This document shows, piece after piece, positions 1 through 64,000 of a DNA stretch of 64,000 bases; within the stretch, counting starts at the first letter, position 1, and each line of letters opens with the position of its first letter. The notes beneath the pieces are model-generated. The model was not told where the DNA came from. It saw nothing but the letters and a program-made list of their open reading frames with translations, and ran no database searches. The position numbers and the translations under genes were made by a program. The DNA is taken from contig CAZTRG010000149.1 of the NCBI GenBank assembly GCA_964615885.1, forward strand, positions 2,903 to 66,902, read 5' to 3'. Source of the stretch: an uncultured Planctomycetia bacterium (GTDB taxonomy: Bacteria; Planctomycetota; UBA8108).

Positions 1-129
1 AACAAAACCGAAAAAAAACTAGCCGCTTTAGCGACTATTATTTAGCCATTTAGCTCGAAAATCGGGTGGGAAGAGCCTTAATATAGCCATCTCGGCTAAT
101 TTTTGCCCCCTACAGCAAATCGGCTCTAA

Positions 130-3100
130 ATGTCTGAAACTGATTTTAAGCATCCAAGATACCGGCTCACCAGGACGCTCGGCCAAGGCGGCATGGGGAC
201 CGTCTACGAGGCACTGGACCTTGATTCAGGCAAGCCCCTGGCTCTCAAGCTCTTCAATGAAAGCAGCCCGGCAGACCGCAGGTTGTTTGAGAGCGAGATC
301 AAAACCCTCGGCTCCCTGCAACATGAGAACATTGTGGAGCTGCTCGATGCAGGGGTCAGCAACAACAGGCTCTACTTCACCATGGAGTACCTGCAGGGGG
401 TGCCGCTGGCGGAATTCCCTGCAAAGCCCCTTCCCACCAGGGAGGGCATTGAATGGCTGCTCAGAGTTACGGCCCAGGTGCTTTCAGCGCTTGAGTACAT
501 CCATGACCGGGGCATCATCCATGGTGACCTCAAACCCTCCAACATCATGGTCCTCGCTCCCGATGAGACTTCAGCAGAAGGCCCCTCTCCAGGAGAAACC
601 TTCAAGCCCGGAAAACACCCCGGGATCAAGCTCCTCGATTTCGGCCTGGCGCGGGGAAGCAACCGGCTGACCGGGAATTCACTGGCTGCGATCTCTACCG
701 GATCCCACGGGGACCCTGGCGCCGGAACCCTGCTCTACATGCCAGCGGAACAGCTGGCCGGCAACCAGGTGACGGAACGCTCGGATTTCTACTCACTGGG
801 GGCATCGCTCTACCATCTCATCACCGGGCGCCCCCCCTTCGAAAGCATGACCGCTGCCTTGACCAGGAAGCCGGCGCCTCCACCGGCCTGCGACCTGAAC
901 TCCGCCTGCTCGAAGGAGCTGGCAGAGGCGCTCATCTCCCTCCTGGAAGAGGTGCCCCACAAGCGCCCGTCCAGTGCAGCGGAGGTGGCCGGACTTATTG
1001 GCGCTCCTGGTGGCACCGCGCAGGATGACCTCCCATTAAAACCACGCCTGATGCGCCCGGTCTTTGTCGGCCGCGAAAAAGAACGAAGCCTCCTCCTGGA
1101 AAGCCTCGAACACTCCTGTAAAGAAAACTCCCTGCGCGCAATCCGGGTGGCCGGAGAGTGCGGGATCGGTAAATCCTGGCTCTTTCACTCCAGCGGGCTG
1201 AAGACACGGGCGGAGCTTGAGAAGGAGGCCCTGGTGCTGGCGAGCTCCTTCCGCCAGGACGGACTGGGAAAAATCTTCCTGCAGGATCCCGCCACTGAAT
1301 TCAGCGCTGGGTTCAGAAAGCGTTTCGGCGGGCCGGAGCCGGCCGGCGAAGAGCAGCCCGCCCTGGCGCCCCGGGAAAGCCGGGAAGGGGCCAACGACTC
1401 TGTCATCACCGAGGCCGCGGAGCTGCTCCGTGGCATGGCCCTCCTTCGCCCCCTGGTGGTCATCCTTGAAGACCTCCAGGAGGCCCCGGATGAAGATATC
1501 GAGCTGCTCGAGCGGCTGGTCGCGGCCCTCAGTGACCTCCCCATCCTGGTGCTGCTCAGCTACCGGGAAGAGGCCGGGCTGCCCGGATCTGCACTCGAGA
1601 GATTCGGTAAGCGGCTTGAACGCATGCAACACCCCGCCCCCCTGCGGCTGGGACAGCTGGAGGATCATGCAGTTGAAGAATATGCCGAGTCGGTACTCAG
1701 CCCCAGGCTGCCGGCAACTGCCGAGCTCCTTGAAGCCCTGGGGAAAAGCTCCAGGGGGAATCCCCTGGCCCTCCACAGGGCGCTGGGCAGGCTGGTCACC
1801 GCAGGAGCACTGGCTCGCCAGGACGGCTGCTGGGGCCTTGCTGAACAGCGCGATGGGATGGCGGAAACCGGCGGGGAGACGGCCCTGATCAACTCCCTCA
1901 GCCCCAGGGCCCGCCTCGTGCTGGCGGTTGCCGGGCTGCTTTCTGAAACCTTTGATGGAGCCCTGCTGGCCTGTGTCCTGGAGGACAAGGAGAAGGACGG
2001 ATTGATTCCCACCACGATGTCCGCCCTGGCCTCCTCTGGATTCCTGATCGAGGACATTGATGGTTACCGGCTGGAGCCCGGCTTTCCTTTAGAGAAACTC
2101 CTGGAGGACTTCACCGCCAGGGAGATCAGGAACCTGCATGAACGAATAGCCACCCTGCTGCTTGAGCTCAACCCCAGCCCGGGTTCAGGGCTCTGCATGA
2201 GAATAGCAGGGCATCTTGACGAGGCAGGCAGGGAGGCCGAGGCCTTTGCTTATTACCGCGCTGCCGCCCGCCTGGGCGCCGGCGATTACTCCAACCAGCT
2301 GAGCGAAGAGGCCTACAGCAGGGCCCTGGAGCTGGCGCCCGGGAAAGAGAAACCTGCAATCCTGGATGAGCTGGCCCACCTGCAGCTAAGGTGCGGACGA
2401 ATCGATGAGGCTCTCCGGCTGCTGCTCGAGGCAGAGAAGCTGGACACAGCCGGCAGCACAGGGAAGCGTGAGCCTGCACCAGGCTGCACCAGGAGATGGG
2501 ATGATATTGCACGAGTGCTTCACCGCCAGGGGAGGCTCGATGAAGCCGAGAAATACTTCCTTCGCAGCATGGAGCTGGCCGGTGAAGACGAGGCCCTGCT
2601 GGCGCGGACCTGCTACGGCCTGGCCGGGGTACTTTTTGACCGGCGTGATTTCGCAGGGGCACGAGATCATTACCAGCGCAGCCTCGATTTTTACACGGAC
2701 TCCGCAGACCCCCGAAAGCTCGTCCCCCTGCACCTGGGCCTTGCCCTCATTGACAGAATCGAGAACCAGTATGACGATTGCATCGAACATTTCAGGGAGG
2801 CCCTCAGGCTGGCCCGGAAAACGGGCAACCTGATCGACATCGCCAGGATCCAGGGAAACCTGGCGAACACCCACCGGGTCATGGGCCAGCTGTCCATAGC
2901 TCTTGAGTATCTCGAGGAATCCACCCGGACGAGGAAGCTGGTCGGAGACAAGCAGGGACTTGCCGTCTGCCTCAACAACCTCTCAAGAATCCAGAGCCAC
3001 CGGGGAGAGCTCCAGGCCGCGCTTGAGGCCACCGAAGAGGCGCTCTCTACCTTCCAGGATGTCGGGGATCGAAAAGGTATCGCCATCACCCGCTGTAACC

Positions 3101-3837
3101 TGGGCGAGCTCCTGCTCCTGCTCGGACGGCCCCTCGATGCGAGAAAGATGCTTGAAGAATGTGAACGCCTTGACCGGGAAAACGAGGGAGCGCCCCTGGC
3201 CTGTAATATCCTCTACAACCTCGCCAGGGTTGAGCTCGTCAGCTGTGATGACCCCATGGCCGAAGAGCTCTTCCAGGAATGCCTCAGCAGGCTGCCGGCT
3301 GAACAGGACCAGGACCTCAGGACCCATGCGCTGGCCGGGCTTGCCGAGATCTTTCTGAACAGGGGCATGGAAGAGGCCGCAGAGGATGCCCTGCGGGAAG
3401 CCGAGGAGCTCTCCACTAAGGGAGCCGGGCAGGAAAACCGGATGTACCTGCGTGGACTTCGGATGAGGCTCTGCAGGCAACGCGGAGAGCTCGAGGAAGC
3501 GATCACCCTGGCCGGGGGCAAGCCAGGGGATGAGGCTGGAAGACACGAAGCTGCCCACCTTGCCCTGGAGCTCGGCGCCACCTACCGCGACCTCGGCCCC
3601 GACTGGGCCGACAAGACCGAGAAGTACCTGAACAGGGCTGCGGGGGAATTTGAAAATATGGGCTGTCCGGTTGAGGCAGCCGAAGCACTGGGTGAGCTCT
3701 CCGTCTACTGGAGGCTTACAGGAGAAGAGGAGGCCGCTGCGGAAAACCTGCAGCATGCCGAGAGGCTGCTCAGCTCAGGCCAGCTGGGGCCACGGCTCTC
3801 CCGCTTTACGGAAATATTTAAATCGAGGTCACCATGA
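130..3837 (+). CDS. Multidomain Ser/Thr protein kinase (PknK-like): N-terminal kinase, central P-loop STAND/AAA_16 NTPase, C-terminal TPR repeats
   Basis: Kinase motifs: G-loop [13 protein letters not shown]-like ALKLF, catalytic loop [10 protein letters not shown] (Gly replaces Arg, so non-RD type), DFG present (LLDFGLARG). Walker A GECGIGKS about residue 350. C-terminal degenerate TPR-like helical repeats. 1235 aa. Confidence 0.85.
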
Positions 3838-5618
3838 GTAAAACCACCTACAGGCGCAAGGCAATCCTGTCTCGAATTCACAATGCCCTGAACGCCTTCT
3901 ACCTGCTCCAGAAAATCGACTGGAAATACAACATTGCCGAGAGCCTCGAAAAGATCCTCGGCCTTGCCCTGGAAGAAATCGAGCTGGATGGGGAGAAGAC
4001 CATCGAGCGCGCCCTCATCATCGTACAGAACCCCGGGGGAGAAGATCTCGAGGTAAAGGCCGGCTGGAAAACAGACGGAGCAGATCTCAGCTTCAGCCAT
4101 ACAGTCGTGCAGGAGACCTTTGAGCGCGGCCAGCCCATACTTTGCGAAAACGCCAAGGACGATCCGCGCTTCATGAATGCCGAGAGCCTCAAACAGATCG
4201 AGACCCTGTCGCTGATTGCTGTACCGATGCAGTACGAGGAGCGATCCGTCGGGGTCTTCTATGTCGAAAGCGAATCTGCAGGCAACGTATTCAATTCCGA
4301 TGACCTTGAATTCCTGCAGGAGTTCGCAACGACCATCACCCCCTACGTCAAGTTCGGGCTCACCCACCAGGGCCATGTGCAGGAAATTCGCAAGCTCCAG
4401 GAAGCTGTCAGCGGACGCTACGATATGGGTAATATCATCGGCAGGAGCGAAGCGATCACAGGGGTCTTCGAGCTGGTTCGAATTGCGGCCGACGTCGACC
4501 GCACTGTCCTGATCACCGGGGAGTCAGGATCAGGCAAGGAGTTGATCGCCAACGCCATCCACCACAACGGCCGGCGCAAGACAGCCCCCTTCATCGTCGT
4601 AGACTGCTCGGGGCTCTCCGAACATCTCCTCGAAAGCGAGCTCTTCGGCCACCTCAAGGGAGCCTTTACCGGCGCCGGCAATGACAAGACGGGGGCCTTC
4701 GAAGAGGCCAGCGGCGGCACGATCTTTCTCGACGAGATCAAGGACGCCTCCAGGAGCCTGCAGCAGAAGCTGCGCAGGGTTCTGCAGGAGGGAGAGATTC
4801 GGCGGGTCGGTGAAAACACCGCCCGCAAGGTGGATGTCCGGGTCATCTGTGCAACCAACGAAGATCTTGGTGAGCGGGTGCAGTCCGGTGACTTCATCCA
4901 GGACCTCTACTACAGGGTCAACAAGTTCCCCATTCATGTCCCCTCTCTGAAGGAGCGGCGTGAAGACATCCCGCTGCTGGTAGCCCACTTTCTTCGCCTG
5001 ATGGACCAGGCCGAGCCACAGGACAGCTCCACCGAGATCAGCCCGGACGCCATGGAGGCACTGGTTCACCATGACTGGAGCAAAAACAACATCAGGCAGC
5101 TTCGCAATACTGTTGAGCTGGCTCGAGATCTCGCTGAAGGCGACACCATTGATCTCCCCATCCTGGAGAGGGTCCTGCGGATACAAAGCGGGGAGAGTCC
5201 CGGCCTCCTTACCCCGGGACCGGCAGGTGCTGATGAACTTGACCCTGGTTGCCTGGTGAGAATCAACAGTGAGGAGTTCGGAAGCCTGCTGGAAAAGGAG
5301 ACCGCCCGTAGTCCTGAAGACAAGCGTGAGCGGGGCGAGACCCCCTTCTACCGTCTCCAGTCGGAATTCCAGGCCAGGGCCATCACCGAGGGCCTGCGCT
5401 CCTGCAGGTGGAAGATCAGGCCTGCCGCCCGGCTGCTGGGGATCAGCCCGATGAAGCTGCGCACAGCCCTGAAGGACTACCTGGAGTTTCTGCTCAGAAG
5501 CCGGGTCAGGGACCTTGAGCAGGCGGCCGGGGAGCTTGATATCCCACTCGAGGTGCTGCAGAAAAAAGCGAAGGACTTCGGACTCGAGGGCCTGGAGACA
5601 GGGGAGGAGGTCTCATGA
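3834..5618 (+). CDS. Sigma-54-dependent transcriptional activator with N-terminal GAF domain and C-terminal Fis-type HTH
   Basis: AAA+ sigma-54 interaction motifs [15 protein letters not shown] and GAFTGA. N-terminal GAF-like region. C-terminal HTH ([16 protein letters not shown]). 4-nt ATGA overlap with the upstream kinase gene. Confidence 0.85.
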
Positions 5619-5896
5619 AAATAGGACTGATTCGTATTCACTTTCATATCGCCGAGGCGCAGTCACTGAAACAGAAACGCCAGGTGATGCGCTCGATCAA
5701 GGACCGCCTGCGCAACCAGTTCAACGTGGCGGTGGCAGAGATCGGCTCCAACGATCTCTGGCAAACCGGGGAGCTGGCTGTTGTCACCGTAGCCAACGAG
5801 CATCGCTTCGTCGATTCAATGCTTCAGAAGATCAATAACTTCTTCGAAGAGCAGCTGCCCATCAGGGTCATCGAAGGACGTATCGAGATCCTCTGA
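5615..5896 (+). CDS. DUF503 (YlxP-like) small protein
   Basis: 93 aa, [12 protein letters not shown]...[17 protein letters not shown] pattern typical of DUF503. 4-nt overlap with the sigma-54 activator gene. Confidence 0.55.
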
Positions 5897-5937
5897 CACG
5901 CTGGCCGGTACACAGGAAAGAGCCGGGAGCCCCTGGC

Positions 5938-7941
5938 TCAGTCTTCCTTGTTACGCTCAGCATTGTAGGCTGCGATCACCTTCTGCTGAACATTGCCCGG
6001 GACAGTCTCGTTGTGATCGAACTCGATGGTATAGGAGCCCTGGCCACCGGTAACGGACCCGAGGCTGCTGGCGTAATCACTGAGCTCAGCCAGGGGGACC
6101 AGCGCCTTGAGAGTCTGGAAATCGCCCTGTGCATCAACACCCTGCACCCGGCCCCGCCGGCGGGTGATATCGCCCTGGATATCACCGGTGTATTCACTCG
6201 GAAAGGTGACCTCGAGGTTGACGATCGGCTCCAGGAGAACCGGCTTGGCGTTGTTGATGGCCTCCTTGAAGGCTCCCCTGCCGGCCTTCTGAAAGGCCAC
6301 ATCCTTTGAATCGACAGGGTGCTCCTTGCCATCGTAGACCTCCACCTTGATGTCGACGAACTCACATCCTGCAATCACGCCATCCTTCATCATCGCGGTG
6401 ATTCCCTTCTCCACCGACTGAACATAGCTCTGGCTGATAGCGCCTCCGAAGATGCTGTTGACGAACTCGAGCCCGGCACCTCTCTCAGTCGGCTCAACCC
6501 TGAGCCAGACCTCGGCAAACTCTCCAGAGCCACCGCTCTGTTTCTTATGCCTGTTCTGTGCATCTCCCTTGGCGCTGATCGTCTCAAGGTAGGGAATCTT
6601 GGGCGGCTGGGTGGCAACCTCGACTCCATAACGCGACTTGAGCCTCTCCCAGAGAATCTGTAAATGAAGCTCGCTGACCCCGGAAATAACCAGCTCCCCT
6701 GTCCGGTCATCCCGCGAAGAGGTCAAACACACATCTTCCTCTACGAGCTTGACGAAGGATTCGGCGAATTTCTTTTCGTCCGCCTTGGTCTTCGGGCTCG
6801 TCGCCTTCCCCGACATGGGCAGCGGAATTTTCGGAGCGGTCATCGACCGTTTTGAATCTGAATTCAGGTAATCAAAAGTCTTCAGCCCCTCGACCTTGAT
6901 CAGGGCCCCGATTTCTCCAGCCCCGAGCTCATCGACGGTATCCTGTTCTTTTCCCTGGAAGCGAATCAGCTTACCGACCTTCTCCTGCTTTCCCGTATGG
7001 GGATTCAGGAAAGAGCCTCCCTGGCTGATCGAACCGGAATAGACCCTCAGGTAGGTCAGCTTTCCGACAAAGGGGTCACTGACAGCACGGAAAACCCTGG
7101 CGGAGAAAGGTGCATCGGCTGCATTCGAGACAGCCTGTGTATCTTCTTCATTCGCCGGGTCAAAATGCTCGCGGCCCTGGTCTAAAGAGGCCGGGGGAGC
7201 ATAGCGGACAAAGCCATCAAGCAATTCCTTGATTCCCACATCCGTCTTTGAGCTGACAGCGTAGACGGGAAAAATACTCCTGGACCTCACCGCCTCGATA
7301 CATTGCTTCGCAAGCACCTCGGGGGTTATTTCCTCGCCCTCCAGGTAGCTCTCCATGAGCTCGTCATTGGACTCGATAATCGATTCCATCAGATCATCGG
7401 AGTTGCCGAGATTGTCCTGCACCGCTGAAAAACCGGCTCCTGACTCATCAGGAGCGGTCATCGGCAGACAGCTGGGATCCAGCTGTTCCTGAACGGCGCT
7501 GAGAACCTGGTCAAAATCAGCGTGCTCCCGGTCAACGCGGTTAATGACCACGAAACAGGGCAGGTTCGCATCGCGGGCAATTTCCCAGACCTTCCTGGTA
7601 TTGGGCCTGATCCCCTCATCACTGCAGATAACAATCGCCATCAGATCCGTACCGGCAGTCGAACAATAGACCTGGCCGATGAAATCACGGTAGCCGGGAG
7701 TGTCGATGAACTGCAGGAGGGTGTCCTGGGTATCTACACTCGCACAGGCAAGATCGATCGAGTGGTTGCGCTCCCTCTCCTGGTCATCATAGTCGCAGAC
7801 GCTGGTTCCATCGTCCACAGACCCCTTCCTGTCGATACCGCCGGCGGTAAACAGAAGGCTCTCGACCAGAGAGGATTTGCCGCAAGTGCTGTGACCTGCG
7901 AAGGCTATATTACGAATCTTGTCGGGCGATTTCGCAGCCAT
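5938..7941 (-). CDS. EF-G family translational GTPase paralog (EF-G-like, divergent G motifs)
   Basis: N-terminal GTPase: G1 AHSTCGKS (variant of AHxDxGKT), G3 DTPG, G4 NRVD. Domains II-V alignable to EF-G. 667 aa, shorter than canonical FusA. Confidence 0.75.
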   Translation of the reverse strand: MAAKSPDKIRNIAFAGHSTCGKSSLVESLLFTAGGIDRKGSVDDGTSVCDYDDQERERNHSIDLACASVDTQDTLLQFIDTPGYRDFIGQVYCSTAGTDLMAIVICSDEGIRPNTRKVWEIARDANLPCFVVINRVDREHADFDQVLSAVQEQLDPSCLPMTAPDESGAGFSAVQDNLGNSDDLMESIIESNDELMESYLEGEEITPEVLAKQCIEAVRSRSIFPVYAVSSKTDVGIKELLDGFVRYAPPASLDQGREHFDPANEEDTQAVSNAADAPFSARVFRAVSDPFVGKLTYLRVYSGSISQGGSFLNPHTGKQEKVGKLIRFQGKEQDTVDELGAGEIGALIKVEGLKTFDYLNSDSKRSMTAPKIPLPMSGKATSPKTKADEKKFAESFVKLVEEDVCLTSSRDDRTGELVISGVSELHLQILWERLKSRYGVEVATQPPKIPYLETISAKGDAQNRHKKQSGGSGEFAEVWLRVEPTERGAGLEFVNSIFGGAISQSYVQSVEKGITAMMKDGVIAGCEFVDIKVEVYDGKEHPVDSKDVAFQKAGRGAFKEAINNAKPVLLEPIVNLEVTFPSEYTGDIQGDITRRRGRVQGVDAQGDFQTLKALVPLAELSDYASSLGSVTGGQGSYTIEFDHNETVPGNVQQKVIAAYNAERNKED

Positions 7942-8054
7942 TCTGTATCTCCATGAAATGTTGGGAAACGTCAGAATCTACCGAGAAACGCCCATGGAAT
8001 CCACTCTTAAAACGGCCCCGGGCGGACTCCGAAAGATTCTCGCACAGAAAAAAT

Positions 8055-8507
8055 TCAGACCTGGAAAGACTCCAGGTAAAGACGTTCAGCCCGTCTCATC
8101 TTTCTGCGTCCGGCAGCATCCTTGTCATCGTAGCCGAGAAGATGAAGAACCCCGTGGATGGCATAGAGAGCCAGCTCCACAGGGTAGTCAATTCCCCGGC
8201 TGCTGGCAGAGCTGCGGGCCGTATCCACCGATACAACCACCTCCCCGAGCAGGTCGTCATCGAGAGGATCGCCCTCCAGCGGCTTCCCCTCTGTACGCAT
8301 GGGAAACGTTACGACATCGGTGGCGTAATCATGGGAGAGATAATCCCGGTTGAGCTGCCTGATCTCGGCATCATCGACGAAGCAGACATGAACTCCCATA
8401 CAGGTCTCATGATCCTCAAGCAAGCGGATGAGAACCTCGCGCAGGGCGGCCTTCTGCTGCGCATCCAGGGGTCTCTTGCCAAGGAAGTCGATGGCCGGGC
8501 CGCTCAA
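8055..8507 (-). CDS. ybeY: Endoribonuclease YbeY (rRNA maturation factor)
   Basis: HGVLHLLGYDD zinc-binding motif, 150 aa. 4-nt overlap with the upstream HD gene. Confidence 0.85.
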   Translation of the reverse strand: MSGPAIDFLGKRPLDAQQKAALREVLIRLLEDHETCMGVHVCFVDDAEIRQLNRDYLSHDYATDVVTFPMRTEGKPLEGDPLDDDLLGEVVVSVDTARSSASSRGIDYPVELALYAIHGVLHLLGYDDKDAAGRRKMRRAERLYLESFQV

Positions 8508-10087
8508 GTGGCCTCCACCCTGGCTTCAGCATCCGATTCCGGGGGCGGCGATGACGCGCCGGTTTCTTCTACCTTGCTATCGTCCTCGAGCTCGGGGTAC
8601 TCGACCCGCCCGTGGTAAATATTGGTGAGCGTAGCCTCAAAGCTCTCCTCGATCCGGTAGAGATCCGCCATGGTGAGCTGGCATTCATCCAGCTGGCCGT
8701 CAAAGATCCGTTTTCGGATCATCTCCCTGGCAATCTCTCTGAACCTCGCCGGCGTTGGATCCTGGAGGCTCTTGGCAATGGCCTCCACTGAATCGGCAAG
8801 CATCAGGATTCCTGCTTCGGGGAAGGTGGGCTTCGGGCCCGGGTAGCGGTACTCCGTGTCCTCGGTGGAATTCTCCTCCTCCTCACCCTCCTCCTGGCGC
8901 GCCTTGTGATAGAAGAACTCGACGACCGTCGTGCCGTGATGCATTGGAATCATATCGATAATCTGCTGGGGAAGCTTCTCCTCGCTGGCGAGGATAATAC
9001 CCTCCTTCACATGCGACATGATGATGAGCTTGGACATCGATGGCCTCAGCTGGTCATGAATCGACTTGTCCTTGCCCATGTTCTCGGCGAAATACTCAGG
9101 CTTGTAGATCTTGCCGACATCGTGATACCAGGCCCCCGCATCCGCCAGCAGCACATTGCCCCCGATAGCCTCGGTTGCATCATGGGCGAGCTGCTGCACC
9201 CCGAGGGTGTGCTGGAAAGTCCCCGGTGCCCGCTCACGAAGAACGCGCAGGAGCTTGTTGTTCGGATCTGCCAGCTCGAGGAGCCTGCGCTCGGTCAGCA
9301 CCCCGAAGGCCACCTCTATCTGCGGAAGCAGGCTGGTAACAATACCACCTGAGATCAGGCCCCCGACCAGGGCAAGTCCCGGATCGAGCAGCCAGCCCCT
9401 GAGGTCAAGGTCGGCAATTGCAGGGGTCTCTATCGCCTTGAAACACAGAACGGCAATCGCCTGGACCAGTCCCGCCTTCAAGCCAACGAGAACCGGCCGT
9501 GACTGTTTGCGCACCTGCCTGACACCGAGCACCGAGGCAACGGCTCCAAGACTGAGGCTGATCGCCAGGACAAAGGGATTGAATCCCTGGTACAGCTCCG
9601 GCTGGGATGAAAGCAGGGTGGCCTGGTAAAGAAGTGCAAGGTAGGAAGCCACTCCTCCACACAGGAGAATCGCAACCATATTCCTGTAGGCCAGCCCGGC
9701 AATCATGGCCAGGGCCGGCAGCGGCAGCAGGAAGGGCGGCCAGTTGACCTCGAACATGCCCCAGGAGAGGCTGACGGTCAGCACGATGAGCAGGACGAAC
9801 TGGTTAAACTTAGCAGTCGACTGAAAAAGAGCCGTCTGGACCCGGTTGATAACCAGCACTCCCAGGGCTGTGACCATCACGAGGATCCCGGCAAAGCCTA
9901 CCTGCTCATGCAGGCTCTTTTTGCCGATGTTGAGTAAGAGGAGAAGAAGGAAGACCAGCACCGAGGTCACCACGAGCCGGAAGATCAGGTTCGCCTGGCG
10001 AGCGCTTTCTTTCAGGACGACCTCCTGCCCCTGCTGGCGGGACCTGAGGAACTCGTCGATTCTCTTGGCTTTTCGCTTCCTTGCCAT
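8504..10087 (-). CDS. 7TM-HD (HDIG) membrane phosphohydrolase, PgpH/YqfF-like
   Basis: N-terminal multi-TM region followed by an HD domain (HDVGKIYKPEYF, MIPMHHGT). Conserved phoH-HD-ybeY arrangement. Confidence 0.8.
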   Translation of the reverse strand: MARKRKAKRIDEFLRSRQQGQEVVLKESARQANLIFRLVVTSVLVFLLLLLLNIGKKSLHEQVGFAGILVMVTALGVLVINRVQTALFQSTAKFNQFVLLIVLTVSLSWGMFEVNWPPFLLPLPALAMIAGLAYRNMVAILLCGGVASYLALLYQATLLSSQPELYQGFNPFVLAISLSLGAVASVLGVRQVRKQSRPVLVGLKAGLVQAIAVLCFKAIETPAIADLDLRGWLLDPGLALVGGLISGGIVTSLLPQIEVAFGVLTERRLLELADPNNKLLRVLRERAPGTFQHTLGVQQLAHDATEAIGGNVLLADAGAWYHDVGKIYKPEYFAENMGKDKSIHDQLRPSMSKLIIMSHVKEGIILASEEKLPQQIIDMIPMHHGTTVVEFFYHKARQEEGEEEENSTEDTEYRYPGPKPTFPEAGILMLADSVEAIAKSLQDPTPARFREIAREMIRKRIFDGQLDECQLTMADLYRIEESFEATLTNIYHGRVEYPELEDDSKVEETGASSPPPESDAEARVEAT

Positions 10088-10140
10088 CTTTCTCTCAGCC
10101 CGCCTGGAAACAGCTTCCGGCCGCTTCCGGCAGAGCCCTT

Positions 10141-11136
10141 TTATTTGCCCCCGGGCCGGTTCTCATTGTCATGCTTTTCGTAGGCCTCAACGATTTTCTT
10201 TACCAGGGGGTGGCGCACGATATCCACCTTCTCGAGCTCAACCCAGCCGATCCCGGTAATGCCATCAACAATCGCCCCCGCATGCACCAGGCCTGAGAGC
10301 TGGTCCTCGGGCAGGTCAAACTGGGTCACGTCCCCGTTGGCGATGACCTTGGAGCCCATACCCAGGCGGGTGAGGAACATCTTCATCTGTGAGACCGTTG
10401 TGTTCTGTCCCTCGTCGAGAATGATAAACGCGTTGTTGAGGGTGCGGCCCCGCATATAAGCCAGGGGGATAATCTCAATGATCTCACGCTCAATGTAGCG
10501 CTTGACCTGTTCCATCCCCAGTACATCGTTGAGCGCATCATAAAGCGGCTGCAGGTAGGGATTGACCTTCGCCTGGAAATCGCCGGGCAGGAAGCCGAGC
10601 TTCTCCCCCGCCTCCACCGCCGGGCGGCAGAGAATGAGCTTCTGGTAGTCCCCTTCACGCAAGCCATCGACTGCCATGCGAACGGCCAGGTAGGTCTTGC
10701 CGGTACCGGCCGGCCCGATGCAGAAAACCATCTCGTTGCGCAGTATGGATTCTATGTATTTTTCCTGCCCCCCGGAGCGGGCGAGGTTCCTGACGGTCGC
10801 TCGCTCCTTCGAAGTCAGCTTTCTCTCTTTGCCCTGGCCGCTGGAAGCTTCCTCTTCTTCAGCTCCCTGGCTTTCAGCAGCGGCCCTCAGCCTGGCGATC
10901 CGGGACTCGACATACAGATCCGGCAGCTCGGCCCCCGCCCTGTAGATCTCGATCATGTCCTGCAGGAGCCTGTGGGCATGATGGACCGGTCCCTCTGCAC
11001 CCTCGAGGTGCACAACACCGCTTCGTGCAGCGACCTGGACCTCCAGGCCGTCACGAATCTCCCGCAGGTGGGCATCCCCCGCCCCGAAAATAAACATGGC
11101 CTCTTCCTGAGAAGCCACCTCGATAGCTAATTCCAT
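10141..11136 (-). CDS. phoH: PhoH-like ATPase
   Basis: Walker A GPAGTGKTYLAV, PhoH family conservation. Start trimmed to ATG at 11134-11136 (MELAIEV...) to avoid a 41-nt overlap with cdsA. The ORF-track start at 11187 is an alternative. Confidence 0.8.
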   Translation of the reverse strand: MELAIEVASQEEAMFIFGAGDAHLREIRDGLEVQVAARSGVVHLEGAEGPVHHAHRLLQDMIEIYRAGAELPDLYVESRIARLRAAAESQGAEEEEASSGQGKERKLTSKERATVRNLARSGGQEKYIESILRNEMVFCIGPAGTGKTYLAVRMAVDGLREGDYQKLILCRPAVEAGEKLGFLPGDFQAKVNPYLQPLYDALNDVLGMEQVKRYIEREIIEIIPLAYMRGRTLNNAFIILDEGQNTTVSQMKMFLTRLGMGSKVIANGDVTQFDLPEDQLSGLVHAGAIVDGITGIGWVELEKVDIVRHPLVKKIVEAYEKHDNENRPGGK

Positions 11137-11146
11137 GTAATGACCG

Positions 11147-12049
11147 TCAAGACCAGTAGTGGAGGAGGCACCAGAATACGAACCCACTGAAAATAAAGCT
11201 GTCGATCATGTCCAGAACCCCCCCGAACTCCGGCAGTAGAGACCCGGAATCCTTGACGCCGTAAATTCGTTTCAAGAGGGATTCGCTCAGATCACCGATA
11301 GCGGCACTGAAAGCGAGAATTATCCCAAAGCCAATTGCAGGTAGCCATCCAAATTTAAGATCCGCCACATAGCCTGAATCCGCAGCCAGGGCGAACCAGG
11401 CTCCAACCAGCACAAAACCCGCCAGGAAACCCTCTAAGGTCTTATTGGGGCTTACCTTAAGAAATTTAACACGGCCAATAGTCGAGCCCACAACGTAGCC
11501 ACCGATATCCGTCAGTTTCACTCCAAAAACAAAAACTGCCCCGGTCAGCACATCTTCTGACCTGCAGTAAATCCTGATCAAAAAAGAGAAAAACAAGCCG
11601 CAAAGAACAGCCCCCAGGACTGTGCTGGCAATCTTCCCGGCCCCATCGGCAAAATCACTGCGAAATAAAACCACCAGGAAGGACAGCAGCACCAGTGCAA
11701 AGACACCGGCGATCACCAGCTCCAGTTCCTGCTCACCGGCGCCGGGAACGAAACCTCCTGCCCCCCAGTCCCAGCAGGCCAGGGCGAGAAACCATGCGGT
11801 TGCCAGGAAGCCCGGCAGAGACTGCAGCGACAGCGATCTCCCGGTTGCCATCTTTGAATACTCGAGGTACCCCACCAGCCCCATGAGAACCAGTATGGCG
11901 GAGCCGGCCAGTCTTTGCTCCAGCCACGCATCGAGGGCCAGGACCCCGGCGACCAGCAGCACCAGGACAATCCCCAGAAGATAACGAACCTGTTTAGCGC
12001 CCAAGCAGTTCCCTCCCGGAGACCTCTCTCCCCGATGCCGCTCTGTCAT
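11147..12049 (-). CDS. cdsA: Phosphatidate cytidylyltransferase (CDP-diglyceride synthetase)
   Basis: Multi-TM protein with the CdsA C-terminal signature KRIYGVKDSGSLLPEFGGVLDMIDS. Confidence 0.8.
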   Translation of the reverse strand: MTERHRGERSPGGNCLGAKQVRYLLGIVLVLLVAGVLALDAWLEQRLAGSAILVLMGLVGYLEYSKMATGRSLSLQSLPGFLATAWFLALACWDWGAGGFVPGAGEQELELVIAGVFALVLLSFLVVLFRSDFADGAGKIASTVLGAVLCGLFFSFLIRIYCRSEDVLTGAVFVFGVKLTDIGGYVVGSTIGRVKFLKVSPNKTLEGFLAGFVLVGAWFALAADSGYVADLKFGWLPAIGFGIILAFSAAIGDLSESLLKRIYGVKDSGSLLPEFGGVLDMIDSFIFSGFVFWCLLHYWS

Positions 12050-12102
12050 TCAAACCAGCAGGGTCTTTCATGCCTGCCACATCCGGTAAACCATGATCCA
12101 GT

Positions 12103-12876
12103 TCAGATCCCGCCGGAGCCTGGTGATCTCTCACGGGAAGCTCCATCCACGACCGCGCCGTATTTTCGATCACGACTGACATAAGCTTCAACCGCCTGCT
12201 CGAGATGCTCAACGTCAAAATCCGGCCACAGCTCGTCGGTGATCCACAGCTCACTGTAAGATGACTGCCAGAGGAGAAAATTCGACAGCCTGTATTCTCC
12301 GGCTGTTCGAATCACCAGGTCGGGATCCTGCATCTGCGGATCACCCAGGTAGGCAGCAAAGGAATCCTCTGTCAATTCCTCGAGGCAATCGGGATCCATT
12401 CTTCCCTCCTTGACCTCCCTGCAGATCCTGCGGACCGCGTTAAGGATCTCCTGCCGGGACCCGTAATTGAGCGCCAGCCGCATCACCATCCGGTCATTAC
12501 CCGCGCTCAGGCTCCGGGTCTCCTCCAGGGTCTCCTGGACATCCGCAGGAAGGGAGCTGACATCTCCAATGGTCGTAAGCCGGATACCGTTCTCCATCAA
12601 CACAGGACGTTCCCTGATGAGGTAGGTCTTCAGGAGCTTCATCAGGAAACGAACCTCCGCCGAAGGACGCCGGAGGTAATTCTCTGTAGAGAGGGCGAAA
12701 AAGGTCGTCTCGCTGACCCCCAGCTCACGGCAACGGGTCGTAATCCTTCTCAAGGCGCCCGCGCCCTCCTCGTAACCCCGTCTCCTGAGAAGCCCCCTGG
12801 TCCGCGCCCAGCGCCCATTGCCATCCATGATAAAAGCAATGTGGGCAGGAAGCTGTTGCGGGGAAAAGGCTGCCAA
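12103..12876 (-). CDS. uppS: Undecaprenyl diphosphate synthase
   Basis: HIAFIMDGNGRWA and RTxGEYRLSNFLLWQ motifs. Confidence 0.85.
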   Translation of the reverse strand: MAAFSPQQLPAHIAFIMDGNGRWARTRGLLRRRGYEEGAGALRRITTRCRELGVSETTFFALSTENYLRRPSAEVRFLMKLLKTYLIRERPVLMENGIRLTTIGDVSSLPADVQETLEETRSLSAGNDRMVMRLALNYGSRQEILNAVRRICREVKEGRMDPDCLEELTEDSFAAYLGDPQMQDPDLVIRTAGEYRLSNFLLWQSSYSELWITDELWPDFDVEHLEQAVEAYVSRDRKYGAVVDGASRERSPGSGGI

Positions 12877-12878
12877 GA

Positions 12879-15447
<2,569 letters not shown>

Positions 15448-15560
15448 ATGACTACTCCAACTCTCTTCCTCAGTTCCCCATTATCTGGGCTGAGCACTTT
15501 TTTTCCACGGCTTTTGACCCCCCAGGGGCCGAACCACCTAGATCATTCCGCAGCGAACTC

Positions 15561-16847
15561 TCACTTCGGACCTATATATTCCTTGCCTCCCATATAGGAT
15601 TGCAAGACCTCAGGGATCCTGACCCTCCCATCAGCTTCCTGGTTAATTTCAAGAATGGAGATCAGGATCCTCGGACTGGCGATAGCTGTATTGTTCAAGG
15701 TGTGACAGAAATGCACCTTGCCGTCCTCGTCACGGTAGCGGAGGTCAAGACGCCTCGACTGGAAGTCATGGAAGCGAGAGGCGCTGTGGGTCTCTCCATA
15801 GCTCTCACGCGAGGGCATCCAGGTCTCGATATCGAATTTCTGTATCTGCGGCTGGCCAAGGTCTCCTCCACAGACATTGACCACCCGGTAGGGAAGCCCG
15901 AGGGCCTGGACGACTTCCTCCGCATTGGCCAGGATGAAATTGTGCTGCTTAAGCGATTCTTCATCATCGTTTCGACAGACCACGACCTGCTCGACCTTGT
16001 TGAACTGGTGAATCCGGTAGAGCCCCCTGGTATCTCTCCCCGCCGCTCCTGCCTCCCTGCGGTAACAGGTCGAGTAGCCCGCGTAGAGCATCGGCAGGTC
16101 TGATTCGGCAAGAATCTCTCCGCTGTGATAGGCCGTCACCGGGACCTCGGATGTACCGATCAGGTATTTCTGGTCTCTCTCGCAGGCGTAAGCCTGCTCT
16201 TCACCACCCGGGAAATAGGCCGTACCTACCATGGGTTCACGGCGCACCAGGGTGGGCACCAGCATCGGAGAGAAGCCCTTCTCTACCAGGTGGTTGAGAG
16301 TGAACTGGAGCACCGCGAGCTCAAGCAAGGCACCCTCATTCTTGAGAATGTAGGTCCTGGAGCCTGCCAGCTTGGCGGCCCCCTTCATGTCAATCAGGTC
16401 CAGCTCTTCGCCGAGCTCCAGGTGGTCCTTGATGGGAAAATCAAACTGCGGAACCTCTCCCCATTCTCGCACGAGAACATTGTCTTCATCTGTTTCCCCA
16501 TCGGGAACCTCGGGCGCCGGAAGATTAGGCACAACCAGCATCTGCGTCTCGAGTTCCTCCTCGAGTGGGCCTAGTTCCTTTTCATAGGCCTTGATGCGCC
16601 CGGCGATCTCTCCCATCTCGGCAATCATCGCCTGTTTCTCGTCGCCCTCCAGGGTGGCAATTTCCTTGCCGACCTTTTTCTGGGCAGCGCGAAGCTCTTC
16701 GCTCTCGAAGAGAAGCTTCTTCCTCTTCTCATCGAGAGCGAGAATACGGTCAACCGCCTCATCACAGGGGATGTGCTTCTTGCGGCCACCCGCTTTGACC
16801 AGATCCGGACTCTCTCGAAGAATATTTATGTTGAGCATGGAACCCAA
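15561..16847 (-). CDS. serS: Seryl-tRNA synthetase
   Basis: N-terminal coiled-coil arm and class II core motifs (FNKVEQVVVC..., RFHDFQSRRLDLRYR). Confidence 0.9.
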   Translation of the reverse strand: MGSMLNINILRESPDLVKAGGRKKHIPCDEAVDRILALDEKRKKLLFESEELRAAQKKVGKEIATLEGDEKQAMIAEMGEIAGRIKAYEKELGPLEEELETQMLVVPNLPAPEVPDGETDEDNVLVREWGEVPQFDFPIKDHLELGEELDLIDMKGAAKLAGSRTYILKNEGALLELAVLQFTLNHLVEKGFSPMLVPTLVRREPMVGTAYFPGGEEQAYACERDQKYLIGTSEVPVTAYHSGEILAESDLPMLYAGYSTCYRREAGAAGRDTRGLYRIHQFNKVEQVVVCRNDDEESLKQHNFILANAEEVVQALGLPYRVVNVCGGDLGQPQIQKFDIETWMPSRESYGETHSASRFHDFQSRRLDLRYRDEDGKVHFCHTLNNTAIASPRILISILEINQEADGRVRIPEVLQSYMGGKEYIGPK

Positions 16848-17202
16848 AAAAATCGCCGACAGTTAAGCCGTCGCGCATTTTTGCATTGCAGCCCCGGATT
16901 GCAAGGAGGAAAGTCCGAACGAAACGCTATCTGCAGCTCCGGAAAATCCACCGGGTCTCCCCAGCCCCGGCCTGCACCACTTTCTTTTTCCCCATTAATT
17001 TCTTAAAGGCCTCCTGATCGGGACCTACAATGTCCTACCGAGTTGGCAAGGAGAGGGTTGAGCCGGCCGGGAAGCAGAGCCCGCCGGAGGCTCTCTGAGA
17101 GAAATAAAAAGAGAAAACATTTCATTCGAAGACATCCTGCCGCCGGCGGCCCTGTGCTGCCGGGAAGAAAAACGGGCCGGGGCCTTCGAGGGAGATTGAT
17201 TT

Positions 17203-18033
17203 TTGTTGATGGAATCAAGGGTCAGATCGTTTGAAGCCCGGCGGCGTCGTGCTGCGGGCACCCTCCTCGAAGACGGATCGCAGACCGGCTCCTCCGGCAG
17301 CGGACGCCCGCAGGACTGCCAGGAGGCCTTCGTCGAAGAGATCGGCCTGTTCCTTTCAGAATCAATCGGCCGCGAAGAGCTCCACGACAGGACCCTCGAT
17401 CACCTTCGCCGGCGTCACCTGCCGGGAGCCGGGGGCGACCTCGCTCCTGCGGCCAGTACCGCCCTGGGCTTGACAGCCCTGCTTACCAGTCCGGCCCTCA
17501 ACACCGGGAGCGAAGGGCTCCGCCGGGGGCTGCAGCGTATGAGCCGGGCAGCCGGCTGCCGGCATCCCCTCCCCGTAGGCGAATTGCTGCAGCTTGCAGC
17601 GGAAGCCCACGGTCCTCTCGGGCTCTCGGTGCAGAAGGCTCCTTCGCAGAACAGAAATGAGAACCTGATTCAGTGGGCTGACCTCGCCCTGGAAAACCCC
17701 TCAGCGGGTTTCCGGCTGATACCAGTCTCCGTCTTTACCCGCAGCTTCTTTCACGGAGAGGTCCTGTGCAGCGCCTGCACAGACCCTGGAGTTGACCTTT
17801 CACGCTACCACCGTGAAAACGACAAGGCGCCCACTCTCAAAGAAGAACATCCCGGGCTCTCCGGACACCCGCGCTTCGAATATTATGTCGATGAAGCCGG
17901 GCTTTCCGAGATCGTCCTCGATTCAGAACACCTTGGCTGCTCAGAGCTCCTCCTCGCCGGCCGGCTGTTCGCTTTCTACAGCGGCCTCGAAGATCTCACC
18001 CTTGAAGGTATTCCCATCACAAGCTGCCGATGA
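17203..18033 (+). CDS. Hypothetical protein
   Basis: 276-aa ORF with an RBS-like context. 4-nt overlap with the downstream transglutaminase-like gene. No family recognised. Confidence 0.4.
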   Translation: MLMESRVRSFEARRRRAAGTLLEDGSQTGSSGSGRPQDCQEAFVEEIGLFLSESIGREELHDRTLDHLRRRHLPGAGGDLAPAASTALGLTALLTSPALNTGSEGLRRGLQRMSRAAGCRHPLPVGELLQLAAEAHGPLGLSVQKAPSQNRNENLIQWADLALENPSAGFRLIPVSVFTRSFFHGEVLCSACTDPGVDLSRYHRENDKAPTLKEEHPGLSGHPRFEYYVDEAGLSEIVLDSEHLGCSELLLAGRLFAFYSGLEDLTLEGIPITSCR

Positions 18034-19532
18034 GACCGCACACGCCCTTCAAGCTCCCGGACAGCCTGGCAAACCGCCTCCTTTCCAGCTTCCTGGCAGC
18101 CTGCGTGCTGGTGGCCTGCCCCGGTGGCTGGCTCCCGGCTGAAGACACCAAGACAGCCCGCCAGGGCGATGAATGGCACATGGTCCATCTGCAGGGCAAG
18201 CCGGCAGGCTACAGCCTCCTGCGAAAGCTGGAAGGGGAAAATGGCGAGCTCGAGACCGTCTCCTTCACCAGGATCACGATGAAACGCGGCACTCAAAAAA
18301 CCACGGTAGAGGAACGCCTCGAGATACGAGAAGACGCAGCTGGAAAGATTCTCGGATTCAGAAAAGAAGAAAAAAAAGCGCAGCAGGCCGTCACTACAGT
18401 CGGAAAGAGGGTCTCCGCCGACCGGATGGAGCTCGAGGTCAGCTCCGGAAATTCCCCGGCCCGCAAACAGGTGATCCCCTTCAACCCTGCAACACGGGGC
18501 TTCCAGCACACCACGAAAAAAATCAGCTCGGCGCTGAAGAAAAAAGGCGACCGGGTGGAGGTGGTTATCTTCATGTCGGACCTCTCACGCTGCATCCGGC
18601 AGGTCAGCACCCTGCAGGCACGCGAGGGAAAGCTCCGGCGCATCGAGAGCCGGCTGGAGCTGGCCCCCGGCAACAGCCTGGTGCTCCTGGAGTGGATCAA
18701 CGACGAGGGGCAATCGGTCAGGAGCAGCATGCCCTATCTCGGGATGGAGACCGTGCTCTCGAGCAGGGAAAAAATCGTGGCGACCGACTTCAGCTCACCA
18801 CCGGAGATCTTTTTCTCGAGCGGGATCCCACTTGGGCGCTTCCTCGGCTGGAAACGTGAGGAGATCCTCTACAAGCTCAGTCTCCGGGACAGCAAGCAGC
18901 CGGTTCGCCTGACAGACTCCGGCGCAGCCGGACACAAGCTCACCGCCACCAAGGAAGAGGGCTCCTGGCATTTGAGGGTACAGACCGTCCGCCAGGATGC
19001 GGCCCGCGACCTGCCCCTCAGCCCCACCCCCGCGCTGAAGCTCTACCTCTCCTCGACGGCCTATATCCAGTCCGACGATGCCCGGATCATCGAGCTTACA
19101 AAAAAGGCTGCCGGGAATAAAAAGAACAGCCTCGAGGTTGCCCGGATACTGGAAAAATGGGTCTACAATTACATCCGTAAAAAGGACCTCGGCACCGCCT
19201 TCGCCACCGCCAAAGAGGTTCTCGAGACCCGCCAGGGAGACTGCACCGAACACGCCGTTCTGCTGGCCGCCATGTGCCGGGCAGCAGGAATCCCCTCACG
19301 CGTCGTCGCCGGCCTGGTTTACTACCGCAAGAGCTTCGTTGGACATATGTGGACAGAAGTCTATACCGGCAAGTGGGTCCCACTCGATGCAACGATTGGA
19401 AAAGGAAAGGTCGAGGCCGACCACATCGCCCTGTCTGTATCAGCCCTCGACAACACCTCCATCTCTGAAATATTCATCGGGCTCCTGCCTTTTCTCGGCA
19501 ATATGAAAATTGAGGTCCTGGAAACAAGGTGA
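18030..19532 (+). CDS. Transglutaminase-like domain lipoprotein
   Basis: Lipobox-like LVACPGG near the N-terminus. Transglutaminase-like cysteine-protease core (RQGDCTEHAVLLAAMCRAAGIPSRVVAG). Confidence 0.7.
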   Translation: MRPHTPFKLPDSLANRLLSSFLAACVLVACPGGWLPAEDTKTARQGDEWHMVHLQGKPAGYSLLRKLEGENGELETVSFTRITMKRGTQKTTVEERLEIREDAAGKILGFRKEEKKAQQAVTTVGKRVSADRMELEVSSGNSPARKQVIPFNPATRGFQHTTKKISSALKKKGDRVEVVIFMSDLSRCIRQVSTLQAREGKLRRIESRLELAPGNSLVLLEWINDEGQSVRSSMPYLGMETVLSSREKIVATDFSSPPEIFFSSGIPLGRFLGWKREEILYKLSLRDSKQPVRLTDSGAAGHKLTATKEEGSWHLRVQTVRQDAARDLPLSPTPALKLYLSSTAYIQSDDARIIELTKKAAGNKKNSLEVARILEKWVYNYIRKKDLGTAFATAKEVLETRQGDCTEHAVLLAAMCRAAGIPSRVVAGLVYYRKSFVGHMWTEVYTGKWVPLDATIGKGKVEADHIALSVSALDNTSISEIFIGLLPFLGNMKIEVLETR

Positions 19533-20620
19533 GCGAGGAGAGAGCCGAACTTTCCAGCTCGCTGGACGATTACGATTACCCGCTCCCGGCGGAACTGATC
19601 GCACAGCACCCTGCCCGGCAGCGCTCAGCCTCGAGGCTCCTCGTCCTTGACCGCTCCGCCCCCGGGCTCGAGCACAGAACCTTCAGCGACCTCCCCGGCT
19701 ACCTGCAGGCAGGAGACGTGCTGGTGCTCAACGAGACCCGGGTTCTTCCCGCACGACTGAGAGCGAAAAAAGAGAGTGGCGGAAAGGTCGAGCTTCTCCT
19801 GCTGGAGCCTGTGGAGCTGGAGGGAGAGCAGGCCTGGCAGGTTCTCCTCAAGCCGGGAAAGGCCTTCGCCGAGGGCCGCACCCTGCAGCTGGAAAAAGAT
19901 CCGGAAACCGGGGTCAGGTGCCTCGCGCGCAAGGACCAGTCCTTTCTCGTCTCCTTCGTTCGTGCAGGGCAGGAGCTGGACCCCGCCGGGGTCAGATCGC
20001 TGGCAGAGAAAACCGGGGAGATTCCCCTGCCACCCTACATCTGCCGTGAACCAGGGGAGCGTGAATCGCCCCACGACAGCGAGCGCTACCAGACGGTGTA
20101 TGCAAAGGTGCCGGGATCCTCAGCCGCTCCGACCGCGGGGCTGCACCTGGATCCTGAAGCCCTCAACCGGCTGGAATCAGCCGGGGTAGAAATTCTCCGG
20201 CTCACCCTTCATATTGGCCTCGACACCTTCAAGCCCCTCAGCCAGGAGGCTCTCGATTCAGGGAGGCTCCACGGGGAGCGGGTGGAGGTGCCCTCGCAAA
20301 CAGCAGCCAAGCTTCTCGATGCCCGCCGGGAGAACAGGAGGATCATCGCAGTGGGAACCACCACGGTACGCGCGCTGGAGAGCTTCGCTGAGAGTGGATT
20401 CGAGACTCCCTTCAACCAGCGAACCCACCTTTTCATTCGCCCACCCTGGGAATTCAGGCTCGTCGATGGACTCATCACCAATTTTCACCTGCCCCGCAGC
20501 AGCCTGTTGATGCTCGTCAGCAGCCTCACGGGACGAGAACGCCTCCTTGCTGCCTACAGGGAGGCGGTTGAGCAGAAGTACCGCTTCTTCAGCTACGGCG
20601 ATGCGATGCTCATTGTCTGA
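19529..20620 (+). CDS. queA: S-adenosylmethionine:tRNA ribosyltransferase-isomerase
   Basis: LDDYDYPLPAELIAQHPARQR...LLVL N-terminus and full-length QueA conservation. Confidence 0.9.
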   Translation: MSEERAELSSSLDDYDYPLPAELIAQHPARQRSASRLLVLDRSAPGLEHRTFSDLPGYLQAGDVLVLNETRVLPARLRAKKESGGKVELLLLEPVELEGEQAWQVLLKPGKAFAEGRTLQLEKDPETGVRCLARKDQSFLVSFVRAGQELDPAGVRSLAEKTGEIPLPPYICREPGERESPHDSERYQTVYAKVPGSSAAPTAGLHLDPEALNRLESAGVEILRLTLHIGLDTFKPLSQEALDSGRLHGERVEVPSQTAAKLLDARRENRRIIAVGTTTVRALESFAESGFETPFNQRTHLFIRPPWEFRLVDGLITNFHLPRSSLLMLVSSLTGRERLLAAYREAVEQKYRFFSYGDAMLIV

Positions 20621-20623
20621 GCC

Positions 20624-21343
20624 ATGACAGAAAAAAAAACATCTTCCGCCGACCGTCAAAAAGCCCTGGCACTCAACTGCTGGTATTGCGGAAACAGCCT
20701 GAACCTCGACTACCTGCTGAGGGACGGAATCCTGCGGACCCGGCGGGAGCGGGAGGGTGGCCCCTACCGCATGTACTCCTGCACCTTCTGTAACCGGCGA
20801 AACCAATGTGAAAAAACCCGGCAGGGACGCTGGTTCAGCTCTCCGGACTCCCACCCGATGCTGCTGGACTACATCCTGGGAAAGTTTATCGGGCAGCCCC
20901 AGGACTTCATCAAAACCGTGAGCTGGTACGCGGCAAACGAGGAGAGGCGGCGCTACTATTTTGAACACGATGGGGACTACCGCTACAGCGGCGGCCTGGT
21001 CAAGAGGCTTCTGAAGGCAATGCTCTTCCGCGGCCGGAAAAAACCCGGAAAAGCTTCCGGCGCCCACAAGCAGGAGGAGAAAAAACAGGGCGCCGGGCAA
21101 GAGAGCAGGAGAGAGCGGGCCCAGCCACCACCCCGGCAGCCGAAGCTCATCGGGCCCTGGACAATCCTCGGGGTCGAGCAGAATGCAAGCCAGGCTGAAA
21201 TCCGCCGTGCATTCCACAAGCTGGCTGTCCAATACCATCCCGACAAAGTTCACCATATGGGAGAAGACTTCCAGAAAATCGCCCACGAGAAATTCACCGA
21301 GCTGCAGGAAGCCTACGAGAGAATGGCCGGTAAGCCCTCCTGA
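20624..21343 (+). CDS. J-domain protein with N-terminal CxxC Zn-ribbon and C-terminal J domain
   Basis: CWYCG...CTFCNRRNQC zinc ribbon, Lys/Arg-rich middle, C-terminal J domain with HPD (AVQYHPDKV). Confidence 0.7.
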   Translation: MTEKKTSSADRQKALALNCWYCGNSLNLDYLLRDGILRTRREREGGPYRMYSCTFCNRRNQCEKTRQGRWFSSPDSHPMLLDYILGKFIGQPQDFIKTVSWYAANEERRRYYFEHDGDYRYSGGLVKRLLKAMLFRGRKKPGKASGAHKQEEKKQGAGQESRRERAQPPPRQPKLIGPWTILGVEQNASQAEIRRAFHKLAVQYHPDKVHHMGEDFQKIAHEKFTELQEAYERMAGKPS

Positions 21344-21442
21344 ACCTTGATGAAGTGGCAGGATATTTCTGGACCTTGATGCTCCCTGCCGCTAAAGATC
21401 TCTACTCAGCAAGAACCAGTTTCACAGAAGGAGACAAGGCAA

Positions 21443-22420
21443 ATGCCTTCCCCAATCACTGTTGCCGTAACAGGCGGAGCCGGCCAGATCGGTTACAGCC
21501 TGCTTTTTTCAATCGCACGAGGTGCCATCTTCGGCCCGGACCAGCCGGTTCGCCTGAAGGTTCTCGAGATTCCGCCCGCCATGAAGGTCGTCGAGGGAGT
21601 CGCCCTCGAGCTGGAAGACTGCGCCTTCGGGCTGCTGGAGGGGCTTGAGCTCAGCGATGATCCCGACGCCGCTCTCTGCGATGCGAACTGGGCGCTGCTG
21701 GTAGGATCAAAACCCCGCGGGCCGGGGATGGAACGTGGCGACCTGATCAGGGAAAATGGCCCCATCTTCGTAAGCCAGGGCAAGGCCCTGCAAAAGGCAG
21801 CCCCTGACATCCGGGTACTTGTTATCGGCAATCCCTGCAATACCAACTGCCTGATTGCACGGCGCAACGCTCCGGATGTTCCTGACGATCGCTGGTTCGC
21901 CATGACACGCCTTGACCACAACCGGGCTGTGAGCCAGCTGGCTGTAAAGGCCGGCGTCGATGTCAGCGCAGTCGAACGGGTCACGATCTGGGGGAACCAC
22001 AGTGCCACCCAGTATCCTGATTACCACCACGCACTCATCTCCGGAAACCCGGCGGCTGAGGTGATCGATGACGAGCAGTGGCTCCAGGAGGACTTCATCA
22101 GCCGGGTACAGAAACGGGGAGCGGAGGTGATCGAGGCGCGGGGGAAATCTTCAGCCGCCTCGGCAGCCAGCGCTATCTGTGACCATGTTCGAACCTTCCA
22201 TAATGGGACTGCGGAGAACGACTGGACCTCGGCCGCCGTCGTCTCTGATGGAAGCTATGGAATTACAGAAGGCCTTATCGCCTCCTTCCCGATCCAGGCG
22301 ACCTCTTCCGGCTGGGAGATCGTACAGGGCCTGGAGACCAACGATTTTTCCCGTGCCCGAATTGACACCAGTGTCAGTGAGCTCGAGCAGGAACGGGACG
22401 TGGTCTCCGATCTGCTGTGA
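21443..22420 (+). CDS. mdh: Malate dehydrogenase (LDH-like type 2 / cytosolic-type)
   Basis: [16 protein letters not shown] Rossmann motif, IWGNHS catalytic region, 325 aa. Confidence 0.9.
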
Positions 22421-23457
22421 TCAGTTTCCTTGGCCTCGATTTTCAATCCGACAGGGTAAAAACCCTCTCTCTCGGGCGCGACCTCAGCGTCGCTGCAAGA
22501 GCCGATGCAGCCATCGCCGGAGGAGTCGAAGATGCCGGCACCGGGGTCCTGTCCATCCCCGCTGCCGAATGGCTTCGAGCCGGAGGCTTTGCGCTCCAGG
22601 AGCTCTACAGCAGCCTGCCGGTAGACTCCCGCAAGATCTGGGGCATTGGCCTCAGTGGACCAGACGGCTGGGTGGCTCTCGACCCGGATTTTGAAGCCCT
22701 CAGCGATGTACGCCTGCTTCCAGGCACCAGGATCCTGGACGATCTCCGGCAGTGGCTCAGTGAAAACCCCCGCATGGAGAACCGGGTGTCCCTCCTCCTC
22801 TCACCCAGGGATTTCTTCCGTTTCAGGATGTGCGGATCGATGGCCACCGATGCAACCAGTGTCTCTTCCATGGACCTGTTCTGCCGAGAGCGCTGTGACT
22901 GGGACCGGAAAAAGCTGGCTGCCTCAGGGCTGCCTGAAAAATGGTTCCCCCCGGTATTTCGAAGCTCAGCCCCCACCGGAAGGCTCAACAAGGACGGCAT
23001 GCGCGAGTGCGGCCTTCCCGGCAGTCTCTGGCTCGTGGCCGGGGCCACATCGCAAATGGCAGCCATGATCCCCAGCGGCGACCTGCGCTCGAAAAAAATC
23101 TGGGCTCCTGGTGAGGGCGAGGAAGCTGTCTACGCCATCGGCCACCAACGGGACCATCCCGACCCCCTTGTTCCGGAAGGTTACCTGCTGGGCAGCTCAG
23201 CCATTGATGAGCACCTCGTGCTCCTGCGGCAAGAAACGGATCCCGGGAGCCCGGCCGCTGCAGAGGTGCAGGCAGAGCTTGAGAGCTGCTCCTATGCGGT
23301 TGCAGATACCAACACGACGAGGGCAGACCCCGAGCTCGGAGCTGCCGTACTGGCGGCATTCGGGTCGGGCCTCATTAACTCATGGGATCGTTATTACGGC
23401 CAGCTCGCCCATGAGAATCAAGCCGGGGAGGACCTTCCCCCCAACCCGGCAGATTGA
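22417..23457 (+). CDS. FGGY-family carbohydrate kinase-like protein (divergent N-terminal phosphate motif)
   Basis: [11 protein letters not shown] resembles the FGGY LGIDxGTxxxK motif but lacks the Gly-Thr. A further actin-fold ATPase-like block ([13 protein letters not shown]). Confidence 0.4.
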
Positions 23458-23460
23458 CGA

Positions 23461-24342
23461 TCAAAAGCTCAGAAAACCCAGTGGTTTAACGGGTTTCTCC
23501 AGCAAATCTGCGGCATAAAGGCGGTCAAAGAAAAGCCGCATCGCTTCGAGCTTGTCCTCTCCGAGATCATAGTTGATCAGGTGTCCGAGATAGTGAATTC
23601 CGGCAGCCTGGTCAAACCCCTCCGGCAAGGAAGCCCCCGCCACAATCTCGTCAATTCTCGCAAGTCCCTCTTCTTTTGCCCGCGAGAGGCGCTCCAGGAG
23701 AAACCTCCGGAAGCCGGCATCTTCCACCACCTCCGGCCTGCAGGCCCAGAAAGCGTAAACGAAGGGAAGCCCTGTCATTCGTGTCCACTCGGTCCCGAGA
23801 TCGAGATCCTGCCACCCGGGAATTGAATCTGCCTCCAGTGCAGCATCGCCGATGAGTAAAACGGCATCGAGCTCATCAAGCTCATCGTTACGGCCTTCAA
23901 GACACCCACGCATGGCAGCGGGTTCACAGGATACAAACTCAGGCTCGGCACCCCAGGCATCCCGGAAGAGCAGGCGGGTCAGGAGTGCAGAGGTCATCGA
24001 GCAGGTATCAAGCCCGACACGCCTGACCTTGCGAAGACTCCTGCGATGAAAAAGACGGATACTGCGCACACCGCCGTAGCTTGAGATTCCAATGCCCGGC
24101 ACCACCTGGTAATCAGGCCTGGCTGCACAGGCAACAACCGGAACCAGGGCTACATCGAGCTCGGAAGCATCGAGCATGTGCGCCAGGCGACTCGGCACAT
24201 GGTAGCCGAGGCTCAGCCTGTCTGAGGATTCATCGAGCCCCCACAGTAGCGGGAGCGCGTTTAAATAATCTATTCCGCCAAGTCGTACCAGGTCTTCGGC
24301 GGAAGGAGCCATGGGGCCCTGTAGGCTACTGGATTCCTGCAT
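23461..24342 (-). CDS. mqnA: Chorismate dehydratase MqnA-like (futalosine pathway, MqnA/MqnD family)
   Basis: GGIDYLNALPLLWGL resembles the MqnA xxLNxLPLxWGL motif. About 290 aa periplasmic-binding-like fold family. Confidence 0.6.
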   Translation of the reverse strand: MQESSSLQGPMAPSAEDLVRLGGIDYLNALPLLWGLDESSDRLSLGYHVPSRLAHMLDASELDVALVPVVACAARPDYQVVPGIGISSYGGVRSIRLFHRRSLRKVRRVGLDTCSMTSALLTRLLFRDAWGAEPEFVSCEPAAMRGCLEGRNDELDELDAVLLIGDAALEADSIPGWQDLDLGTEWTRMTGLPFVYAFWACRPEVVEDAGFRRFLLERLSRAKEEGLARIDEIVAGASLPEGFDQAAGIHYLGHLINYDLGEDKLEAMRLFFDRLYAADLLEKPVKPLGFLSF

Positions 24343-24478
24343 AGCTGTTTATTCGAATCGCTGAAGTCAAAAACGGTTGACCGAAACACAAGAGTGAGAT
24401 TATAGACCCGTGGTGACTGTTGACAAGCAGGACCAGCCATAAGAGCATCAACAACATCATGAAAAAGGCGAAAAATTA

Positions 24479-25189
24479 ATGCCCGGCCGCAGAAGAAAAC
24501 GGCGCCTGAGGAACTGGCTGGTCGGCTGGCTGGCGCCGCCGCTGATACGCCTCTGGAACTGGAGCCTCCGCAAGCGCATCTGCTCCGATGAGCTTGAGGA
24601 AAAAGATGGCTGGGTCTCTACGCCGGGGGTGATTGTGCTGGTATGGCATCAGCGTCTCTTCACCCTCGCCACCTCCTTTCCCGGCACCGGCTTTCGAATC
24701 CTCGTGAGCCAGCACGCCGATGGAGAGATGCTTGCCCGGGTCCTCGAGCGTTTCGACCTGGAGGCCATCAGGGGATCAACCACACGCGGATTTGTCGGTG
24801 CCATCAGAGAGCTGGTCAGCAAGCAGGGGGAAGATGTCAGGATCGCCATCACCCCCGATGGACCGCGAGGCCCACCTATGAAACTTCAGCAGGGCGCCAT
24901 CTATCTCGCTTCGAAAACAGGCTTGCCGATCCTCCTTACCGGCATCGGTCTCTCAAGCAGCTGGACCTTCAGCTCCTGGGATCGCTTCAAGCTCCCCCGC
25001 CCCTTCAGCCGGGCCCTGGTTCGGGTTGGCAAGCTCATCAAAATTCCACCGGACCTCAGCCGCGAAGAAATCGAACACTGGCGCCTCAAGGTCGAAGAGG
25101 CCATGTGTGAAATCCTCGCCGATACCGACGAGCGATTTGAGGAGCTTTACAGCAAAGCCGCCAGGTTGCGAGGAATGCGAAAAACGTAA
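24479..25189 (+). CDS. DUF374 (lysophospholipid acyltransferase-like) protein
   Basis: VIVLVWHQRLF...ILVSQHADGE...RGSTTRG pattern typical of DUF374. Confidence 0.55.
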   Translation: MPGRRRKRRLRNWLVGWLAPPLIRLWNWSLRKRICSDELEEKDGWVSTPGVIVLVWHQRLFTLATSFPGTGFRILVSQHADGEMLARVLERFDLEAIRGSTTRGFVGAIRELVSKQGEDVRIAITPDGPRGPPMKLQQGAIYLASKTGLPILLTGIGLSSSWTFSSWDRFKLPRPFSRALVRVGKLIKIPPDLSREEIEHWRLKVEEAMCEILADTDERFEELYSKAARLRGMRKT

Positions 25190-25335
25190 AATAGCCCTCC
25201 AGGAGCCGCTCCCGGGAGATAAAGAGCTATTTTTTCCTTCTGAAGCTCCCTGTTGACTTGCGCAGCCGAAGGCGAAGAAATAAGATTCAGGCGCCTGGTA
25301 CGCCGCACGTTTCGAGGGGTCAGAGGACCCCGAAA

Positions 25336-27954
25336 ATGGATAACCCCCGAGCGGGAACTTTCTGCCTGCTGCTAGCTATTGGGCTGGGCGTCTGGAGTGT
25401 CGTCAACAGCCTGGATAATGGGCAGCAGCGGCTGAGGCTTCGTGACCCCTCCAACCGTTCTCCCGCAGCGCTGAAAACCCCCTCCTCGAAGGCAGCAGCA
25501 CAGACGCCTTCCATCATCGACACCCTCGACCCCGCCTATCTCATGGAGGGACGCGTTGCCGGGCCGGGAGGAAAACCCATCGAAAATGCGCTGGTGCGCT
25601 GCGGAAACCTGGAGGTTCGCTCAGATAAGGAGGGGATCTTCAAGCTTCCCCGCGGCAGCAGAAATATAGAGCTCTCACACCCGGATTATTTTCCCGGAAG
25701 GCTGGAGTCCCTGGCTGTGCAAGCGGCAGCTCCCGGGGGCAACAGCAACAGGGCCGGACCGGCAAGCGAGGCCATCCTCCAGCCTGGCTACAGCCTGGGC
25801 GGAACGGTATATGACAGCACCGGGAAACCCCTCGGCAACAGCAAGGTCAGCTTCAGAACAAGCAGTGCGGGATACTGCGGAAGCGTTAAAACCTCCCCCG
25901 ATGGAACCTGGTCCAGCCCCCTGCTGCAGCTGGAAAGAACACATATACTCTACAATCATCCCGGCTGCCTGACCCGTTTCGCCTGGGCAACCCCCTCCGG
26001 CCCGGGGCAGAAAAAACCGCTGGAGACCGTTCTCCATCAAGGCACCCCCGCCCGGATCAGGGTCGTCGACGAAAGAGGGAGCTACCTTGCAGAGGCCCAG
26101 GCCTGGTCCGACCGGCCGGTGAGCACCGGGGAAGCTGATTCAGTCGGAAGGTACCTGGGCCGAACCGATGACCTGGGACTCCTTGAGTGCGCCCTGGAGC
26201 AGGGTGCCCCCGGCAGGATAAGAGTGAGACATGTCGGCTACGAAGAAAAGATCATCGAAGCCTCCACTGCAGAGAACTCCGAGACGCCCGGCAATTTTGA
26301 GATCACCCTCCTGCGTGGACCTGTCCTCCTGGCCCACGCAATTGACAACTCAACCGGGTTACCACTCAGACCGGAAACGGTAGAGGTAGAGGTCCGAACC
26401 GATGGAGACTTCCACCCGGCGGGACAGGCCGGGCTCCTCTACCATTCTCTCGATGGGGGAGAGATCCGGGTAGGATTGCCCAGGCAGGCGGGAAAATTCA
26501 GATTGAGGGTCAGTGGAGGAGGAAATCTCTACGGGGTCTCCCCGGTCGTCGATTTCGATGGAACGACCTCTCCGGAACCCTGTCTTGTGCGCCTCCGTCC
26601 ATCGCGCTCACAACTGCAGGGGCTGGTCACCTTCGAACAGGAGGCCGTGCCTCGTGCGCAGGTCGAGCTGCTCACCTCCGTCGGCACCTGGGCAGGCCAT
26701 ACGATGCTCCATGGAATCAGGGTTCCCCGCCCCTCGCGGGCAGTGATGAGCACCTATACAGACCCAGGCGGTAACTTCAGCTTCAGGCAATTTGAGCCGG
26801 GCACCTACAGAATACGAGTGACCCATCCACGCTATGCCGCCTACCAGGGAGCCCCCATCGCGCTGCCCCTGCCGGACCCTTCGCAAAAACACCCCCTCAT
26901 CCTGGGCAGTGGAGCAGCCATAGAAGGCCGCGTAAGGTCCGTTCAGGGCAAACCCCTGGAATCCGTCCCGGTAGTGCTGAGCTGCGCAGAATGCCTGCCC
27001 CAGAGCACCTGGACAGACCACCAGGGCCGCTATTCCTTCTCCGGCCTTCCCACCGCCACCGATATCCAGGTCACCGTCGGGAACAGCTCCTCTGACACGC
27101 CGGGCAAAGATGCCGGGTGGACGGGAAGGGGAAGATCGGTCTCCCAGCCGGTCCAGAGCCTCCAGCTCAGCCCGGGAGAAAGAAGAGAGGTTGACCTGAC
27201 AAGCACTGGCCCACAGGAAAACGGTGGCTTGAACGGAACCCTGACCCTCGATGGAAAACCGTTTGCAACACCGCTGGAGTTGATGAGCCTGCCGGAGCTG
27301 GGACACTCTCCGAAGTTCTCCAGCGATGAAAACGGGGGCTTCTCCATGGCCCCCCTTCCAGCCGGCAGATATCGTTTGAGCAGCAGGGGATTTCCCTTCC
27401 AGCGGGAGGTGAATGTCGAGGCAGGAAAAACAACCGGGCTTTCCGTTTCCCTGCAGACCCTGGCTTACGACCTGGAGATCGCCTCTGCAGCAAACGGTGA
27501 ACCGATCCGGTCACCATGCACCATCACAGCGGAGCTGCTCAACCCGACGGCAGCCCGGAAAAACGGTGCCCCATGGACGAAGCGGGAGATCCTTGCTCCC
27601 GGGGGAAATGTAGTCCTCGATGGTCTCTTCCCCCTGGCCTATCGACTCCGGATCGAAGCTCCCGGCCATGTCCCTGCCAGCGTAAAAATCAACCCGGCAA
27701 AGAACCCACGCGGGCGAGCCAGCCTGAAGAAGGGAAAGAAAACCCGGCTGGACCTGAAAAAGCCCAATGGAGAGATCTTCACCGGAGAGGTGTCCGTCGT
27801 GATCTTTGAAGACACCGGTGTGGTGATTCACGACGAGAAGGTCCAGGTCAGTGGCGAGCTCGAGCTGCCGGTCCTTCCGCCGGGGATCTACAAGGTCGAG
27901 GTCCGAACCCGGAAAAAGCCCTACCGGATGACCCTGACAATCAGCGGAAGCTGA
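25336..27954 (+). CDS. Large N-terminally anchored/secreted protein with multiple carboxypeptidase-regulatory-like / Ig-like beta-sandwich repeats
   Basis: Start moved to ATG 25336 (MDNPRAGTFCLLLAIGLGVWSVV hydrophobic anchor). Repeated G-x-V-x-D-x-x-G-x-P modules throughout (GRVAGPGGKPIENALV, GTVYDSTGKPLGNSKV, GRVRSVQGKPLESVPV). Confidence 0.6.
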   Translation: MDNPRAGTFCLLLAIGLGVWSVVNSLDNGQQRLRLRDPSNRSPAALKTPSSKAAAQTPSIIDTLDPAYLMEGRVAGPGGKPIENALVRCGNLEVRSDKEGIFKLPRGSRNIELSHPDYFPGRLESLAVQAAAPGGNSNRAGPASEAILQPGYSLGGTVYDSTGKPLGNSKVSFRTSSAGYCGSVKTSPDGTWSSPLLQLERTHILYNHPGCLTRFAWATPSGPGQKKPLETVLHQGTPARIRVVDERGSYLAEAQAWSDRPVSTGEADSVGRYLGRTDDLGLLECALEQGAPGRIRVRHVGYEEKIIEASTAENSETPGNFEITLLRGPVLLAHAIDNSTGLPLRPETVEVEVRTDGDFHPAGQAGLLYHSLDGGEIRVGLPRQAGKFRLRVSGGGNLYGVSPVVDFDGTTSPEPCLVRLRPSRSQLQGLVTFEQEAVPRAQVELLTSVGTWAGHTMLHGIRVPRPSRAVMSTYTDPGGNFSFRQFEPGTYRIRVTHPRYAAYQGAPIALPLPDPSQKHPLILGSGAAIEGRVRSVQGKPLESVPVVLSCAECLPQSTWTDHQGRYSFSGLPTATDIQVTVGNSSSDTPGKDAGWTGRGRSVSQPVQSLQLSPGERREVDLTSTGPQENGGLNGTLTLDGKPFATPLELMSLPELGHSPKFSSDENGGFSMAPLPAGRYRLSSRGFPFQREVNVEAGKTTGLSVSLQTLAYDLEIASAANGEPIRSPCTITAELLNPTAARKNGAPWTKREILAPGGNVVLDGLFPLAYRLRIEAPGHVPASVKINPAKNPRGRASLKKGKKTRLDLKKPNGEIFTGEVSVVIFEDTGVVIHDEKVQVSGELELPVLPPGIYKVEVRTRKKPYRMTLTISGS

Positions 27955-27965
27955 GAAGCGGCACG

Positions 27966-28907
27966 CTACTTTCCTGCGATCGTACAGACCACCCGGAAGC
28001 CCTCTGTGTTGCGCTTGCGGCCCGGGTCACGCTGGTAACGGCTGGCAGCCCTGCACCCGGCAGCAAAATAGTACCACCCCCCACCCCGCGAGACCTTCTT
28101 CGTCCCCTTCTCCGGGCCCTTGGGATCCGCCTCGGGCGAGGATTTGTAGTACACCGGGCTGAACCAGTCTGAACACCACTCCCAGACATTACCGTGCATG
28201 TCATGGATTCCCCAGGCGTTCGCAGCATAGGAACCGACCGGCGTGGTGCGCTTGAGATAGGGACCGGCAATCGTTGCAGGGTCGACCCCCTTGATCACAT
28301 CAGCCCTCTTCAGGTAGGGAGTGTTCCCATCAAAATTAGCCGATTTTGAATCCAGCTGTTCGCCGTAGTGAAAGGGTGTCGTGGTCCCTGCCCTGCAGGC
28401 AAACTCCCACTGGGCCTCGGTGGGAAGGCTGTAGACCCTGCCCGCCTTCTTTTCAGCCGGCAGGTTCGAGAGCTTGCTGCAGAATTCTACCGCCTCGTTC
28501 CAGCTGACACTGTCCACCGGCAAGCTGCCTGCCTCGATGCCCTCGACCTTCTCCCGCCCCCCGCCAGCAGGACTGAAATAGCTGGGGTTCTTACCCATAA
28601 GCTTCTCGTATTCCCCCTGGGTAACCTCAAAAGCGCCTATGTGGTAAGGACTTGTGATTCTAACCTTATGCTGGTGTTCATGCGCCCAGCGACCGAATTC
28701 ATTCTTTGATCCCATCAGGAATTCACCACCTTTAACCTCCACCAGCTTCATTCCTATCGAGTTGACCAGGGTGGCGGGCGCTGCAGCCGCTGCAGGGTTC
28801 TCCTCCTGCTGGGCGAAACAGAACAGGGAAGGCAGCAGGACAACAAGCGCAGCAGAAAGCCCGGCGCAGAGCGGCCGGCGGAAGAAACGATTGTCAATTT
28901 CTGGCAT
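27966..28907 (-). CDS. Formylglycine-generating-enzyme (FGE)-sulfatase domain protein, secreted
   Basis: WGIHDMHGNVWEWCSDWF and RGGGWYYFAAGCRAASR signatures with an N-terminal signal peptide. Start chosen at ATG 28905-28907. The ORF-track start 28964 is an alternative. Confidence 0.8.
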   Translation of the reverse strand: MPEIDNRFFRRPLCAGLSAALVVLLPSLFCFAQQEENPAAAAAPATLVNSIGMKLVEVKGGEFLMGSKNEFGRWAHEHQHKVRITSPYHIGAFEVTQGEYEKLMGKNPSYFSPAGGGREKVEGIEAGSLPVDSVSWNEAVEFCSKLSNLPAEKKAGRVYSLPTEAQWEFACRAGTTTPFHYGEQLDSKSANFDGNTPYLKRADVIKGVDPATIAGPYLKRTTPVGSYAANAWGIHDMHGNVWEWCSDWFSPVYYKSSPEADPKGPEKGTKKVSRGGGWYYFAAGCRAASRYQRDPGRKRNTEGFRVVCTIAGK

Positions 28908-29137
28908 GGGTTCTCGGTACTCAGATGGTTGAACTTCTGGCAAGGTGCAGGGCTCTGAAAGCATCCCGGTAAAAGCGGGTCAAGACCGCTGGCGGTTTTC
29001 CCAGCAGCGGTGATTCCTGCTGAAGCAAGGGAGCCACCGCAGGGCGATCCGGGGAACGCTCGAAAAACAAATCTTCCCGGCCCGAAACTTTGGTGGACAG
29101 TTTTTCATGCCCGAGGATTTAAAATAGCCCGCCGATT

Positions 29138-30298
29138 ATGAAAAAACAAGTGTACCTCGATTACCATGCGACCACACCGGTCGACCCCCGGGTCCTGGAG
29201 GCGATGCTCCCCTACCTGGAGGGCTCTTTCGGCAATCCCTCCAGCAAGACGCACTCCTATGGCTGGACTGCCCGGGAGGCGGTTGAAAATGCCCGGGCGC
29301 AGGTGGCGAGCCTGCTGAATGCAAGCCCCGGGGAAATCTACTTCACCGCGGGAGCAACAGAGTCGAACAATATCTCCCTGCGGGGGGCAACCCGGCAAGC
29401 GCCGGGTGAACGCAACCACATCATCACCCAGAGCACAGAGCATCACGCAGTGCTCGATCCCCTCAGGAGGATCGAAAAAGAGGGCTGGCGGCTTACCGTT
29501 CTGAATCCGGATTCAGAAGGCTTTATTCATGCAGCCGCTCTCCGGGAGGTCATCGATGAGAAGACACTCATGGTGAGCATCATGGCTGCCAACAACGAGA
29601 TTGGAACTGTCCAGCCCCTGCAGGAACTGGGCGAGGTCGCCAGGGAAGCCGGTGCCCTCCTGCATTGCGATGCAGCCCAGGCCGCCGGCAAGGTTGAGCT
29701 GGACGTCGAAGCCGCCGGAATCTCCTTGCTGTCCATCTCCGGCCATAAATTCTATGCGCCCAAGGGAGTCGGCGCGCTCTACAAAAGAAAAAGAGGAAAC
29801 CGGGTCCGGCTCGAACCCCTGGCCCTCGGGGGTGGGCAGGAAGAGGGCCTGAGACCGGGCACTCTCAACGTACCGGGAATCGTCGGCCTGGGCGAGGCCT
29901 GCCGGATTGCCCGGGAAGAGCTCCAGGAGGAGAGCACCCGGGTCGGACAGCTTCGCGACCTGCTGCTGGCAGGAGTTCGCAAAGGAATCCCCGATGTCAA
30001 CGTAAACGGGCCCGCCGATACAGCCAGGAAGCTGTCGGGAAATCTCAGCCTCAGCTTCGCCCGAGTTGATGGCAGCGCCCTGATTGTCAGCCTCGGTGAC
30101 CTGGCAGCTTCAGCCGGTTCAGCCTGTACGGCAGGAAATGCTGAACCTTCCTACGTTCTCAAGGCCATTGGCACCCCTGCAGAACTCGCCATCTCGACCC
30201 TGCGCCTCGGCCTGGGCCGCTTCACCACCGAAGAAGAGATTCATTACGCAGTCGGCCGAATCATTGAAACCGTGGAAAAACTGCGCCAGGGCCGGTAA
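29138..30298 (+). CDS. iscS: Cysteine desulfurase (IscS/NifS family)
   Basis: PLP-lysine region SISGHKFYAPKGVGALY. N-terminal YLDYHATTPVDPRVLEAM. 386 aa. Confidence 0.9.
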   Translation: MKKQVYLDYHATTPVDPRVLEAMLPYLEGSFGNPSSKTHSYGWTAREAVENARAQVASLLNASPGEIYFTAGATESNNISLRGATRQAPGERNHIITQSTEHHAVLDPLRRIEKEGWRLTVLNPDSEGFIHAAALREVIDEKTLMVSIMAANNEIGTVQPLQELGEVAREAGALLHCDAAQAAGKVELDVEAAGISLLSISGHKFYAPKGVGALYKRKRGNRVRLEPLALGGGQEEGLRPGTLNVPGIVGLGEACRIAREELQEESTRVGQLRDLLLAGVRKGIPDVNVNGPADTARKLSGNLSLSFARVDGSALIVSLGDLAASAGSACTAGNAEPSYVLKAIGTPAELAISTLRLGLGRFTTEEEIHYAVGRIIETVEKLRQGR

Positions 30299-30422
30299 CG
30301 GGCTTCTGCAGCTTGCAGCCCGCTTGCCACTCTCCACTTCTGCACTTATAATCGCAGTATCGAGTCAATTGGGGATTGATCCCCTCGAAAGCTACCAGGC
30401 TCCAACACGAGAGGCTCCTACA

Positions 30423-30764
30423 TTGCAGATTACACTGACCGAGGTCGCCACAACCGAACTTAAATCTCTCATGACCAGGGAGGTCGAATCCAACAACCTC
30501 AACGAGGATGCGGGACTCAGGCTCATGGTTGTGGGTGGGGGTTGCTCCGGCTTTACCTACAAGATGGGATTTGACGAAAACATCTCTGAAAAGGACAAGG
30601 TCGAGATCATCGGAGGCGTCAAAATTGTCGTCGATGAAAAAAGCTCCCTCTACCTCGACGCGGTCGAAGTTGACTTCCAGGACAGCCTCATGGGGCGGGG
30701 ATTTGTTTTCAACAACCCCAACGCAAGCGGAACCTGCGGCTGCGGCAGCTCCTTCTCAATCTGA
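30423..30764 (+). CDS. iscA: Iron-sulfur cluster assembly accessory protein (HesB/IscA/ErpA family)
   Basis: Real gene inside ORF 30084..30764. TTG start at 30423 preceded by GAGAGG (30409-30414). N-terminal (M)QITLTEVA..., C-terminal CGCGSSF motif. Upstream part of the ORF overlaps iscS and is artefactual. Confidence 0.75.
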   Translation: MQITLTEVATTELKSLMTREVESNNLNEDAGLRLMVVGGGCSGFTYKMGFDENISEKDKVEIIGGVKIVVDEKSSLYLDAVEVDFQDSLMGRGFVFNNPNASGTCGCGSSFSI

Positions 30765-30822
30765 TTTCCAGCCGCCCTTCCGATCGCCGGCTCCACAGGA
30801 CTCCCTCCCCGCAAACCAGGCG

Positions 30823-31383
30823 ATGAACGCCATGAATGAGAAAAGGTTTGCCGTCCTCGTCCCCCTCATCCTGCAAGAGGAAGAGGTGCAGATCCTGCTG
30901 ATGAAGAGACCCGAACGCGAAACCGATCCCTACTCCGGGCAGGTCTGCTTCCCGGGGGGAGCCCTTGAAAAAGATGACTGCGACATGCTTGATTGCGCAC
31001 TACGGGAATCCACCGAGGAGTTGGGAATCCCCCCCGAAGCCGTCGAGATCATCGCTGAGCTTGACTGGCAGCAAACCGGCTTTCAGCATGCGGTGAAACC
31101 TTATGTCGGTTGGATCGAAGCCCCCCTGGAGCTGAAGCCGAATCCTGCTGAGGTCGACAAGGTGCTCTACCTGCCGGCCCGCAGAGTAAAGCCCGGCTTG
31201 TTCAGAACGCGTGGGCACTGGGTCGACCCCCACGGCCGGGAAAGAAAGATCCTCAGCTTCCAGCTCTCTCAACACGAGGTCTGGGGCTTAACTGCCAGGA
31301 TCCTCGAACACTGCTTTATCAGTGGTTCTGCCGCCGGTTCGGTCCGTCAGAAAACCGGAAATTTCCCGCCGCACCAGGAGTGA
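30823..31383 (+). CDS. NUDIX hydrolase, CoA pyrophosphatase (NudL)-like
   Basis: ATG at 30823 within ORF 30508..31383. Nudix box GGALEKDDCDMLDCALRESTEELGI. Confidence 0.75.
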   Translation: MNAMNEKRFAVLVPLILQEEEVQILLMKRPERETDPYSGQVCFPGGALEKDDCDMLDCALRESTEELGIPPEAVEIIAELDWQQTGFQHAVKPYVGWIEAPLELKPNPAEVDKVLYLPARRVKPGLFRTRGHWVDPHGRERKILSFQLSQHEVWGLTARILEHCFISGSAAGSVRQKTGNFPPHQE

Positions 31384-31547
31384 AAAACCCTTCCATATCC
31401 CCACCCCGGTGGTATTCTCGAAGGAGAAGAGCTCTTTTTCGGAGTTGTTGGAGCATGGATAATGGGGCAGACAGGGTTCTTCAACAGTTAAAAAGATCCA
31501 TGCACCTTGGAGGCACTCAAGTGGGTTTTTTCTAATAGGAGATAAGC

Positions 31548-33584
31548 ATGAGGGTTGGACACCGTCTGCTGTCGGTTATTTCGTTTGCGATCTTTTTCAC
31601 CATGGCAGCCTCGCTGCTGACAGCCGAAGATCTTCCACAGGCAGGCTACCGCCTGCAGCCGCGGGAGCCATCGGCACAATACAGGCTGGTCAAACCCCGG
31701 CCCAGGATCCTCTCACGTGGAAGAAACGCCACGGTCACTTCCCTGAGCGCCCGCCAGCAGCAGGTGCTTAGTGCCATGAACCGTCGTGACGGTGATGGTG
31801 GAGGCGCGGACGTCAGCAGCCTCCAGGCCATCCAGTTTTACTATGCTGAATCTTCCTGTGCAGATGCAGATTCTGAGCTGTACAAGGAGGACTGTGGTGG
31901 AGAACCCTGTAATGTCATCGGCCTGCGCTGGGAGGAATCAATCCCCGCCAACTCCGATGGAGTCCTGCTCTTTGTCGATGATGAGCAATTCGGAGATCCG
32001 GTCACCGGGATCCTCCCCGACATTCTCGAAACCGGCAACAATATCAACGGGCTGAACCTCATCGGGCTTGAACCCGGCGAGCATTTCATCCGCATCGAAG
32101 AGCTCAACAACGGCACCCTTGAAGAATTGAGCCTGATCGTTTTCGACGCACCTCCATTTCCCGATGAAACCCACGACCTCAGCACTATCCAGTGCGGCCA
32201 GGCGGAGATCAACGGCAGCTGTGGGCTGGGGGTTACCTTCGGGGCGAATATCGGTGCAGACAACTACCTCGTCTACCTCAATGGAGAGCTGATGAACGAG
32301 GACATCAACGACATCGTCCTGCCTCCCGGAATCATTTTCGGAGGCTTGAACTCGGGCCAGGAATACTGTGTCAGCCTGCAGCCTGAGTGGAGGTCACCCG
32401 AGGCGGTCGGCGATGTACTTTACCTCGGCTGCGTACAGCAGGGCGCCTGCTGTACCATCAACTGTGAGGCCGACCAGTGCAATCCGGTTGCCGGCCTCGA
32501 GATCTGCCAGACCGGCTACAGTGAGGAGGACGGCCTGGCGGAGGTCGAGATCGTGTGGCGCAATATGGAAGCAGCCTACGGCGGCGGGATCAACCTCAGG
32601 ATCGATGAGGACATCCTCGGTACCGGCCCCGTAACCTTCCCCTTCGATCCGGTCGGAGGACAGAACCCCAACCGCGTGATGCTCTCGGGTGTACCCAATA
32701 TGGAGATGAACATCGGCATCCAGGGACTCTGTACCACCCCCCTGGAGGCGAGTGATTTCAACGAGCTGGCGGTCACCGTGCTGCCCTCAAGCCCCTACAC
32801 CGATCCGGTCGAAGGCGATGCTGTCTGTTCCTACGACCCCTCGGGCAACGGAGCAACGACTGCCCGGTGGACCAATACCGGGTATTACAAATCCCTCGAT
32901 GTCTACGTCCTGCCGGCCGGAGAATTGAACCCGGTTTATTCAGACACCATAAGAGGAATCCAGGTCAGCGAGGCTACGATCCGGGGAACCGCTCCGGGCG
33001 ACAGGCTTGTCCTCCAGTTCTTCCGAAACATGGACGGTGGCTGCTACGGCTCAGAGAAGATCCTCTGTATCCAGTCAGCTGACGGCGACGAAGACGGGAT
33101 CCTCGACAACCTGGATAATTGCCCGGTTGTTTCCAACGCCGGACAGGAAGACAGCGATGGCGACGGGGTCGGTGATGAATGCGACAACTGCATCAATTCA
33201 GCCAACCCGAACCAGGCCGACGAAAACGGTAACGGGATCGGGGATGCCTGTGAAGCATCGGAAACGCTTTATTTCGTTCGTTCCGTCTGCCGCAACGGGA
33301 ACACCAATCCGCAGCTCAGCGATGCAGTCTACCTGCTCAACTTCCTCTTCACTGGCGGTGAGGAACCCAATTGCAAGGCGGCCTGCGATACAGATGGAGA
33401 TAGCAGGATCGGACTGACTGATTCGGTCCAGGTGCTCCAGTTCCTGTTCCTCGGTGGAGTTCCTCCCGTAACCTGGGATGGACCCAACCCGATCTGTGAA
33501 ACCTTTGAGCGGGACACCCCGAGCTTCGGGCTGGGCTGCGAAGAGTCCAACAGCTCCTGTTCGAAACCAGGCCGGGTCAACTAG
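31548..33584 (+). CDS. Secreted protein with thrombospondin type-3 (TSP3) Ca-binding repeats and C-terminal dockerin-like repeats
   Basis: Signal peptide (MRVGHRLLSVISFAIFFTMAASLLTA). TSP3 repeats DGDEDGILDNLDNCPVVSNAGQEDSDGDGVGDECDNCINSANPNQADENGNGIGDAC. Dockerin-like CDTDGDSRIGLTDSVQVLQFLFLGG. Confidence 0.65.
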   Translation: MRVGHRLLSVISFAIFFTMAASLLTAEDLPQAGYRLQPREPSAQYRLVKPRPRILSRGRNATVTSLSARQQQVLSAMNRRDGDGGGADVSSLQAIQFYYAESSCADADSELYKEDCGGEPCNVIGLRWEESIPANSDGVLLFVDDEQFGDPVTGILPDILETGNNINGLNLIGLEPGEHFIRIEELNNGTLEELSLIVFDAPPFPDETHDLSTIQCGQAEINGSCGLGVTFGANIGADNYLVYLNGELMNEDINDIVLPPGIIFGGLNSGQEYCVSLQPEWRSPEAVGDVLYLGCVQQGACCTINCEADQCNPVAGLEICQTGYSEEDGLAEVEIVWRNMEAAYGGGINLRIDEDILGTGPVTFPFDPVGGQNPNRVMLSGVPNMEMNIGIQGLCTTPLEASDFNELAVTVLPSSPYTDPVEGDAVCSYDPSGNGATTARWTNTGYYKSLDVYVLPAGELNPVYSDTIRGIQVSEATIRGTAPGDRLVLQFFRNMDGGCYGSEKILCIQSADGDEDGILDNLDNCPVVSNAGQEDSDGDGVGDECDNCINSANPNQADENGNGIGDACEASETLYFVRSVCRNGNTNPQLSDAVYLLNFLFTGGEEPNCKAACDTDGDSRIGLTDSVQVLQFLFLGGVPPVTWDGPNPICETFERDTPSFGLGCEESNSSCSKPGRVN

Positions 33585-33618
33585 GCCGGCATCACCATAT
33601 TCCTGGAATCAACGAGGT

Positions 33619-33656
33619 CCCTGCCCGGCGGCTCATTGCCCGGGCAGGGGTTTTTT
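33619..33656 (+). terminator. Rho-independent terminator (hairpin CCCTGCCCGG / CCGGGCAGGG plus T6) between convergent genes
   Basis: 10-bp perfect stem 33619-33628 / 33640-33649 followed by TTTTTT 33651-33656. Abuts the stop codon of the minus-strand gene 33655..34209. Confidence 0.8.
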
Positions 33657-34209
33657 ATTTCGCAGGAGAACCGGATACCCCCCGGGCCTCCCAGATCACC
33701 TCGGCCCGCAAGACACGGCCGGTCACTGGCAGGCCCTTGTCGACCTCCTCGTCAAGAATCACGGCCTGCGCGCAAACCCCCGGCGGAAGAAAGCCGGCCT
33801 TGAGCGGCAACTTCCCGGGAGCTTCTGCCAGGTCCTCCCGGCTCCAGGCCAGGACGATTCCTCCGTGTGAACCGGGCCCCCTGACCCTGACTCTCCGGCT
33901 GGAGATCCTGCTGACTGCGATACCGGTCCAGACCAGGGGAGGAGACAGGTCTCCCGCAAACAGGGCTGCCAGGCCCAGCTCGTTGACCCCGACAGCTGCC
34001 TTCGTGCCAAGCAAGGCCTCCGCCTCCGCAAGGGCCTCTGCACAGCGGACCTTTTCACCCTGCTCACCCCCCATCCGCCCATGGAGCCCATCGACCATTC
34101 CCTGGGCCAGCTGCAGGCAGCCCTCCAGGGCCTCTCCGCCGCCGGGCCGCCAGGCAGCAGGAAGCTGCCCGGCAATCATGAGCTGATCAGAGCTTTCCGT
34201 CCGCCTCAT
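33655..34209 (-). CDS. Phage P2 gpI-like / TssG-like baseplate wedge protein (CIS component)
   Basis: 184 aa, immediately downstream of and overlapping (ATGA) the gpJ-like gene. Weak similarity to tail protein I (LLP..., ...GT.aAv motifs). Assignment mostly by conserved J-I gene order. Confidence 0.4.
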   Translation of the reverse strand: MRRTESSDQLMIAGQLPAAWRPGGGEALEGCLQLAQGMVDGLHGRMGGEQGEKVRCAEALAEAEALLGTKAAVGVNELGLAALFAGDLSPPLVWTGIAVSRISSRRVRVRGPGSHGGIVLAWSREDLAEAPGKLPLKAGFLPPGVCAQAVILDEEVDKGLPVTGRVLRAEVIWEARGVSGSPAK

Positions 34210-36542
34210 GAGTGGCTCCTGTCTTCGACTGCAGGTTCATCGACCACCTGCTCACACTCAATTTCAACGCCCTCAAGAACACCCACAGCGATGGGAAGGT
34301 CAAGGGCAACGGCAGAATCCAGCGATGATTCCACCCGCAACGTGAACCCGGCTTGCCCGCCGGCCTCACGGAGGATTTCTCCTGCAACAGCACGAACCTG
34401 CTCGCCCCCTAGCTCTGTCACCAGGGGGCACCCCTTCCCTGCTCTTCCACCGCTAAGGGGGTCCAGGTAGCTCTGCAGGCAGGAGGCGAGCCGCTCTCCC
34501 AACCGGGAGACGTCCCGGGCTGCCTCCCCGCTGCGGTCTGTCACACCGAGGTAAACCTTGAAGGGAATCCGCATGGGCTCGACGACCTGGACAACCGTTC
34601 CAAGAGGGACCCTTCGCTGCAGGTAACGCTGCAGCGCTCCCAGGCGCCGGGCTCCCAGTGGCTCAAAACAGGACCCGGCATCAGCCTGCGCAAGGACTGC
34701 TCCCCAGGCAACGACCCAGACCTCCGATGGGCGAAGCGGATGCGCAACGACCTCTATCCTCGAAAGCGATGGATCAAGCTTGCGCAGCAGCCTGTCATAA
34801 TCAGCTCCGCTGACCAGCGTCCCACCGTCGGACTGTTCGGCTGCGAGCCGGCGGTAGAAATGGGCTCCGTTCTCACCCTCCGATCCATCCAGGACCGGAA
34901 CCGGCTGCGAAATGCGCTCGAGACCTTCCACCTCCAGCTCGAGAACATCCAGGCTGTCACGAGGCATGCTCCCTGCCCGGCCGATCCCTGTCCGCAAGCC
35001 CTCGATGCTGGCCTTCACCGGCCCATCGAGAGCCATCCCTGCTATCACCTCTACCTCACCACCGGATTTTCTGCGCAGGCAAAAGCCCTCCGGACCGGGG
35101 GCACCCGTGCCCTCCTCCAGCCTGAGAGTTTTCCAGCCACCTTCGAGGGACAGCTGCAGAGAATCAAAGGGCTCGAAATCGCCTTCCGGATGAGGCGGCA
35201 GCTCCGCCACCGAGCTCCTGAACTGGAGGCTTGCAGGCTGGCTTCCGACCCTGCGGCCCTCGACCACCTCAACTGCACCGGGAACCAGTGTCCTGACCAG
35301 TGCCGGGCTGAAATAGAAGCCGCTGGACCAGCAGGCCCGCACCCAGTAAAGGTCCCTGCCGAAGAGTCTCCTGCGACTCCAGCCCTGCGGCGCCTGCCAG
35401 GATACCGTTCCACTTCCTGTAAAGGCCCGGGTGCCATCGGCCACCTCCAGCTCCCGGAAGGAGTCCTCACAGGAAAACTCCCATTCCAGCCCCGGCCGTC
35501 CGTTCTCCAGGCCGGCCCCGATTCCACCTGAGAGCCAGTACAGGCTGGCCGGCTGCGGTTGATCCCAACCAAGATAGACTGCCGGTGAGTGGCGCTGTGA
35601 CATCGTCCCCAGCTCAAGACCGCCATCGCCAGAGAAGGAATGATCCTGCCACGAATCTCCCGAATGGATGAAAAGGCGCGCAGGGGGACGATCGACAAGC
35701 TTCTTCTGTTTTGATTTCCTGTCTCGCCTCAGGAGCCAGACCACCGTTGGAGTTGCCAGCGAAACAGGGGCTCTCCTGGGCAGTCGAAGACGGATCCATG
35801 GAGAGTCGAAGCCCTCGATCTCGCGGCTTGTCATATCCGGCAGGGGACCATGGATTCTCATGCGCAGCAGGGGTTCGCCTGCGATATTGCAGCTCTGGCT
35901 GAAATCAACCGGCAGCAGCCTCCAGCCGGCACCGCAGGAATACTCCCATTCGCCTTCCAGCACCGCCTGCGGCGTACCCGGCCACTCGAGTACCAGCTCG
36001 GCCTTGTGGCGCCTGAGCTGATCCCACTCGGCATCGCCGAGATAGAGATGATGGTGGAGCCGGTCAGAGCCGAAGAGCCTGACAGGAGCTTCCCCTTCTC
36101 CATCGACGGGAAGCTGCCGGGCCAGGTCTCCCTCGAGCACCACTGCATGCTCCAGGCGGGCCGTGGAAACCCAGCCATCCGCTGCTGTCTCAAAGTAGAC
36201 CCGTCCCTCCGCAGCTGTCTTGCGGGAGGCGGTTAGAGCTGTTGCCGCCGGAACCTTTACGGCCCCCTGCAGCCCTTCGCCCGGATGGAATTTGACCGCC
36301 GAGCTTGCGGCAAGCGGCCAGGAGGGCTCGTGACCGAGCTCCGCCAGCAGGCGTGGCAGGATACGCCCGGTACTTTCAGCCAGCTCACCCTCCAGGCGGG
36401 CAAGCACAACAGCAAAGCTCTCCAGCACGGCCCGGGCAGGATCCCCGGGTCCCCGGGCCGCCCAGTCCGGAATGCGTGCAGCAGCAGCCCTCTCGAGCTC
36501 CCGAAGAGCTTCCCGTTCCCGGCCGTCCTGGGGGTCCTGCAT
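34206..36542 (-). CDS. Baseplate J-like protein (P2 gpJ / T4 gp6 / TssF-like) of a contractile injection system
   Basis: N-terminal Baseplate_J-like region (DPARAVLESFAVVLARLEGEL..., FETAADGWVSTARL). Size 778-790 aa typical for Afp11/Pvc11-like proteins. Start ambiguous: GTG 36578 (ORF track), ATG 36566, or ATG 36542 (chosen, GGTGGAG RBS, no overlap with gp25). Confidence 0.7.
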   Translation of the reverse strand: MQDPQDGREREALRELERAAAARIPDWAARGPGDPARAVLESFAVVLARLEGELAESTGRILPRLLAELGHEPSWPLAASSAVKFHPGEGLQGAVKVPAATALTASRKTAAEGRVYFETAADGWVSTARLEHAVVLEGDLARQLPVDGEGEAPVRLFGSDRLHHHLYLGDAEWDQLRRHKAELVLEWPGTPQAVLEGEWEYSCGAGWRLLPVDFSQSCNIAGEPLLRMRIHGPLPDMTSREIEGFDSPWIRLRLPRRAPVSLATPTVVWLLRRDRKSKQKKLVDRPPARLFIHSGDSWQDHSFSGDGGLELGTMSQRHSPAVYLGWDQPQPASLYWLSGGIGAGLENGRPGLEWEFSCEDSFRELEVADGTRAFTGSGTVSWQAPQGWSRRRLFGRDLYWVRACWSSGFYFSPALVRTLVPGAVEVVEGRRVGSQPASLQFRSSVAELPPHPEGDFEPFDSLQLSLEGGWKTLRLEEGTGAPGPEGFCLRRKSGGEVEVIAGMALDGPVKASIEGLRTGIGRAGSMPRDSLDVLELEVEGLERISQPVPVLDGSEGENGAHFYRRLAAEQSDGGTLVSGADYDRLLRKLDPSLSRIEVVAHPLRPSEVWVVAWGAVLAQADAGSCFEPLGARRLGALQRYLQRRVPLGTVVQVVEPMRIPFKVYLGVTDRSGEAARDVSRLGERLASCLQSYLDPLSGGRAGKGCPLVTELGGEQVRAVAGEILREAGGQAGFTLRVESSLDSAVALDLPIAVGVLEGVEIECEQVVDEPAVEDRSHS

Positions 36543-36555
36543 ATTCTCCACCGAT

Positions 36556-36918
36556 TCAGCGCACATTGTTTTTCTCACCCTGGAGGCTGAAGGTTAAATT
36601 CATCAAGCCCCCCCCGCCCTCCAGGCTCACCTGGATTTTCCCGTCCCCGGCAGCCAGTATTTTCACCCGGCGAACTCCGGCCCAGGGGGCCCACTCACCC
36701 AGGGCCTCTTCAATAAAAACCGCGGCGAGCTGCCGCTCATGCTGTGTTTCAATTTTCCCCATGCTGTGTACCCGGCACCCGAAGGAAGGCAGCAGCGGAC
36801 GCTCTCCAGGCTGAACCTCAAGAATAAGCCGCAACCTCTCTTCCACCAGCCGGCCGTCTGCTTCCAGCTCCCGGGTCCCTGCGAAGAAGGCGTCCACGGT
36901 CTCAACCCTGCCGACCAT
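36556..36918 (-). CDS. gp25/GPW-like baseplate wedge protein (TssE/Afp9-like)
   Basis: MVGRVETVD...ILEVQPGERPLLPSFGCRVHS...IEEALGEWAP matches the GPW_gp25 signature. ATG at 36916-36918 with AGGGAGGTG RBS. The longer ORF-track N-terminus (to 37383) overlaps the hub gene in another frame and is artefactual. Confidence 0.8.
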   Translation of the reverse strand: MVGRVETVDAFFAGTRELEADGRLVEERLRLILEVQPGERPLLPSFGCRVHSMGKIETQHERQLAAVFIEEALGEWAPWAGVRRVKILAAGDGKIQVSLEGGGGLMNLTFSLQGEKNNVR

Positions 36919-37792
36919 CTTCACCTCCCTTCCAGCGCTCAAGATCGACACCGTTTTCGAGATAATCAACCCGGGTGCGGTAACCGAGCCTGTCCCAGCA
37001 ATGCCGCGCCCTGGCCACCCTGTAGCGCCCCACAGCCAGGCGACCCCGGCCCACGATGTCAAACTCCTGCAGCGGAAGCCAGCCGGGATCTCCGGCGAGC
37101 TCGAAGAAGCCGCCCTTACCCCGTGATGAATGCTCCTCGATGACAAATTCAAGCACACGGTCATCTGCGTACAGCACTCCTGCACAGGGGGGCAGGCCGG
37201 GAACATCGGCTCCAGCCGGCAAGCTCGCAGAGAAGTAGAGCCTGCCGGCGGTAACCGCAAGCTCATACCCGATCGCCCTCGCCCGCTGTCGCAGGAATTC
37301 CAGCCTTTCACCCGGGCATTCAACCAGCTCGAGGACCTCCGTGGTTGGCTCGACAGCCGGCTGCAGCCCCAGCTCACGGGCAAACATACCGGCCAGCTCC
37401 GAATCGCAGTGGTGGTAAAAAGTCTGCGGCTCGTGGAGAAGGGATGCTTCCCGCTGGTGGCAATGAGCCCTCAGCAATCCCACCGTTCCAGCACGGTCCC
37501 GCTTCAGTCCGCGGTCACGAATCCGGCCGCGGAAGAGGGGACCGGACGGCAACTCGATGACCAGCTCAGCGCCGGGAACCAGGGAGTCGAGCACCTCCTC
37601 CACTCCCGGAGAGGCGCCGTCGGCGGCAAATAAGATCTCCAGGTGGTCAAAGCCGTCGGCCTGGAGAAAAACCTCGCAGCCCAGGAGCGTCGTCCCGGAG
37701 GGGAGAACAGAGCAAACCGGCAGCTGCTGCTGGCCTGGAGCCAGCTGCAATCCGGAGGAGCTGGTTGGATAAACCCGTGTTTTCTCGATCAT
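36902..37792 (-). CDS. Phage late-control gpD / gp27-like baseplate hub protein (short, no recognisable gp5-like spike extension)
   Basis: 296 aa. C-terminal GRYRVARARHCWDRLGYRTRVDY fits the VgrG/gpD hub motif (GxYxVxxVxHxxxxxxYxNxF). Position between tube genes and gp25 is as in eCIS/P2. Confidence 0.55.
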   Translation of the reverse strand: MIEKTRVYPTSSSGLQLAPGQQQLPVCSVLPSGTTLLGCEVFLQADGFDHLEILFAADGASPGVEEVLDSLVPGAELVIELPSGPLFRGRIRDRGLKRDRAGTVGLLRAHCHQREASLLHEPQTFYHHCDSELAGMFARELGLQPAVEPTTEVLELVECPGERLEFLRQRARAIGYELAVTAGRLYFSASLPAGADVPGLPPCAGVLYADDRVLEFVIEEHSSRGKGGFFELAGDPGWLPLQEFDIVGRGRLAVGRYRVARARHCWDRLGYRTRVDYLENGVDLERWKGGEDGRQG

Positions 37793-37820
37793 GCGCTCAG
37801 CCCATCTGCTCTCGGCCTGT

Positions 37821-38234
37821 TCATCCTCTCATCTCCAGTCGAACCAGGCCGCGAACAGGAGTTCCATCGGGGTCGAAACGAACCCAGTCCTCCTCGATCC
37901 GGTCGATATAGCCTGTAAACCGAAAAGGTCCCCAGAGAAAAACGACCTTCGCAGGAGGGCCGCCCGGCGATTGCGGATCCATCCAGCCTTCGAGCTTCTC
38001 GGCAATCTCGCGCAGGTTCCGCTCATCCAGCGGACGACGGGTCGAGTCGAGGAAGAGCTCGGTTGAAAAACGTTCTTCGCAAGCACCGCTCAGCGCGGCC
38101 TGCATGCCCGCCGGGGCAAGCTGGTTTTTCTTCGAGAGTGAATACTTGGCCGGGTTCCAGTCAACCGTCACGGTCTCCATGCTGCCGAGATCGGTCAGCT
38201 CCGCCTTGACCAGTCCGTTCAGTTTTTCTTCCAT
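37821..38234 (-). CDS. Hypothetical CIS-associated protein (between tube and hub genes)
   Basis: 137 aa, overlaps the tube gene by 16 nt. Conserved-looking C-terminus VVFLWGPFRFTGYIDRIEEDWVRFDPDGTPVRGLVRLE. No family assigned. Confidence 0.35.
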   Translation of the reverse strand: MEEKLNGLVKAELTDLGSMETVTVDWNPAKYSLSKKNQLAPAGMQAALSGACEERFSTELFLDSTRRPLDERNLREIAEKLEGWMDPQSPGGPPAKVVFLWGPFRFTGYIDRIEEDWVRFDPDGTPVRGLVRLEMRG

Positions 38235-38638
38235 CTTAATCCTTCGTAGACGATCTCCAGTTTTTCGAGCGCGATCTCCGGGTCCCGTGCATCCAGTGGT
38301 GGGCCTTTCCAGCTGACCGCCAGGGCGCTGTGAAAACTCCAGCGCATGCTCTCCTTGCCATCCTCATCGAGGAGCACAACGGCGCCGCTGCGCGGCAGTG
38401 CATCCTGGTACCAGTTCCAGAGCTCCGCATCGCGGGTCAGGCCACGCTCGAGCACCAGCCTTCCTGTCGAGGGGCCATCCTCAAAGAACTCGACCCTGTC
38501 GGAGCCGCCTTCGCGGTACTCCAGGACCTCGCGACTGCTCTCGAGTCCCGAGCAGCTGACAAAACCAGCCGTCGAAACCCCCTCGAGCTCGAGATCAAAG
38601 CGATCACCTCTCAGCAATTCCTTCAGCAGCACTCTCAT
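38219..38638 (-). CDS. Contractile-system tube protein, T4 gp19 / Hcp-like (Afp5/tube-initiator-like)
   Basis: FDLELEGVSTAGFVSCSGLESSREVLEYREGG...GRLVLERGLTRDAELWNW matches the conserved phage-tail-region tube signature. GGGAGA RBS. Confidence 0.8.
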   Translation of the reverse strand: MRVLLKELLRGDRFDLELEGVSTAGFVSCSGLESSREVLEYREGGSDRVEFFEDGPSTGRLVLERGLTRDAELWNWYQDALPRSGAVVLLDEDGKESMRWSFHSALAVSWKGPPLDARDPEIALEKLEIVYEGLRWKKN

Positions 38639-38665
38639 GCCTGGAATCTCCCTGTGCGAAAAGCT

Positions 38666-39175
38666 TTATTCACCGGCAACCTCTCCATCGCTGACCCGCT
38701 CCAGCCTCTCGACTACCAGCTCCAGGGTCTCAATACTGATTTCTTCTCCGCTTATATCCAGCAGGGGCCCCTCGTAACGGCAAGGCCAGGCAGCGTAAAA
38801 GTTCCACCTGGCCGTCTCTCTCAGGGCCGCATCCAGCAGCACGATCGAGCCGTTGCGGAGATCCTCTTCCCCCTCCTCAATACCTTTGCGCCAGAGGTAA
38901 AATGCATCGGAGGTCGTAACTCCCCTCTTGAGGAGGATATTGCCGTAGACGGCCCGCCCGGGAATCTGCATTGCTGTTGCCTGGTTACCTACCCTGTACT
39001 CCAGCACCTCTGAACGGGAAACCAGCCCGCTCACTTCACGAAAACTTCCGGCAAGGTCTCCGCCGCCTTCTCCAAGGCCATCGACCTCGACGAGAAAATT
39101 GCAGTTGGCGGTCAATTCGAAGGCCTGCCGCGACTGCTTCGGTTCAAGTTGTGTCCCTGGTTTCCTGATGACCAT
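38666..39175 (-). CDS. Contractile-system tube protein, T4 gp19 / Hcp-like (Afp1-like)
   Basis: FLVEVDGL...GSFREVSGLVSRSEVLEYRVGN...YGNILLKRGVTTSDAFYLWR matches the tube signature. Start codon overlaps the stop of the upstream gene (ATGA). Confidence 0.85.
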   Translation of the reverse strand: MVIRKPGTQLEPKQSRQAFELTANCNFLVEVDGLGEGGGDLAGSFREVSGLVSRSEVLEYRVGNQATAMQIPGRAVYGNILLKRGVTTSDAFYLWRKGIEEGEEDLRNGSIVLLDAALRETARWNFYAAWPCRYEGPLLDISGEEISIETLELVVERLERVSDGEVAGE

Positions 39176-40143
39176 CAGCTTACCGACTCCTCCAGGACAG
39201 CGCTGCCGGCAGGAAGAAGCTGTTCCACCTCGACCCCATCGCAGGTATCCATTCGCGTCCGAACAGCGATGGACAATCTGCGCTCAAAGCCCTCTGCCCC
39301 ATCCTCCGGGTCACCCACCAGCGACACCTTCAGCTCAAACCCCTTTCGAAAGGGCAGGAATCCATCGACGGCCAGGCTGTGAAGGAAAGCCCTCACCTCC
39401 CGCTCAAGCTTCCGCAGAAGAACCTCTGAGGCGTACTCGAATACTGTCCAGCGAGTCCCTGTCTCCAGTGAACGGCGAAGCCCCTGGCGGCGGCGCCAGG
39501 TCACCAGGGCACGCAGCTCATCGGGGAAGGGAAGAAGGTCTCCCTCCCCTCCGATCCCGCTGCGAATCGCCAGGCTTGACCTCTGGAGTGCAGAGGGTGT
39601 TCGAAGGGGGAAAAAGTCCCTGGCCTCCAGGCAGCCGGCAAGGCAGGCCGCCGAAGGTTTCCCGGGAACCTTTGCCTCCAGGACAGCCAGGTTAGGCAGC
39701 GGTCTCCGCAGGCAGGCTCCAGGCTCTCCACCAGCCTGCTGCCCGCTTCCTCCCACCACCTGGCAGCACAGCAGCAGCATTGGATGCTGCAATGCAAAAT
39801 CTTCAAGTAAGCCGGTTGCCTCGGGCCTCACCGGCGGCAGGACCACCGTACCGACCTCATCCCTGCCGGCCAGCTCGTACAAACCGGAGCACTCCCCGGG
39901 GGCTCCCGGCTCACCAAGCAGCTGCGAGAGGGCCTCCTCGTCAAGCACTCCATCCCTGTATCCGGCTTCGGTGGAGAGAGAGAGGGGCTCCAGGAGAAGC
40001 TCCAGCCCGCCTCCGCCGGTAAAGTCCTCCACCAGGGCTTTCTCCTGCGCAGCTGTTTCTTCCAGGCCCGGAGCTCTCAGCAGGACCATGGCAGTCTTGC
40101 CGCAGCCAGTCCAGGTCAGAGAACCCTGATGAGAAATCGACAT
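39175..40143 (-). CDS. Putative contractile sheath protein (short, about 322 aa)
   Basis: ATG at 40141-40143 with GGGGAGGAG RBS, 4 nt after the cap-gene stop. Position cap-X-tube-tube as in eCIS loci. C-terminus WTVFEYASEVLLRKLEREVRAFLHSLAVDGFL...FELKVSLVGD resembles the sheath C-terminal domain pattern (W.vFE...FL..L..G.L....F.v.cd). The first 106 codons of the ORF-track model are an out-of-frame overlap artefact. Confidence 0.45.
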   Translation of the reverse strand: MSISHQGSLTWTGCGKTAMVLLRAPGLEETAAQEKALVEDFTGGGGLELLLEPLSLSTEAGYRDGVLDEEALSQLLGEPGAPGECSGLYELAGRDEVGTVVLPPVRPEATGLLEDFALQHPMLLLCCQVVGGSGQQAGGEPGACLRRPLPNLAVLEAKVPGKPSAACLAGCLEARDFFPLRTPSALQRSSLAIRSGIGGEGDLLPFPDELRALVTWRRRQGLRRSLETGTRWTVFEYASEVLLRKLEREVRAFLHSLAVDGFLPFRKGFELKVSLVGDPEDGAEGFERRLSIAVRTRMDTCDGVEVEQLLPAGSAVLEESVS

Positions 40144-40147
40144 AATT

Positions 40148-40765
40148 TTACTCCTCCCCTTGCTTGAGAACCCGCTCGAGGCGAACCTCTCTTTCAAGAA
40201 CCCTCTCCACTGTCTTGTAGTTTTGCGAGACCACCGGCAATGACACCTCGAAGCTGATCCCGAGGTGATGACGGGGAAGTCCCAGCTCCCGCCAGGCATC
40301 CCTGTCTTCGACGATCTCAACAGGAAGCTCAGCCATCTCGAGGCCCACCTCCTTGCCCAGGAACTCCTCCATCTCCCCCACCGGCAACAACGCGATGGAA
40401 TGAAGAAGCTGAAGCACCGCCTCGACTGAGCCCATCTCCTCCTGGGGAGTCGCCTCCACAATCATGAAAACGTAGCGCAGGCTGACCCAGAGGGCTCCAC
40501 CGCGGCTGCGGCCCGGCAGCCCGGCCTCCTGCGCCGGCTGCATCCGGGCTCCGGCCTGCCGGTACCTGGCAGCGGGAGAAACCCGCTGCAGGTAGAGAAC
40601 CCCCCTGGCCCCGTATTCGACATCATCCCCTGCTCCCCGGGGCGGAAGATCAATCGGATGACAGAGATAGACAGGAATCTCCTGCTGTTGAGCCGTTCCA
40701 CGAACCGCCTCCTCAAGGCGAATCGCCAGGTAACGGCTCAGATCGTAGAAATCCCCTGGCCTCAT
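40148..40765 (-). CDS. DUF4255-like protein (putative tail terminator/cap, Afp16/Pvc16-like)
   Basis: 205 aa, immediately upstream of the sheath candidate. Weak motif similarity (IPVYLCHPIDLPP..., GVLYLQRVSP versus the DUF4255 N-terminal/LFLYDIRE pattern). Confidence 0.45.
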   Translation of the reverse strand: MRPGDFYDLSRYLAIRLEEAVRGTAQQQEIPVYLCHPIDLPPRGAGDDVEYGARGVLYLQRVSPAARYRQAGARMQPAQEAGLPGRSRGGALWVSLRYVFMIVEATPQEEMGSVEAVLQLLHSIALLPVGEMEEFLGKEVGLEMAELPVEIVEDRDAWRELGLPRHHLGISFEVSLPVVSQNYKTVERVLEREVRLERVLKQGEE

Positions 40766-40831
40766 GGAATTAACCTCCCTCCCCGGGAGCCCATGCAGGG
40801 CCTCTCACTGGAATACCACGCTGCTGTTGGT

Positions 40832-41329
40832 TCAGCCCGAATCATTCTCAATACCCATCCCTTGTCGCCTGCTCATTGCTCCATCCATGTACTCATCAAC
40901 AAGAGCATGGATCGAGGTGAATGAAAAATTACCTGTCCGTCCTTCCCCACCGGCCGCCTTGCGGATCGGCACGTAGCTACCATCCCTGCACGCTACCCCG
41001 AGAAGCTCCACCGCTTCTTCAGAACCGCTTCCCAGGAGCTCAGTGGCAGCCACCGCACCGTGGAGACTGTTGTGAAAACGAAAGCTCCCCCGGGGAGTTT
41101 CGATCACGAATTCCAGCCCATCCAGCAACCGGGAGCCGGGAGCCTGCACCTCGTCGGCCTCTGCAGGATCCGCCACGGCACCTCTTGTCCTGAAGGCCAA
41201 CTCAAGATTCCTGAAAAAACGTCCAAGCGCCTGGGCGTGCCCCCGCGGAACACCCGGCTCCAGGACGGAATGGTTTCTCCCCGCAGGAACCGAAAAGGCC
41301 TTCGCTATGGTTGGCCGAAGAGCTCTCAT
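40832..41329 (-). CDS. Hypothetical protein in CIS operon
   Basis: 165-aa ORF between the FHA gene and the cap candidate, same strand, short intergenic gaps. No family recognised. Confidence 0.35.
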   Translation of the reverse strand: MRALRPTIAKAFSVPAGRNHSVLEPGVPRGHAQALGRFFRNLELAFRTRGAVADPAEADEVQAPGSRLLDGLEFVIETPRGSFRFHNSLHGAVAATELLGSGSEEAVELLGVACRDGSYVPIRKAAGGEGRTGNFSFTSIHALVDEYMDGAMSRRQGMGIENDSG

Positions 41330-41360
41330 TCTCTACACTGTCCTTCTCGATTGCATTGCT

Positions 41361-43094
41361 TCACGGCACAGCTCTCCCACCACCATCGACCAGCGCGGCT
41401 CCCCCTGCCCCCTCCAGGAGCAGGCGGGCTCCCAGGTCCTCCAGGAGAGCCTCCTTCTCCAGCAATCGCTGCCTCACATCGTCTGCATATTTCCTCAGCA
41501 GGACCAGCTCTTCTGAACGACTTGATTCGCTGTCGCGGAGGCCATCGAGCTGCGCTTCCTGGTCCCGGCGCTTTTTCTCGGCAGCCACCAGGCGCCCCTG
41601 CAGAAGCTCGATCTCGCGCTGGAGGCGTTTTTCTGCTTTCTCTCTTTCGCGGCCGTAGAAGGCAAGCTCCCGGTTCACCTTCCTGTACTTTTCCTCGCTC
41701 CGGGCAAGTGCAGCCGCCTGGGTATCCATCGTCTGCTGAAGCTCCGTGGTACCCGAGCTGAGCAGCTCCAGCTCTTTTTCAATCTCCCCGCAACGCAGCC
41801 TGCACCCGGCACCGTCGGTCCGCTCCTGCTCAAGCTCTTCCTGCATGCGCAGGGCCGATTGCCTGCCGCTATCGGACTCCGCAAGGGCTTCTGCAAGCTG
41901 GGCCGCCTGTTTTTCAAGCTCGGCCCGGCTGCCCTTCAGCTCTGCCGTCATTCGTTCTTTCTCAGCCTGCAGGCTCTTGATGTTCTTCCGGTAGGCGCTG
42001 CTGAGGTCCTGCTCGGTCTCCTCCAGGCGTTTACGATTCTCTTCCTCCTGGCTGGCAAGCTCACTGCGATGATGGTGGGAATCCTGCTTCCTTTCAGCCA
42101 GGAGCGAATCAAGCTCACTGCGAAGACCGGCGAGCTCTGCACGAAGACCGATGGTGATCTCACGTTCCTTCTCGAGCTCGCCAGCGCTCGACTCAAGGCG
42201 GCGGTTCAGCTCAGCCTGGCCCGATACTGATTCAGTAAGCTTGCCTGTTTCTTCAAGCAAGAGACTGCTCACATCTGCCTGCCCTGCCTCTGCCTCACCC
42301 AGCTTCACCTGCAGATCCTGGACCTCCTGCTGCGCTACCTCTGCCTCACCCAGCTTCACCTGTAGATCCTGGACCTCCTGCTGCGCTGCCTGCAGAGATT
42401 CCATGGAATCAGCGAGCTGCTGCTGGTGATTCTCCGCCTGCTCGGCCAGCTCCGACTGAACCGCCTCCAGCTCTTTCTGCAGCTTGCCGTCCCGCGCCCG
42501 AGGCCTCCCTGGCTCTGCAGGCTGTCCTGCCTCGACCCTGGAAAGCTCATCCCTGGCTTCCTCCAGCTGGCTCTCCAGCCGGCCCCTGGCAGCCATGACG
42601 CTTTTCAGGCCGGCCACCAGCCGCTTCTTCTGGTCCAGGCGCTGGGCAAGCTTCTGGCTGAGCTCCTCGTTCTGCCGGGTCAGCCGCGCCCGGGCCTTCT
42701 CAAGCTCGACCTTCTTGGCCTCCGCAGCCTTCGCACGCCTCAGCAAGGCCCGGTCGGCCCCCGAAGCGCCTGGAGAGCTGCCTCCCGCACTCCCGGTATC
42801 AGGAATCACCGACAACCTTGTACCCCCGACCCGCAGAAGATCACCTGTTCGAAGACTTGCACGATCGACCGGCCGCTCATTCAGGAAGGTACCCCTGGAG
42901 CTCCCCAGGTCTTCGACCACCACCTCATCGCCCTCCTTCTGGAGGCGGGCGTGGCTTGGAGAAACCAGGGAATCGCTGATACACAGCTCACATTCACCGG
43001 CGCTGCCGATATCGATGGAATCCCGCAGAGGAAAGACCTTTCCTCTAAACTCTCCATTCAATACCCGCAGCATGAAACCTTCAGAGACTTTCAT
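41361..43094 (-). CDS. FHA-domain protein with about 450-aa coiled-coil C-terminal region
   Basis: N-terminal FHA (GKVFPLRDSIDIGSAGECELCISDSLVSPSHARL...GSSRGTFLNERPV). The remainder is heptad-rich, Glu/Leu/Gln/Arg-rich coiled coil with an in-frame 51-bp tandem duplication. First gene of the minus-strand CIS block. Confidence 0.8.
   Translation of the reverse strand: MKVSEGFMLRVLNGEFRGKVFPLRDSIDIGSAGECELCISDSLVSPSHARLQKEGDEVVVEDLGSSRGTFLNERPVDRASLRTGDLLRVGGTRLSVIPDTGSAGGSSPGASGADRALLRRAKAAEAKKVELEKARARLTRQNEELSQKLAQRLDQKKRLVAGLKSVMAARGRLESQLEEARDELSRVEAGQPAEPGRPRARDGKLQKELEAVQSELAEQAENHQQQLADSMESLQAAQQEVQDLQVKLGEAEVAQQEVQDLQVKLGEAEAGQADVSSLLLEETGKLTESVSGQAELNRRLESSAGELEKEREITIGLRAELAGLRSELDSLLAERKQDSHHHRSELASQEEENRKRLEETEQDLSSAYRKNIKSLQAEKERMTAELKGSRAELEKQAAQLAEALAESDSGRQSALRMQEELEQERTDGAGCRLRCGEIEKELELLSSGTTELQQTMDTQAAALARSEEKYRKVNRELAFYGREREKAEKRLQREIELLQGRLVAAEKKRRDQEAQLDGLRDSESSRSEELVLLRKYADDVRQRLLEKEALLEDLGARLLLEGAGGAALVDGGGRAVP
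42287..42388 (-). repeat. In-frame 51-bp tandem duplication (2 copies, 2 mismatches) inside the FHA/coiled-coil gene
   Basis: Copy 1 at 42287-42337 and copy 2 at 42338-42388 (cctctgcctcacccagcttcacctg[c/t]agatcctggacctcctgctgcgct[a/g]c). Encodes AQQEVQDLQVKLGEAE twice. Confidence 0.85.
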
Positions 43095-43123
43095 GCGTCC
43101 TCTTCACTTCTGAATCTTCACTC

Positions 43124-43855
43124 TTGAATCTTCACTTCAATTTTTCACCGGGGCTGACCCGGCAGGGGATTCAGGCCTGCAGTTTAGCGTTTAGCCGCCT
43201 GGGATGGAAGTTTGAAACTGCCCCCACAGAGCCTTCAACAAAGCCCCACACCCCGTTTGCCACCCGGCAGGGAACGGTATATAACCCACCTGTGAATCCG
43301 CAACAGACTAGCACCCCGGTTCATTGCCCCAACTGCGGACACCCCGTAGACCGCCAACCCATCCATTGCACCGTCTGCGGATATCAAAGCCAGTCGGTTA
43401 AAGAGTACTTCTGGATGTATCTCGGCGGCGGCGTGCTGATCCTGCTGGGGGCACTTCATGTGGTGCTTGGAACACTCTCACAGGACTCCAGGCAGGACCA
43501 TTGGAGCCGTTTATTTTCAGGCTGGTATCCCCTGGGGCCCTGGCCTGCAGATTCAAACTGGTTCGCGATTGTGCTCCTTGGGATCGCACTGACCCTGATT
43601 GGACTGGGCTTCACCAGGCACTTCAAATCGTCTTTTTACGCAGGAATCGTTCTTTTCGGCTGGCAAATTTTATGCGCCGGAAAAAAACTCCTCTCAGGCT
43701 CCCCTGAAAACACAGCCCGTTTCACTGTCTTATCTGCACTGATCCTTGAAGTCCTTTTACTGCTATTGGTTATACGGATAGGTATGGCTCTCAAAAGGAC
43801 ACCCGGGAGAGAAATCGACCGCCTCCAGAGAGGGCCTCAAAAAGCTGAAGAATAG
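43124..43855 (+). CDS. Zn-ribbon-containing integral membrane protein (about 4 TM helices)
   Basis: CPNCGHPV...CTVCGY zinc ribbon followed by hydrophobic helices (YLGGGVLILLGALHVVLG, FAIVLLGIALTLIGLGF, etc.). Divergent from the CIS operon. True start uncertain (could be internal). Confidence 0.45.
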   Translation: MNLHFNFSPGLTRQGIQACSLAFSRLGWKFETAPTEPSTKPHTPFATRQGTVYNPPVNPQQTSTPVHCPNCGHPVDRQPIHCTVCGYQSQSVKEYFWMYLGGGVLILLGALHVVLGTLSQDSRQDHWSRLFSGWYPLGPWPADSNWFAIVLLGIALTLIGLGFTRHFKSSFYAGIVLFGWQILCAGKKLLSGSPENTARFTVLSALILEVLLLLLVIRIGMALKRTPGREIDRLQRGPQKAEE

Positions 43856-44145
43856 CAAAAAACGCCTTCTGGAAGTGGTTTGAGGGCATTTCTGAATATT
43901 CACCTGTTGACTATATCCGGGTTTTCAGGTATTCAAGCTTCCCGTAATGTTGAACGGAAAGCCCTGAGAGCGTTTCTCAGAGCGTTTTAGAGGTTTTGGT
44001 GAATTCCGGATCCTGCTTTCTCTCTTTCTCAGAGGAGCTGCTTCAGAGCCTGTCAGATTGGTGATTACAGGCTTGAAGAGTTGCTTTGAGGCCGAAGGAA
44101 GGGCAAATCAGGAAATTGACCAGCAGAACAGGAGGAAGTAAAGAG

Positions 44146-44352
44146 ATGTTCGAAGATGCCCCAGCGGCGGCAGCCAGCAAAGAAACCCTGGTAGTCGGCA
44201 GCAAAGTGAAAGCATACGTCAAGTCACAGGATATGATGTCATCCGGTGAGCTTATTGGTGCCCTCAGTGACAAGGTCCACGAACTGCTTGATGCGGCCAT
44301 TGCCCGCACCAAGGCCAACAAGCGCTCAACGGTAAAGGCCAGCGATCTCTGA
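44146..44352 (+). CDS. Small histone-fold protein (DUF1931-like; candidate bacterial histone-like DNA-binding protein)
   Basis: ATG at 44146 with strong AGGAGGAAG RBS 8 nt upstream. 68 aa, MFEDAPAAAASKETLVVGSKVKAYVKSQDMMSSGELIGALSDKVHELLDAAIARTKANKRSTVKASDL, with lysine-rich helix-strand-helix layout like DUF1931/histone-fold proteins. Followed by a terminator. Confidence 0.55.
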   Translation: MFEDAPAAAASKETLVVGSKVKAYVKSQDMMSSGELIGALSDKVHELLDAAIARTKANKRSTVKASDL

Positions 44353-44376
44353 TCAGCTGCTCTTTATGAAGTGAAA

Positions 44377-44417
44377 AGAGCGAAGATGGATAGCGATTCC
44401 GTCTTCGCTCTTTTTTT
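44377..44417 (+). terminator. Rho-independent terminator after the histone-fold gene
   Basis: Stem AGAGCGAAGA (44377-44386) / TCTTCGCTCT (44402-44411) followed by T7. Confidence 0.8.
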
Positions 44418-44482
44418 CTGTCACAGCAGAAAGAGGCCGCTTCCCGGCAAGTCAGCCCGGAAAGCTGAATACAGGAAACAGG

Positions 44483-44746
44483 TTGATGGAAAATGAAACC
44501 CTCGAGATCCGGGTTCTCTTCTTTGCCCTGGCCCAGGAGCTTGCAGGTGAAAGTTCCATTCAACTCTCCCTCTCGGCTCCCGCCACTGCCGGTGATGCCG
44601 AGGCGGCCCTGAAAAAACGCTACGAATGGCTCGGTGAAAAGCTCTCTTCCTACAGGATCGCTGTAGACGAGGAGTTCGGCCAGGGGGACACCCCGCTGCG
44701 CAACGGCTCGGAGCTGGCCATCATCCCCCCGGTGAGTGGAGGCTGA
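44483..44746 (+). CDS. moaD: Molybdopterin synthase sulfur-carrier subunit
   Basis: 87 aa ending in ...PPVSGG (C-terminal Gly-Gly). ThiS/MoaD fold pattern. Confidence 0.8.
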   Translation: MMENETLEIRVLFFALAQELAGESSIQLSLSAPATAGDAEAALKKRYEWLGEKLSSYRIAVDEEFGQGDTPLRNGSELAIIPPVSGG

Positions 44747-45161
44747 AAGGATGGAGCGCATCGTAAAAGAGGCTATTGATTGCAGCGCCGTCATCGAGCA
44801 AGTCATCGGCGAAGATCGTGGTGCCGTTCTCACCTTCGCCGGAACCGTGAGAAACACCAACCTCGGACGCAGGGTTCTTTCCATCGATTACCATGCCTAC
44901 GAATCGATGGCACAAAAAGAGATCGAGAAGCTGGAAGAGGAGACCGCGGCCCGCTGGCCCGGGGTCAAGGTGCGTATTGTCCACCGCATCGGCAAGCTGG
45001 AGCTCGGCGAGGCCAGCGTATTTATCGCTGCCGCCGGAGCACACAGGGATGAGTCTTTTGCTGCGCTACGCCACGCCATCGACCGGCTCAAGGAAGAGGC
45101 CCCGGTCTGGAAACGCGAGAGCTACGAAGACGGCAGCGAGGCCTGGCTGGAAGGTTCCTGA
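44736..45161 (+). CDS. moaE: Molybdopterin synthase catalytic subunit
   Basis: HRIGKLELGEASVFIAAAGAHRDESFAALRHAIDRLKEEAPVWKRE matches the MoaE signature. Overlaps moaD by 11 nt. Confidence 0.8.
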   Translation: MEAERMERIVKEAIDCSAVIEQVIGEDRGAVLTFAGTVRNTNLGRRVLSIDYHAYESMAQKEIEKLEEETAARWPGVKVRIVHRIGKLELGEASVFIAAAGAHRDESFAALRHAIDRLKEEAPVWKRESYEDGSEAWLEGS

Positions 45162-45176
45162 TGCAGGAGGGCTGCC

Positions 45177-45923
45177 TCAGGAAGGCAGCTTGACACCGCA
45201 CTTCTCGAAATCCTTCCGCGCAGCTTCGGCCCAGCCCCTGTTGGCAGCCGGGCTCCTTGGGCTGGGATGCAGAACCTTCCCGATCTCCACATCCATACCC
45301 TCAAAACACTCCTCGGCCCTGCCCTGGGCGAAGTTGCCGACCCCGATCACGCGCCTGGGGCCGAGGTGCTCCACCATCTCCCGCAGGGCCCGGGTACAGA
45401 TCTCAAAGAGCCTGGCCCGTTGCGGTGCCGGGCAGCGGTCAGGAGTCAGGTTACGCCCTGACTCCTCCATGAAAATAAGCGGGCAGAAATTCAGGATGTA
45501 AAACTGCCTGAAGAAACGCTCCGGCCGGCCGTAGGTCTCCTTTGCCCAGGCCCACAGGCGGGCCCCGCTGACCTCGCTGCGTGAACAATCGAAACCGAGA
45601 ATCGGCCGCTTGGGGTGTTCCTGTGGAGGCTTGTCAATCTTCTCCTCGATCTTCAACCAGTCCCTGACATGGTTGACCTCGCCGAAGGGAACCCCGGTCT
45701 GGGCCATGCCGAAGGGGCCACCGTTAATCCCCAGCAAGACCGATTCAACGCCCTTTCGCGCGTACCTTCGGATGTACTCTTCGTGGGCCCTGCGGGCATA
45801 GACCAGGGGATTGTAAACGCAGGCTATGGGGTCGGAGAACTTCAGCGGCTCCAACTCCCTCACCAGCCGGCGGGTGATCCTGATGATTTTCTCGGGCATC
45901 TCTCTAAAATCCCCCTCAATCAA
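45177..45923 (-). CDS. SMUG1-type (family 3) uracil-DNA glycosylase
   Basis: GINGGPFGMAQTGVPFG and HPSPRSPAAN motifs characteristic of SMUG1. Confidence 0.8.
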   Translation of the reverse strand: MIEGDFREMPEKIIRITRRLVRELEPLKFSDPIACVYNPLVYARRAHEEYIRRYARKGVESVLLGINGGPFGMAQTGVPFGEVNHVRDWLKIEEKIDKPPQEHPKRPILGFDCSRSEVSGARLWAWAKETYGRPERFFRQFYILNFCPLIFMEESGRNLTPDRCPAPQRARLFEICTRALREMVEHLGPRRVIGVGNFAQGRAEECFEGMDVEIGKVLHPSPRSPAANRGWAEAARKDFEKCGVKLPS

Positions 45924-45928
45924 CCTGC

Positions 45929-47263
45929 CTACTCAGAGATCCTGTAGAGCTTCGAGGCTGTCCGGATAAACAGGCTTCCCCTGGCCATGCCGGGTGAAGA
46001 CATACAGAGCTCATCGAGCTTGTTAACATGCAGGAGCTCATTCTTCCGTCCGGCCTTGTAGACAAAACAGTCTCCATCCTCGCTCAGGCAGAACACCTTG
46101 TCATCGTAGGCCCAGGGAGATGAGGTAAAGGGGGTCCTCTGGCGCTCTCGCACCCGGATCTTTCCATAAACCTCCTTGCCGGTACGGGCATCGAAACAGG
46201 CAAAGAAGCCGAAATCATAGAGCACGTAGAGCAGGTCCTTATAGACCAGGGTCGAGGGATTGTAAGGAGCCGCCTTGGCCTGCCTCCAGGCGATGGAGCT
46301 GTCTGTGGCCCCCTTCTTCTTCAGGTTGATCGTTCCCTTACCCCCTGGATTGATCGCGTAGATGGGCTTGCGGCCATCACCGACGTAACCGGAGGTGACA
46401 TAGAGAAGTCCATGGGCTGTGTAGGGCGTCGCGATGGTAATCGAGGACATATCAGCCACGAGCTCCCAGAGAAGCTTTCCATCGAGTCCATAGGACCGGG
46501 TTGTTCCGCTTCCCGGGGCGATGATCTCAGTCCGAAGATCGTTCTTCCAGACAAAGGGTGTCGACCAGTTGCTCTTCTCCTCCCGGTCCCTGCGCCAGGC
46601 CGTCTTGCCCGTCTTCTTGTCGAAGGCCTCGATGAATGACTGCTCCTCGTTGTCATTGAGGATATAGATCGCGTCGCCGTGGAGGGCCGGGGAGGCCGCG
46701 CTGCCCCAGTTGTAGCGTGTCCTGAATGCCTTCATTGGCCGCTTCCACTTCAGCTTTCCATCGAGATCGTGAGCAAAGAGCCCCTGGTCGGCAAAATAGG
46801 AATAGACCATCTGTCCATCCGTCACCTGGGTCTCGGGAGCGTAGTTGTTCTTGATGTGCCTCGGCGTAAGCGGCTTGCCCGCATCCGCCTCCTGTTTCCA
46901 CAGCAGCTTTCCCGTCTGGAAACTGAAGCAGTAAATCATCCAGCGATGAGCATTGGGCGACGGGTTCTTCTCATTCCCCCCGAAGTAGAGCCCCTTCTTG
47001 ATGGCCTTTTCCTTGCCCGCACTGACCGCTGAGGTCAGGAACACCTTGTCGCCCCAGATCACCGGAGAGGACCAGCCCCGGCCGGGTACCGGAACACTCC
47101 ATTTCACGTTCTCCGTCTTGCTCCAGGTCGCGGGAAAGCCCTTGCCCTCGGCTACCCCGCGGGCGCCAGGCCCGCGAAACTGCGGCCAGTTGGCCGTGTC
47201 ATCGGCCCACAGGGCACTCTTGGAGAACACCAGCATTCCCAGGACAACCAGGTATCGCATCAT
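45929..47263 (-). CDS. Secreted PQQ-like beta-propeller repeat protein (BamB-like fold)
   Basis: Signal peptide MMRYLVVLGMLVFSKSALWA. Repeated W/G-rich blade motifs (PVIWGDKVFLTS, DGKLLWE, YAINPGGKG...). Confidence 0.7.
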   Translation of the reverse strand: MMRYLVVLGMLVFSKSALWADDTANWPQFRGPGARGVAEGKGFPATWSKTENVKWSVPVPGRGWSSPVIWGDKVFLTSAVSAGKEKAIKKGLYFGGNEKNPSPNAHRWMIYCFSFQTGKLLWKQEADAGKPLTPRHIKNNYAPETQVTDGQMVYSYFADQGLFAHDLDGKLKWKRPMKAFRTRYNWGSAASPALHGDAIYILNDNEEQSFIEAFDKKTGKTAWRRDREEKSNWSTPFVWKNDLRTEIIAPGSGTTRSYGLDGKLLWELVADMSSITIATPYTAHGLLYVTSGYVGDGRKPIYAINPGGKGTINLKKKGATDSSIAWRQAKAAPYNPSTLVYKDLLYVLYDFGFFACFDARTGKEVYGKIRVRERQRTPFTSSPWAYDDKVFCLSEDGDCFVYKAGRKNELLHVNKLDELCMSSPGMARGSLFIRTASKLYRISE

Positions 47264-47305
47264 CTTTCGCTCCTTGAATTGACTTCCAGGGTTTATTTTT
47301 CCAGC

Positions 47306-49012
47306 TCAGGATTCCGGCCCGGCATCGGCTTTCTCGATGCGGGTGAGACGCTTGACGACCGGGAATCGCCTCCCCGGCCCGAAGGCCTTCGAGGTGATCC
47401 GCAGGCCCGGCGCCGCCTGCAGGCGTTTGTATTCGTTACGGTCGACCAGGCCCAGGATCCGGGCGGCCGTTTCCTCTTCAAAGCCACTCTCAATAATGTC
47501 GCCCAGCCCCTGCCCTTCCTCAATATAGGCCTCAAGAATCCCATCGAGAACATCGTAGGCCGGCAGGGAGTCGGTATCTTTCTGGTCCGGCCGCAGCTCT
47601 GCAGAAGGCGGCTTCTCGATGATGGCAGGCGGGATGATTTCGCCATCACGGTTGAGCCATTCTGCGATCCGGTAGACCAGGGTCTTCGGAACATCCGAAA
47701 TGACCGCCAGGCCCCCGGACATATCCCCGTAGAGTGTGCAATAACCAACCGCCAGCTCTGATTTATTTCCGGTTGTCAGCAGCAGGGCATCCAGCTTGTT
47801 CGACAGGGCCATCAGCAGGAGCCCGCGAATACGTGCCTGGAGGTTTTCCTCGGTAACGTCCTCTTCAAGCCCCTCGAAAACCGGCGCAAGGGTGTCGAGG
47901 GCCGAGGAAAAGATCTTCTCGATCGGGATCTCTTCGAGAGTGATCCCCAGGTTGCCGGCCAGGGCCACCGAATCACTGACGCTCCCCTCGGATGAATACC
48001 GCGAAGGCATGGTTACCCCGACCAGGTTTTCCGGCCCGAGAGCCTCGGCCGCCACCGCGGCTGTCAGGGCGGAGTCGATCCCCCCGCTGAGACCGAGCAC
48101 CGCTTTTTTGAAGCCGCTCTTGTGAAGATAGTCCCTCGTGCCGAGCACCAGGGCACCGAAGGCCTGCTCAAGGTCCTCTTCACCGGGCTCGCCCTCTGCT
48201 GGCCTCACTGGAGCCGGCCCGGCAGGCTCCCTGTTCCCGGTGGCCGGCGGCAGCTCGAAAACAGCGAGGTCTTCCTGGAAAGACCTTGCCCCGCAGAGCA
48301 GCTCCAGGTTCGAGTCCATAGCGAGACTCGACCCGTCAAAGACCAGCGAGGTGTTGCCTCCTACCAGGTTGCAGTAGATGAGGTCGACACCCCTGGCCTT
48401 GACGATCTCCTCGAGCAAGCCCCGGCGAAAGCGGGGTCTTCCGAGGCTGAAGGGCGAGGCCGATATGGCAACGACCAGGTCGGCCCCGCCATCGGCTGTC
48501 CACTTTTCCAGCGGGTCAATGTCGTACCTGTTCTCACCGCAGAACCCCGGAAGATTCCACAGGTCTTCACAGATCGCCAGGGCCAGCTTCCTGCCCCCCA
48601 GCTCGAAAACCGGGTGCTCAGTGGCCGGGCAGAAATACCTCGCCTCATCAAAAACATCATAGGTAGGCAGAAGGGTCTTGTGCTGAAAGCCCAGCACCTC
48701 CCTGTCCTTCACCAGCGCAGCGCTGTTGTAGATCGGCTTGCCTTCCGGGTTCCCGGTTCGCACCACCGTTCCCAGCACCATCGCGATCCCCTCGCAGGCC
48801 GCCACGGCCTCCTCGAAGGCCGCCTCCACCTCGTCGACAAAATCCTCACGCTCCAGCAGATCCTCGGCCGGATAGCCCGGAAGGGTCTGCTCAGGAAAGA
48901 CCACCAGGTCAGCACCCTCGTCTCTTGCACGCCCTAGGGCAGACAGAACCCCGGCCAGGTTACCCCGGCAATCACCAACAACCGTATTGAGCTGGGCGAG
49001 CGCGATCTTCAC
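47306..49012 (-). CDS. nadE: Glutamine-dependent NAD+ synthetase
   Basis: N-terminal CN-hydrolase domain (LVVFPE, AICEDLW) plus C-terminal NAD synthetase domain with the PP-loop GLSGGIDSALTAAVA. Confidence 0.9.
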   Translation of the reverse strand: MKIALAQLNTVVGDCRGNLAGVLSALGRARDEGADLVVFPEQTLPGYPAEDLLEREDFVDEVEAAFEEAVAACEGIAMVLGTVVRTGNPEGKPIYNSAALVKDREVLGFQHKTLLPTYDVFDEARYFCPATEHPVFELGGRKLALAICEDLWNLPGFCGENRYDIDPLEKWTADGGADLVVAISASPFSLGRPRFRRGLLEEIVKARGVDLIYCNLVGGNTSLVFDGSSLAMDSNLELLCGARSFQEDLAVFELPPATGNREPAGPAPVRPAEGEPGEEDLEQAFGALVLGTRDYLHKSGFKKAVLGLSGGIDSALTAAVAAEALGPENLVGVTMPSRYSSEGSVSDSVALAGNLGITLEEIPIEKIFSSALDTLAPVFEGLEEDVTEENLQARIRGLLLMALSNKLDALLLTTGNKSELAVGYCTLYGDMSGGLAVISDVPKTLVYRIAEWLNRDGEIIPPAIIEKPPSAELRPDQKDTDSLPAYDVLDGILEAYIEEGQGLGDIIESGFEEETAARILGLVDRNEYKRLQAAPGLRITSKAFGPGRRFPVVKRLTRIEKADAGPES

Positions 49013-50334
49013 TTTTCAAATAACCTCTCATGCAGGACCCGCACGACCTCTCCCCCATGGCCGGCGCCGACGAGAAAGCTGAGATTGATCCGTGTCGCTC
49101 CGAATGAAATCAGCTCGATGTTGATCTCGAGGTCACGCAGAACTGCGAACACTTCCTCGGCGAAGCCGATTCGCTCCCTGATCTCTTCACCCACAACACT
49201 GACCTGCTCCATGTCATGATAGACCTCCACCTGCGAAAATTTCTCCAGCTCGGAGATGACCGAGTCGAGATGATCTCCCCGCTGGGTTGTGAAGGCGATA
49301 CTGATCTCGGAGGTGGCAATCATATCCACGATAACCTCGTGAATCTTGAACACCTCGGCAACCCTGGCAAGGAAGCCGTACTGGTCGAGCATCCGCGGAG
49401 CCACCACGTTGACCACGCTGACGTGGGACTTGCTGGTGATGGATTTAATTCCGTGCTCGTCTTCACCCAGGTTGCCGAGAATGATCGTGCCGGGAAAATC
49501 GGGGCGGTGGGTGTTGAGAACCCGGATCGGGATATTTCCGTCAACGGCTGGAATCATGGTGGCCGGGTGAATCACCCTCGCCCCGTAAAAGGCGAGCTCA
49601 GCGGCCTCCTCGAAGGAGAGAGTCTTGAGAGGACTTGCAGCTGGAACCAGCCGCGGATCGGCGGTCATGACGCCATCCACATCCGTCCAGATCTGGATTT
49701 CCTCAGCCCCGAGAGCAGAACCGAAGATCGATGCCGAGTAATCGCTGCCCCCGCGACCCAGGGTGGTGATGTTGCCCTCCTCATCGCGGGCGATATAGCC
49801 TGTTGCAACAACCACTCCCTCGAACTGTTTACACGCCTCCTGGATCCGGCTGTTCACATCATCGAGAGGACGGGCTCTCTGGTGGCGGCCATCGGTCACC
49901 ATGCCCGCATCGAAGGCATCAACGGACTGGGAGGTGAGGCCTTCGGCCTGCAGATGGGCAGCAACAATCGGGGCCGACATTCTCTCGCCGAAGGAGACCA
50001 GGTGGTCAAGCGATTTGGCGGAACATTCGCCGGCGCCGGACAGCTCTTCAAGAAGCGTATTCAGCTCGCCAAGCAAGCCATCGACAAGCCCTGTATCGAG
50101 CCCAAGCTCCGAGAGAATATCCCGGTGGATTGAACAGAGCGCTTCAAAAGACTCTTCCCACTGCTGCCCCCCCAGGGAAAGGTCCCTGAGCTCGAATAAT
50201 CTGTCGGTGACCCCACCGACGGCTGAAACCACCACGAATGGCTCCCTGTCGAGACAGGAACTGATGATGGATCCCACCCGCCTGATCGCATCTGCATTAC
50301 CAACTGATGTCCCGCCAAACTTCAAAACGATCAC
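49009..50334 (-). CDS. lysC: Aspartate kinase
   Basis: MIVLKFGGTSVGNADAIRRV N-terminus. ACT domains at the C-terminus. 4-nt overlap with nadE. Confidence 0.9.
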   Translation of the reverse strand: MIVLKFGGTSVGNADAIRRVGSIISSCLDREPFVVVSAVGGVTDRLFELRDLSLGGQQWEESFEALCSIHRDILSELGLDTGLVDGLLGELNTLLEELSGAGECSAKSLDHLVSFGERMSAPIVAAHLQAEGLTSQSVDAFDAGMVTDGRHQRARPLDDVNSRIQEACKQFEGVVVATGYIARDEEGNITTLGRGGSDYSASIFGSALGAEEIQIWTDVDGVMTADPRLVPAASPLKTLSFEEAAELAFYGARVIHPATMIPAVDGNIPIRVLNTHRPDFPGTIILGNLGEDEHGIKSITSKSHVSVVNVVAPRMLDQYGFLARVAEVFKIHEVIVDMIATSEISIAFTTQRGDHLDSVISELEKFSQVEVYHDMEQVSVVGEEIRERIGFAEEVFAVLRDLEINIELISFGATRINLSFLVGAGHGGEVVRVLHERLFEK

Positions 50335-50499
50335 TGCAACTCAACCTCTCTGAAAATCTCTCTGGTGTACCCCCGGGGGGTACCGGAAAAAGTATAGAAT
50401 CCGCTTTTCTATCCCGAGTTACCCTTGTCTTGCAATCACCGGAAAAGAAAATCTGGATACTTGCCGGGGGGATTTATTCTCGAAGGGCTCCAACCGGGC

Positions 50500-51561
50500 T
50501 CATTCTGCGCTGCCGGGTATCTCCGTGAGCTCAGCAGGCTCACCGCCCTCGAGTTGTAAACTTTTGCTATTAAAGAATTTGCGGTGAATTATTGCAAGTG
50601 CAAGAGGCATCGAGCGGGCAAATGAGTAACACACCGTCCCAACTCGCCCCGCTTCGGCTGAATCGGAAGTAACAAGGCTTCCTGGAACAATCTCGCTGCT
50701 GCCGGGGCTGGAAAGGTGGAAGAGCTTTCGATTTGCCTGGCCGTAGGTCCTCATCCGCGCCACCACCTCCTGCCCGACATAGCACTTATCGTAGCTGAGC
50801 CGTTCCCCTTCATTCACCTCGGCAGGAAAATACTCGTCATCATAATCCCTTCCACAGCTGGCAATTCCCGCCTCGATGCGGGCGGACTCCGCAGCTTCCC
50901 AGCCCACACGAAGTCCTGCTGCCTCCTCAACAAGCGCCCGCAGCTGCCGCCAGGATGCAGCAAGTGCGTCCGGGGGGATCCAGAGTTCATAATGCCCCGC
51001 CTGCGCTGCACCGGCACAGTCGACCGGGGCTCCCTGGAGCTGGAAGGAGTTCACCTCGAAGGCGCCCGGAAGAGATGCTGAGCCCGCAGCCTCCAGCACC
51101 CCGGCGGCGGCAGGGCCGCGCAAGGTGAGGAGGGAGACCTCGGAGGTCACATCCTTGACCTCGACCTCGCTGAGGAAAGCATACTTGCGGAGGCTTTCCA
51201 GGAGCGCCCCGCGAACCGGTTCACCCAGGACTGCACGAAAATGTGAAGCCCCCAGGCGGTAGAGGGTGAAGGAGCCGAGCAGGCGTCCTTTTGCCGACAG
51301 CAGGCAGGAATTCTGTCCACTGCCATCTGCAAGCTGGAGCAGAGGGGAAGAAACCACCTTGTCGAGAAAGGCTGCGACCTCCTCCCCGGTAAAATCAATC
51401 ACGCCCCGGTAGCTCTCATCCAGCAGCCCAACCGCCTCCTGCAGTGCTGCGTGTTCCCTGCGCGGCTCCTCGCAGTAGCTGCCGGGCAGCTCGATTCCCC
51501 AGGCCTCTGAAAAAGCCAGGGCCTCCTCGCTATGGAGCTCGCCCAGGATCAGCTTCTTCAT
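50500..51561 (-). CDS. GcvT-like folate-binding protein (YgfZ family)
   Basis: Aminomethyltransferase folate-binding-domain-like sequence, 353 aa. 4-nt overlap with the downstream radical-SAM gene. Confidence 0.6.
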
Positions 51562-52697
51562 GGCAGGGTCGCGGCATCTTCGAGCCGGCGGTAGGCTGCG
51601 TTCCTGAGAACGGGCGTGAAGCCTGCCTCCGTGATCGCCCCTCGCAGTATTTCCCCGGTGGCCTCATGGTTCGCCCCGGCGGGCTTGATCACATTCTCCT
51701 CGATCATCACCGAACCCATATCGTTGGCGCCGCAGCGAAGGGCCTGCTTTCCGACCTCGACTCCCTGCGTCAACCAGGAGACCTGCAGATTATCGATGTT
51801 GTCGAGATAGATCCGGCTGAGGGCCAGCCAGCGAAGGTACTCTGCAGATTCCATCCGCTCAGGGTAAATACGTCCCAGGGGTGTATTGTCGGGCTGAAAA
51901 TTCCACAGGATGAAAGAAACGAATCCACCGGTACGGTCCTGGAGCTGGCGGATCTTTTCAAGATGCTGCAGTCGATGCGACAAATCCTCCCCATGGCCGA
52001 ACATCATCGTCGCAGTGGTCGGCAGGCCGACCTCCTGGGCCGTTTCCATGATATCGAGCCACTCCTTTGAGTTGACCTTTGAGCGGCGCTTGGAGCGCAC
52101 CTCGTCAACGAGGATCTCCCCCCCGCCACCGGGCATGGAGTCCATCCCCGAATCCTTGAGAGTTGACAGGATCTCACGGGCACTGAGGCCGCTGACCTCC
52201 TGGAGGCCGAGGATTTCGGTCGGAGAGAGGCAATGCAGGTGAATGCCGTAGCGGCTCTTCAGCTCGCTGAAGAGCTCCGTATACCAGTCGAGCTGCAGAT
52301 CAGGATGGAGGCCGCCCTGGAAAAGAATCCCGCTGCCGCCGAGCTCGATGGTCTCCTCGACCTTGCTGAAGATCTCTTCATGAGAGAGGACATAGCCTCC
52401 TTCCTGGCCGGGAGAGACGTAGAAGGCGCAGAAGTTGCAAATCGAGGTGCAGACATTGGTATAGCTGATGTTGCGATCGATGATGTAGGTAACGACATCA
52501 TCGGGATGGAGCTCAATACGGCGGCGGTCGGCGAGGGCCAGGAGCTCTTCGTCCGGCACCCTGAGCTCCTGCATGCCATCATCCCCGGAGGGCAGAAGCT
52601 GGCTCCATTCATCCAGGGAGAGCCTGCGCTCGCCAATCTCCTTCCGGAGCTTCTCGATGAGGGCCCCGTCTTTTTCCTGTTTTCCGGCAGCCTGCAT
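51558..52697 (-). CDS. mqnC: Radical SAM menaquinone-biosynthesis enzyme of the futalosine pathway (MqnC-like; MqnE not excluded)
   Basis: [20 protein letters not shown] cysteine triad of the CofG/CofH/MqnC/MqnE family. 379 aa. Confidence 0.7.
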
Positions 52698-52792
52698 GAC
52701 GCGGTTCCTTAATTCACACTCAACCCGATTATCTTATCCACTGCCGCACGGCTAGACAAGCAGCGGTGGAACAACCCGCGAAACGGAATGGG

Positions 52793-52838
52793 AAAAAGAA
52801 AAGAGGTCCGGAAACCGATTCGGTATCCGGACCTCTTC
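52793..52838 (-). terminator. Rho-independent terminator downstream of the PPIase gene (minus strand)
   Basis: A-run 52793-52802 on the plus strand (U-run on the transcript), stem AAGAGGTCCGG (52801-52811) / CCGGACCTCTT (52827-52837). Confidence 0.7.
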
Positions 52839-52861
52839 CAGCCACCAGCTCAGCCGGGCTG

Positions 52862-55225
52862 TTATTTTTTTGCCTTGTTGAAATTGGTGTAGCCGTGGGA
52901 CCTCTTCTTGAGGACCTTGACCGACTCCAGGGTGTCACCCTTGGCCAGCTTGTCGAGAACATCGAGGCCCTTGGTGATCTTACCGAGGACTGAGAATTGA
53001 TAGTTCACGTCAAAGTAGGGAATATCCTGGGTACAGATGAAGAACTGGCTGCCTGCAGTGTTGGGAATATAGGTGTCCGTTTCGGCATCATATTCCTTCA
53101 ACATCACGAGTGAACCCCGCTCACACTTCAGATCGTTCGGTTCCTCATCCATGATCTTGTAACCTGGATTTCCATCCGGGTCGTTGGTCGGACTCCCGGT
53201 TACGAGGAAGAGCATCTTGCCATCCTGCTCATAGGTTTCATAGAAGGTCATCTTTGCATCGCCCGGCCCATCTGAGAAGAAGCCCTTCTCCGCCAGGGTG
53301 ATAAAGGAGCCTACGGCATTGATGGACTTGTTCTCAAAGAGAGTTACGCTCAGGTCTCCCTTGGAGGTGGTGATCAGCACCTCGGGTTCCCCGGTGGTGA
53401 TTCCCTCAGGAGTTGCCGGGGTAACAGCAGGCGGAGCCAGCGCCACATCCGGTGACTCACCATTGTATTCAGCCTCGGTGAGAATAACGACGCTGGCAAA
53501 GCCCGTTTGTCCAGTGAGCTCCCCGATACGATCGAGGCCCTCAACAACCTTACCGATCGGAATATGCTCAGAATCCCATTCGGGGTGATCTTTAAGCGAA
53601 ACAAAGAAGATGCTCCCGACCTCCCCACCCCTGGCCTTGCCGGTCCTGGGAGAAACCCTGGTAACAAAAGAAACTGTTCCAGCGGTGTGCTTCACCTCGT
53701 CGTCGTTCTTCAGACCTGAGCGCGTCTGGGGAGGTACCCCCATTCCGTTGCGGGTCGGGCAGCCGCCAAGGGCGTAATTGCCCTTCTGGACATCGTAGAA
53801 GTTCAGGCGGTCGTAGAACCCCTCGTTGGCCAGCTCGACAAATTGCTGCAGTGCCACCAGGTTCCCGCCGCGCGGCTTGCTGGCGGAGAGCTCAAACACA
53901 ATCGGGTCACCCCCGGTGTTGAAATCAACCCGGGCGTAGTACTTGGTATCAGCCGCCGGAGAATCAAAGACGGAAAATTCAAAGCTGTTGCGGCCAAAGT
54001 TGGCGCGATTGCTCGAGCGATCCTGGAAAACCTTGCGAGTCCGCAGGTACTGCCTCGACAGGATATCAGCCCTCAGGGCACTGAAATTGGGAAGGTTCTT
54101 CACATCAGGAAAACGCGACTCAATGTTCTTGGCAAAGGTTACACCTGACCAGTTGACGGTGTAGCGTCCCGACGGCGTGAGGGTGGGAAAGTAATCATTG
54201 AGGCTGACGACCAGCCCGGTGATTTCCCAGCTTTTAAGGTCGACGAAATAACTGGCGGGCTTGGCCACCTTGACAAAATCTCCCCGCATCTGCTTGTTGT
54301 CACTCAAGCGGACAACGTCAAAACCGAGCGGCAGAAGCTGCGGAGAGGGAACCTTCGCAACTGTCCGACCCCCATTCCTGAGGGTCAGGTTCAACTCAAC
54401 GGCAGTCTCTTTGCGGAAATTGAGCTGTGCCCCACGGGACCTGAATCCGGAGAGTATGCTCTCCATCGTCAGGGTAACCGACCTCTTGGGCGAGAGAACC
54501 CGGCGCTTGGGCGGAGTTCTTACCACCGGAGCGGGCTTCGCCACCACGGGAGGCTTGGACACTGCCGGCTTGGCGGGAGTTACCGCAGGCTTGGCAGGGG
54601 TTACCGCAGGCTTGGCGGGAGTTACCGCCGGCTTGGCGGGGGTCACTGCAGGCTTCGCGGGGGTTACCGCAGGCTTCGCGGCAGCCTGGCCGGTTGCTGC
54701 AGGGGCTGGATTTTTCTTGGCTGCGGCAGCCTGCTGGGCTGCAAGCTGTGCGGCTTTCTCAACCGGATTCTGGGCAGGCGTAGCCGGCTTTGCGGCTGCT
54801 GCCGGGGCGGCATTCCTGACCTGCATCACATGGATCAGGTGCCAGCCGAAGTTGCTGATCACCGGACCGGATATTCCACCCTCTTCCAGATTGAAAGTTG
54901 CCGCACTGAAACGGGGATCGTAGCCGCTGTTCTTGCGAATGAATCCAAGATCGCCCCCCAGGCGCTTGGTGGTCGGATCCTTGGAATACTTATAGCAGGC
55001 GTCCTTGAATGCCTTCGCATCGCCCCCGGCTGCAATCACCTCTTTACGGATCTCATCGGCCTTAGCCTTGGATTCGACCAGGATATGAGACACCCTGCGC
55101 TCCTCCTGGGCAGAAAGAGAGGAACCTGCTGCCAAAAAACTGACTGCGAAAAGACTGAGCAGAAGAAAACTGCCCGAGAAAAAATGAGTGGTCTTCATAA
55201 TTACCTGTTTCCTTTGATCGGGCAA
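52862..55225 (-). CDS. Secreted multi-domain peptidyl-prolyl cis-trans isomerase: N-terminal parvulin (PpiC) domain, Pro/Ala/Thr-rich repeat linker, then two cyclophilin-like domains
   Basis: Signal peptide. PpiC region (VSHILVE...FGWHLIHV). Tandem TPAKPAV x6 linker. Cyclophilin-like blocks (HTAGTVSFV...GSIFFVSL...IGKVVEGLDRI and AGSQFFICTQD...FSVLGKITKGLDVLDKL). Confidence 0.7.
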   Translation of the reverse strand: MPDQRKQVIMKTTHFFSGSFLLLSLFAVSFLAAGSSLSAQEERRVSHILVESKAKADEIRKEVIAAGGDAKAFKDACYKYSKDPTTKRLGGDLGFIRKNSGYDPRFSAATFNLEEGGISGPVISNFGWHLIHVMQVRNAAPAAAAKPATPAQNPVEKAAQLAAQQAAAAKKNPAPAATGQAAAKPAVTPAKPAVTPAKPAVTPAKPAVTPAKPAVTPAKPAVSKPPVVAKPAPVVRTPPKRRVLSPKRSVTLTMESILSGFRSRGAQLNFRKETAVELNLTLRNGGRTVAKVPSPQLLPLGFDVVRLSDNKQMRGDFVKVAKPASYFVDLKSWEITGLVVSLNDYFPTLTPSGRYTVNWSGVTFAKNIESRFPDVKNLPNFSALRADILSRQYLRTRKVFQDRSSNRANFGRNSFEFSVFDSPAADTKYYARVDFNTGGDPIVFELSASKPRGGNLVALQQFVELANEGFYDRLNFYDVQKGNYALGGCPTRNGMGVPPQTRSGLKNDDEVKHTAGTVSFVTRVSPRTGKARGGEVGSIFFVSLKDHPEWDSEHIPIGKVVEGLDRIGELTGQTGFASVVILTEAEYNGESPDVALAPPAVTPATPEGITTGEPEVLITTSKGDLSVTLFENKSINAVGSFITLAEKGFFSDGPGDAKMTFYETYEQDGKMLFLVTGSPTNDPDGNPGYKIMDEEPNDLKCERGSLVMLKEYDAETDTYIPNTAGSQFFICTQDIPYFDVNYQFSVLGKITKGLDVLDKLAKGDTLESVKVLKKRSHGYTNFNKAKK
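54569..54690 (-). repeat. 21-bp tandem repeat array (about 6 copies) inside the PPIase gene encoding (TPAKPAV)n
   Basis: Units cttggcgggagttaccgcagg and variants starting at 54569, 54590, 54611, 54632, 54653, 54674, each with 1-4 mismatches. Confidence 0.85.
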
Positions 55226-55453
55226 AGCCGAGAAATCGCCCGGATCGTGTACCTTAAATTTTCCGCTGAACAGCCTGCCACCTTATCTCTGCGGCAGCTG
55301 AAACTCTAAAGTGTATTTTCATACGAACTTAAAACTAACGAATCGAAGATTATAACAACTTTGGCCGGAGTTTCCATAGTCGGTACCCCACAAGACGTAA
55401 GTCCCTTAAACTATTGAACAATCGTATTGTTTTTTCGGCCCTTGCACCTCTTC

Positions 55454-56950
55454 TCAGGCCCCCATCGACAGGGCCAGCTCTACCATCAGGCGCACTCCTG
55501 CGCCGCTAGCTCCCCTCGGGTTGTAGCCCAGGGGCGCCTGCCTCCAGGCTGTACCGGCGATATCAAGATGGGCCCATGGCACCCCCTTGATGAAATGTCC
55601 AAGGAATGCCCCGGCCGTTGAGGCACCCGCATCACGGCCACTGGAGTTCCTTACATCAGCCACCTTGCTCTCAACCATCCTGTAATACTCTTCGAAGAGG
55701 GGAAGCTCCCAGATTCTTTCGCCACAGTCAGCTGAGACCTTCAAGAGCTGGCGCGCAAGAGACTTGTCATTGCTCATCAAGCCGCTGGCATGCGTACCCA
55801 GGGCGATCACGCAGGCTCCCGTAAGGGTCGCCATGTCAACAACCGCATCAGGTTTGAAGCGCCGGCTGTAATGCAGGGCATCGGCCAGCAGCAGCCGGCC
55901 CTCTGCATCGGTATTGATAACCTCGATGGTCTTGCCGCTTGCCGAGCGCAGTACATCACCCGGCCGGTAAGCTGAACCGCCGAGCAGGTTCTCCGCCGAG
56001 GGTATGAGGGCAATCACCTTGATCTTCGGCTTGAGACGCACAAGTGCCTTCATGGCGCCGATCGCCGCAGCGCCGCCGGCCATGTCAAACTTCATGTCCT
56101 GCATGCCGCCGGCAGGCTTGATGGATATTCCGCCACTGTCGAAGGTGACCGCCTTGCCGACGATCACCAGGGTTTTCTCAGCCTTGCCACGGGGTGAATA
56201 CTCCAGCTGGATGAGCCGTGAGGCGCGATCGCTGCCCTGGCCGACACCCAGAATCCCGCCCATCTTCTCACGACGCAGGTCGCTCTCACCGAGCACCTTG
56301 CACTTCAGGCCGCTGGAGCGGGCCATTGACCGTGCCCTGGCCGCAAGACTGGCCGGGTAGAGATAGTTGCCCGGAGTATTGGCCAGGTCCCTGGCGAGGT
56401 TGACGCCATCAACACAGGCATCGGCCAGCTTCAAACCGGCCCGTAACTCCTTGACCACCGAATCTCCACTCTCCAGCACCAGGGTCGAGGCCGGCTTGCG
56501 GGGCTTTTTGCCACCCTTCTGCTCCTGGTAATCGTAGGCTCCAAGGCGGCAGCCCTCGACGACTGCACGAACCACATCGGCATCGCCCAGCTTCTTGATG
56601 CAGGAGCTCATCGCGCCCTGGTGAAGCGCAAGGGCCACACTCTTTCCACCGAGGCCACTGAGGCGCCTGCCGAGATTACCGAAGGCCATGCGCAGGACCT
56701 CACCAGTGAGCTTCTTACGCGGACCGAGACCCAGGAGAAACAGGGTCTTTTCACCAGTGGAGCCCGGAGCCACCTGGGGCAGGACCTCACCCTTCTTAGC
56801 GCCGAAGATACCCGGTGCAGAGGCGGTCTTAAGCACCGCGGCAACAGCCGGATCGAGGCCGGAGGTGTTCCCCTTCCCCCCTCCTTCAGAAAATACAGGA
56901 ACGACACGGGTGGCGCTGCGGCCGGCCGAAGGCTTGAGGCTTACTTTCAT
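55454..56950 (-). CDS. pepA: Leucyl aminopeptidase (M17 family)
   Basis: NTDAEGRLLLADAL M17 signature. Start chosen at ATG 56948-56950 (MKVSLKPS..., GGAG upstream). The ORF-track start 57088 is an alternative. Confidence 0.85.
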   Translation of the reverse strand: MKVSLKPSAGRSATRVVPVFSEGGGKGNTSGLDPAVAAVLKTASAPGIFGAKKGEVLPQVAPGSTGEKTLFLLGLGPRKKLTGEVLRMAFGNLGRRLSGLGGKSVALALHQGAMSSCIKKLGDADVVRAVVEGCRLGAYDYQEQKGGKKPRKPASTLVLESGDSVVKELRAGLKLADACVDGVNLARDLANTPGNYLYPASLAARARSMARSSGLKCKVLGESDLRREKMGGILGVGQGSDRASRLIQLEYSPRGKAEKTLVIVGKAVTFDSGGISIKPAGGMQDMKFDMAGGAAAIGAMKALVRLKPKIKVIALIPSAENLLGGSAYRPGDVLRSASGKTIEVINTDAEGRLLLADALHYSRRFKPDAVVDMATLTGACVIALGTHASGLMSNDKSLARQLLKVSADCGERIWELPLFEEYYRMVESKVADVRNSSGRDAGASTAGAFLGHFIKGVPWAHLDIAGTAWRQAPLGYNPRGASGAGVRLMVELALSMGA

Positions 56951-57161
56951 CTGGAAGGCTCCGATAGATCTCGATTTGGTTTCTTCAGCTGGCTGCCCGC
57001 CGGGCGTCTCACCAGGCCCGGCAGGGGCATTGGAAGCCCCAATATTACTGTAATAAACCCGCCAATTGTAATTCTCCTGCCCCTGCAATTGCCCAAGGAG
57101 ACAGAAAAAACCCTTTTAGTTCCGGTAAGACCCTTCTGGGCGGAGAAGGAGGCAGGCTGCC

Positions 57162-57195
57162 AAAGAAAAAAGCCGGGAGCCCGAAAGCTCCCGGC
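57162..57195 (-). terminator. Rho-independent terminator downstream of dnaK (minus strand)
   Basis: A-run 57162-57171, stem GCCGGGAGC (57172-57180) / GCTCCCGGC (57187-57195), loop CCGAAA. Confidence 0.75.
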
Positions 57196-57245
57196 CAGTT
57201 TGAATGTTGAATGAAAACCACTGCGAAAACAGCCTGGAGCCATTT

Positions 57246-59231
57246 TCAGTCCTTCACCTCTTCCTTCTCCGCCTCCTCACCGGCCGCGGAATCTGTCTCG
57301 CCGGCTTCATCGCCCGCTTCATCCTTTACCTCGAAGTCGGCGTCGATGATGTCCTCATCCTCAGAGCCTGCAGCGCCGGCCCCTTCGGAGGAATCAGCTC
57401 CCCCCCCGGCGGCCTGGGCAGATGAGGCGGCATCCTGGTAGAGCTTCTCACCAAGCGCGCTGGCCAGCTTCTCGACCTCTTCCATGCTGCTCTTCATACC
57501 CTCGATATTTTCAGCATCCCTGGCTGATTTCAGAGCATCGAGCGCATTCTGCAGGCCAGTTCGCTCCTCCTCGGAGAGCTTGTCCTTGTTATCCTCCAGG
57601 AGCTTCTCTCGCTGGTGAACCAGGCCGTCAACCTGGTTCTTCAGGTCAATCACCTCGCGCGCCTTGCGGTCATCCTCAGCATGCTCTTCGGCATCGGCCT
57701 TCATCTTGTCGACCTCGTCTTCGGAGAGGCCACTGGAAGACTCGATCTTGATCGTCATCTCCTTGCCGCTGCCAAGGTCCTTGGCCGAGACCTCGAGAAT
57801 ACCGTTAGCATCGATATCGAAGGAAACCTCGATCTGGGGGGTCCCCCGGGGAGCCGGGGGAATACCGTCGAGCACAAAGCTGCCGAGCAGGCGGTTGTCC
57901 TTACAGAGCTCACGCTCGCCCTGGAACACCTTGATGTCGACCGCCGGCTGATTATCAGCGGCAGTGGAATAGACATCTTTTTTATTGGTGGGTATGGTCG
58001 AGTTGCGCTCTATGAGCTTGGTCATAACGCCTCCAAGGGTCTCGATACCCAGCGAAAGCGGGGTAACGTCAAGCAGGAGGACGTCCTTGAGATTTTCGTC
58101 TCCCTGCAGGATCCCTCCCTGGATGGCAGCACCCTGGGCGACAACTTCATCGGGATTGACCGAGCGGTTGGGTTCTTTCTTGAAGATCTCCTGGACAACC
58201 TTCTGAACCGAGGGGATCCGTGTCGAGCCTCCCACCAGGACAATCTCATCGACCTGGTCTGGCGTAAAGCCTGCATCCTTGAGAGCCTTCGTGCAGGGCT
58301 TGCGCAGCCGGTCGATCAATTCATCGATCAGCTGCTCAAAGACAGCCTGGGTAATCTCCATCTGGAGATGCTTCGGCCCACCCTGGTCGGCGGTAATAAA
58401 GGGAAGGTTCACATCGGTTGCGCTCTTGGTGGAGAGCTCGCACTTGGCCTTCTCCGCGGCCTCCTTCAGACGCTGCAGGGCCATATCATCGCCACGCAGA
58501 TTGATACCCTGCTCCTTCTGGAATTCATCGGCAATGTGGTCCATGAGAACCTGGTCAAAATCATCTCCACCGAGATGGGTATCACCATTGGTGGAGAGAA
58601 CCTTGAAGAAGCCCTCGTCTACCTCGAGGATGGAAATATCAAAGGTGCCTCCACCGAGATCAAAAACGGCCACCTTCTCGCCGGACTTCTTGCCCTTGAG
58701 CCCGTAGGCCAGGGCAGCAGCGGTCGGCTCGTTGATAATCCGCTCGACCTCCAGGCCGGCAATCTTGCCCGCATCCTTGGTGGCCTGGCGCTGGGAGTCG
58801 TTGAAATAGGCCGGCACCGTAATGACCGCCTTATCGACCTTCTCGCCGAGGTAGCTTTCAGCTGTTTCCTTGAGGTTCTGGAGAACGATCGCCGAGATTT
58901 CCGGCGGCGTATAGCTCTTGCCGTCAATCTCTACCTTGACCAGCTCACCTTCCCCTCCAGTGATCGGATACGGGACCATTTTCTCTTCACTGGAGACCTC
59001 TGCATGACGGCGCCCCATGAAACGCTTGATCGAGAATATGGTGCGCTTGGGGTTGGTAACCGCCTGGCGCTTGGCGGGCAGGCCGACCAGCCGCCCCTTA
59101 TCGGTAAAGGCCACCACGCTGGGCGTGACCCTGTTTCCATCTGCATTGGCTATGACAGCGGGCTCCTGCCCCTCCATAACCGCCACGACTGAGTTCGTGG
59201 TTCCAAGATCGATTCCTATGATTTTTGACAT
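57246..59231 (-). CDS. dnaK: Molecular chaperone DnaK (Hsp70)
   Basis: [37 protein letters not shown] Hsp70 signatures. Acidic C-terminal tail. Confidence 0.95.
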
Positions 59232-59550
59232 CTCAATCCCCTTGAGTTTCAGACTCTATATTTTCTGGTATTGTTTTTGATTCAGGCTGTGCCGGGACGC
59301 TCCATGTGCTCAAGGCACCCGGTCTTCCCGGTCTTCGGGCAATCCGGCGGAACAGCCATCTCTTCTACCCTGGAAGAAATGCAAATAGCGTTCCCATCAA
59401 CCCGGCTGTTTTCTATTAGCTGTTAAATAATAAATACTTACGACTTTTACGGTTATTTCTGTGGCCCGCCAGGGAGCCCTCTTCCTGCCAAAGTGACAGA
59501 ACTATCTTCTGCCCACCTTGTCACGCTGGCAGAAAGACAAGAGCCCCCAC

Positions 59551-60972
59551 TCAGGTCAGGCCATACTCCTTCAGCTTTCGGTACATGGTTCGCTCACCGA
59601 TCCCGAGGATCCGCGCGGCCTCCTGGCGGTTGCCACCGACCTGCTCCAGGGTTGCCTTGATGAGAACCTCCTCCACCTCCTTCAGAGGAACGCCCAGCAG
59701 GGAATGAACATCCGCAGAAGATCTCTGTTCCCCCTGGTGAATATTATCAGGCAGATTCTCTACCGAGAGAACAGGGCCCTGGGATACGACCACCATATTC
59801 TCCACCACGTGCTTCAGCTCACGCACATTCCCCGGCCAGGCATAGGAGCTGAGAATGTTGACCGCCTCTCTTTCGATCTCCCGTACGGGTTTTTTATGCG
59901 CCTGGGAAAACTCGCCAATAAAGTGGTTCAACAACAGTGGGATATCCTGGCGGCGTTCGCGCAGGGGGGGCAGATGGACCGTAACGACCTTGAGCCTGTA
60001 GTAGAGATCCTCACGGAAAGATCCATCCTTGATCAGGGTCTCGATGTCGCGGTTGGTGGCAGAGATCAGGCGCACATCGACCTTGATCGGCTTGTTCGAG
60101 CCGACCCGGGTAATCTGCCCGTCTTCGAGAACCCGCAGCAGCTTCACCTGGGTCTCCAGCGGAATATCACCCACCTCGTCCAGGAACAGGGTTCCACGAT
60201 CGGAGAATTCAAAGCGTCCCTTCTTCTGGAAGTTGGCGCCCGTAAAGGCTCCCTTCTCGTGGCCGAAGAGCTCACTCTCTACCAGCTGTGGTGAGAGAGC
60301 CGCGCAGTTGAGCGGCACAAGCGGACGATTCCGGCGCAGGCTGTTCTCGTGCAGCGCCTGCGCTATGAGCTCCTTACCGGTCCCGTTCTCCCCGGTAATG
60401 AGGACCGAGACATCGGTCTCGGCAATCTGCCGGCACAGCTCGATGACCTTGCGCAGCGACTCGCTGTTGCCGATGATCCCTTCATAGCCGAAGCGCTTAT
60501 CGAGGCGCTCTTCGAGCTTGCGGTTCACCCGGACCAGCTCCTGGTGCTCAAGCGCCCTCTCTACCCGCACACGCAATCCCTCGATATTCAGCGGCTTAAC
60601 GAGATAATCCACCGCGCCACGCTTGAGGGCCTCGACAGCAGTCTCTATGGTTGCATGCCCGGTGAAAACCACCACCGCGACAAAGGGGTTGATCTGCTGG
60701 GCCTGCCTCAGAATCTGCATGCCGTCAACCTCGTCCATTACCAGGTCGGTCAGCACGAGATCGTACTGGCGGCTCGAGAGCATCGAGATCCCCTCCGTGC
60801 CACTGGTGGCGACATCACAGCGGAAGCCGACCAGCTCGAGGGCATCTCTTGAGCCCTCTGCATGGTTGCGATCGTCATCGACAATCAGGATCAGCCCGCG
60901 GCCGCGATCGATCTCTTCCTCATCGGTCCCAAGCGAATCCGCCTGAAGTTCTTCCTGGCTCTCAACACTCAT
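59551..60972 (-). CDS. Sigma-54-dependent response regulator (NtrC family: REC, AAA+ and HTH domains)
   Basis: REC domain (LILIVDDD...DLVLTDLVMDEVDG). GENGTGKELIAQALH and GAFTGA. C-terminal Fis-type HTH. Confidence 0.85.
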   Translation of the reverse strand: MSVESQEELQADSLGTDEEEIDRGRGLILIVDDDRNHAEGSRDALELVGFRCDVATSGTEGISMLSSRQYDLVLTDLVMDEVDGMQILRQAQQINPFVAVVVFTGHATIETAVEALKRGAVDYLVKPLNIEGLRVRVERALEHQELVRVNRKLEERLDKRFGYEGIIGNSESLRKVIELCRQIAETDVSVLITGENGTGKELIAQALHENSLRRNRPLVPLNCAALSPQLVESELFGHEKGAFTGANFQKKGRFEFSDRGTLFLDEVGDIPLETQVKLLRVLEDGQITRVGSNKPIKVDVRLISATNRDIETLIKDGSFREDLYYRLKVVTVHLPPLRERRQDIPLLLNHFIGEFSQAHKKPVREIEREAVNILSSYAWPGNVRELKHVVENMVVVSQGPVLSVENLPDNIHQGEQRSSADVHSLLGVPLKEVEEVLIKATLEQVGGNRQEAARILGIGERTMYRKLKEYGLT

Positions 60973-61748
60973 TTGTCTTTGCCCTCCAGGGGCAGGTAAA
61001 CGGAAAACTGGCTACCCTTGCCGACTGCGCTCTGCACCTCGATAAATCCACCATGCTCTTCAACAATTCGCTTCGATATCGCCAGGCCGTAGCCGCTGCC
61101 GCGGTTGCGGGTCGAGTAATAGAGCTCAAAGATCCGCTCCAGCTTGTCGCTCTCGATCCCGGGCCCCGTGTCGATCACCTCGCCCACTGCATATTCGACC
61201 CCATCCCTCGCGGTCCGATCGGTTTTCAGTATCAGCTCTCCGCCATCTGCACTCATTGCCTGGCAGGCATTCTGCACGAGGTTCAGAAAAACCTGCCGCA
61301 AGAGACCGATATCAAAGGGGAAGGACTCCAGGGCCGTTAGCAGCCCGAGACGAATCTGAACTCCCGAACGTTCAGCCTCATCAGCGACCGATTCACCAAG
61401 GTCCTCGAGCATCTCGTTGAGATTCCTCGACTCCAGGGACAGCTCATGACGCTCGGTGAAGCGCAGAAAGGTCTCGATGATTCGCTCGACCCGCTGAACC
61501 TCCGCCGCCATGGTCTCAAACCGCTTCAGCGCTCTCTGCTCCTTGGGAGTGTCTGCATCCTTCCACTCCTCCTGCAGTAGCTGGGCGTTCAGGTTGATCA
61601 CCGAAAGCGGGTTCTTGATCTCATGAACCAGGCTTCCCGCCATGGCTGATACATCGACTCCAGCTTTCTTCGGAGAGGCTGAAACTCTGGTTTCCTGACT
61701 TTCTGGCATATTTTCGTCCCCAAAAGCTCGCAACAACCCAAAGATCAT
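60969..61748 (-). CDS. Sensor histidine kinase (HisKA and HATPase_c domains, no TM segments evident)
   Basis: H-box LVHEIKNPLSVINLNAQLL. G-box DTGPGIESDKLERIFE and GSGYGLAISKRIVEEHGG. 4-nt overlap with the response-regulator gene. Confidence 0.8.
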   Translation of the reverse strand: MIFGLLRAFGDENMPESQETRVSASPKKAGVDVSAMAGSLVHEIKNPLSVINLNAQLLQEEWKDADTPKEQRALKRFETMAAEVQRVERIIETFLRFTERHELSLESRNLNEMLEDLGESVADEAERSGVQIRLGLLTALESFPFDIGLLRQVFLNLVQNACQAMSADGGELILKTDRTARDGVEYAVGEVIDTGPGIESDKLERIFELYYSTRNRGSGYGLAISKRIVEEHGGFIEVQSAVGKGSQFSVYLPLEGKDK

Positions 61749-61812
61749 ACCTGCAGACCGAGTCTCTGACAGGAAAAAATGTCAATTTGGCAGTTTTAGG
61801 GCTGTTTTTGGG

Positions 61813-61831
61813 GGATTTTGTGAAAATCCCG
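61813..61831. promoter_or_regulatory. Perfect 8-3-8 palindrome GGGATTTTgtgAAAATCCC upstream of the HK/RR operon
   Basis: Arms 61813-61820 and 61824-61831 are exact reverse complements. Located 65-83 nt upstream of the histidine-kinase start (61748). Confidence 0.4.
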
Positions 61832-61924
61832 CGTTGAGAAGAGGCTGAGGGCCTCACCTTGCCCGTGGAAAGCAGAAAGGCAGCCGCCGAGGATTAAAAA
61901 CCAGGCTGCCGGGGGTTCAGGCCC

Positions 61925-62614
61925 CTACTTCAGCTCTTCCCGAACCCGGTCGCGCAATTGTTTCTTGATCCGCTGGTCGGTCCACTCACGCCATTTTTTG
62001 AGCTTAACCTTCTCAGCCTCATCGAGGGTGTTGTTCTGCTCAAAGAGCTTGAGGTATTTCAATGCCATGGTGAACTGCTCAAGCCGGGCGGAAACCTCGA
62101 AACCCTTCCAGTAGACCCAGTTGAGCACCTGGCCGCTGGCCACGTGCAGATTGAACTGGGTCAGAGCCAGCTGGTAGTTTCTCTCCGCCTTCCTGGAATT
62201 CTCCGCGCTGAGCCTTTTCAGGTCTGCCTGGCGCTGCGGATCGGCTTTCCTTGCCGACTCCGCCTGTTTCATGCTGAGGGTCCTGTAATAACCCCCAAGC
62301 ATGCGCAGACCCTCACCATACTGAGCGTAACAACTCGAGCACAGGTTGGGGTTGGGGTAGATCTTCGTTGTGGTCTTGAGCTTCTCGACATAACAAAGCA
62401 GCGCATCCAGGTCGATACCGCCCTCATCCCCTTCGGACGCGACAAACTGCTGCAGGCAGATTTCGGCCTCTTTACGCAACCTGGTGACAGCCTGGGCCTT
62501 CTCCACAGAGCCGAGCGTTGTCGGATCTTTTTCCCCTCCAGTCCCGCAGCCCACCAGGGAAAACCCGCCTGAAACCAGCACAGCTAAGGCCACAAATAGT
62601 TTCATGTTTTTCAT
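61925..62614 (-). CDS. Putative lipoprotein (helical / TPR-like)
   Basis: Start moved to ATG 62612-62614: MKNMKLFVALAVLVSGGFSLVGCGTGG (lipobox LVGC). The upstream part of the ORF-track model is Arg-rich and lies in the promoter repeat region. Confidence 0.5.
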   Translation of the reverse strand: MKNMKLFVALAVLVSGGFSLVGCGTGGEKDPTTLGSVEKAQAVTRLRKEAEICLQQFVASEGDEGGIDLDALLCYVEKLKTTTKIYPNPNLCSSCYAQYGEGLRMLGGYYRTLSMKQAESARKADPQRQADLKRLSAENSRKAERNYQLALTQFNLHVASGQVLNWVYWKGFEVSARLEQFTMALKYLKLFEQNNTLDEAEKVKLKKWREWTDQRIKKQLRDRVREELK

Positions 62615-62641
62615 GCCTGTATCGTATTCCTTACCTTTTGT

Positions 62642-62686
62642 ATTCCTGGACAACTGCATTCCTGGACAACTGCATTCCCGGACAAC
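62642..62686. repeat. Three tandem copies of a 16-bp motif ATTCCTGGACAACTGC upstream of the lipoprotein gene
   Basis: Copies at 62642-62657 and 62658-62673 are identical. A third degenerate copy lies at 62674-62686 (attcccggacaac). TATTCC half-motifs also at about 62624 and 62640. Confidence 0.8.
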
Positions 62687-62798
62687 CGATGGAATCCAAA
62701 GGCGAATCCTGTTCCTCCGAACCGCCCGGCGGCGGCCCGAAGTGCTGGCTCTTCTCTTCAATGCCGAGAACCTAACACGAGACCGCCCCGGGGTCAAT

Positions 62799-63995
62799 TT
62801 AGCTGCCTGCCCCGATCCGTTCGAAAATCTCCCGCTCGAGTCGAATCCGCAAGGTTTTGTGACGGCTCAACATAACCAGGCCGGGCGGGGCTCCCTTTGG
62901 CTTCGATACCAGCTTTGCAGGCGTATAATCCACCTCCGCTGCTGCCCCTTCGACAAAAACAGCTCCCGAGCGCTTGCCCAGGCTGTAATAGAGGGCCAGC
63001 TGGCCGGCCTCCAGCAGGGTATCCCTCGGAACTGTCTTGCCGGGAATCGTGCGAATGATGACATGAGCGCCGGGCCGCCCGCTGACATGCAGAAAGATAT
63101 CGTTGCCGCGCGCCATACGAAGGCTCAACTGGTCATTCTGCCGAGCGTTTCGCCCAACCAGGATCGTATACCCTTCTGAGGAAACAAAGCTCCTGGGGCT
63201 GGAGAGTCCCTCTTTCTTTGGCGATCTTCGGGAACGTTTCTTAGCCCGAAGGTACTTTGCCGCTTCCTGCGAAAGCCGGTCCAGGGCCTCTTCATCGGTA
63301 GCTTCCAGGACCTCCGCACCAAGCTGAGCCAGTTTTTCGACTCGCCCCTTCACCTCCCCCTTGCGCGCCTCGATGGCGGGACCGGCCCGTTTCGCCTTAC
63401 GGTAGCGCTTAAAATAGCGCTCGATGTTCTCTTCCGGATTGAGCCTGGGATCGAGCTTGATCCGAACCGGTTCCTGCCCCTCGGAAAAATAATCAACCAG
63501 CTCAATCTCTGCCTGTCCCCGGCGCAGACTGCCGTAGGACCCCTTGAGAAGCTCACCGAATTGCCTGAGATGCTCGAATCCTCCGAGCGCCTCAAGCTCT
63601 GCCTCGAGCTTGCCGACAATTTTCTCCTGGCGCGCCTGCTCCCCCGAAAGAGTCCCGGCAAGGTTTTTCCTTCGATCCAGGAAGATCGCCTCGGATTCAG
63701 CCGCCCCCATTTTCCGGGCAACCTGGAAGCTGAGAGGGAACTCGCCCTCACCGCCGGCCTCCAGCCACCCTGGGCTCTCCGGAACCGGCACTGCAGCCGG
63801 GGGAGAGGGGAATTGGTAGACCCCACCCGGTTCATGGCGCGACCGGGCTCCGGCAACCAGGGAGAGTGCGCAGATGATTTTCTGCTCATCATCCAGCAGC
63901 AGGATCTCCGGACGCGCCCCAAACAGCTCCTGCACCAGCTGAACACTGCCGGCTGGAGTTGAGAAGGTCAGCTCAGCGATTCGATCACTGTTCAC
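62799..63995 (-). CDS. NFACT-family protein (Rqc2/RqcH / FbpA-like, DUF814 NFACT-R domain), possibly 5'-truncated by the window edge
   Basis: C-terminal NFACT-R block YTILVGRNARQNDQLSLRMARGNDIFLHVSGRPGAHVIIR, coiled-coil middle. The ORF reaches within 5 nt of the window end. Confidence 0.65.
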   Translation of the reverse strand: MNSDRIAELTFSTPAGSVQLVQELFGARPEILLLDDEQKIICALSLVAGARSRHEPGGVYQFPSPPAAVPVPESPGWLEAGGEGEFPLSFQVARKMGAAESEAIFLDRRKNLAGTLSGEQARQEKIVGKLEAELEALGGFEHLRQFGELLKGSYGSLRRGQAEIELVDYFSEGQEPVRIKLDPRLNPEENIERYFKRYRKAKRAGPAIEARKGEVKGRVEKLAQLGAEVLEATDEEALDRLSQEAAKYLRAKKRSRRSPKKEGLSSPRSFVSSEGYTILVGRNARQNDQLSLRMARGNDIFLHVSGRPGAHVIIRTIPGKTVPRDTLLEAGQLALYYSLGKRSGAVFVEGAAAEVDYTPAKLVSKPKGAPPGLVMLSRHKTLRIRLEREIFERIGAGS

Positions 63996-64000
63996 CTGGC

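What the first reader, a model, noticed from the sequence alone, without database searches (positions are those of the whole stretch)
33655..43094. Compact phage-tail-like contractile injection system locus led by an FHA/coiled-coil gene and lacking ATPase, tape measure, spike tip and fibres
Eleven co-directional, tightly packed genes (several ATGA or 4-17 nt overlaps) encode a near-minimal contractile machine. In transcription order: FHA plus coiled coil, unknown 165 aa, DUF4255-like cap, a 322-aa sheath candidate, two gp19/Hcp-fold tube proteins, unknown 137 aa, a 296-aa gpD/gp27-like hub, gp25/W, gpJ (gp6/TssF-like) and gpI (TssG-like). This is the conserved tube, sheath and minimal baseplate core. 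In about 9.4 kb I find no Afp14-like tape measure, no Afp15/ClpV-like AAA+ ATPase, no PAAR or gp5 beta-helix spike, no tail-fibre or LysM protein, and no phage head, integrase or lysis genes. Known eCIS, T6SS-iv and tailocin loci are typically 15-30 kb and carry most of those parts. Pairing an FHA-domain gene (reminiscent of T6SS Fha/TagH) with an eCIS-like gene order is unusual. The architecture may represent an undescribed, stripped-down CIS lineage, or a CIS whose remaining parts are encoded elsewhere.
Basis: partly seen in the sequence, partly recalled or inferred. Interest (0 to 1): 0.9.

Follow-up and report, generated by a model that had tools for sequence, protein, structure and literature searches.

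The report
Miniature contractile injection system in Planctomycetota
This is a real, unusually small phage-tail-like contractile machine that a group of mostly marine Planctomycetota carry at one fixed chromosomal position; beside the locus it has no assembly ATPase, piercing spike, tape measure or fibres, and it always starts with an FHA/coiled-coil gene.

Summary
Window 33655-43094 (minus strand) holds 11 tightly packed genes: FHA/coiled coil, a 165-aa frataxin-like protein, a Cis16/Pvc16-type cap, a 322-aa sheath, two gp19 tubes, a Cis7-type tube initiator without LysM, a gp27-only hub, gp25, a gp6/Cis11-like wedge, and an unassigned 184-aa protein.

No AAA+ ATPase, gp5/PAAR spike, LysM, tape-measure-position gene, fibre, toxin, lysis or phage gene lies in the 64-kb window. 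None flanks the locus in relatives either. A canonical relative scanned the same way shows all of these parts.

The operon sits at the same chromosomal position (MoaE/ThiS ... TSP_3) across deeply diverged Planctomycetota. All genes are under purifying selection.

Sister lineages keep three extra genes: a small gene between the two tube genes, a tape-measure-position gene and a PP2C phosphatase. The window clade is therefore the most reduced form.

Missing tape measure, fibres and PAAR have precedents in Streptomyces and haloarchaeal systems. The missing ATPase and spike, the conserved FHA/coiled-coil plus 165-aa pair, and the vertical inheritance are the new points.

Verdict: a new variant of a known kind. 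Parts encoded elsewhere in the genome cannot be excluded.

The parts
43095..43260 (-). Conserved non-coding region upstream of the operon. It holds promoter-like hexamers (TTCCAT, 17 nt, TAAACT), a CCGG(G)-N-CCGG hairpin, and three tandem 14-nt repeats (GAAGTGAAGAnnCn) that run into GAAGTGAAGAGGACGC-ATG.
   Evidence: Mean identity is 78% with long invariant blocks across 9 marine-clade loci. Sister lineages have TTGACC/T-N17-TAGACT/TACACT and one GAAGTGAG(G)AGG copy before the ATG. Function is inferred only. The consensus promoter scan found nothing and Rfam has no match.
41361..43094 (-). g01: 577-aa FHA domain (residues 1-100) plus about 450 aa of coiled coil. No transmembrane segment. The ends are conserved and the middle varies in length.
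   Evidence: Pfam Yop-YscD_cpl 8e-18 and FHA 7e-15. GarA FHA domain 7e-11. Conservation profile and hydropathy. Orthologs lead the operon in all related loci, at 558-1120 aa. A 51-bp tandem duplication lies at 42279-42391.
40832..41329 (-). g02: 165-aa lineage-specific protein. It has a conserved but unstructured N-terminus followed by a helix, five strands and a helix (frataxin/Nqo15-like sandwich). Role unknown.
40148..40765 (-). g03: 205-aa Cis16/Afp16/Pvc16-type tail terminator cap, N-terminal domain only.
   Evidence: Pvc16_N 7.8e-5, below the gathering score. Orthologs carry precomputed PF14065 hits. The profile hits S. coelicolor Cis16 chain 9gts_0A at 1.7e-5. The canonical relative is 308 aa with an extra C-terminal domain.
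39175..40143 (-). g04: 322-aa contractile sheath (295-348 aa in relatives).
   Evidence: The profile hits sheath C-domains: 9ezm 2.4e-7, 8bky 2.6e-6. AlphaFold pLDDT 74, pTM 0.77. Foldseek: pyocin R2 sheath 4e-6, H. borinquense sheath 9e-5, Afp sheath 1e-3. The profile also hits the sheaths of canonical loci.
38666..39175 (-). g05: 169-aa inner tube protein (Cis1 by position).
   Evidence: Phage_T4_gp19 5e-32. TIGR02241 7e-25. The profile hits Salmonella eCIS, AlgoCIS, tCIS and Afp1/Pvc1 tubes.
38219..38638 (-). g06: 139-aa second tube protein (Cis5-type adaptor by position). It is the most conserved gene of the operon.
   Evidence: Phage_T4_gp19 7e-27. CIS5_fam 2.6e-20, below cutoff. dN/dS 0.015 against L002.
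37821..38234 (-). g07: 137-aa Afp7/Cis7-type tube initiator without a LysM domain.
   Evidence: CIS_tube PF19266 1.5e-12. The canonical relative is 229 aa with CIS_tube plus LysM.
36902..37792 (-). g08: 296-aa gp27-like baseplate hub without a gp5 OB-fold or needle.
   Evidence: The profile hits a Pvc8-like chain at 1e-7 and AlgoCIS chain 7aef_q at 3e-5, colinear with residues 53-341 of 533. It also hits the gp27-type hub ORFs of canonical loci. gp25 follows with a 14-nt overlap, so no spike ORF fits.
36556..36915 (-). g09: 119-aa gp25/TssE/Cis9 sheath initiator.
   Evidence: GPW_gp25 1.5e-7, above the gathering score.
34206..36578 (-). g10: 786-790-aa gp6/Afp11/Cis11-type wedge protein. Public calls of close orthologs are 786 aa, which would put the start at the ATG at 36566.
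   Evidence: T6SS_TssF N-terminus 1.4e-5 and Baseplate_J 1.9e-4. TIGR02243 7e-16. S. coelicolor Cis11 chain 9gtp_1K 3e-9. NCBI names an ortholog TssF.
33655..34209 (-). g11: 184-aa conserved protein in the Cis12/gpI position. Family not established.
   Evidence: Orthologs occur in the marine clade, L031 and L102, but not in L097. No hit in Pfam, NCBIfam, PDB sequences or canonical loci, and hhalign to a Tail_P2_I protein is not significant.
43124..43855 (+). Divergently transcribed zinc-ribbon protein with a predicted membrane segment. The true start is probably near 43295. It is a possible, unproven accessory or membrane anchor.
   Evidence: Zn_ribbon_3 2.8e-5. Strong hydrophobic segment. It is conserved next to the operon in the marine clade and L102, but absent in L097 and L103.

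Best explanation
The locus encodes a functional, miniaturised contractile injection system of the Afp/PVC-like superfamily. Among solved systems it is closest to the lineage II kind typified by the Streptomyces cytoplasmic CIS. It has become a fixed, vertically inherited chromosomal feature of a group of Planctomycetota.

Shown:
- Nine structural genes give a cap, a one-protein sheath, a tube, a tube adaptor, a tube initiator, a gp27-only hub, gp25, a gp6-like wedge and one unassigned wedge-position protein. Each is trimmed to its core domain.
- Two lineage-specific proteins always head the operon: the FHA/coiled coil and the 165-aa alpha/beta protein.
- No ATPase, spike, PAAR, LysM, fibre, toxin or lysis gene is linked to the locus in any lineage examined.
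- Sister lineages add a small gene between the two tube genes, a disordered protein in the tape-measure position, and a PP2C phosphatase. The window clade has lost all three.

Inferred:
- With no fibres and no lysis genes, the particle probably works inside the producer cell or at its membrane, not as a released, target-binding particle.
- The soluble FHA/coiled-coil protein, perhaps together with the 165-aa protein, is the adaptor that places the machine or gates its assembly or firing.
- That control was ancestrally exercised through Ser/Thr phosphorylation (FHA plus PP2C, as in the T6SS Fha/PppA pathway).
- In the window clade the PP2C gene is gone, and two of the three canonical phosphothreonine-contacting residues are replaced. 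The FHA domain may therefore act there as a phosphorylation-independent docking module.
- Without an Afp15-type ATPase or a needle, cargo loading and membrane piercing must differ from Afp and PVC. What the machine delivers or does remains unknown.
For: - Component identities.
- Positive control: a canonical relative (L062, tube 45% identical) scanned with the same tool shows AAA+WHD ATPase, eCIS_core, Pvc16_N, Phage_sheath_1/1C, CIS_tube+LysM, Phage_GPD, Phage_base_V, PAAR and Baseplate_J. L099 shows the same kind of set, though no ATPase is seen in the stretch fetched. None of the missing parts occurs in the 64-kb window.
- Conservation: the same 11 genes in the same order occur in all marine-clade loci. 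dN/dS is 0.015-0.38 for all 11 genes.
- Vertical inheritance: flanks are conserved in the window clade (AspK, NAD synthase, PQQ_2, UDG ... TSP_3, NUDIX, aminotransferase). In lineages whose CIS proteins are only 30-50% identical, the conserved flanks are MqnC, GCV_T, AspK, NAD synthase, BamE, MoaE, ThiS ... TSP_3.
- The FHA/coiled coil and g02 lead the operon in L097, L102 and L103. The coiled-coil C-terminal motif is conserved in L015, L016 and L031.
- PP2C ends the operon in L031 and L102.
- The extra sister-lineage genes are homologous to each other and absent from the window.
- None of the 11 proteins has a transmembrane segment.
- The upstream non-coding region is conserved.
- Precedents for fibre-less, tape-measure-less intracellular or membrane-bound CIS: PMC10066040, 10.1101/2024.06.25.600559, PMC11566945.
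Against: - Only 64 kb of this genome, and at most about 20 kb around each relative, could be read. An ATPase, spike, PAAR, effectors or a kinase may be encoded elsewhere. Split CIS loci are known (Amoebophilus; PMC6899500).
- In the alignment to GarA, the FHA domain has Ser in place of the canonical Arg of the GR motif in every member. The marine clade also has Arg or Leu in place of the Asn of the NG motif. Phosphothreonine binding is therefore doubtful.
- The window locus has no PP2C, and the only kinase in the window is 30 kb away.
- g11 and g02 have no assigned role.
- The AlphaFold models are of moderate confidence (pLDDT 74 and 70).
- There is no expression, imaging or localisation evidence.
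- Because the synteny extends to housekeeping genes, adjacency of the zinc-ribbon and TSP_3 genes does not show that they belong to the system.
Confidence: 0.5

Rival explanations
1. It is a conventional eCIS whose other parts (Afp15-type ATPase, gp5/PAAR spike, effectors, perhaps fibres) are encoded at one or more other loci in the genome. The 11-gene operon would then be only the core module.
For: - Split CIS loci exist (T6SSiv of Amoebophilus; PMC6899500).
- More than 85% of eCIS-like loci carry Afp15.
- In lineage II subtypes IIa-c, gp27 and gp5 are already separate ORFs, so a gp5 gene could move away.
- Only 64 kb of the genome is visible.
Against: - No such gene lies within 20-30 kb on either side in the window.
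- None lies within 10 kb in L001, L097, L102 or L103, although the operon itself has stayed intact and syntenic over deep divergence.
- The nearest canonical relatives examined keep all their parts in one cluster.
Confidence: 0.25
2. It is a T6SS-like, membrane-anchored cell-to-cell weapon. The baseplate would be docked to the cytoplasmic membrane through the FHA/coiled-coil protein and the neighbouring zinc-ribbon membrane protein, and it would fire outward.
For: - Haloarchaeal lineage II CIS work in this way, and their mode correlates with a conserved membrane protein encoded upstream of the cluster (PMC11566945).
- Streptomyces CIS need the membrane protein CisA.
- A zinc-ribbon membrane gene is divergently adjacent in the marine clade and L102.
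- In T6SS, FHA proteins control assembly (my own knowledge of the Fha1/PpkA/PppA pathway).
Against: - There is no spike or PAAR to pierce an envelope and no toxin-immunity pairs near the locus.
- The zinc-ribbon gene is absent next to the operon in L097 and L103.
- No TssJLM, TssK or ClpV homologs are present.
Confidence: 0.15
3. The coiled-coil protein is the missing length ruler, that is, a functional tape measure. Its helical length would set the tube length.
For: - It is a long helical protein with conserved ends.
- The window clade has lost the gene in the usual tape-measure position.
Against: - Sister lineages carry both the coiled-coil protein and the tape-measure-position gene.
- The coiled-coil length varies from 558 to 1120 aa between lineages, and by tandem duplication within the window.
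- A globular FHA domain is unlike known tape measures.
- Streptomyces particles have a uniform length without any tape-measure gene.
Confidence: 0.07
4. It is a prophage tail remnant, an R-type tailocin, or a decaying non-functional relic.
For: The tube, sheath and baseplate genes are of phage-tail ancestry.
Against: - There are no head, integrase, lysis, tape-measure or fibre genes.
- The tube has no hit in 50,697 phage genomes, and the sheath family is absent from IMG/VR.
- The ORFs are intact and under purifying selection in many lineages.
- The locus sits at a fixed chromosomal position.
Confidence: 0.03

Closest known systems
Streptomyces cytoplasmic CIS (CIS-Sc, eCIS subtype IId)
   Same: - It lacks a fibre gene, a typical tape-measure gene and ClpV. 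S. coelicolor also lacks PAAR (PMC10066040).
- Its cap is a minimal one-protein Cis16.
- It gives the best solved-structure sequence matches for the wedge (Cis11) and the cap (Cis16), and close matches for the sheath C-domain.
- It works inside the producer cell.
   Different: - CIS-Sc sheaths are 534-539 aa against 322 aa here.
- Its cluster has 19 ORFs against 11 here.
- It relies on the membrane protein CisA.
- It has no FHA/coiled-coil gene or g02-type gene.
- It is an actinobacterial locus, not a syntenic planctomycete one.
Canonical lineage II eCIS-like loci (for example L062 and L099 fetched here)
   Same: - The gene order is the same: cap, sheath, tube, tube, (tape-measure-position gene), Cis7, hub, gp25, wedge.
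- The tube is 40-47% identical.
   Different: - The canonical loci add an AAA+WHD ATPase, an eCIS_core/DUF4157 protein, LysM on Cis7, a separate gp5 (Phage_base_V) ORF, PAAR and further downstream genes.
- Their parts are larger: sheath 384-683 aa, cap 285-308 aa, hub 360-404 aa, wedge 1004-1214 aa.
- They lack FHA/coiled-coil, g02 and g11 homologs.
Haloarchaeal membrane-bound CIS (subtype IIa, 'archaeal T6SS')
   Same: - It lacks cis6, cis14 and cis19.
- A conserved membrane protein is encoded upstream of the cluster (PMC11566945).
- Its sheath C-domain is the best sequence match (9ezm).
   Different: [quoted passage not shown]
- It is carried on a plasmid and shows signs of horizontal transfer.
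T6SS threonine-phosphorylation pathway (Fha, PpkA kinase, PppA PP2C phosphatase)
   Same: An FHA protein, and in sister lineages a PP2C phosphatase, are encoded in the same operon as a contractile machine.
   Different: - The machine here is of eCIS type: gp19 tube, single-protein sheath, Cis16 cap. It is not a TssBC/Hcp/TssJLM system.
- No kinase is linked to the locus.
- The FHA domain lacks the canonical Arg.
- The long coiled coil has no counterpart in Fha1, as far as I know.
R-type pyocin ('minimal contractile nanomachine')
   Same: - It has a small two-domain sheath and gives the best fold match to the sheath model (3j9r/3j9q).
- It has no ATPase (my own knowledge).
   Different: - The pyocin has a tape measure, a spike with tip, fibres and lysis genes, and it is released to kill other cells (my own knowledge).
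- Its sheath is about 385 residues.

Membership tests
eCIS / Afp-PVC-like CIS superfamily (eight core subunit types of PMC6899500) | Afp1/5 gp19-type inner tube | tested here: met
   Phage_T4_gp19 5e-32 and 7e-27. The profile hits the tubes of solved eCIS.
eCIS / Afp-PVC-like CIS superfamily (eight core subunit types of PMC6899500) | Afp2/3/4 contractile sheath | tested here: met
   No Pfam hit. The profile hits sheath C-domains at 2.4e-7, and the model matches the pyocin, haloarchaeal and Afp sheaths.
eCIS / Afp-PVC-like CIS superfamily (eight core subunit types of PMC6899500) | Afp7 tube initiator (CIS_tube domain, usually with LysM) | tested here: met
   CIS_tube 1.5e-12. The LysM part is absent, whereas the control L062 has it.
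eCIS / Afp-PVC-like CIS superfamily (eight core subunit types of PMC6899500) | Afp8 hub, gp27-like part | tested here: met
   The profile hits a Pvc8-like chain at 1e-7 and AlgoCIS chain 7aef_q at 3e-5, and the hub ORFs of canonical loci.
eCIS / Afp-PVC-like CIS superfamily (eight core subunit types of PMC6899500) | Afp8 spike, gp5 OB-fold/needle part (fused or as a separate ORF), and Afp10 PAAR tip | tested here: not met
   The hub ends at the equivalent of about residue 341-360 of a 533-aa Pvc8-like chain. gp25 overlaps the end of the hub gene. No Phage_base_V or PAAR is found in the window, whereas the controls L062 and L099 have both.
eCIS / Afp-PVC-like CIS superfamily (eight core subunit types of PMC6899500) | Afp9 gp25 sheath initiator | tested here: met
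   GPW_gp25 1.5e-7, 31.6 bits against a cutoff of 27.2.
eCIS / Afp-PVC-like CIS superfamily (eight core subunit types of PMC6899500) | Afp11 baseplate J / gp6-like wedge | tested here: met
   Baseplate_J 1.9e-4, at the cutoff. TIGR02243 7e-16, below cutoff. S. coelicolor Cis11 3e-9.
eCIS / Afp-PVC-like CIS superfamily (eight core subunit types of PMC6899500) | Afp15 AAA+ ATPase in the locus | tested here: not met
   None is found in the 64-kb window other than unrelated sigma-54 activators, PhoH and an STK-linked AAA_16 domain. None lies beside the operon in L001, L097, L102 or L103. The control L062 has AAA+WHD directly upstream. The rest of the genome could not be tested.
eCIS / Afp-PVC-like CIS superfamily (eight core subunit types of PMC6899500) | Afp16 / Pvc16 tail terminator cap | tested here: met
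   Pvc16_N 7.8e-5, below cutoff. The profile hits S. coelicolor Cis16 at 1.7e-5. Orthologs carry PF14065.
eCIS / Afp-PVC-like CIS superfamily (eight core subunit types of PMC6899500) | Extracellular mode: tail fibres (Afp13) and a release mechanism | tested here: not met
   There is no fibre-like or lysis gene in the operon or the window.
Canonical type VI secretion system | TssB/TssC two-protein sheath, Hcp tube, TssK, TssA, ClpV | tested here: not met
   The sheath is a single 322-aa protein, the tube is of gp19 type, and no other T6SS family hit is found. The only T6SS match is a weak TssF N-terminal one (1.4e-5, below cutoff). NCBI nevertheless names an ortholog TssF.
Canonical type VI secretion system | TssJ/L/M membrane complex | tested here: not met
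   None of the operon proteins has a transmembrane segment, and no such family is found in the window.
R-type tailocin / prophage contractile tail | Tape measure, fibres, lysis cassette and similarity to phage tails | tested here: not met
   No such genes are present. There is no gene in the tape-measure position, because g06 and g07 overlap. The tube has no hit in 50,697 phages, and the sheath family is not in IMG/VR.
Streptomyces-type cytoplasmic CIS (subtype IId) | Fibre-less, tape-measure-less cluster with a minimal Cis16 cap | tested here: met
   compared.
Streptomyces-type cytoplasmic CIS (subtype IId) | Phylogenetic placement of Afp8/Afp11 within subtype IId | not tested
   No tree was built. 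The only indication is that the best solved-structure matches are CIS-Sc chains at low E-values.
Streptomyces-type cytoplasmic CIS (subtype IId) | Cytoplasmic location and CisA-dependent firing | not testable with these tools
   This needs imaging and genetics. The neighbouring zinc-ribbon membrane protein is only a positional analogue.
P2 gpI / TssG / Afp12 wedge protein (for the 184-aa g11) | Sequence or profile similarity to Tail_P2_I, TssG or Afp12 | tested here: inconclusive
   No hit in Pfam, NCBIfam, PDB sequences or canonical loci. hhalign to a Tail_P2_I protein gives probability 0.06, although it aligns an N-terminal 'LP..Y' stretch.
Phosphothreonine-binding FHA domain | Canonical Arg (GR), Ser (SxxH) and Asn (NG) contact residues | tested here: inconclusive
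   The fold-level match is clear. In the alignment to GarA, Ser and His are kept. The Arg is Ser in all members, and the Asn is Arg or Leu in the marine clade but kept in L097 and L102. Which residues contact the phosphate rests on my own knowledge.

The most novel reading that the evidence does not exclude
The 11 genes are the whole machine. That would make it the smallest self-sufficient contractile tail-like apparatus known: nine structural proteins of about 2,360 residues in all, assembling without an ATPase, tape measure or spike. It would be kept as a vertically inherited cellular device of Planctomycetota, placed or triggered by an FHA/coiled-coil adaptor. Its job would be something other than toxin injection from a released particle, such as controlled membrane rupture, cell death or vesicle release.
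Probability: 0.3. Interest if true: 0.85.

Novelty: new variant of a known kind. Interest (0 to 1): 0.62.

Why it matters
- It would define a further CIS lineage in a phylum for which no paper in the searched library describes a system of this kind.
- It would show which parts of a contractile machine are truly dispensable. Every component here is cut to its core domain.
- It would link an eCIS-type particle to FHA/PP2C-type control, so far known from T6SS.
- A CIS held at one chromosomal position across deep divergence points to a cell-biological role, not a mobile weapon.
- A 9.4-kb, 11-gene operon is a practical starting point for reconstitution and engineering of a minimal injector.

Tried and rejected
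- g11: Pfam, NCBIfam and PDB-sequence searches gave nothing, both with the single sequence and with every member of its alignment. The profile found nothing in the ORFs of canonical loci. hhalign against a Tail_P2_I protein was not significant.
- Reading beyond the window ends via its terminal genes failed, because those exact products are not on record.
- The sigma-70 promoter and terminator consensus scan was uninformative.
- Rfam found nothing in the window.
- RNAalifold proposed a long-range helix in the upstream region. I rejected it because its pairs never vary and one arm lies in the probable promoter.
- The prophage, tailocin and relic readings were rejected.
- Literature searches for a planctomycete CIS of this type found nothing relevant.

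Full report
**What is in the sequence.** Window 33655-43094 carries eleven minus-strand ORFs separated by at most 66 nt or overlapping by 1-23 nt. Nine of the products are on record with exactly these sequences in public gene calls. All carry only generic names such as 'hypothetical protein', 'phage tail-like protein' or 'FHA protein'. The locus is bounded by a divergently transcribed zinc-ribbon membrane-protein gene (43124-43855, +) and a convergent gene for a signal-peptide-bearing TSP_3-repeat protein (31548-33584, +). The rest of the 64-kb window is housekeeping: EF-G, PurA, CarA, SerS, QueA, Mdh, MqnC, GCV_T, aspartate kinase, NAD synthase, DnaK and leucyl aminopeptidase, plus two sigma-54 activators and one Ser/Thr kinase 30 kb away. 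No Rfam family matches.

**Identity of the eleven genes, in transcription order.**
- g01 (577 aa): an FHA/YscD-like domain (8e-18 and 7e-15) followed by about 450 residues of coiled coil.
- g02 (165 aa): no family.
- g03 (205 aa): Pvc16_N at 7.8e-5. Its ortholog profile hits the S. coelicolor Cis16 cap at 1.7e-5.
- g04 (322 aa): no Pfam hit. Its family profile hits sheath C-terminal domains (H. borinquense 2.4e-7, S. coelicolor 2.6e-6). Its AlphaFold model (pLDDT 74, pTM 0.77) matches the pyocin R2, haloarchaeal and Afp sheaths.
- g05 and g06: gp19-type tubes (5e-32 and 7e-27).
It is a CIS_tube (Afp7/Cis7) tube initiator (1.5e-12) without LysM.
- g08 (296 aa): its profile aligns colinearly with residues 53-341 of a 533-aa Pvc8-like chain, and with AlgoCIS chain 7aef_q. 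It also hits the gp27-type hub ORFs of canonical loci. It is the gp27 module only.
- g09: gp25.
- g10: a gp6/Afp11/Cis11-type wedge. TssF N-terminus 1.4e-5, Baseplate_J 1.9e-4, TIGR02243 7e-16, S. coelicolor Cis11 3e-9.
- g11 (184 aa): sits where Cis12/gpI would be, but no sequence test supports that label.

**What is missing, with a positive control.** A canonical relative (L062, tube 45% identical) was scanned with the same tool. It shows an AAA+WHD ATPase, an eCIS_core/DUF4157 protein, a 308-aa Pvc16_N cap, a 653-aa Phage_sheath_1/1C sheath, a 261-aa protein in the tape-measure position, CIS_tube+LysM, a 404-aa Phage_GPD hub, a 269-aa Phage_base_V protein, a 99-aa PAAR protein and a 1214-aa Baseplate_J protein. 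L099 is alike apart from the ATPase, which is not seen in the stretch fetched. None of the ATPase, DUF4157, LysM, gp5 or PAAR families appears anywhere in the window. The gene junctions leave no room for hidden ORFs. Every retained component is also shorter than its canonical counterpart:

| Component | Here | Canonical relatives |
|---|---|---|
| Sheath | 322 aa | 384-683 aa |
| Cap | 205 aa | 285-308 aa |
| Cis7 | 137 aa | 224-229 aa |
| Hub | 296 aa | 360-404 aa, plus a separate gp5 ORF |
| Wedge | about 790 aa | 1004-1214 aa |

For scale, the smallest phage sheath modelled in PMC9230969 is 341 aa, and Afp2 is 354 aa. Relatives of this sheath go down to 295 aa.

**Relatives and inheritance.** The sheath family has only 30 clusters among 5.8 billion proteins. 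In genome collections it is found only in Planctomycetota MAGs or unnamed 'uncultured bacterium' MAGs, several from ocean surveys (ALOHA, a 3000-m sample, Tara-type runs). All eleven genes occur in the same order in every such locus that is long enough. Window against L002 gives dN/dS of 0.015-0.38 for all eleven genes, lowest for tube 2. Flanking housekeeping genes are syntenic and 78-87% identical to L001, while the CIS proteins are 41-82% identical.

More distant lineages keep the same operon at the same chromosomal place. In these, the CIS proteins are 30-57% identical to those of the window, the tube being the most conserved.
- L097 has MoaE and ThiS upstream.
- L102 has PQQ_2, UDG, BamE, MoaE, ThiS and the zinc-ribbon gene upstream, and TSP_3 downstream.
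- L103 has MqnC, GCV_T, aspartate kinase, NAD synthase, BamE, MoaE and ThiS upstream.

This pattern indicates long vertical inheritance, not the mobility typical of eCIS. The g02 profile finds 89 clusters at 50% identity among 1.84 billion representatives, all small stand-alone proteins. The wider clade is therefore rare but diverse. Members from other metagenomes (L015, L016, L026-L035) show the same core order.

**The ancestral set and what this clade lost.** In L097, L102 and L103 the operon starts with an FHA/coiled-coil protein of 825, 1120 and 894 aa. In L015, L016 and L031 the contig cuts off the N-terminus of that gene. What remains is coiled coil with the same C-terminal motif (L+xY(V/L)DD(V/L)+xxL). 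Every one of these loci has a g02 homolog next. Sister lineages carry three further genes:
- an 87-116-aa protein between the two tubes;
- a largely disordered protein of about 190-330 aa between tube 2 and Cis7, the usual tape-measure position, ending in a conserved W..RGF-type motif;
- in L031 and L102, a PP2C phosphatase as the last gene.

The first two are homologous among sister lineages and have no counterpart anywhere in the window. The window's clade is therefore the most reduced form of a 14-gene ancestral system. No lineage shows a linked ATPase, gp5, PAAR, LysM or fibre gene.

**Regulatory region.** The roughly 165 nt upstream of g01 are 78% identical across marine-clade loci, with long invariant blocks, even where the encoded proteins are only 40-80% identical. 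They contain promoter-like hexamers (TT[CT]CAT, 17 nt, TA[AC]ACT; sister lineages have TTGACC/T-N17-TAGACT/TACACT). A small hairpin follows, and then three tandem 14-nt repeats GAAGTGAAGAnnCn (four in L005 and L024) that end at the ribosome-binding site. L097 and L102 keep one copy. The function of this region is inferred only.

**Interpretation.** The locus is a real and functional CIS of the Afp/PVC-like superfamily. It meets seven of the eight core subunit types of PMC6899500, with Afp8 reduced to its gp27 half, and fails on Afp15. Among solved systems it is nearest to lineage II machines: Streptomyces CIS-Sc for the wedge, cap and sheath C-domain, and the haloarchaeal CIS for the sheath. 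Those systems already show that fibres, a recognisable tape measure and even PAAR can be absent, and that such machines act inside the cell or at its membrane.

What remains distinctive:
- there is no linked ATPase in any lineage;
- there is no needle or tip at all;
- every part is miniaturised;
- the FHA/coiled-coil plus g02 module is conserved, with a PP2C in sister lineages;
- the chromosomal position is fixed.

I infer an intracellular or membrane-associated machine whose placement, assembly or firing depends on the FHA/coiled-coil adaptor. That control was ancestrally exercised through Ser/Thr phosphorylation and is possibly phosphorylation-independent in the window clade. The payload and the cellular role are unknown.

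**Limits.** Only 64 kb of this genome, and about 20 kb or less around each relative, were readable. Both structure-prediction jobs went to the sheath and g02, so the hub, g11 and any complexes were not modelled. No phylogenetic tree was built. No expression or imaging evidence exists in what I could search. No paper in the searched library describes a planctomycete CIS of this kind.

Noticed in passing
window 43095-43260 (minus-strand sense); also L001-L009, L023, L024 upstream of the FHA gene: The non-coding leader of the operon is very strongly conserved. It holds promoter-like hexamers, a CCGG hairpin, and three or four tandem 14-nt repeats GAAGTGAAGAnnCn directly before the start codon. 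One copy survives in the distant lineages L097 and L102. It could be an operator or a binding site for an RNA-binding regulator. It matches no Rfam family.
   Followed up: partly
window 42279-42391: A 51-bp in-frame tandem duplication (2.2 copies, 93% matches) lies inside the coiled coil of the FHA gene. It coincides with the region where orthologs differ by insertions and deletions.
   Followed up: partly
window 38219-38638: The second tube gene is far more conserved than the rest of the operon: dN/dS 0.015 and 98.6% amino-acid identity to L002, where the other proteins are 73-95% identical. This is unexpected for a presumed adaptor present in few copies.
   Followed up: no
window 31548-33584 (+): A 678-aa protein with a signal peptide and TSP_3 (thrombospondin type 3) repeats lies convergent to the operon. 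It is 59-92% identical in the marine clade and is still adjacent in the distant L102. Whether it is functionally linked or merely syntenic is unknown.
   Followed up: partly
L031 4983-5966; L015 4075-5040; L097 7581-8336; L102 about 13570-14120: Sister lineages encode a largely disordered protein of about 190-330 aa in the tape-measure position. It has a conserved N-terminal region and a C-terminal W..RGF-type motif. In L102 the ORF is not called in the public annotation.
   Followed up: partly
L098 9389-17039; L100 9392-15644: Unrelated orphan baseplate modules occur without a nearby sheath or tube: a 63-aa Lar-like zinc-finger protein, gp25, a roughly 1005-aa Baseplate_J protein, a Tail_P2_I protein and a roughly 518-aa protein. 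In L098 a 405-aa FHA protein follows. FHA proteins may be associated with contractile baseplates more widely.
   Followed up: no
window 130-5618 (+): A 1235-aa Ser/Thr kinase with AAA_16 and TPR domains is followed, with overlapping stop and start codons, by a GAF-containing sigma-54 activator. It lies 30 kb from the CIS locus. No link to the locus was tested.
   Followed up: no
L041 10796-11020; L044 10738-10956; L038 10709-10921: Canonical lineage II loci share a conserved roughly 70-aa ORF (GYPL..LYEEVAF.AY.FHW) just after the second tube gene. It is not homologous to the 87-116-aa inter-tube protein of the FHA-led clade.
   Followed up: no

Follow-up and report, generated by a model that had tools for sequence, protein, structure and literature searches.

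The window, a 64,000-nucleotide stretch of DNA from an uncultured Planctomycetia bacterium, carries on its minus strand a cassette of eleven genes in approximately 9.4 kb. The genes are arranged in the order FHA/coiled-coil protein, 165-aa protein, cap, sheath, two tube proteins, Afp7-like protein, hub, gp25-like protein, Afp11-like protein, and 184-aa protein (Table 1).

Table 1. Features of the cassette in the 64-kb window
Feature	Position	Strand	Basis or remark
FHA-domain protein, 577 aa, with a long repeat-rich, coiled-coil-like region; heads the cassette	41361..43094	-	
Conserved 165-aa protein upstream of the cap gene	40832..41329	-	Found in every locus, the distant L002 included
Cap/terminator, Afp16/Pvc16-like, 205 aa	40148..40765	-	Pvc16_N, E 7.8e-5, below the Pfam cut-off
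Shine-Dalgarno sequence GGGGAGGAG	40151..40159	-	Lies 7 nt before the sheath ATG; seen in the sequence itself
Sheath protein, 322 aa, core-only ("one-domain") type	39175..40143	-	Profiles, hhalign, AF2/Foldseek, dN/dS
Sheath residues ~11-175, alpha/beta domain (sheath domain 2, "subtilisin-like")	39619..40113	-	Motif colinearity, model
Sheath residues ~205-310, C-terminal domain (sheath domain 1, gp25-like)	39214..39531	-	Best-scoring stretch
Tube protein, 169 aa	38666..39175	-	Phage_T4_gp19 5e-32; TIGR02241, CIS5/CIS1 families
Second tube-family protein, 139 aa (Afp5/Cis5-like)	38219..38638	-	Phage_T4_gp19 7e-27
Afp7-like CIS_tube protein, 137 aa	37821..38234	-	PF19266 1.5e-12
Hub, 296 aa, like the N-terminal part of Afp8/Pvc8	36902..37792	-	Ortholog profile A2
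gp25-like sheath initiator (Afp9), ~122 aa	36556..36924	-	GPW_gp25 2.6e-7
Baseplate wedge protein, 790 aa (Afp11/gpJ-like, TssF-like N-terminus)	34206..36578	-	TIGR02243 7e-16
Conserved 184-aa protein	33655..34209	-	Kept in all full loci

Gene content of the cassette

Residues 10-96 of the first gene product match Yop-YscD_cpl (8e-18) and FHA (7e-15); an FHA gene occupies the same position in the related loci L001 and L003-L010, and the same domains occur in L017. The 165-aa protein gave no significant family or PDB match, either as a single sequence or as a profile, and syntenic genes of 152-193 aa stand at its position in L016 and L017. Orthologs of the cap protein carry a precomputed PF14065 match, and one relative (P0052) was called as a cap-sheath fusion. 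The 139-aa tube gene is the most conserved of the cassette (dN/dS 0.015), and the best PDB matches of its product are 9gtp_a, Pvc5, and Afp5.

Among the baseplate genes, the hub profile A2 matched Pvc8 (9qgm_8A, 533 aa; E 1.7e-5) over Pvc8 residues 53-141 and 291-340, as well as 7aef_q (0.008). The matched N-terminal part of Afp8/Pvc8 is presumably gp27-like, and in the same comparison the C-terminal needle part was absent from the 296-aa protein. The gp25-like gene starts at GTG 36924 or ATG 36918, and its L001 ortholog is called at 122 aa. In addition to its TIGR02243 match, the 790-aa wedge protein matched Baseplate_J and TssF more weakly, with scores short of the curated cut-offs, and its best PDB match was 9gtp_1K, the J-like protein of the S. 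coelicolor CIS baseplate (3e-9). The 184-aa protein had no match in Pfam, PHROG, NCBIfam, or the PDB as a single sequence or as a profile; from its position after the J-like gene, it is possibly an analogue of gpI/TssG/Afp12. No Afp15-type AAA+ ATPase was found in the cassette, in the tested ORFs of the window, or in the 20-kb related loci, and neither Afp10, Afp12, Afp13, and Afp14 nor a tape measure, spike needle, PAAR, fibre, or effector was recognised at the locus. A sigma-70 promoter scan found none, and terminator-like sites did not stand out clearly from the background.

The sheath gene runs from ATG 40143-40141 to TGA 39177-39175. The sequence-only reading of this DNA had described a single 322-aa ORF between a cap-like gene and two tube genes, and the coordinates, together with the Pvc16_N and Phage_T4_gp19 matches of the neighbors, bear this out. 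The good ribosome binding site that it had noted was also found, directly before the TAA stop codon of the cap gene (40150-40148). It had further described an ATGA overlap between the sheath stop codon and the tube start codon; an overlap exists, but the junction reads TGATG and only one base is shared (tube ATG 39175-39173), not four. The gene is arranged in translational coupling within the cassette. A longer version of the ORF was rejected: the maximal ORF of 428 aa runs into the cap gene, and the added stretch does not resemble a sheath.

Sequence and fold of the 322-aa protein

As a single sequence, the 322-aa protein had no match at E <= 0.1 in Pfam, PHROGs, or NCBIfam, and phmmer against the PDB returned chance protocadherin matches only. 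Five members of its family (P0031, P0033, P0034, P0038, and P0046) also had no Pfam match, whereas four canonical sheath matches did score on the Pfam sheath models, indicating that these models are too insensitive here rather than that the fold is different. When family profiles were searched against PDB sequences, sheaths were the sole matches. Profile A5 matched the haloarchaeal sheath 9ezm (9.2e-19), Streptomyces Cis2 (5e-15), Afp3 (1.5e-5), and Afp2 and tCIS All3325 (both 2.4e-4), with Pvc2-4 and pyocin weaker, and profile A1 matched 9ezm (1.5e-7) and Cis2 (2e-6) through three colinear motif matches. By hhalign against ten small canonical sheaths, two of which were verified as Phage_sheath_1 plus Phage_sheath_1C, the family scored 99.2% (E 3e-19) and 99.8% (E 1.4e-29) over 294-302 columns. 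Thus, of the Pfam and profile-profile comparisons that the sequence-only reading had proposed, the former failed with the single sequence and the latter recovered sheaths, and the loose resemblance of the C-terminus to the sheath domain has gained statistical support. Among all six-frame ORFs of the window, the 322-aa ORF was the sole match to a canonical-sheath HMM; a second or larger sheath gene, which had been named as possible counterevidence, was found neither in the operon nor elsewhere in the window.

AF2 models of the protein (pLDDT 74.9 and 80.3, the latter with pTM 0.82) consist of just two core domains, alpha/beta domain 2 and C-terminal domain 1, with no surface domain. A comparison of the models with sheath structures had likewise been proposed earlier; carried out with Foldseek, it placed pyocin and Streptomyces (CIS-Sc) sheaths at the top, and all PDB matches below 1e-3 were sheaths (pyocin 3j9r, 9ezm, and CIS-Sc 9gts; probability 1.0), although TMq against the solved sheaths was 0.46-0.50 (~0.5) with a large rmsd; gp25 proteins also matched, weakly. 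The alpha/beta domain (pLDDT 85-97) contains the motifs WxGxG, FxxGGG, and GEPGAPGExSGLYEL..DEVGTVVLP, which are colinear with 9ezm, Cis2, and the canonical sheaths. The C-terminal domain, with the motif WRRxxGLRRSLExGTRWxVFE...LEREVRAFLHSL, gives the highest scores against all solved sheaths. Predicted strands at 288-296 and 304-310 lead into a tail of 12 residues that carries a conserved acidic motif and falls below pLDDT 50 at its end.

Because profiles, hhalign, and AlphaFold models all led to sheaths and no other sheath-like ORF lies in the 64 kb, we conclude that the 322-aa protein is a sheath, real but very divergent and trimmed to the conserved core. The locus does have a sheath, by homology of contractile type; a non-contractile tube system without a sheath finds no support. 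It is also likely, in our view, that the 322-aa protein serves as the only sheath subunit of a compact CIS encoded on the chromosome.

Two segments of canonical sheaths are absent from the family. Alignments begin at the strand equivalent to "VGTSVAAFVG" of Cis2, which is preceded by about 10 unconserved residues; across the family, the region upstream of this first core strand varies from 2 to 51 aa without conservation, and neither the alignments nor these upstream regions contain the N-terminal PGVY(xEE) arm motif. A short non-canonical N-terminal arm may be present. In addition, the conserved segment of ~38 residues (GVNxIR...VWGART) before the C-terminal domain is missing. The length of the N-terminal arm/linker matters for contraction in Cis2 (PMC10066040). 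In canonical sheaths the arm is a linker strand that takes part in the beta-sheet between subunits. With both the arm and the segment absent, the linkage between subunits may differ from the canonical three-strand "handshake".

Conservation, proposed working, and alternative readings

The sheath ORF is no chance product: identical or related proteins occur on many metagenomic contigs, and the family comprises about 70 clusters at 50% identity, with lengths of 280-390 aa. Sheath length and gene order are kept across relatives of 30-90% identity, and Planctomycetota-type contigs whose sheaths are as little as about 30% identical still show the gene order of the whole cassette. We take the cassette to be a compact, phage-tail-like machine that is passed on vertically in marine Planctomycetota. 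A profile search of the protein database yielded almost no further family members. A GTDB scan returned close relatives plus a few C-terminal-motif matches in other phyla, among which the ORFs of L013 and L015 (391 and 525 aa) were assumed to be canonical sheaths.

These data bear on whether the gene is a decaying remnant in a degenerate prophage-tail locus, as its small size, lost segments, and lack of a curated-family match might suggest. Purifying selection acts on the sheath gene (dN/dS 0.23 relative to an ortholog of 80% identity), all eleven cassette genes stay below 0.4, and dozens of relatives preserve the length and reading frame of the sheath. The chromosomal position of the cassette is fixed: it is shared at two further loci and across deep divergence. 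Moreover, the window contains no tRNA genes, a tblastn search against 50,697 phage records gave no match, and the rise in GC is only modest. The conservation data contradict decay, which we consider hardly credible, and the pseudogene reading was rejected.

The protein might instead be a sheath-like adaptor with an accessory role, as Afp3/Afp4 or Pvc3/Pvc4 are, with the main sheath encoded elsewhere in the genome. Afp and PVC systems do carry several sheath paralogues, and our view of this genome spans 64 kb. However, the window holds no second sheath-like ORF, the other cassette genes in it match no sheath family, and none is listed among the genes of related loci. The gene also occupies the main-sheath position directly before the tube gene, and single-sheath CIS are common (PMC10066040). 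Such an adaptor role is accordingly very unlikely.

For a main sheath subunit, the data establish sheath homology, the fold, the place in the operon, the lack of any other sheath gene in the window, and purifying selection; that it polymerises and contracts, and what the machine targets or does, we infer. The protein keeps only the two wall-forming domains, alpha/beta and C-terminal gp25-like. By analogy with solved sheaths, polymerisation most likely starts on the gp25-like initiator of a putative baseplate formed by the gp25-like, 790-aa, 184-aa, and 296-aa hub proteins. The helical sheath would then wrap the gp19-type tube, the Pvc16-like protein would cap the assembly, and contraction of the sheath would drive the tube out.

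This sequence of events presupposes that the sheath contracts. It could also be a homologue that lost contractility along with the N-terminal linker and the GVNxIR...WGART segment, forming a static coat or scaffold round the tube of a non-injecting, perhaps structural machine. Both the PGVY arm and the ~38-aa segment are lacking throughout the family, linker geometry controls contraction in Cis2 (PMC10066040), and the hub has no needle part in a locus with no recognised PAAR, effector, or ATPase. On the other side, the gp25-like initiator, cap, tube, and wedge are all under purifying selection, which fits a working contractile module, and the C-terminal strands and tail of the sheath are retained. 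A 321-aa archaeal sheath, too, lacks ~30 N-terminal residues and is nevertheless modelled as a normal core (PMC9230969). We therefore regard a static coat as improbable and retain the contractile sheath as the preferred reading.

A bolder proposal, which we offer tentatively and consider doubtful, is that the locus marks a "mini-CIS" lineage that is passed on vertically in marine Planctomycetota and has so far gone undescribed: eleven genes within ~9.4 kb, an FHA/coiled-coil gene at their head, a needle-less hub, no recognised ATPase, tape measure, PAAR, fibre, or effector, and a sheath without the canonical N-terminal linker and adjacent segment. If so, the subunits would be linked differently, and the machine might have an intracellular, phospho-regulated role rather than inject toxins. 

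Two features, the FHA partner and the unvarying place of the cassette in the chromosome, point to a cellular role in an abundant but uncultured marine group. The curated models of Pfam, NCBIfam, and PHROGs miss the whole family of core-only sheaths, and surveys that demand a recognised sheath would probably miss such loci. The family is a natural experiment on how little sheath suffices; if contraction works without the canonical N-terminal linker, this would bear on the accepted handshake model and on the design of minimal injection devices.

Comparison with known systems

Compared with the eCIS superfamily and its eight common components (Chen et al., 2019; PMC6899500), the cassette contains homologues of Afp1/5, Afp2-4, Afp7, Afp8, Afp9, Afp11, and Afp16, with Afp8 represented by its N-terminal part only and the Afp16 homologue of the window scoring below the Pfam cut-off. 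The Planctomycetota locus differs in keeping a shared chromosomal position flanked by housekeeping genes. A T6SS would have a split TssB/TssC sheath, and classical T6SS have no Afp11/Afp16 homologues (PMC6899500); here the sheath is a single gene without a Pfam match, and Afp11- and Afp16-like genes are present.

Counterparts of the same size class are the modelled "one-domain" (type 1) sheaths of 321-410 aa (Evseev et al., 2022; PMC9230969), including those of Ca. Bathyarchaeota (321 aa, likewise without ~30 N-terminal residues) and Burkholderia phage BEK (341 aa). With 322 aa and nothing beyond the common core, our sheath falls into this class, although the likeness is one of size and architecture to proteins that are models only, and its family differs in belonging to Planctomycetota-type contigs with their own cassette. 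Because such lengths were already reported and Afp2/Pvc2 have 354-355 aa, the protein is small but not exceptional; the earlier suggestion that it is among the smallest known sheaths holds insofar as it lies at the known lower limit, but it is no record.

Among the solved sheaths, that of the Halogeometricum borinquense CIS (9ezm) is the best sequence-profile match and also a Foldseek match. It is 574 aa long, has a large insertion between the NGG and GPG-RTGL motifs, and, unlike the 322-aa sheath, keeps the segment with the hairpin motif. The small sheaths Afp2/Pvc2 (6rao_C, 6j0b_A) and R2 pyocin PA0622 (3j9q/3j9r), at 354-386 aa, are still 30-60 aa longer; the pyocin sheath is the top structural match and Afp2 and Afp3 match by profile, yet at the sequence level the resemblance is weak (E 2e-4 to 0.14). 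Afp and PVC carry two or three sheath paralogues, and the sequence-only reading had rightly contrasted them with the one gene found here; nevertheless, a single sheath gene is normal in pyocins, AlgoCIS, tCIS, and Streptomyces CIS (PMC10066040).

The last of these, CIS-Sc of Streptomyces coelicolor (Cis2 8bky, 8bl4, and 9gts; baseplate 9gtp), likewise has a single sheath gene and, as with the Planctomycetota cassette, is chromosomal and not phage-borne. Its chains are among the best solved matches of the sheath, the tube, and the J-like baseplate protein. Cis2, however, has 534-539 aa, an N-terminal linker, and three domains, the third of which is a flexible surface domain (PMC10066040), whereas domain 3, the PGVY arm, and the ~38 aa ahead of the C-terminal domain are all missing from the 322-aa sheath. 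The Planctomycetota cassette also belongs to another phylum and is headed by the FHA/coiled-coil gene.

Homology and fold of the 322-aa protein

As a single sequence, the 322-aa protein had no match in Pfam, PHROGs, NCBIfam, the PDB or phage genomes, and its 30 close relatives (309-322 aa except fragments and two distant members of 287 and 348 aa) likewise carried no Pfam annotation. Of the 412 proteins that an exhaustive profile search gave at E ≤ 1e-3, those in the first ~70 clusters were full-length relatives of 280-390 aa, and the remaining matches were proteins of 400-1100 aa aligned via their C-terminal part, with Phage_sheath_1 and Phage_sheath_1C in all four of those tested. Among PDB sheaths, a profile of 23 relatives matched 9ezm (E = 1.5e-7) and Streptomyces Cis2 (E = 2e-6), and three motifs were colinear with solved sheaths (FxxNGG; GPGxRTGL...DEvs.V.P; and a C-terminal VFEPN...W.R....FL block). 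A 50-member profile matched the same two at 9.2e-19 and 5e-15 and also found Afp3, Afp2, tCIS All3325, Pvc2-4, and pyocin PA0622; its PDB matches at E ≤ 1 were sheaths without exception (14/14). Alignment by hhalign with ten small canonical sheaths gave a probability of 99.2%, then 99.8% (E = 1.4e-29, 302 columns), spanning query residues 4-305 and residues 18-385 of a 396-aa sheath.

Two AlphaFold models (pLDDT 74.9 and 80.3; pTM 0.78 and 0.82) contained an alpha/beta domain (~11-175) and a C-terminal domain (~205-310) of three helices and three strands. The only Foldseek PDB matches below 1e-3 were the sheaths of pyocin (3j9r), a haloarchaeon (9ezm), and the S. coelicolor contractile injection system (CIS) (9gts), with probability 1.0 and TMq 0.39-0.50. 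Weak partial matches to gp25-like proteins also occurred, as would be expected if these proteins and the sheath C-terminal domain have a common fold. When all six-frame ORFs of the window were searched with a canonical-sheath HMM, the 322-aa ORF was the sole match (E = 1.7e-10). Since profiles, hhalign, models, and HMM agree, the 322-aa protein is the sheath and the single one of its operon, and both of these proposals of the sequence-only reading were borne out. With no second sheath found anywhere in the window, it is very unlikely that the protein is an accessory paralogue of a true sheath encoded elsewhere.

The ORF starts with ATG at 40143, the same start position as in its homologues. 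Its RBS, GGGGAGGAG (40159-40151), has a 7-nt spacing to the ATG and directly adjoins the stop of the preceding gene (TAA, 40150-40148). The sheath TGA (39177-39175) and the ATG of the next gene (39175-39173) have one base in common; the junction is TGATG and not the ATGA overlap read earlier. A 428-aa version of the ORF was rejected, as it runs into the upstream gene and its added part is not sheath-like.

Missing conserved elements and size

Two elements common to every canonical sheath aligned had no counterpart in this family. The family motif W-x-G-x-G-x-T-A aligned to a Cis2 strand, 'VGTSVAAFVG' (residues ~24-38), and to 'VGTSVCAFIG' of one canonical sheath. Only ~10 residues lie ahead of this motif in the window sheath, and the N-terminal arm is without a counterpart; across the family the leader is 2-51 aa, unconserved, and lacks a PGVY motif. 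The second missing element comprises ~38 residues ahead of the C-terminal domain, with the motif GVNxIR..G..VWGART in canonical sheaths, and model confidence was low in the query region at this gap (residues ~183-202 and 194-201 of the first and second model, respectively). An inter-subunit beta-strand handshake, in which one subunit takes part with its N-terminus and another with its C-terminus, is described as conserved (PMC13324602), and Cis2 sheaths given a longer N-terminal linker were locked in their extended form (PMC10066040). If the present family contracts, its linkage may be shortened or different. The main rival explanation, that the sheath assembles and has lost contraction, bears on these elements, and we consider it unlikely; the 322-aa protein is probably the functional sheath in a compact CIS.

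The protein had been proposed to be among the smallest sheaths known. It is small, and it does not go beyond the known range, since a 321-aa sheath has been modeled and its own close relatives are 309-315 aa. According to Evseev et al. 2022 (PMC9230969), "one-domain" sheaths span 321-410 aa; the shortest one modeled, from Ca. Bathyarchaeota (321 aa), lacks ~30 N-terminal residues that the 341-aa sheath of phage BEK has. Afp2 and Pvc2 are 354-355 aa, and one sheath gene is normal in AlgoCIS, tCIS, and CIS-Sc, the cytoplasmic S. coelicolor CIS (PMC10066040). Thus, the size is not exceptional; what is notable is the divergence, the two missing elements, and an undescribed compact cassette.

The cassette and its conservation

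The other genes of the cassette, all on the strand of the sheath gene, were assigned with Pfam and NCBIfam.

Genes of the cassette and selected genes outside it
Product	Position	Strand	Basis
Ser/Thr protein kinase, 1235 aa	130-3837	+	AAA_16 and TPR regions
Thrombospondin type-3 repeat protein, 678 aa	31548-33584	+	
184-aa protein, unknown	33655-34209	-	no match
J-like protein, 790 aa	34206-36578	-	TIGR02243 7e-16; Baseplate_J, TssF weaker, below cut-offs
gp25-like protein	~36556-36924	-	
Afp8/Pvc8-like hub, 296 aa	36902-37792	-	ortholog profile vs Pvc8
CIS_tube protein	37821-38234	-	
Phage_T4_gp19 tube protein, 139 aa	38219-38638	-	
Phage_T4_gp19 tube protein, 169 aa	38666-39175	-	
Sheath, 322 aa	39175-40143	-	profiles, hhalign, models
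Pvc16_N-like cap	40148-40765	-	E 7.8e-5, below cut-off; recorded match in orthologs
165-aa protein, unknown	40832-41329	-	no significant match
FHA/Yop-YscD_cpl protein, 577 aa	41361-43094	-	N-terminal FHA/Yop-YscD_cpl domain; long coiled-coil-like region
Zinc-ribbon protein, 243 aa	43124-43855	+	

In such a machine, the gp25-like protein would nucleate sheath polymerization, the sheath would wrap the gp19-type tube, and the Pvc16-like protein would cap the sheath. The ortholog profile of the 296-aa hub matched the Pvc8 spike/hub (9qgm_8A, E = 1.7e-5) over two stretches only, 53-141 and 291-340 of its 533 residues; the C-terminal needle part is therefore absent from the hub. A PAAR gene is absent too, and the tip may be blunt or unconventional. 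For the conserved 165-aa and 184-aa proteins, no family or solved relative was detected; the gene for the latter comes after the J-like gene, and gpI has this place in P2-like tails.

The FHA gene is the first of the cassette, with a repeat-rich long region and a counterpart at the same position in every related locus extending that far. Its product could act as a regulator or anchor in a phospho-dependent way and, as the sole long, probably helical cassette protein, might speculatively serve as a length ruler. The Ser/Thr kinase is a conceivable partner of the FHA protein, yet lies 37 kb away. The zinc-ribbon gene, divergent from the FHA gene, is kept in place in the close locus L001, at 58% identity, and at 44% in L017, a distant one; by eye, the C-terminal two-thirds of its product are largely hydrophobic and probably membrane-spanning, and it may be a CIS membrane partner or merely part of a conserved neighborhood. 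By eye, the 678-aa protein has a hydrophobic stretch resembling a signal peptide at its N-terminus; its gene is convergent to the cassette end and is a neighbor in L001 too.

A GTDB scan gave eight close loci, six titled Planctomycetota or Planctomycetes MAGs and two from uncultured-bacterium ocean MAGs; isolate names suggest a marine origin (ALOHA, a 3000-m sample). All eleven genes keep their order on every contig that extends far enough. In amino-acid identity to the most distant close loci (L001, L007-L010), the FHA protein is lowest, at about 40%, and the 139-aa tube protein highest (82%); the sheath (47-48%) is among the more variable products. Its pairwise dN/dS against the close locus L003 is 0.23, compared with 0.015-0.38 for the other cassette genes, and a decaying sheath remnant is the least probable alternative and highly unlikely. 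The comparisons show homology, fold, context, uniqueness, and selection, and the overall sequence-only reading of a small sheath between cap and tube genes is supported; polymerization and contraction are inferred.

The 139-aa tube protein is 98.6% identical to that of L003 (dN/dS 0.015), and its 169-aa paralogue is far less conserved (0.18). In the distant loci L002, L016, and L017, an extra gene of ~107-115 aa lies between the two tube genes, and L016 has a further 165-aa gene ahead of the CIS_tube gene; neither is in the window, and both extra L016 products had no Pfam match. One metagenomic relative, P0052 (643 aa), contains a Pvc16_N cap domain (53-137) and a full mini-sheath (247-577) in one predicted protein, which is a true fusion of cap and sheath or else the product of two genes called as one.

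Sheath relatives of ~30% identity (P0034 in L016, P0038 in L017) lie in the same cassette, and L001 and L017 have common housekeeping flanks (aspartokinase, NAD synthase, MoaE/ThiS). This favors vertical inheritance, with the cassette kept at one fixed place in the chromosome, over a mobile island. The remainder of the window consists of housekeeping genes, with no tRNA gene, and the GC content of the locus is up only modestly (0.61-0.63 vs 0.56-0.62).

Comparison with known injection systems

Our literature search for CIS in Planctomycetes or Planctomycetota found no description. Eight components are common to >85% of loci of the Afp/PVC-like class, eCIS (Chen 2019, PMC6899500). Seven of the eight are present here, Afp8 as its N-terminal part only, and the Afp15 ATPase is missing from both the locus and the window. 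CIS-Sc chains are among the best solved matches of the sheath, tube, and J-like proteins, and the haloarchaeal sheath (9ezm) is also among those of the window sheath.

Follow-up and report, generated by a model that had tools for sequence, protein, structure and literature searches.

What does a protein that joins an FHA domain to a very long helical rod do for the CIS beside which it is encoded? The question is raised by the first gene of a CIS operon found in the window, the whole stretch of 64,000 nucleotides analysed here. Two roles had been put forward in the original prediction, that of a length ruler substituting for a missing tape measure and that of a phospho-dependent assembly factor analogous to the Fha proteins of T6SS. 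CIS are being explored as a source of programmable devices for protein delivery, and the place, the time and the length of their assembly are decided by their accessory factors.

The operon, its head gene and their linkage

The CIS operon contains 11 genes on the minus strand (33655-43094, about 9.4 kb; Table 1), among which no recognisable tape measure, ATPase, PAAR or fibre was found, and a CIS of this content is unusually small. The absence of a recognisable tape measure, already proposed for this locus, is confirmed by Pfam, NCBIfam and PHROGs, none of which matched one. The concern that such a gene might be located beyond the window is answered by the operon boundaries: a TSP3-repeat gene is convergent with the operon at one end and a membrane-protein gene is divergent from it at the other, and the operon is wholly inside the window. 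The sheath profile matched the S. coelicolor CIS sheaths 8bky/9gtp and 8bl4/9gts with E about 9e-7, and the machine is, as judged by sheath and tube similarity, a CIS of the Streptomyces type. The hub profile matched PDB 9qgm_8A with E=0.001, and no needle domain was detected in the hub. The PADLOC and PHROGs checks were negative.

Table 1. Positions, in the window, of the FHA-coiled-coil gene, its parts and the neighbouring features.
Feature	Position	Strand	Basis or remark
FHA-coiled-coil gene, 577 aa	41361..43094	-	First gene of the CIS operon; ORF, Pfam and homologues
FHA domain, aa 1-97	42804..43094	-	Pfam; alignment to GarA
Gly/Ser/Pro-rich flexible linker, aa 98-113	42756..42803	-	Sequence, pLDDT, alignment
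Invariant basic helix, aa 114-150	42645..42755	-	Family alignment
Variable acidic coiled-coil spacer, aa 151-504	41583..42644	-	Alignment, AlphaFold2 model
51-bp in-frame tandem duplication within the spacer	42279..42391	-	TRF, alignment
Conserved C-terminal helix, aa 505-558	41421..41582	-	Family alignment
p165, 165-aa partner	40832..41329	-	Always immediately downstream of the FHA-coiled-coil gene; alpha/beta sandwich fold
Cap/tail terminator, 205 aa, Pvc16_N (DUF4255) domain only	40148..40765	-	Pfam E=7.8e-5; Pfam matches in orthologues
Minimal sheath, 322 aa	39175..40143	-	Family profile
Three tube-family genes	37821..39175	-	gp19: 38666-39175, 38219-38638; CIS_tube: 37821-38234
Hub, 296 aa	36902..37792	-	Resembles Pvc8/VgrG-like spikes in their N-terminal part
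gp25	36556-36918	-	
Fused TssF/Baseplate_J wedge	34206-36578	-	
Terminal 184-aa protein	33655-34209	-	No family match
Divergent intergenic/leader region	43095..43291	.	Nearly invariant across loci (alignment)
Zn-ribbon + 4-TM membrane protein, 187 aa, GTG start	43292..43855	+	Divergent conserved neighbour, candidate partner

The placement of the FHA-coiled-coil gene at the head of the operon was borne out, as was the FHA domain at the N-terminus of its product, which gave significant matches to PF00498 (aa 28-90, E=6.7e-15, 55.7 bits, cutoff 20.7) and to PF16697 (Yop-YscD_cpl; aa 10-96, E=8e-18, 64.9 bits, cutoff 33.2), the latter being the best-scoring Pfam model and one that overlaps the general FHA model. 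FHA domains of the PDB, e.g. that of GarA, matched the protein with E about 1e-10. The open reading frame is a real gene, since 41 full-length homologues of 553-615 aa were found with 39-98% identity, and its start codon and RBS are conserved in the leader alignment across loci. Three AGTGAAGA repeats with 14-nt spacing (43101-43138; TRF) abut the RBS. The search of the leader region against Rfam gave no family, and a sigma-54 promoter upstream of the gene was considered and rejected, its spacing being a misfit.

The FHA domain is followed by a linker which has pLDDT below 50 at aa 97-112 and differs in length between family members, and then by an alpha-helical charged rod of 444 aa, rich in E, L, A, R and Q. 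The predicted uninterrupted coiled coil of 450 aa was therefore correct as regards a charged helical rod of about 445 residues, but not as regards its continuity: the AlphaFold2 model (pTM 0.21 overall, with the FHA part of low confidence) contains four helices, at aa 111-189, 200-288, 293-424 and 431-563 (433 helical residues), which are separated by a Pro-rich break at aa 190-199 and by two shorter ones at aa 289-292 and 425-430. The a and d positions of the rod are mostly Leu, a composition that fits a dimer or a trimer alike.

The conservation of the protein is concentrated at its ends. In the FHA domain 57 of 97 residues are invariant in the family alignment. The basic helix (LL.RA..AEA.KV.LEKARARLTR.NEEL..KL) has 25 invariant residues out of 37, surface ones included, and the C-terminal helix (AEKKR..QE..LDGL.D...S.EL.LL..Y.DDVR.RLLEKEALL.DL..RL) has 30 out of 54, its motif being recognisable even in the distant clade L016. 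The spacer between them retains only 32 invariant residues out of 354 and contains indels of 10-42 aa, so that the rod length ranges from 423 to 485 aa across the family. A recent duplication is tolerated within the spacer: its 17-aa unit, AQQEVQDLQVKLGEAE, occurs twice (2.2 copies at 93% in TRF) and is missing in P0002, a homologue of 560 aa with 95% identity. No conserved heptad phase was found among the spacer lengths in the family alignment, and heptad phase was not used as an argument. From the alignment, the protein appears to consist of two functional ends and a spacer that is free in sequence and in length. When the rod and the C-terminal helix were searched against PDB sequences, only chance coiled-coil matches were obtained.

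The family is confined to one CIS lineage in marine Planctomycetota. The co-occurrence of the gene with this CIS type in other genomes, which had been named as a check, was found at all main-clade loci with upstream DNA (10/10), where the gene is directly 5' of p165, cap and sheath. In a distant clade, which has the most divergent sheath (34% identity), the equivalent position is occupied by an ORF that encodes at least 568 aa of coiled-coil protein and shares the C-terminal motif; the contigs of this clade are cut before the N-terminus of the gene, so that the view of it covers the coil and the C-terminal motif. At the locus L020 the FHA domain is 49% identical and the coil unalignable, and the distant N-terminal relative encoded there (P0120) stops at a codon overlapped by the start of the next ORF, indicating a split gene or a frameshift. 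An exhaustive HMMER search of 1.84 billion representatives gave only two full-length clusters and fragments, followed by generic FHA proteins. The scan of genome contigs for loci of this CIS type gave only three Planctomycetota MAG loci and two irrelevant gammaproteobacterial sheath fragments, that of metagenomes nothing outside the known clades, and that of viruses no p165 and the sheath motif only in one ordinary myophage.

These data make it highly improbable that the protein is a cytoskeletal or SMC-like coiled coil without relation to the CIS, which it would merely neighbour in a syntenic chromosome region. The main-clade loci do have common housekeeping flanks and the whole region is syntenic, and weak, sub-threshold matches to SMC coils were obtained. 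The latter are limited to the coil region (30 bits, cutoff 567), however, and neither an ABC ATPase head nor a hinge is present. Moreover, the gene shares its strand with the next operon gene, p165, from which it is only 31 bp away with no convincing terminator found in between, the adjacency holds in the clade with the 34%-identical sheath, and the family occurs nowhere else among the 1.84 billion representatives.

The FHA domain and phosphothreonine binding

In the alignment to GarA, Ser31, invariant in 19/19 members, takes the place of the phosphate-binding Arg in the GR motif, and the main-clade loop is without any basic residue. Ser45 and His48 are retained within an SRxH motif which reads S(P/S)SH, its Arg being replaced by Pro or Ser, while the Asn of the NG motif is Arg67 in this protein and R, K, L or I across the family. 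The residue set of a functional phosphothreonine-binding FHA domain (Arg, Ser-x-x-His, Asn) was thus found incomplete. No kinase or phosphatase is encoded in the operon or its conserved flanks, and these regions are equally without a PpkA-type kinase, PppA phosphatase, TssB/C, TssJLM and ClpV. The kinase of the window to which attention had been drawn is indeed present (Pkinase+AAA_16+TPR, 130-3837), but it is not linked to the operon, from which it is separated by 37.5 kb and about 30 housekeeping genes; too distant and outside the conserved neighbourhood, it was rejected as evidence of linkage.

The phospho-dependent role proposed earlier is disfavoured, because Ser invariably replaces the Arg, the Asn position varies between members and the locus is without kinase or phosphatase. 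According to this proposal the FHA domain would read a kinase signal and nucleate CIS assembly, as a phosphothreonine-dependent switch of assembly or firing like TagH/Fha1 with PpkA/PppA. The significance of the FHA fold, the retention of Ser45 and His48 and the many Ser/Thr kinases of Planctomycetes, one of them within the window, are in its favour, together with the more distant relative P0120, in which the Asn of NG is retained and the second residue past the GS motif is Arg. A precedent is given by TagH of the T6SS, an FHA accessory protein which is encoded in the gene cluster of a contractile machine and is thought to nucleate or position its assembly (PMC13584744). TagH binds phosphothreonine on PpkA or TssL, however, and is encoded together with the kinase and the phosphatase, whereas the present protein has neither the Arg, which is universally required, nor a conserved Asn, nor linked enzymes; it also differs from TagH in the long coiled coil of its C-terminal part and in the machine that it accompanies, a phage-like mini-CIS rather than a T6SS. 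A switch of this kind is therefore very unlikely.

The loss of these residues has parallels elsewhere. In SctD/YscD of the T3SS the FHA fold likewise serves as a docking surface of a secretion nanomachine without phosphothreonine-binding residues, and the FHA domains of EssC (T7SS) dock independently of phosphorylation, in both cases as parts of membrane-embedded ring or ATPase components. The FHA-coiled-coil protein is not itself a ring protein of the SctD/YscD kind, as no hydrophobic or transmembrane segment was found in it, it continues into a long coiled coil, apparently as a soluble protein, and its locus is that of a CIS and not of a T3SS. The best-scoring Pfam model, PF16697, is itself that of the phospho-independent YscD type, and the best guess is that the FHA domain of the protein acts independently of phosphorylation.

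A rod inside or outside the tube

A conserved C-terminal helix joined to a variable helical spacer also fits a tape measure or a lumen cargo, and both remain live rivals of the adaptor or tether reading preferred below. As an internal ruler, the coiled coil would be in the lumen with its C-terminal helix anchored in the hub and the bulky FHA domain acting as a stopper at the capped distal end, and the length of the rod would set that of the tube, about 65 nm at approximately 1.5 Å per residue. Tape measures (phage gpT/gpH/gp42, eCIS Cis14/Afp14) are likewise long and mostly helical, with a conserved C-terminal end and a length-tolerant middle, and tape-measure coiled coils anchored at the spike or baseplate are documented (PMC13277306). 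The operon is complete and well bounded and contains no other long helical protein, and the presence of a cap protein implies a defined termination. The similarity does not extend to sequence or profile: hhalign comparisons with P2 gpT, Mu gp42, a myophage tape measure and the Chi tape measure gave probabilities of at most 0.2% each (0.2% for Chi), in agreement with the Pfam, PHROGs and NCBIfam results. The family rods are acidic (net charge -16 to -43), 38-44% charged and of GRAVY about -1.0, with no hydrophobic or aromatic-rich segment (maximum 19-aa hydropathy 0.57 in the FHA-coiled-coil protein), whereas eight comparators of the tape-measure class are 18-24% charged. A simple score of heptad windows failed to discriminate between the rod and tape measures and was not used as an argument. 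Tape-measure genes are located between tube/chaperone and hub in phages, or after baseplate/fibre in eCIS, whereas the present gene is at the operon head and precedes p165 and the cap gene (as compared with P2, Mu and an Afp-like cluster). In addition, a folded FHA domain is at its N-terminus, and we know of no tape measure that carries one.

The argument that the protein must substitute for a missing tape measure fails on the nearest solved relative. The S. coelicolor CIS has no tape-measure gene and yet forms uniform 268-nm particles (PMC12237407), and it is also without any FHA-coiled-coil protein. How length is set in such Streptomyces-type CIS without tape measures was left unexplained (PMC12237407), a point in favour of the ruler reading. 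On balance, the original ruler proposal received no positive support, composition, gene position and profiles all being unlike those of tape measures, and an internal ruler is considered unlikely. It is tempting to elaborate it into a form which is doubtful at best, where the C-terminal helix would seed the tube on the hub, the acidic coil would thread the lumen, and the FHA stopper would halt polymerisation and recruit the cap. The FHA domain may then emerge through the open Pvc16_N ring, and an anchorage of the distal end on the Zn-ribbon membrane protein is conceivable as well. If confirmed, such a protein would represent a new class of tape measure, unrelated to the known ones, and would provide a handle on length setting in tape-measure-less CIS of the Streptomyces type.

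The other lumenal reading, a tape-measure-like cargo or effector, is suggested by analogy with Sle1/Sle2, the coil being loaded via p165 and ejected on contraction so as to deliver the FHA module. In the Streptomyces lividans SLP, Sle1, the one coiled-coil CIS cargo reported, contains about 440 aa of coiled coil, its gene adjoins the CIS structural genes, and it is paired with a small conserved DUF4157 partner which binds the tube initiator; particles remain intact when both are deleted (PMC13277306). The present protein also combines a coiled coil of this size (444 aa) with a globular domain, beside the genes of a CIS that sheath and tube comparisons assign to the Streptomyces type, and p165 is paired with it in every locus. 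The description of Sle1 nevertheless sets the two apart. Sle1 is remotely related to the Chi tape measure and ends in a C-terminal globular helical bundle with a transmembrane hairpin (PMC13277306), whereas the FHA-coiled-coil protein, whose gene heads the operon and shares its strand, has its globular domain at the N-terminus, has neither a transmembrane hairpin nor a hydrophobic segment, and has no homology to the Chi tape measure. Furthermore, p165 has no DUF4157 domain nor any other Pfam match and was assigned to no family, and strong purifying selection on an FHA fold devoid of phosphothreonine-binding residues would be odd for a toxin. A cargo role is accordingly rather improbable. A 'hydrolytic protein' beside a Streptomyces CIS (L028) was also considered as a coil comparator and rejected, as it is not a coil.

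A proposed adaptor or tether and its implications

The reading we prefer, with a probability of about 0.38, is that of a CIS-dedicated, phospho-independent, rod-shaped adaptor or tether. Charge, hydropathy and the lack of profile homology to tape measures suggest that the rod, probably an oligomer, is soluble rather than a lumen protein and would be located outside the tube, although composition bears on this location only indirectly. The C-terminal helix, perhaps together with the co-conserved p165, would dock on the CIS particle, while the FHA module and the basic helix would recognise, independently of phosphorylation, a second partner. The strongest candidate for this partner is the divergent Zn-ribbon/4-TM membrane protein, because its gene adjoins the FHA-coiled-coil gene at every locus with DNA there, even at L020, where it is 40% identical. 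The conservation of this neighbour could also be simple synteny, since the main-clade loci share their housekeeping flanks. The rod may keep a fixed spacing between the cytoplasmic mini-CIS and the partner, or may recruit the mini-CIS to the partner for assembly or firing.

An adaptor of this kind would not be without parallel, as the cytoplasmic CIS of Streptomyces require the membrane adaptor CisA, which is not a component of the particle (PMC12237407). Like CisA of S. coelicolor, for which a link between CIS and membrane has been proposed, the FHA-coiled-coil protein is a lineage-specific accessory factor in a CIS lineage from which the tape-measure gene is absent. CisA is itself bitopic in the membrane and its N-terminus is disordered, whereas the rod is predicted to be soluble and would reach the membrane by way of the Zn-ribbon/4-TM protein.

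The placement of the mini-CIS in the syntenic core genome of a marine Planctomycetota lineage, as yet uncultured, points to a domesticated cellular role and not to a mobile weapon, and the FHA-coiled-coil rod is its sole lineage-specific large protein. Whether the rod is inside the tube, as a ruler or cargo, or outside it, as a tether, bears on the minimal size of a working CIS and on length control in CIS without tape measures. The protein would also add a CIS case to the phospho-independent FHA modules of T3SS and T7SS.

Operon context and architecture of the FHA-CC protein

The FHA-CC protein, an FHA domain followed by a coiled-coil rod, is encoded by the first gene of a tightly packed minus-strand operon (33655-43094) for a contractile injection system (CIS), which with 11 genes is unusually minimal and divergent. 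The operon is bordered by a convergent TSP3-repeat gene on one side and a divergent membrane-protein gene on the other, with housekeeping genes beyond, and its place in the core genome is syntenic among MAGs of marine Planctomycetota (ALOHA, UBA8108, UBA1662 and Tara contigs). Family searches of the CIS operon turned up neither an ATPase nor a PAAR, fibre or tape-measure family, as the original prediction had said of the tape measure; the whole operon is contained in the window. The 165-aa partner of FHA-CC (p165) was predicted to fold as a helix/five-strand-sheet/helix sandwich in a confident model (pTM 0.68), whose structural neighbours are generic only.

Features of the window that bear on FHA-CC
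Feature	Position	Strand	Remarks
STAND-type Ser/Thr kinase	130-3837		Pkinase+AAA_16+TPR, 1235 aa; 37.5 kb from the FHA-CC gene
Kinase and overlapping sigma-54 activator	130-5618		activator second, GAF-containing
184-aa protein	33655-34209	minus	no family match
TssF/Baseplate_J wedge	34206-36578	minus	fused
gp25	36556-36918	minus
Hub	36902-37792	minus	296 aa, without needle; related to Pvc8 N-terminal part
Three tube-family proteins	37821-39175	minus
Sheath	39175-40143	minus	322 aa; no Pfam match; family profile against S. coelicolor CIS sheaths 8bky/9gtp, E about 9e-7
Pvc16_N/DUF4255 cap	40148-40765	minus	Pvc16_N sole domain
p165	40832-41329	minus	165 aa; 31 bp downstream of the FHA-CC gene
FHA-CC	41361-43094	minus	577 aa
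51-bp tandem duplication	42279-42391		in FHA-CC, in frame; 2.2 copies, 93% match
Divergent intergenic region	43095-43291		197 bp; no Rfam family match
Three AGTGAAGA repeats	43101-43138		14-nt-spaced; run into the RBS
Zn-ribbon/4-TM membrane protein	43292-43855	plus	187 aa; GTG start; divergent from the FHA-CC gene
Small ORF between the membrane-protein gene and moaD/moaE	44086-44352	plus	listed at 88 aa, but 66-68 aa long in orthologous loci; no Pfam match

At aa 10-96 FHA-CC is matched by the Pfam FHA models PF16697 (E=8e-18) and PF00498 (E=6.7e-15), and FHA domains of solved structure, for instance that of GarA, also match its N-terminus, with E about 1e-10. Next comes a Gly/Ser/Pro linker (aa 98-113), C-terminal of which the composition is E/L/A/R/Q-rich. 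In the AlphaFold2 model (mean pLDDT 71.5, the FHA portion modelled poorly) the rod consists of four long helices (111-189, 200-288, 293-424 and 431-563), separated by one Pro-rich loop and two short interruptions; the predicted FHA domain and long helical rod thus stand, but the coil is segmented and not uninterrupted.

In an alignment of 19 orthologues, invariant residues were counted at 57 of 97 positions in the FHA domain, 25 of 37 in a basic helix (114-150, surface residues among them) and 30 of 54 in the C-terminal helix (505-558), against 32 of 354 in the middle spacer. Judged from the sequences, this pattern marks a protein with two functional ends and a spacer that joins them. Indels of 10-42 aa occur in the middle, rod length varies from 423 to 485 aa across the family, and the heptad phase is not conserved. 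The tandem duplication, a recent one that adds 17 aa to the coil, is missing from a homologue of 560 aa with 95% identity, and therefore rod length evolves on short timescales. FHA-CC is the operon's fastest-evolving gene, with 41% identity between the window and comparison locus L001; the sheath is 47% identical between them, the tubes 71-83% and housekeeping genes 64-87%.

Between loci whose FHA-CC proteins share only about 41% identity, the divergent intergenic region hardly varies; a small conserved hairpin (GCCGG...CCGG) lies upstream. The region may serve the CIS operon as a conserved operator or as a regulatory element in the 5'-UTR.

Distribution and linkage to the injection system

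A word-indexed search gave 41 full-length homologues (553-615 aa, 39-98% identity), and all those with a named source are Planctomycetota MAGs. Exhaustive HMMER searching of 1.84 billion representatives recovered two full-length 50%-identity clusters and otherwise fragments only, followed by generic FHA proteins. Among CIS in annotated records, the nearest belong to Streptomyces; these systems begin with DUF4255, and no FHA-CC-like gene was found in their loci.

Co-occurrence with this CIS type, proposed earlier as a check, was found in all main-clade loci with upstream DNA (10/10), the FHA-CC gene directly preceding p165, cap and sheath; because the housekeeping flanks are also common to these loci, it represents orthologous synteny. 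The distant clade (L006 and L016), whose sheath is only 34% identical, is the more telling case. Here an ORF for a coiled coil of at least 568 aa, its N-terminus and hence any FHA end cut by the contig end, occupies the equivalent place upstream of a homologue of p165 and shares a C-terminal motif with FHA-CC (LVKTYVDDVKESL against LLRKYADDVRQRL). That FHA-CC is an unrelated neighbour of the CIS genes is, with this placement, very improbable. In L016 the ORF (3-1709) is pure coil with internal repeats (ATELAERSRELSE...), clearly longer than main-clade rods, and the sheath is longer too (353 vs 322 aa).

The pairing with the Zn-ribbon/4-TM gene was observed wherever a locus has DNA at that place, even in the distant L020 (40% identity), and makes its product a candidate membrane partner of FHA-CC. 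The L020 relative, P0120, has a 49%-identical FHA domain and a coil that is not alignable, and its gene is likewise divergent from the membrane-protein homologue. At L020 2371-2401 the TGA stop of the FHA-coiled-coil ORF (457 aa) overlaps the ATG of the next ORF near the contig end, which reflects either a gene split in two or a frameshift introduced by the assembly.

Possible functions of FHA-CC

The pThr-site residues were assigned by residue-by-residue alignment to GarA. The phosphate-binding Arg of GarA ('GR') corresponds to a family-wide invariant Ser31, in whose loop the alignment showed no basic residue across the main clade; the Arg after the conserved Ser is replaced by Pro or Ser in the family, and the Asn of 'NG' by R, K, L or I. 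Ser45 and His48 are retained and conservation of the loops themselves is strong, and to judge from these residues the FHA surface probably still binds a partner, but does not read pThr in the canonical way. Neither a kinase nor a phosphatase occurs within the CIS operon or its conserved neighbourhood. The kinase invoked by the original prediction is present in the window, but distant; with the sigma-54 activator it looks like a signalling pair without link to the CIS operon. A phospho-dependent assembly factor is thus disfavoured, and a pThr-dependent switch improbable. Phospho-independent docking has precedents in the FHA domains of T3SS SctD/YscD and T7SS EssC.

A role of FHA-CC as internal ruler would fit the lack of any other candidate in the complete operon, the encoded cap, and the conserved ends with a spacer of variable length. 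However, FHA-CC has no tape-measure family match, hhalign against four tape measures gave probabilities of <=0.2%, and its gene position is atypical. The rods of the window, L001 and L016 are 38-44% charged (net -16 to -43, GRAVY about -1.0) and devoid of a hydrophobic segment, whereas the comparators (P2 gpT, lambda gpH, Mu gp42, Chi TMP, a myophage TMP, a protein at the Afp14 position and the large protein at the tape-measure position of a Streptomyces CIS) have 18-24% charged residues, a net charge that is mostly positive, and hydrophobic or Pro/Gly-rich stretches. Moreover, the CIS of S. coelicolor, to which the sheath has its best structural match, is without a tape-measure gene yet has a uniform length of 268 nm (PMC12237407); the missing tape measure is therefore a lineage trait and no evidence of replacement by FHA-CC. 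The ruler proposed originally is accordingly unlikely. A 1020-aa protein at the CIS tape-measure position of a Streptomyces sp. NBC_01324 plasmid (L028, 11851-14913), Pro/Ala/Gly/Ser/Thr-rich, strongly basic (+63) and apparently disordered, is worth noting given the stated absence of such a gene in Streptomyces CIS.

Sle1 of Streptomyces lividans, a 440-aa coiled coil with a globular domain, remotely tape-measure-like, is loaded as cargo; its small DUF4157 partner Sle2 binds the tube initiator, both genes lie beside CIS genes, and particles stay intact after deletion of both (PMC13277306). The parallel with the 444-aa FHA-CC rod and its obligatory small partner p165 is striking, but DUF4157, the TM hairpin and Chi-TMP homology are absent from the window locus and the domain order is opposite, and an Sle1-like lumen cargo appears somewhat less likely again than a ruler.

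It is tentatively preferred, with a probability of about 0.38, that FHA-CC is a CIS-specific, phospho-independent rod-like adaptor or tether. Its conserved C-terminal helix, possibly with p165, would bind the CIS particle, and the FHA module with the basic helix would bind another partner, for which the Zn-ribbon/4-TM protein is the leading candidate. Readings that place FHA-CC inside and outside the tube are nearly balanced. The family, of which no description was found in the searchable literature, belongs with the CIS accessory or cargo proteins, a known kind.

Follow-up and report, generated by a model that had tools for sequence, protein, structure and literature searches.

The 68-residue protein encoded at positions 44146..44352 on the forward strand of the window, the 64-kb stretch of planctomycete DNA analysed here, very probably belongs to the face-to-face (FtF) alpha3-truncated histones, as judged from its fold and signature residues, and its oligomeric state would be that of this class. 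The gene was characterized through its ORF, a phmmer search of the PDB, an AF2 model with Foldseek comparison, and dN/dS values. Its top PDB match is HLp of Leptospira perolatii (9QT0; E 1.5e-15, with 49% identity across 61 residues). Crystallography, SEC-MALS, tethered-particle motion and heterologous expression in E. coli have shown HLp to be a stable tetramer around which ~60 bp of DNA is wrapped without sequence specificity (PMC12701072), and its heterologous expression compacts the nucleoid. The planctomycete protein is likely an orthologue-level relative of HLp that would assemble as a tetramer, wrap DNA non-specifically and serve a role in the nucleoid. Weaker phmmer matches were obtained with HBb of Bdellovibrio bacteriovorus (8CMP/8FVX; E ~2e-4) and with the archaeal FtF histone HTkC (9F2C; E 1.3e-3).

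Fold and Family Membership

The AF2 model, a single chain built from an alignment of 71 sequences, has a pLDDT of 76; the core scores 80-87, and residues 1-9 are disordered. An acidic, disordered Ala/Pro tail (residues 1-13) precedes alpha1 (18-27), L1 (28-33), an alpha2 of 24 residues (34-57), L2, which holds R60-S-T62, and a one-turn alpha3 (65-67). A helix-strand-helix topology had been predicted originally; the model instead presents a helix, a loop, a long helix, a second loop and one helical turn, which together constitute a truncated histone fold. Structure prediction had been proposed as a check on the histone fold, and such a fold is what the model shows, Foldseek superposing it on 9QT0_A with a target-normalised TM of 0.94 and an rmsd of 0.8 A over 56 residues. 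HTkC ranked next, followed by HBb (TM 0.81-0.85), while eukaryotic, NF-Y-type and nucleosomal histone folds appeared only at E > 0.1, the nucleosomal ones with TM values of ~0.5-0.6. Pfam returned sub-threshold matches only (DUF5805, 16.9 bits; CBFD_NFYB_HMF, 14.4; DUF1931, 12.8) and a search of NCBIfam matched zero families, and hence the family assignment rests on the sequence and fold matches in the PDB together with the signature residues.

The alpha3 histones are defined by an alpha3 of 3-4 residues and a shortened alpha2, and the FtF histones by a torus-like tetramer and a signature consisting of K16 in alpha1, R48 and N52 at the dimer-dimer contact, and the RxTxxxxD motif formed by R54, T56 and D61 (PMC11390915). 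Both the truncated alpha3 and the short alpha2 are present in the AF2 model, and the profile positions K16/R48/N52/R54/T56/D61 fall with exact spacing on K20/R54/N58/R60/T62/D67 of the query, these being six of only seven invariant columns among the 71 aligned sequences. The dimer-dimer pair R54 and N58 (R49 and N53 of HLp) is found in 71/71 sequences. Within the RD clamp, R60-S61-T62-V-K-A-S-D67, the Arg, Thr and Asp never vary, and 57 of the 71 sequences have Ser at position 61, giving the RxTxxxxD motif of FtF histones with no conserved basic residue after the Arg. The alpha1 lysine and the bacterial S-K motif are represented by S19-K20, with K20 invariant and K22 and K26 kept as K/R. Of the 25 HLp residues listed for dimer, tetramer or DNA contacts (PMC12701072), the query matches 20, either exactly or by a conservative replacement. 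The one clear difference in the tetramer network is the replacement of S52 of HLp by A57; planctomycete homologues nearly all have Ala or Gly here. With the HLp sequence match, the superposition of the model, and the conservation of DNA-contact and oligomerisation residues, the identification of the protein as a histone-fold protein and candidate bacterial histone was upheld.

The original prediction also likened the protein to DUF1931, and here a correction is required. The DUF1931 proteins of Aquifex aeolicus (aq_328, 1R4V) and Thermus (1WWI) share the histone-fold superfamily and a database label with the query; they are, however, doublets with a profile length of 138, described as pseudodimers without DNA-binding residues (PMC12701072, PMC11390915), and they lack the nucleosome-type residues as well. 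The query scored 12.8 bits against the PF09123 cut-off of 21.8, aligning with profile positions 24-53 of 138 only, and it is a 68-residue singlet with one fold that retains both RxTxxxxD and the alpha1 lysines. Strict membership in DUF1931 was consequently rejected on the sub-threshold score, the singlet form and the retained DNA-binding residues. The label nevertheless survives through its use by annotation pipelines and in the PDB: 'DUF1931 domain-containing protein' is the name given to HLp in its PDB entry and, by NCBI, to haloarchaeal relatives. Membership among the nucleosomal histones (PF00808) is equally unsupported, given a score of 14.4 against 21.4 bits and an alpha3 of a single turn as opposed to the full-length helix of ~10 residues that forms the four-helix-bundle interface.

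Gene Boundaries and Expression Signals

According to the ORF list and translation, the gene runs on the + strand from an ATG at 44146 to a TGA at 44350-44352, the exact coordinates given in the original prediction, and its product is MFEDAPAAAASKETLVVGSKVKAYVKSQDMMSSGELIGALSDKVHELLDAAIARTKANKRSTVKASDL. An 88-residue version starting at TTG-44086 in the mechanical ORF list was considered and rejected: three relatives carry in-frame stops within the extension and the alignment contains frame-shifting indels, which identifies the ATG as the start. Pairwise comparison with seven relatives gave dN/dS values of 0.06-0.16, indicative of purifying selection.

A Shine-Dalgarno sequence, AGGAGG, is located on the + strand at 44130-44135, 10 nt 5' of the ATG. 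The hexamer by itself is unexceptional, occurring 105 times in the window against an expectation of 75 +/- 9. It lies, however, inside a 20-nt block (44128-44148; CAGGAGGAAGT(A/T)AAGAGATG) that does not vary among 8 genomes, in contrast to the leader immediately 5' of it, and this renders the hexamer credible as a ribosome-binding site (RBS), in agreement with the earlier claim. The clean terminator that had been noted 3' of the gene was likewise corroborated. RNA folding, conservation and a match in a terminator scan identify an intrinsic terminator at 44373..44419 (+ strand), with an 18-bp stem (arms 44373-44390 and 44398-44415), a 7-nt loop and a U-tract following the second arm. The fold has a predicted energy of -29.5 kcal/mol (z = -4.46), none of 200 shuffled sequences was equally stable, and all 8 relatives keep the stem, in which one GC->AU change is compensatory, whereas the loop varies. 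As a separate observation, the 5' A-tract of the terminator mirrors its 3' U-tract (GAAAAGAGCG...CGCUCUUUUUUU), a symmetric arrangement expected of a terminator able to act bidirectionally; the next gene 3' of it, encoding MoaD, is on the same strand as the histone gene.

The ATG start, the dN/dS values, the conserved RBS block and the conserved terminator together establish the gene as real, under selection and bordered by the signals of an independent transcription unit. Such a monocistronic arrangement, in which RBS and terminator serve the histone gene alone, is consistent with a protein that may be abundant and nucleoid-associated, and the RBS block and terminator signals suggest high expression of the histone. 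HLp is likewise encoded by a single-gene unit, and both genes have a short start defined by the Shine-Dalgarno sequence and a longer, mis-annotated N-terminal variant.

Farther upstream, an alignment of the relatives suggested a candidate promoter at 43907..43935 (+ strand), composed of TTGACT (43907-43912), a 17-nt spacer and TATTCA (43930-43935). Its -35 box is invariant among the relatives, the assignment of the -10 box is weak, and nothing reached threshold in a scan for consensus promoters, this candidate included; its designation as a promoter is thus a guess from conservation. The candidate forms part of a region of ~110 nt (about 43895-44005) which the alignments show to be nearly invariant in 8 genomes, with histone identities among them of only 74-86%. 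Its remainder, a non-coding block at 43936..44005 (+ strand), lies between the candidate promoter and the much more variable leader on its 3' side. Besides a TTGAC box, the region has a U-rich tail and two hairpins by prediction (CTTCCCGT..ACGGAAAG and GCCCTGAGA..TCTCAGAGC). It could represent a promoter together with an element of the 5' leader, or else a distinct small RNA of ~65 nt. Rfam recognized no family within 43600-44600, the only match being at chance level and below gathering (lncRNA SOX2OT, E 0.036). A covariation check found zero compensatory pairs in the block, which is too conserved for such a check to be informative.

Charge and the Acidic N-Terminal Tail

The description of the protein as basic and lysine-rich held only in part. 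With 8 K and 2 R against 9 D/E, it is weakly basic, having a net charge of merely +1 and a pI of 8.0. The fold core has a net charge of +3 and a pI of 9.5, compared to +2 and 9.1 for the core of HLp, and it is the acidic N-terminal tail that lowers the overall charge to +1. This tail is Ala/Pro-rich and conserved (MFE[DE]xPAA..., net -2 to -5) and is unique to the clade of the window, most planctomycete homologues beginning instead with MAKKK... and carrying Lys-rich tails of net +2 to +11. The phmmer alignment shows that HLp also lacks a Lys-rich tail, and hence the acidic tail is regarded as a variation and not as a break with the family. On sequence grounds, it could lower or modulate DNA affinity relative to the Lys-tailed planctomycete homologues.

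The low net charge and the clade-unique tail do invite the proposal that the histone fold has drifted from a chromatin role, and that the protein binds DNA at low abundance or conditionally, or serves as a module for protein-protein interaction, with the tail masking the DNA surface. In its favor, Schwab et al. caution that prokaryotic histone-fold proteins need not all organise genomes (PMC11390915). It is nonetheless unlikely for this protein: the core is as basic as that of HLp, which itself does without a Lys-rich tail, all DNA-contact positions are retained, and the strong purifying selection, invariant RBS and strong terminator suit a highly used gene. A further possibility, equally doubtful, is that of a regulated FtF histone in this deep-sea clade, the tail acting as an intramolecular DNA mimic that would gate wrapping and the conserved upstream block (~150-250 nt 5' of the gene) as a leader or small RNA that would control dosage.

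Predicted Oligomerisation and DNA Binding

The preferred reading, a tetrameric histone of the HLp type, leads to a mechanism modelled on HLp. Two monomers would associate through their crossed alpha2 helices to form a head-to-tail histone-fold dimer, and two such dimers would then join face to face into a closed tetramer, with the C-terminus of alpha2, L2 and the single-turn alpha3 at the interface and R54, N58 and R60 taking part. Non-specific contacts with the phosphates of the DNA backbone would be provided by the N-terminus and lysines of alpha1 (G18-S19-K20, K22 and K26) and by the 'beta-bridge' of L1 and L2 (S32, G34, S61 and T62). DNA would wrap around the tetramer (~60 bp in HLp), which may thereby act as a nucleoid-associated protein.

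The interface residues predict an FtF homotetramer. The query and HLp (9QT0-9QT2; Hu et al. 2025, PMC12701072), which has an orthologue in L. interrogans, share a length class and the truncated fold, and are the same at the R/N/R tetramer residues, the RD clamp, the S-K motif and the alpha1 lysines. They differ in the Ala that replaces S52, in the longer, more acidic and Ala/Pro-rich N-terminal tail of the query, and in phylum, HLp belonging to the Spirochaetota. The archaeal FtF histones, HTkC (9F2C) among them (Schwab et al. 2024, PMC11390915), have the same truncated fold and the same K/R/N/RxTxxxxD residues, and a torus-like tetramer is expected of them too. The similarity of HTkC to the query is much lower, with 38-41% identity in structural alignment, and its host is an archaeon in which it occurs alongside nucleosomal histones.

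Against the tetramer so predicted, a dimeric histone like HBb, which would bend DNA in the manner of HU/IHF in place of wrapping it as a tetramer, has to be weighed. HBb (Bd0055; 8CMP, 8FVX, 9EZZ), a bacterial nucleoid protein which bends DNA or coats it end-on without wrapping, shares with the query the alpha3-truncated singlet fold, the S-K motif and the RD clamp; its match is significant in both sequence and fold, and dimer histones are also found in Planctomycetota (PMC11390915). The bacterial dimer histones, however, are characterized by the absence of R48 and N52 and by RKT in L2 (PMC11390915), HBb having Ser/Asp in place of R54/N58 of the query and RKT in place of its RST. In the query, both residues that the dimer subfamily lacks by definition are present and invariant, the L2 motif is RST, and the match to tetrameric HLp is better by eleven orders of magnitude, so that an HBb-like dimer is improbable.

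Gene Neighborhood

The 3' side of the histone gene is occupied by genes for a MoaD/ThiS-like protein, MoaE, a UDG-family glycosylase, a PQQ-like beta-propeller protein and NAD synthetase. On its 5' side is a conserved ORF for a Zn-ribbon membrane protein and beyond this, on the opposite strand, the genes for an FHA/coiled-coil protein and a contractile injection system (CIS). HLp is differently placed, its neighbors being SMC, Met-aminopeptidase and DUF350. The phage-tail-like CIS cluster (33655-43094, - strand) encodes a baseplate J/TssF-like protein of 790 residues, gp25, CIS_tube, two T4 gp19-type tube proteins and Pvc16_N, and it ends in the gene for the 577-residue protein with FHA and long coiled-coil regions; no sheath gene was recognized among the ORFs scanned. 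The FHA/coiled-coil gene contains a 51-bp tandem repeat (42279-42391, - strand; 2.2 copies, 93% match) that encodes a duplicated unit of 17 residues, QQEVQDLQVKLGEAE.... On a marine contig with an identical histone (L002), the FHA protein has 560 residues compared to the 577 of the window, a difference of exactly one 17-residue unit, which suggests that the copy number of the repeat varies between populations.

The Zn-ribbon ORF (43124-43855, + strand) encodes several hydrophobic segments and has a putative TTG start in the window. On eight related contigs, it was left uncalled by gene callers, giving the appearance of an 'intergenic' gap of ~1 kb. Its protein is conserved at 51-80% identity across the clade, and so it is probably a real, under-annotated gene.

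The histone gene lies ~1 kb from the last gene of the CIS cluster, and the gene order is identical in every member of the immediate clade. Protein identities within the clade are 40-58% for the CIS-side genes, 74-81% for the histone and 79-87% for the core genes on its other side. The placement of the histone at the edge of an accessory block is therefore accurate insofar as the gene adjoins a fast-evolving CIS cluster; the conserved gene order and greater divergence of the CIS-side genes indicate, however, that the block is shared by the whole clade instead of being particular to a strain, and nothing points to the histone as part of it. Functional linkage of the histone to its neighbors was rejected, as the synteny is confined to the immediate clade. 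Although adjacency to the CIS is kept throughout that clade, a cargo or regulator of the CIS, or a phage-type alpha3 histone on a mobile block, is largely refuted and most improbable, given that the histone gene is divergent from the CIS genes and separated from them by the conserved Zn-ribbon gene, that the CIS genes evolve far faster than either the histone or the core genes, that the neighborhood of the histone is a different one, free of CIS genes, in 70 other planctomycete genomes, that a phage collection yielded no homologue and that GC content is uniform. Neither a paralogue of the histone nor an HU-like gene was found within the window by tblastn, the HU query being E. coli HupA.

In these 70 other genomes, the histone resides in a completely different conserved neighborhood, as seen from loci of other Planctomycetota (L019-L092, about 6200-12000 in each locus). 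A glycogen-metabolism set is directly 3' of, and co-oriented with, the FtF histone in 61/70 of these species-level genomes, and includes a GT4/GT5 glycogen-synthase-like enzyme, a GH57 enzyme (56/70) and a GDE-type debranching enzyme (45/70). The 5' side presents a divergently oriented gene for a DUF2007 protein in 51 of the 70 and a small Arg-rich protein in 42. The clade of the window has lost, or never had, this arrangement, and a functional link is not evident.

Distribution and Significance

A protein search returned 103 homologues, the few named ones being from Planctomycetota or Brocadiales metagenome-assembled genomes (MAGs) and many from marine surveys. At least 491 relatives are encoded in a scan of one genome per species; the best 80 of these 491 are almost all from Planctomycetota, namely Phycisphaerae, Sedimentisphaerales and MAGs labelled Pirellulales, and the closest of the 80 is from a 3000-m ocean MAG (86% identity). 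Contigs with an identical histone protein come from marine metagenomes, identical contigs being present in ERR868417, SAMN05991717 and SAMN05991696, and the closest MAGs include JAYGDV01 and DCKY01/UBA1662. A phage collection contained zero homologues of the histone, and plasmids gave distant, weak haloarchaeal matches only. Planctomycete-type FtF histones (64-68% identity to the query) are also encoded by L063, labelled Nitrospira sp., and L071, labelled Candidatus Aegiribacteria; their occurrence outside the phylum could reflect mis-binning or horizontal transfer.

The Planctomycetota are among the main bacterial phyla with FtF histones (PMC12701072, PMC11390915), and with the phylum already named in these papers of 2024 and 2025, an FtF histone in a planctomycete was to be expected. 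No experimental study of any planctomycete histone, be it of expression, proteomics or DNA binding, was found in the literature searched. That bacterial histones are real chromatin proteins was demonstrated only in 2023-2025, and for Bdellovibrio and Leptospira alone. The Planctomycetota, for their part, are known for unusually condensed nucleoids. The gene described here adds a further uncultured marine lineage to those in which this known family occurs, neither creating a new category nor overturning anything, and is a clean candidate: short, with a defined start, in possession of all signature residues, and a natural tail variant for comparison with its Lys-tailed homologues.
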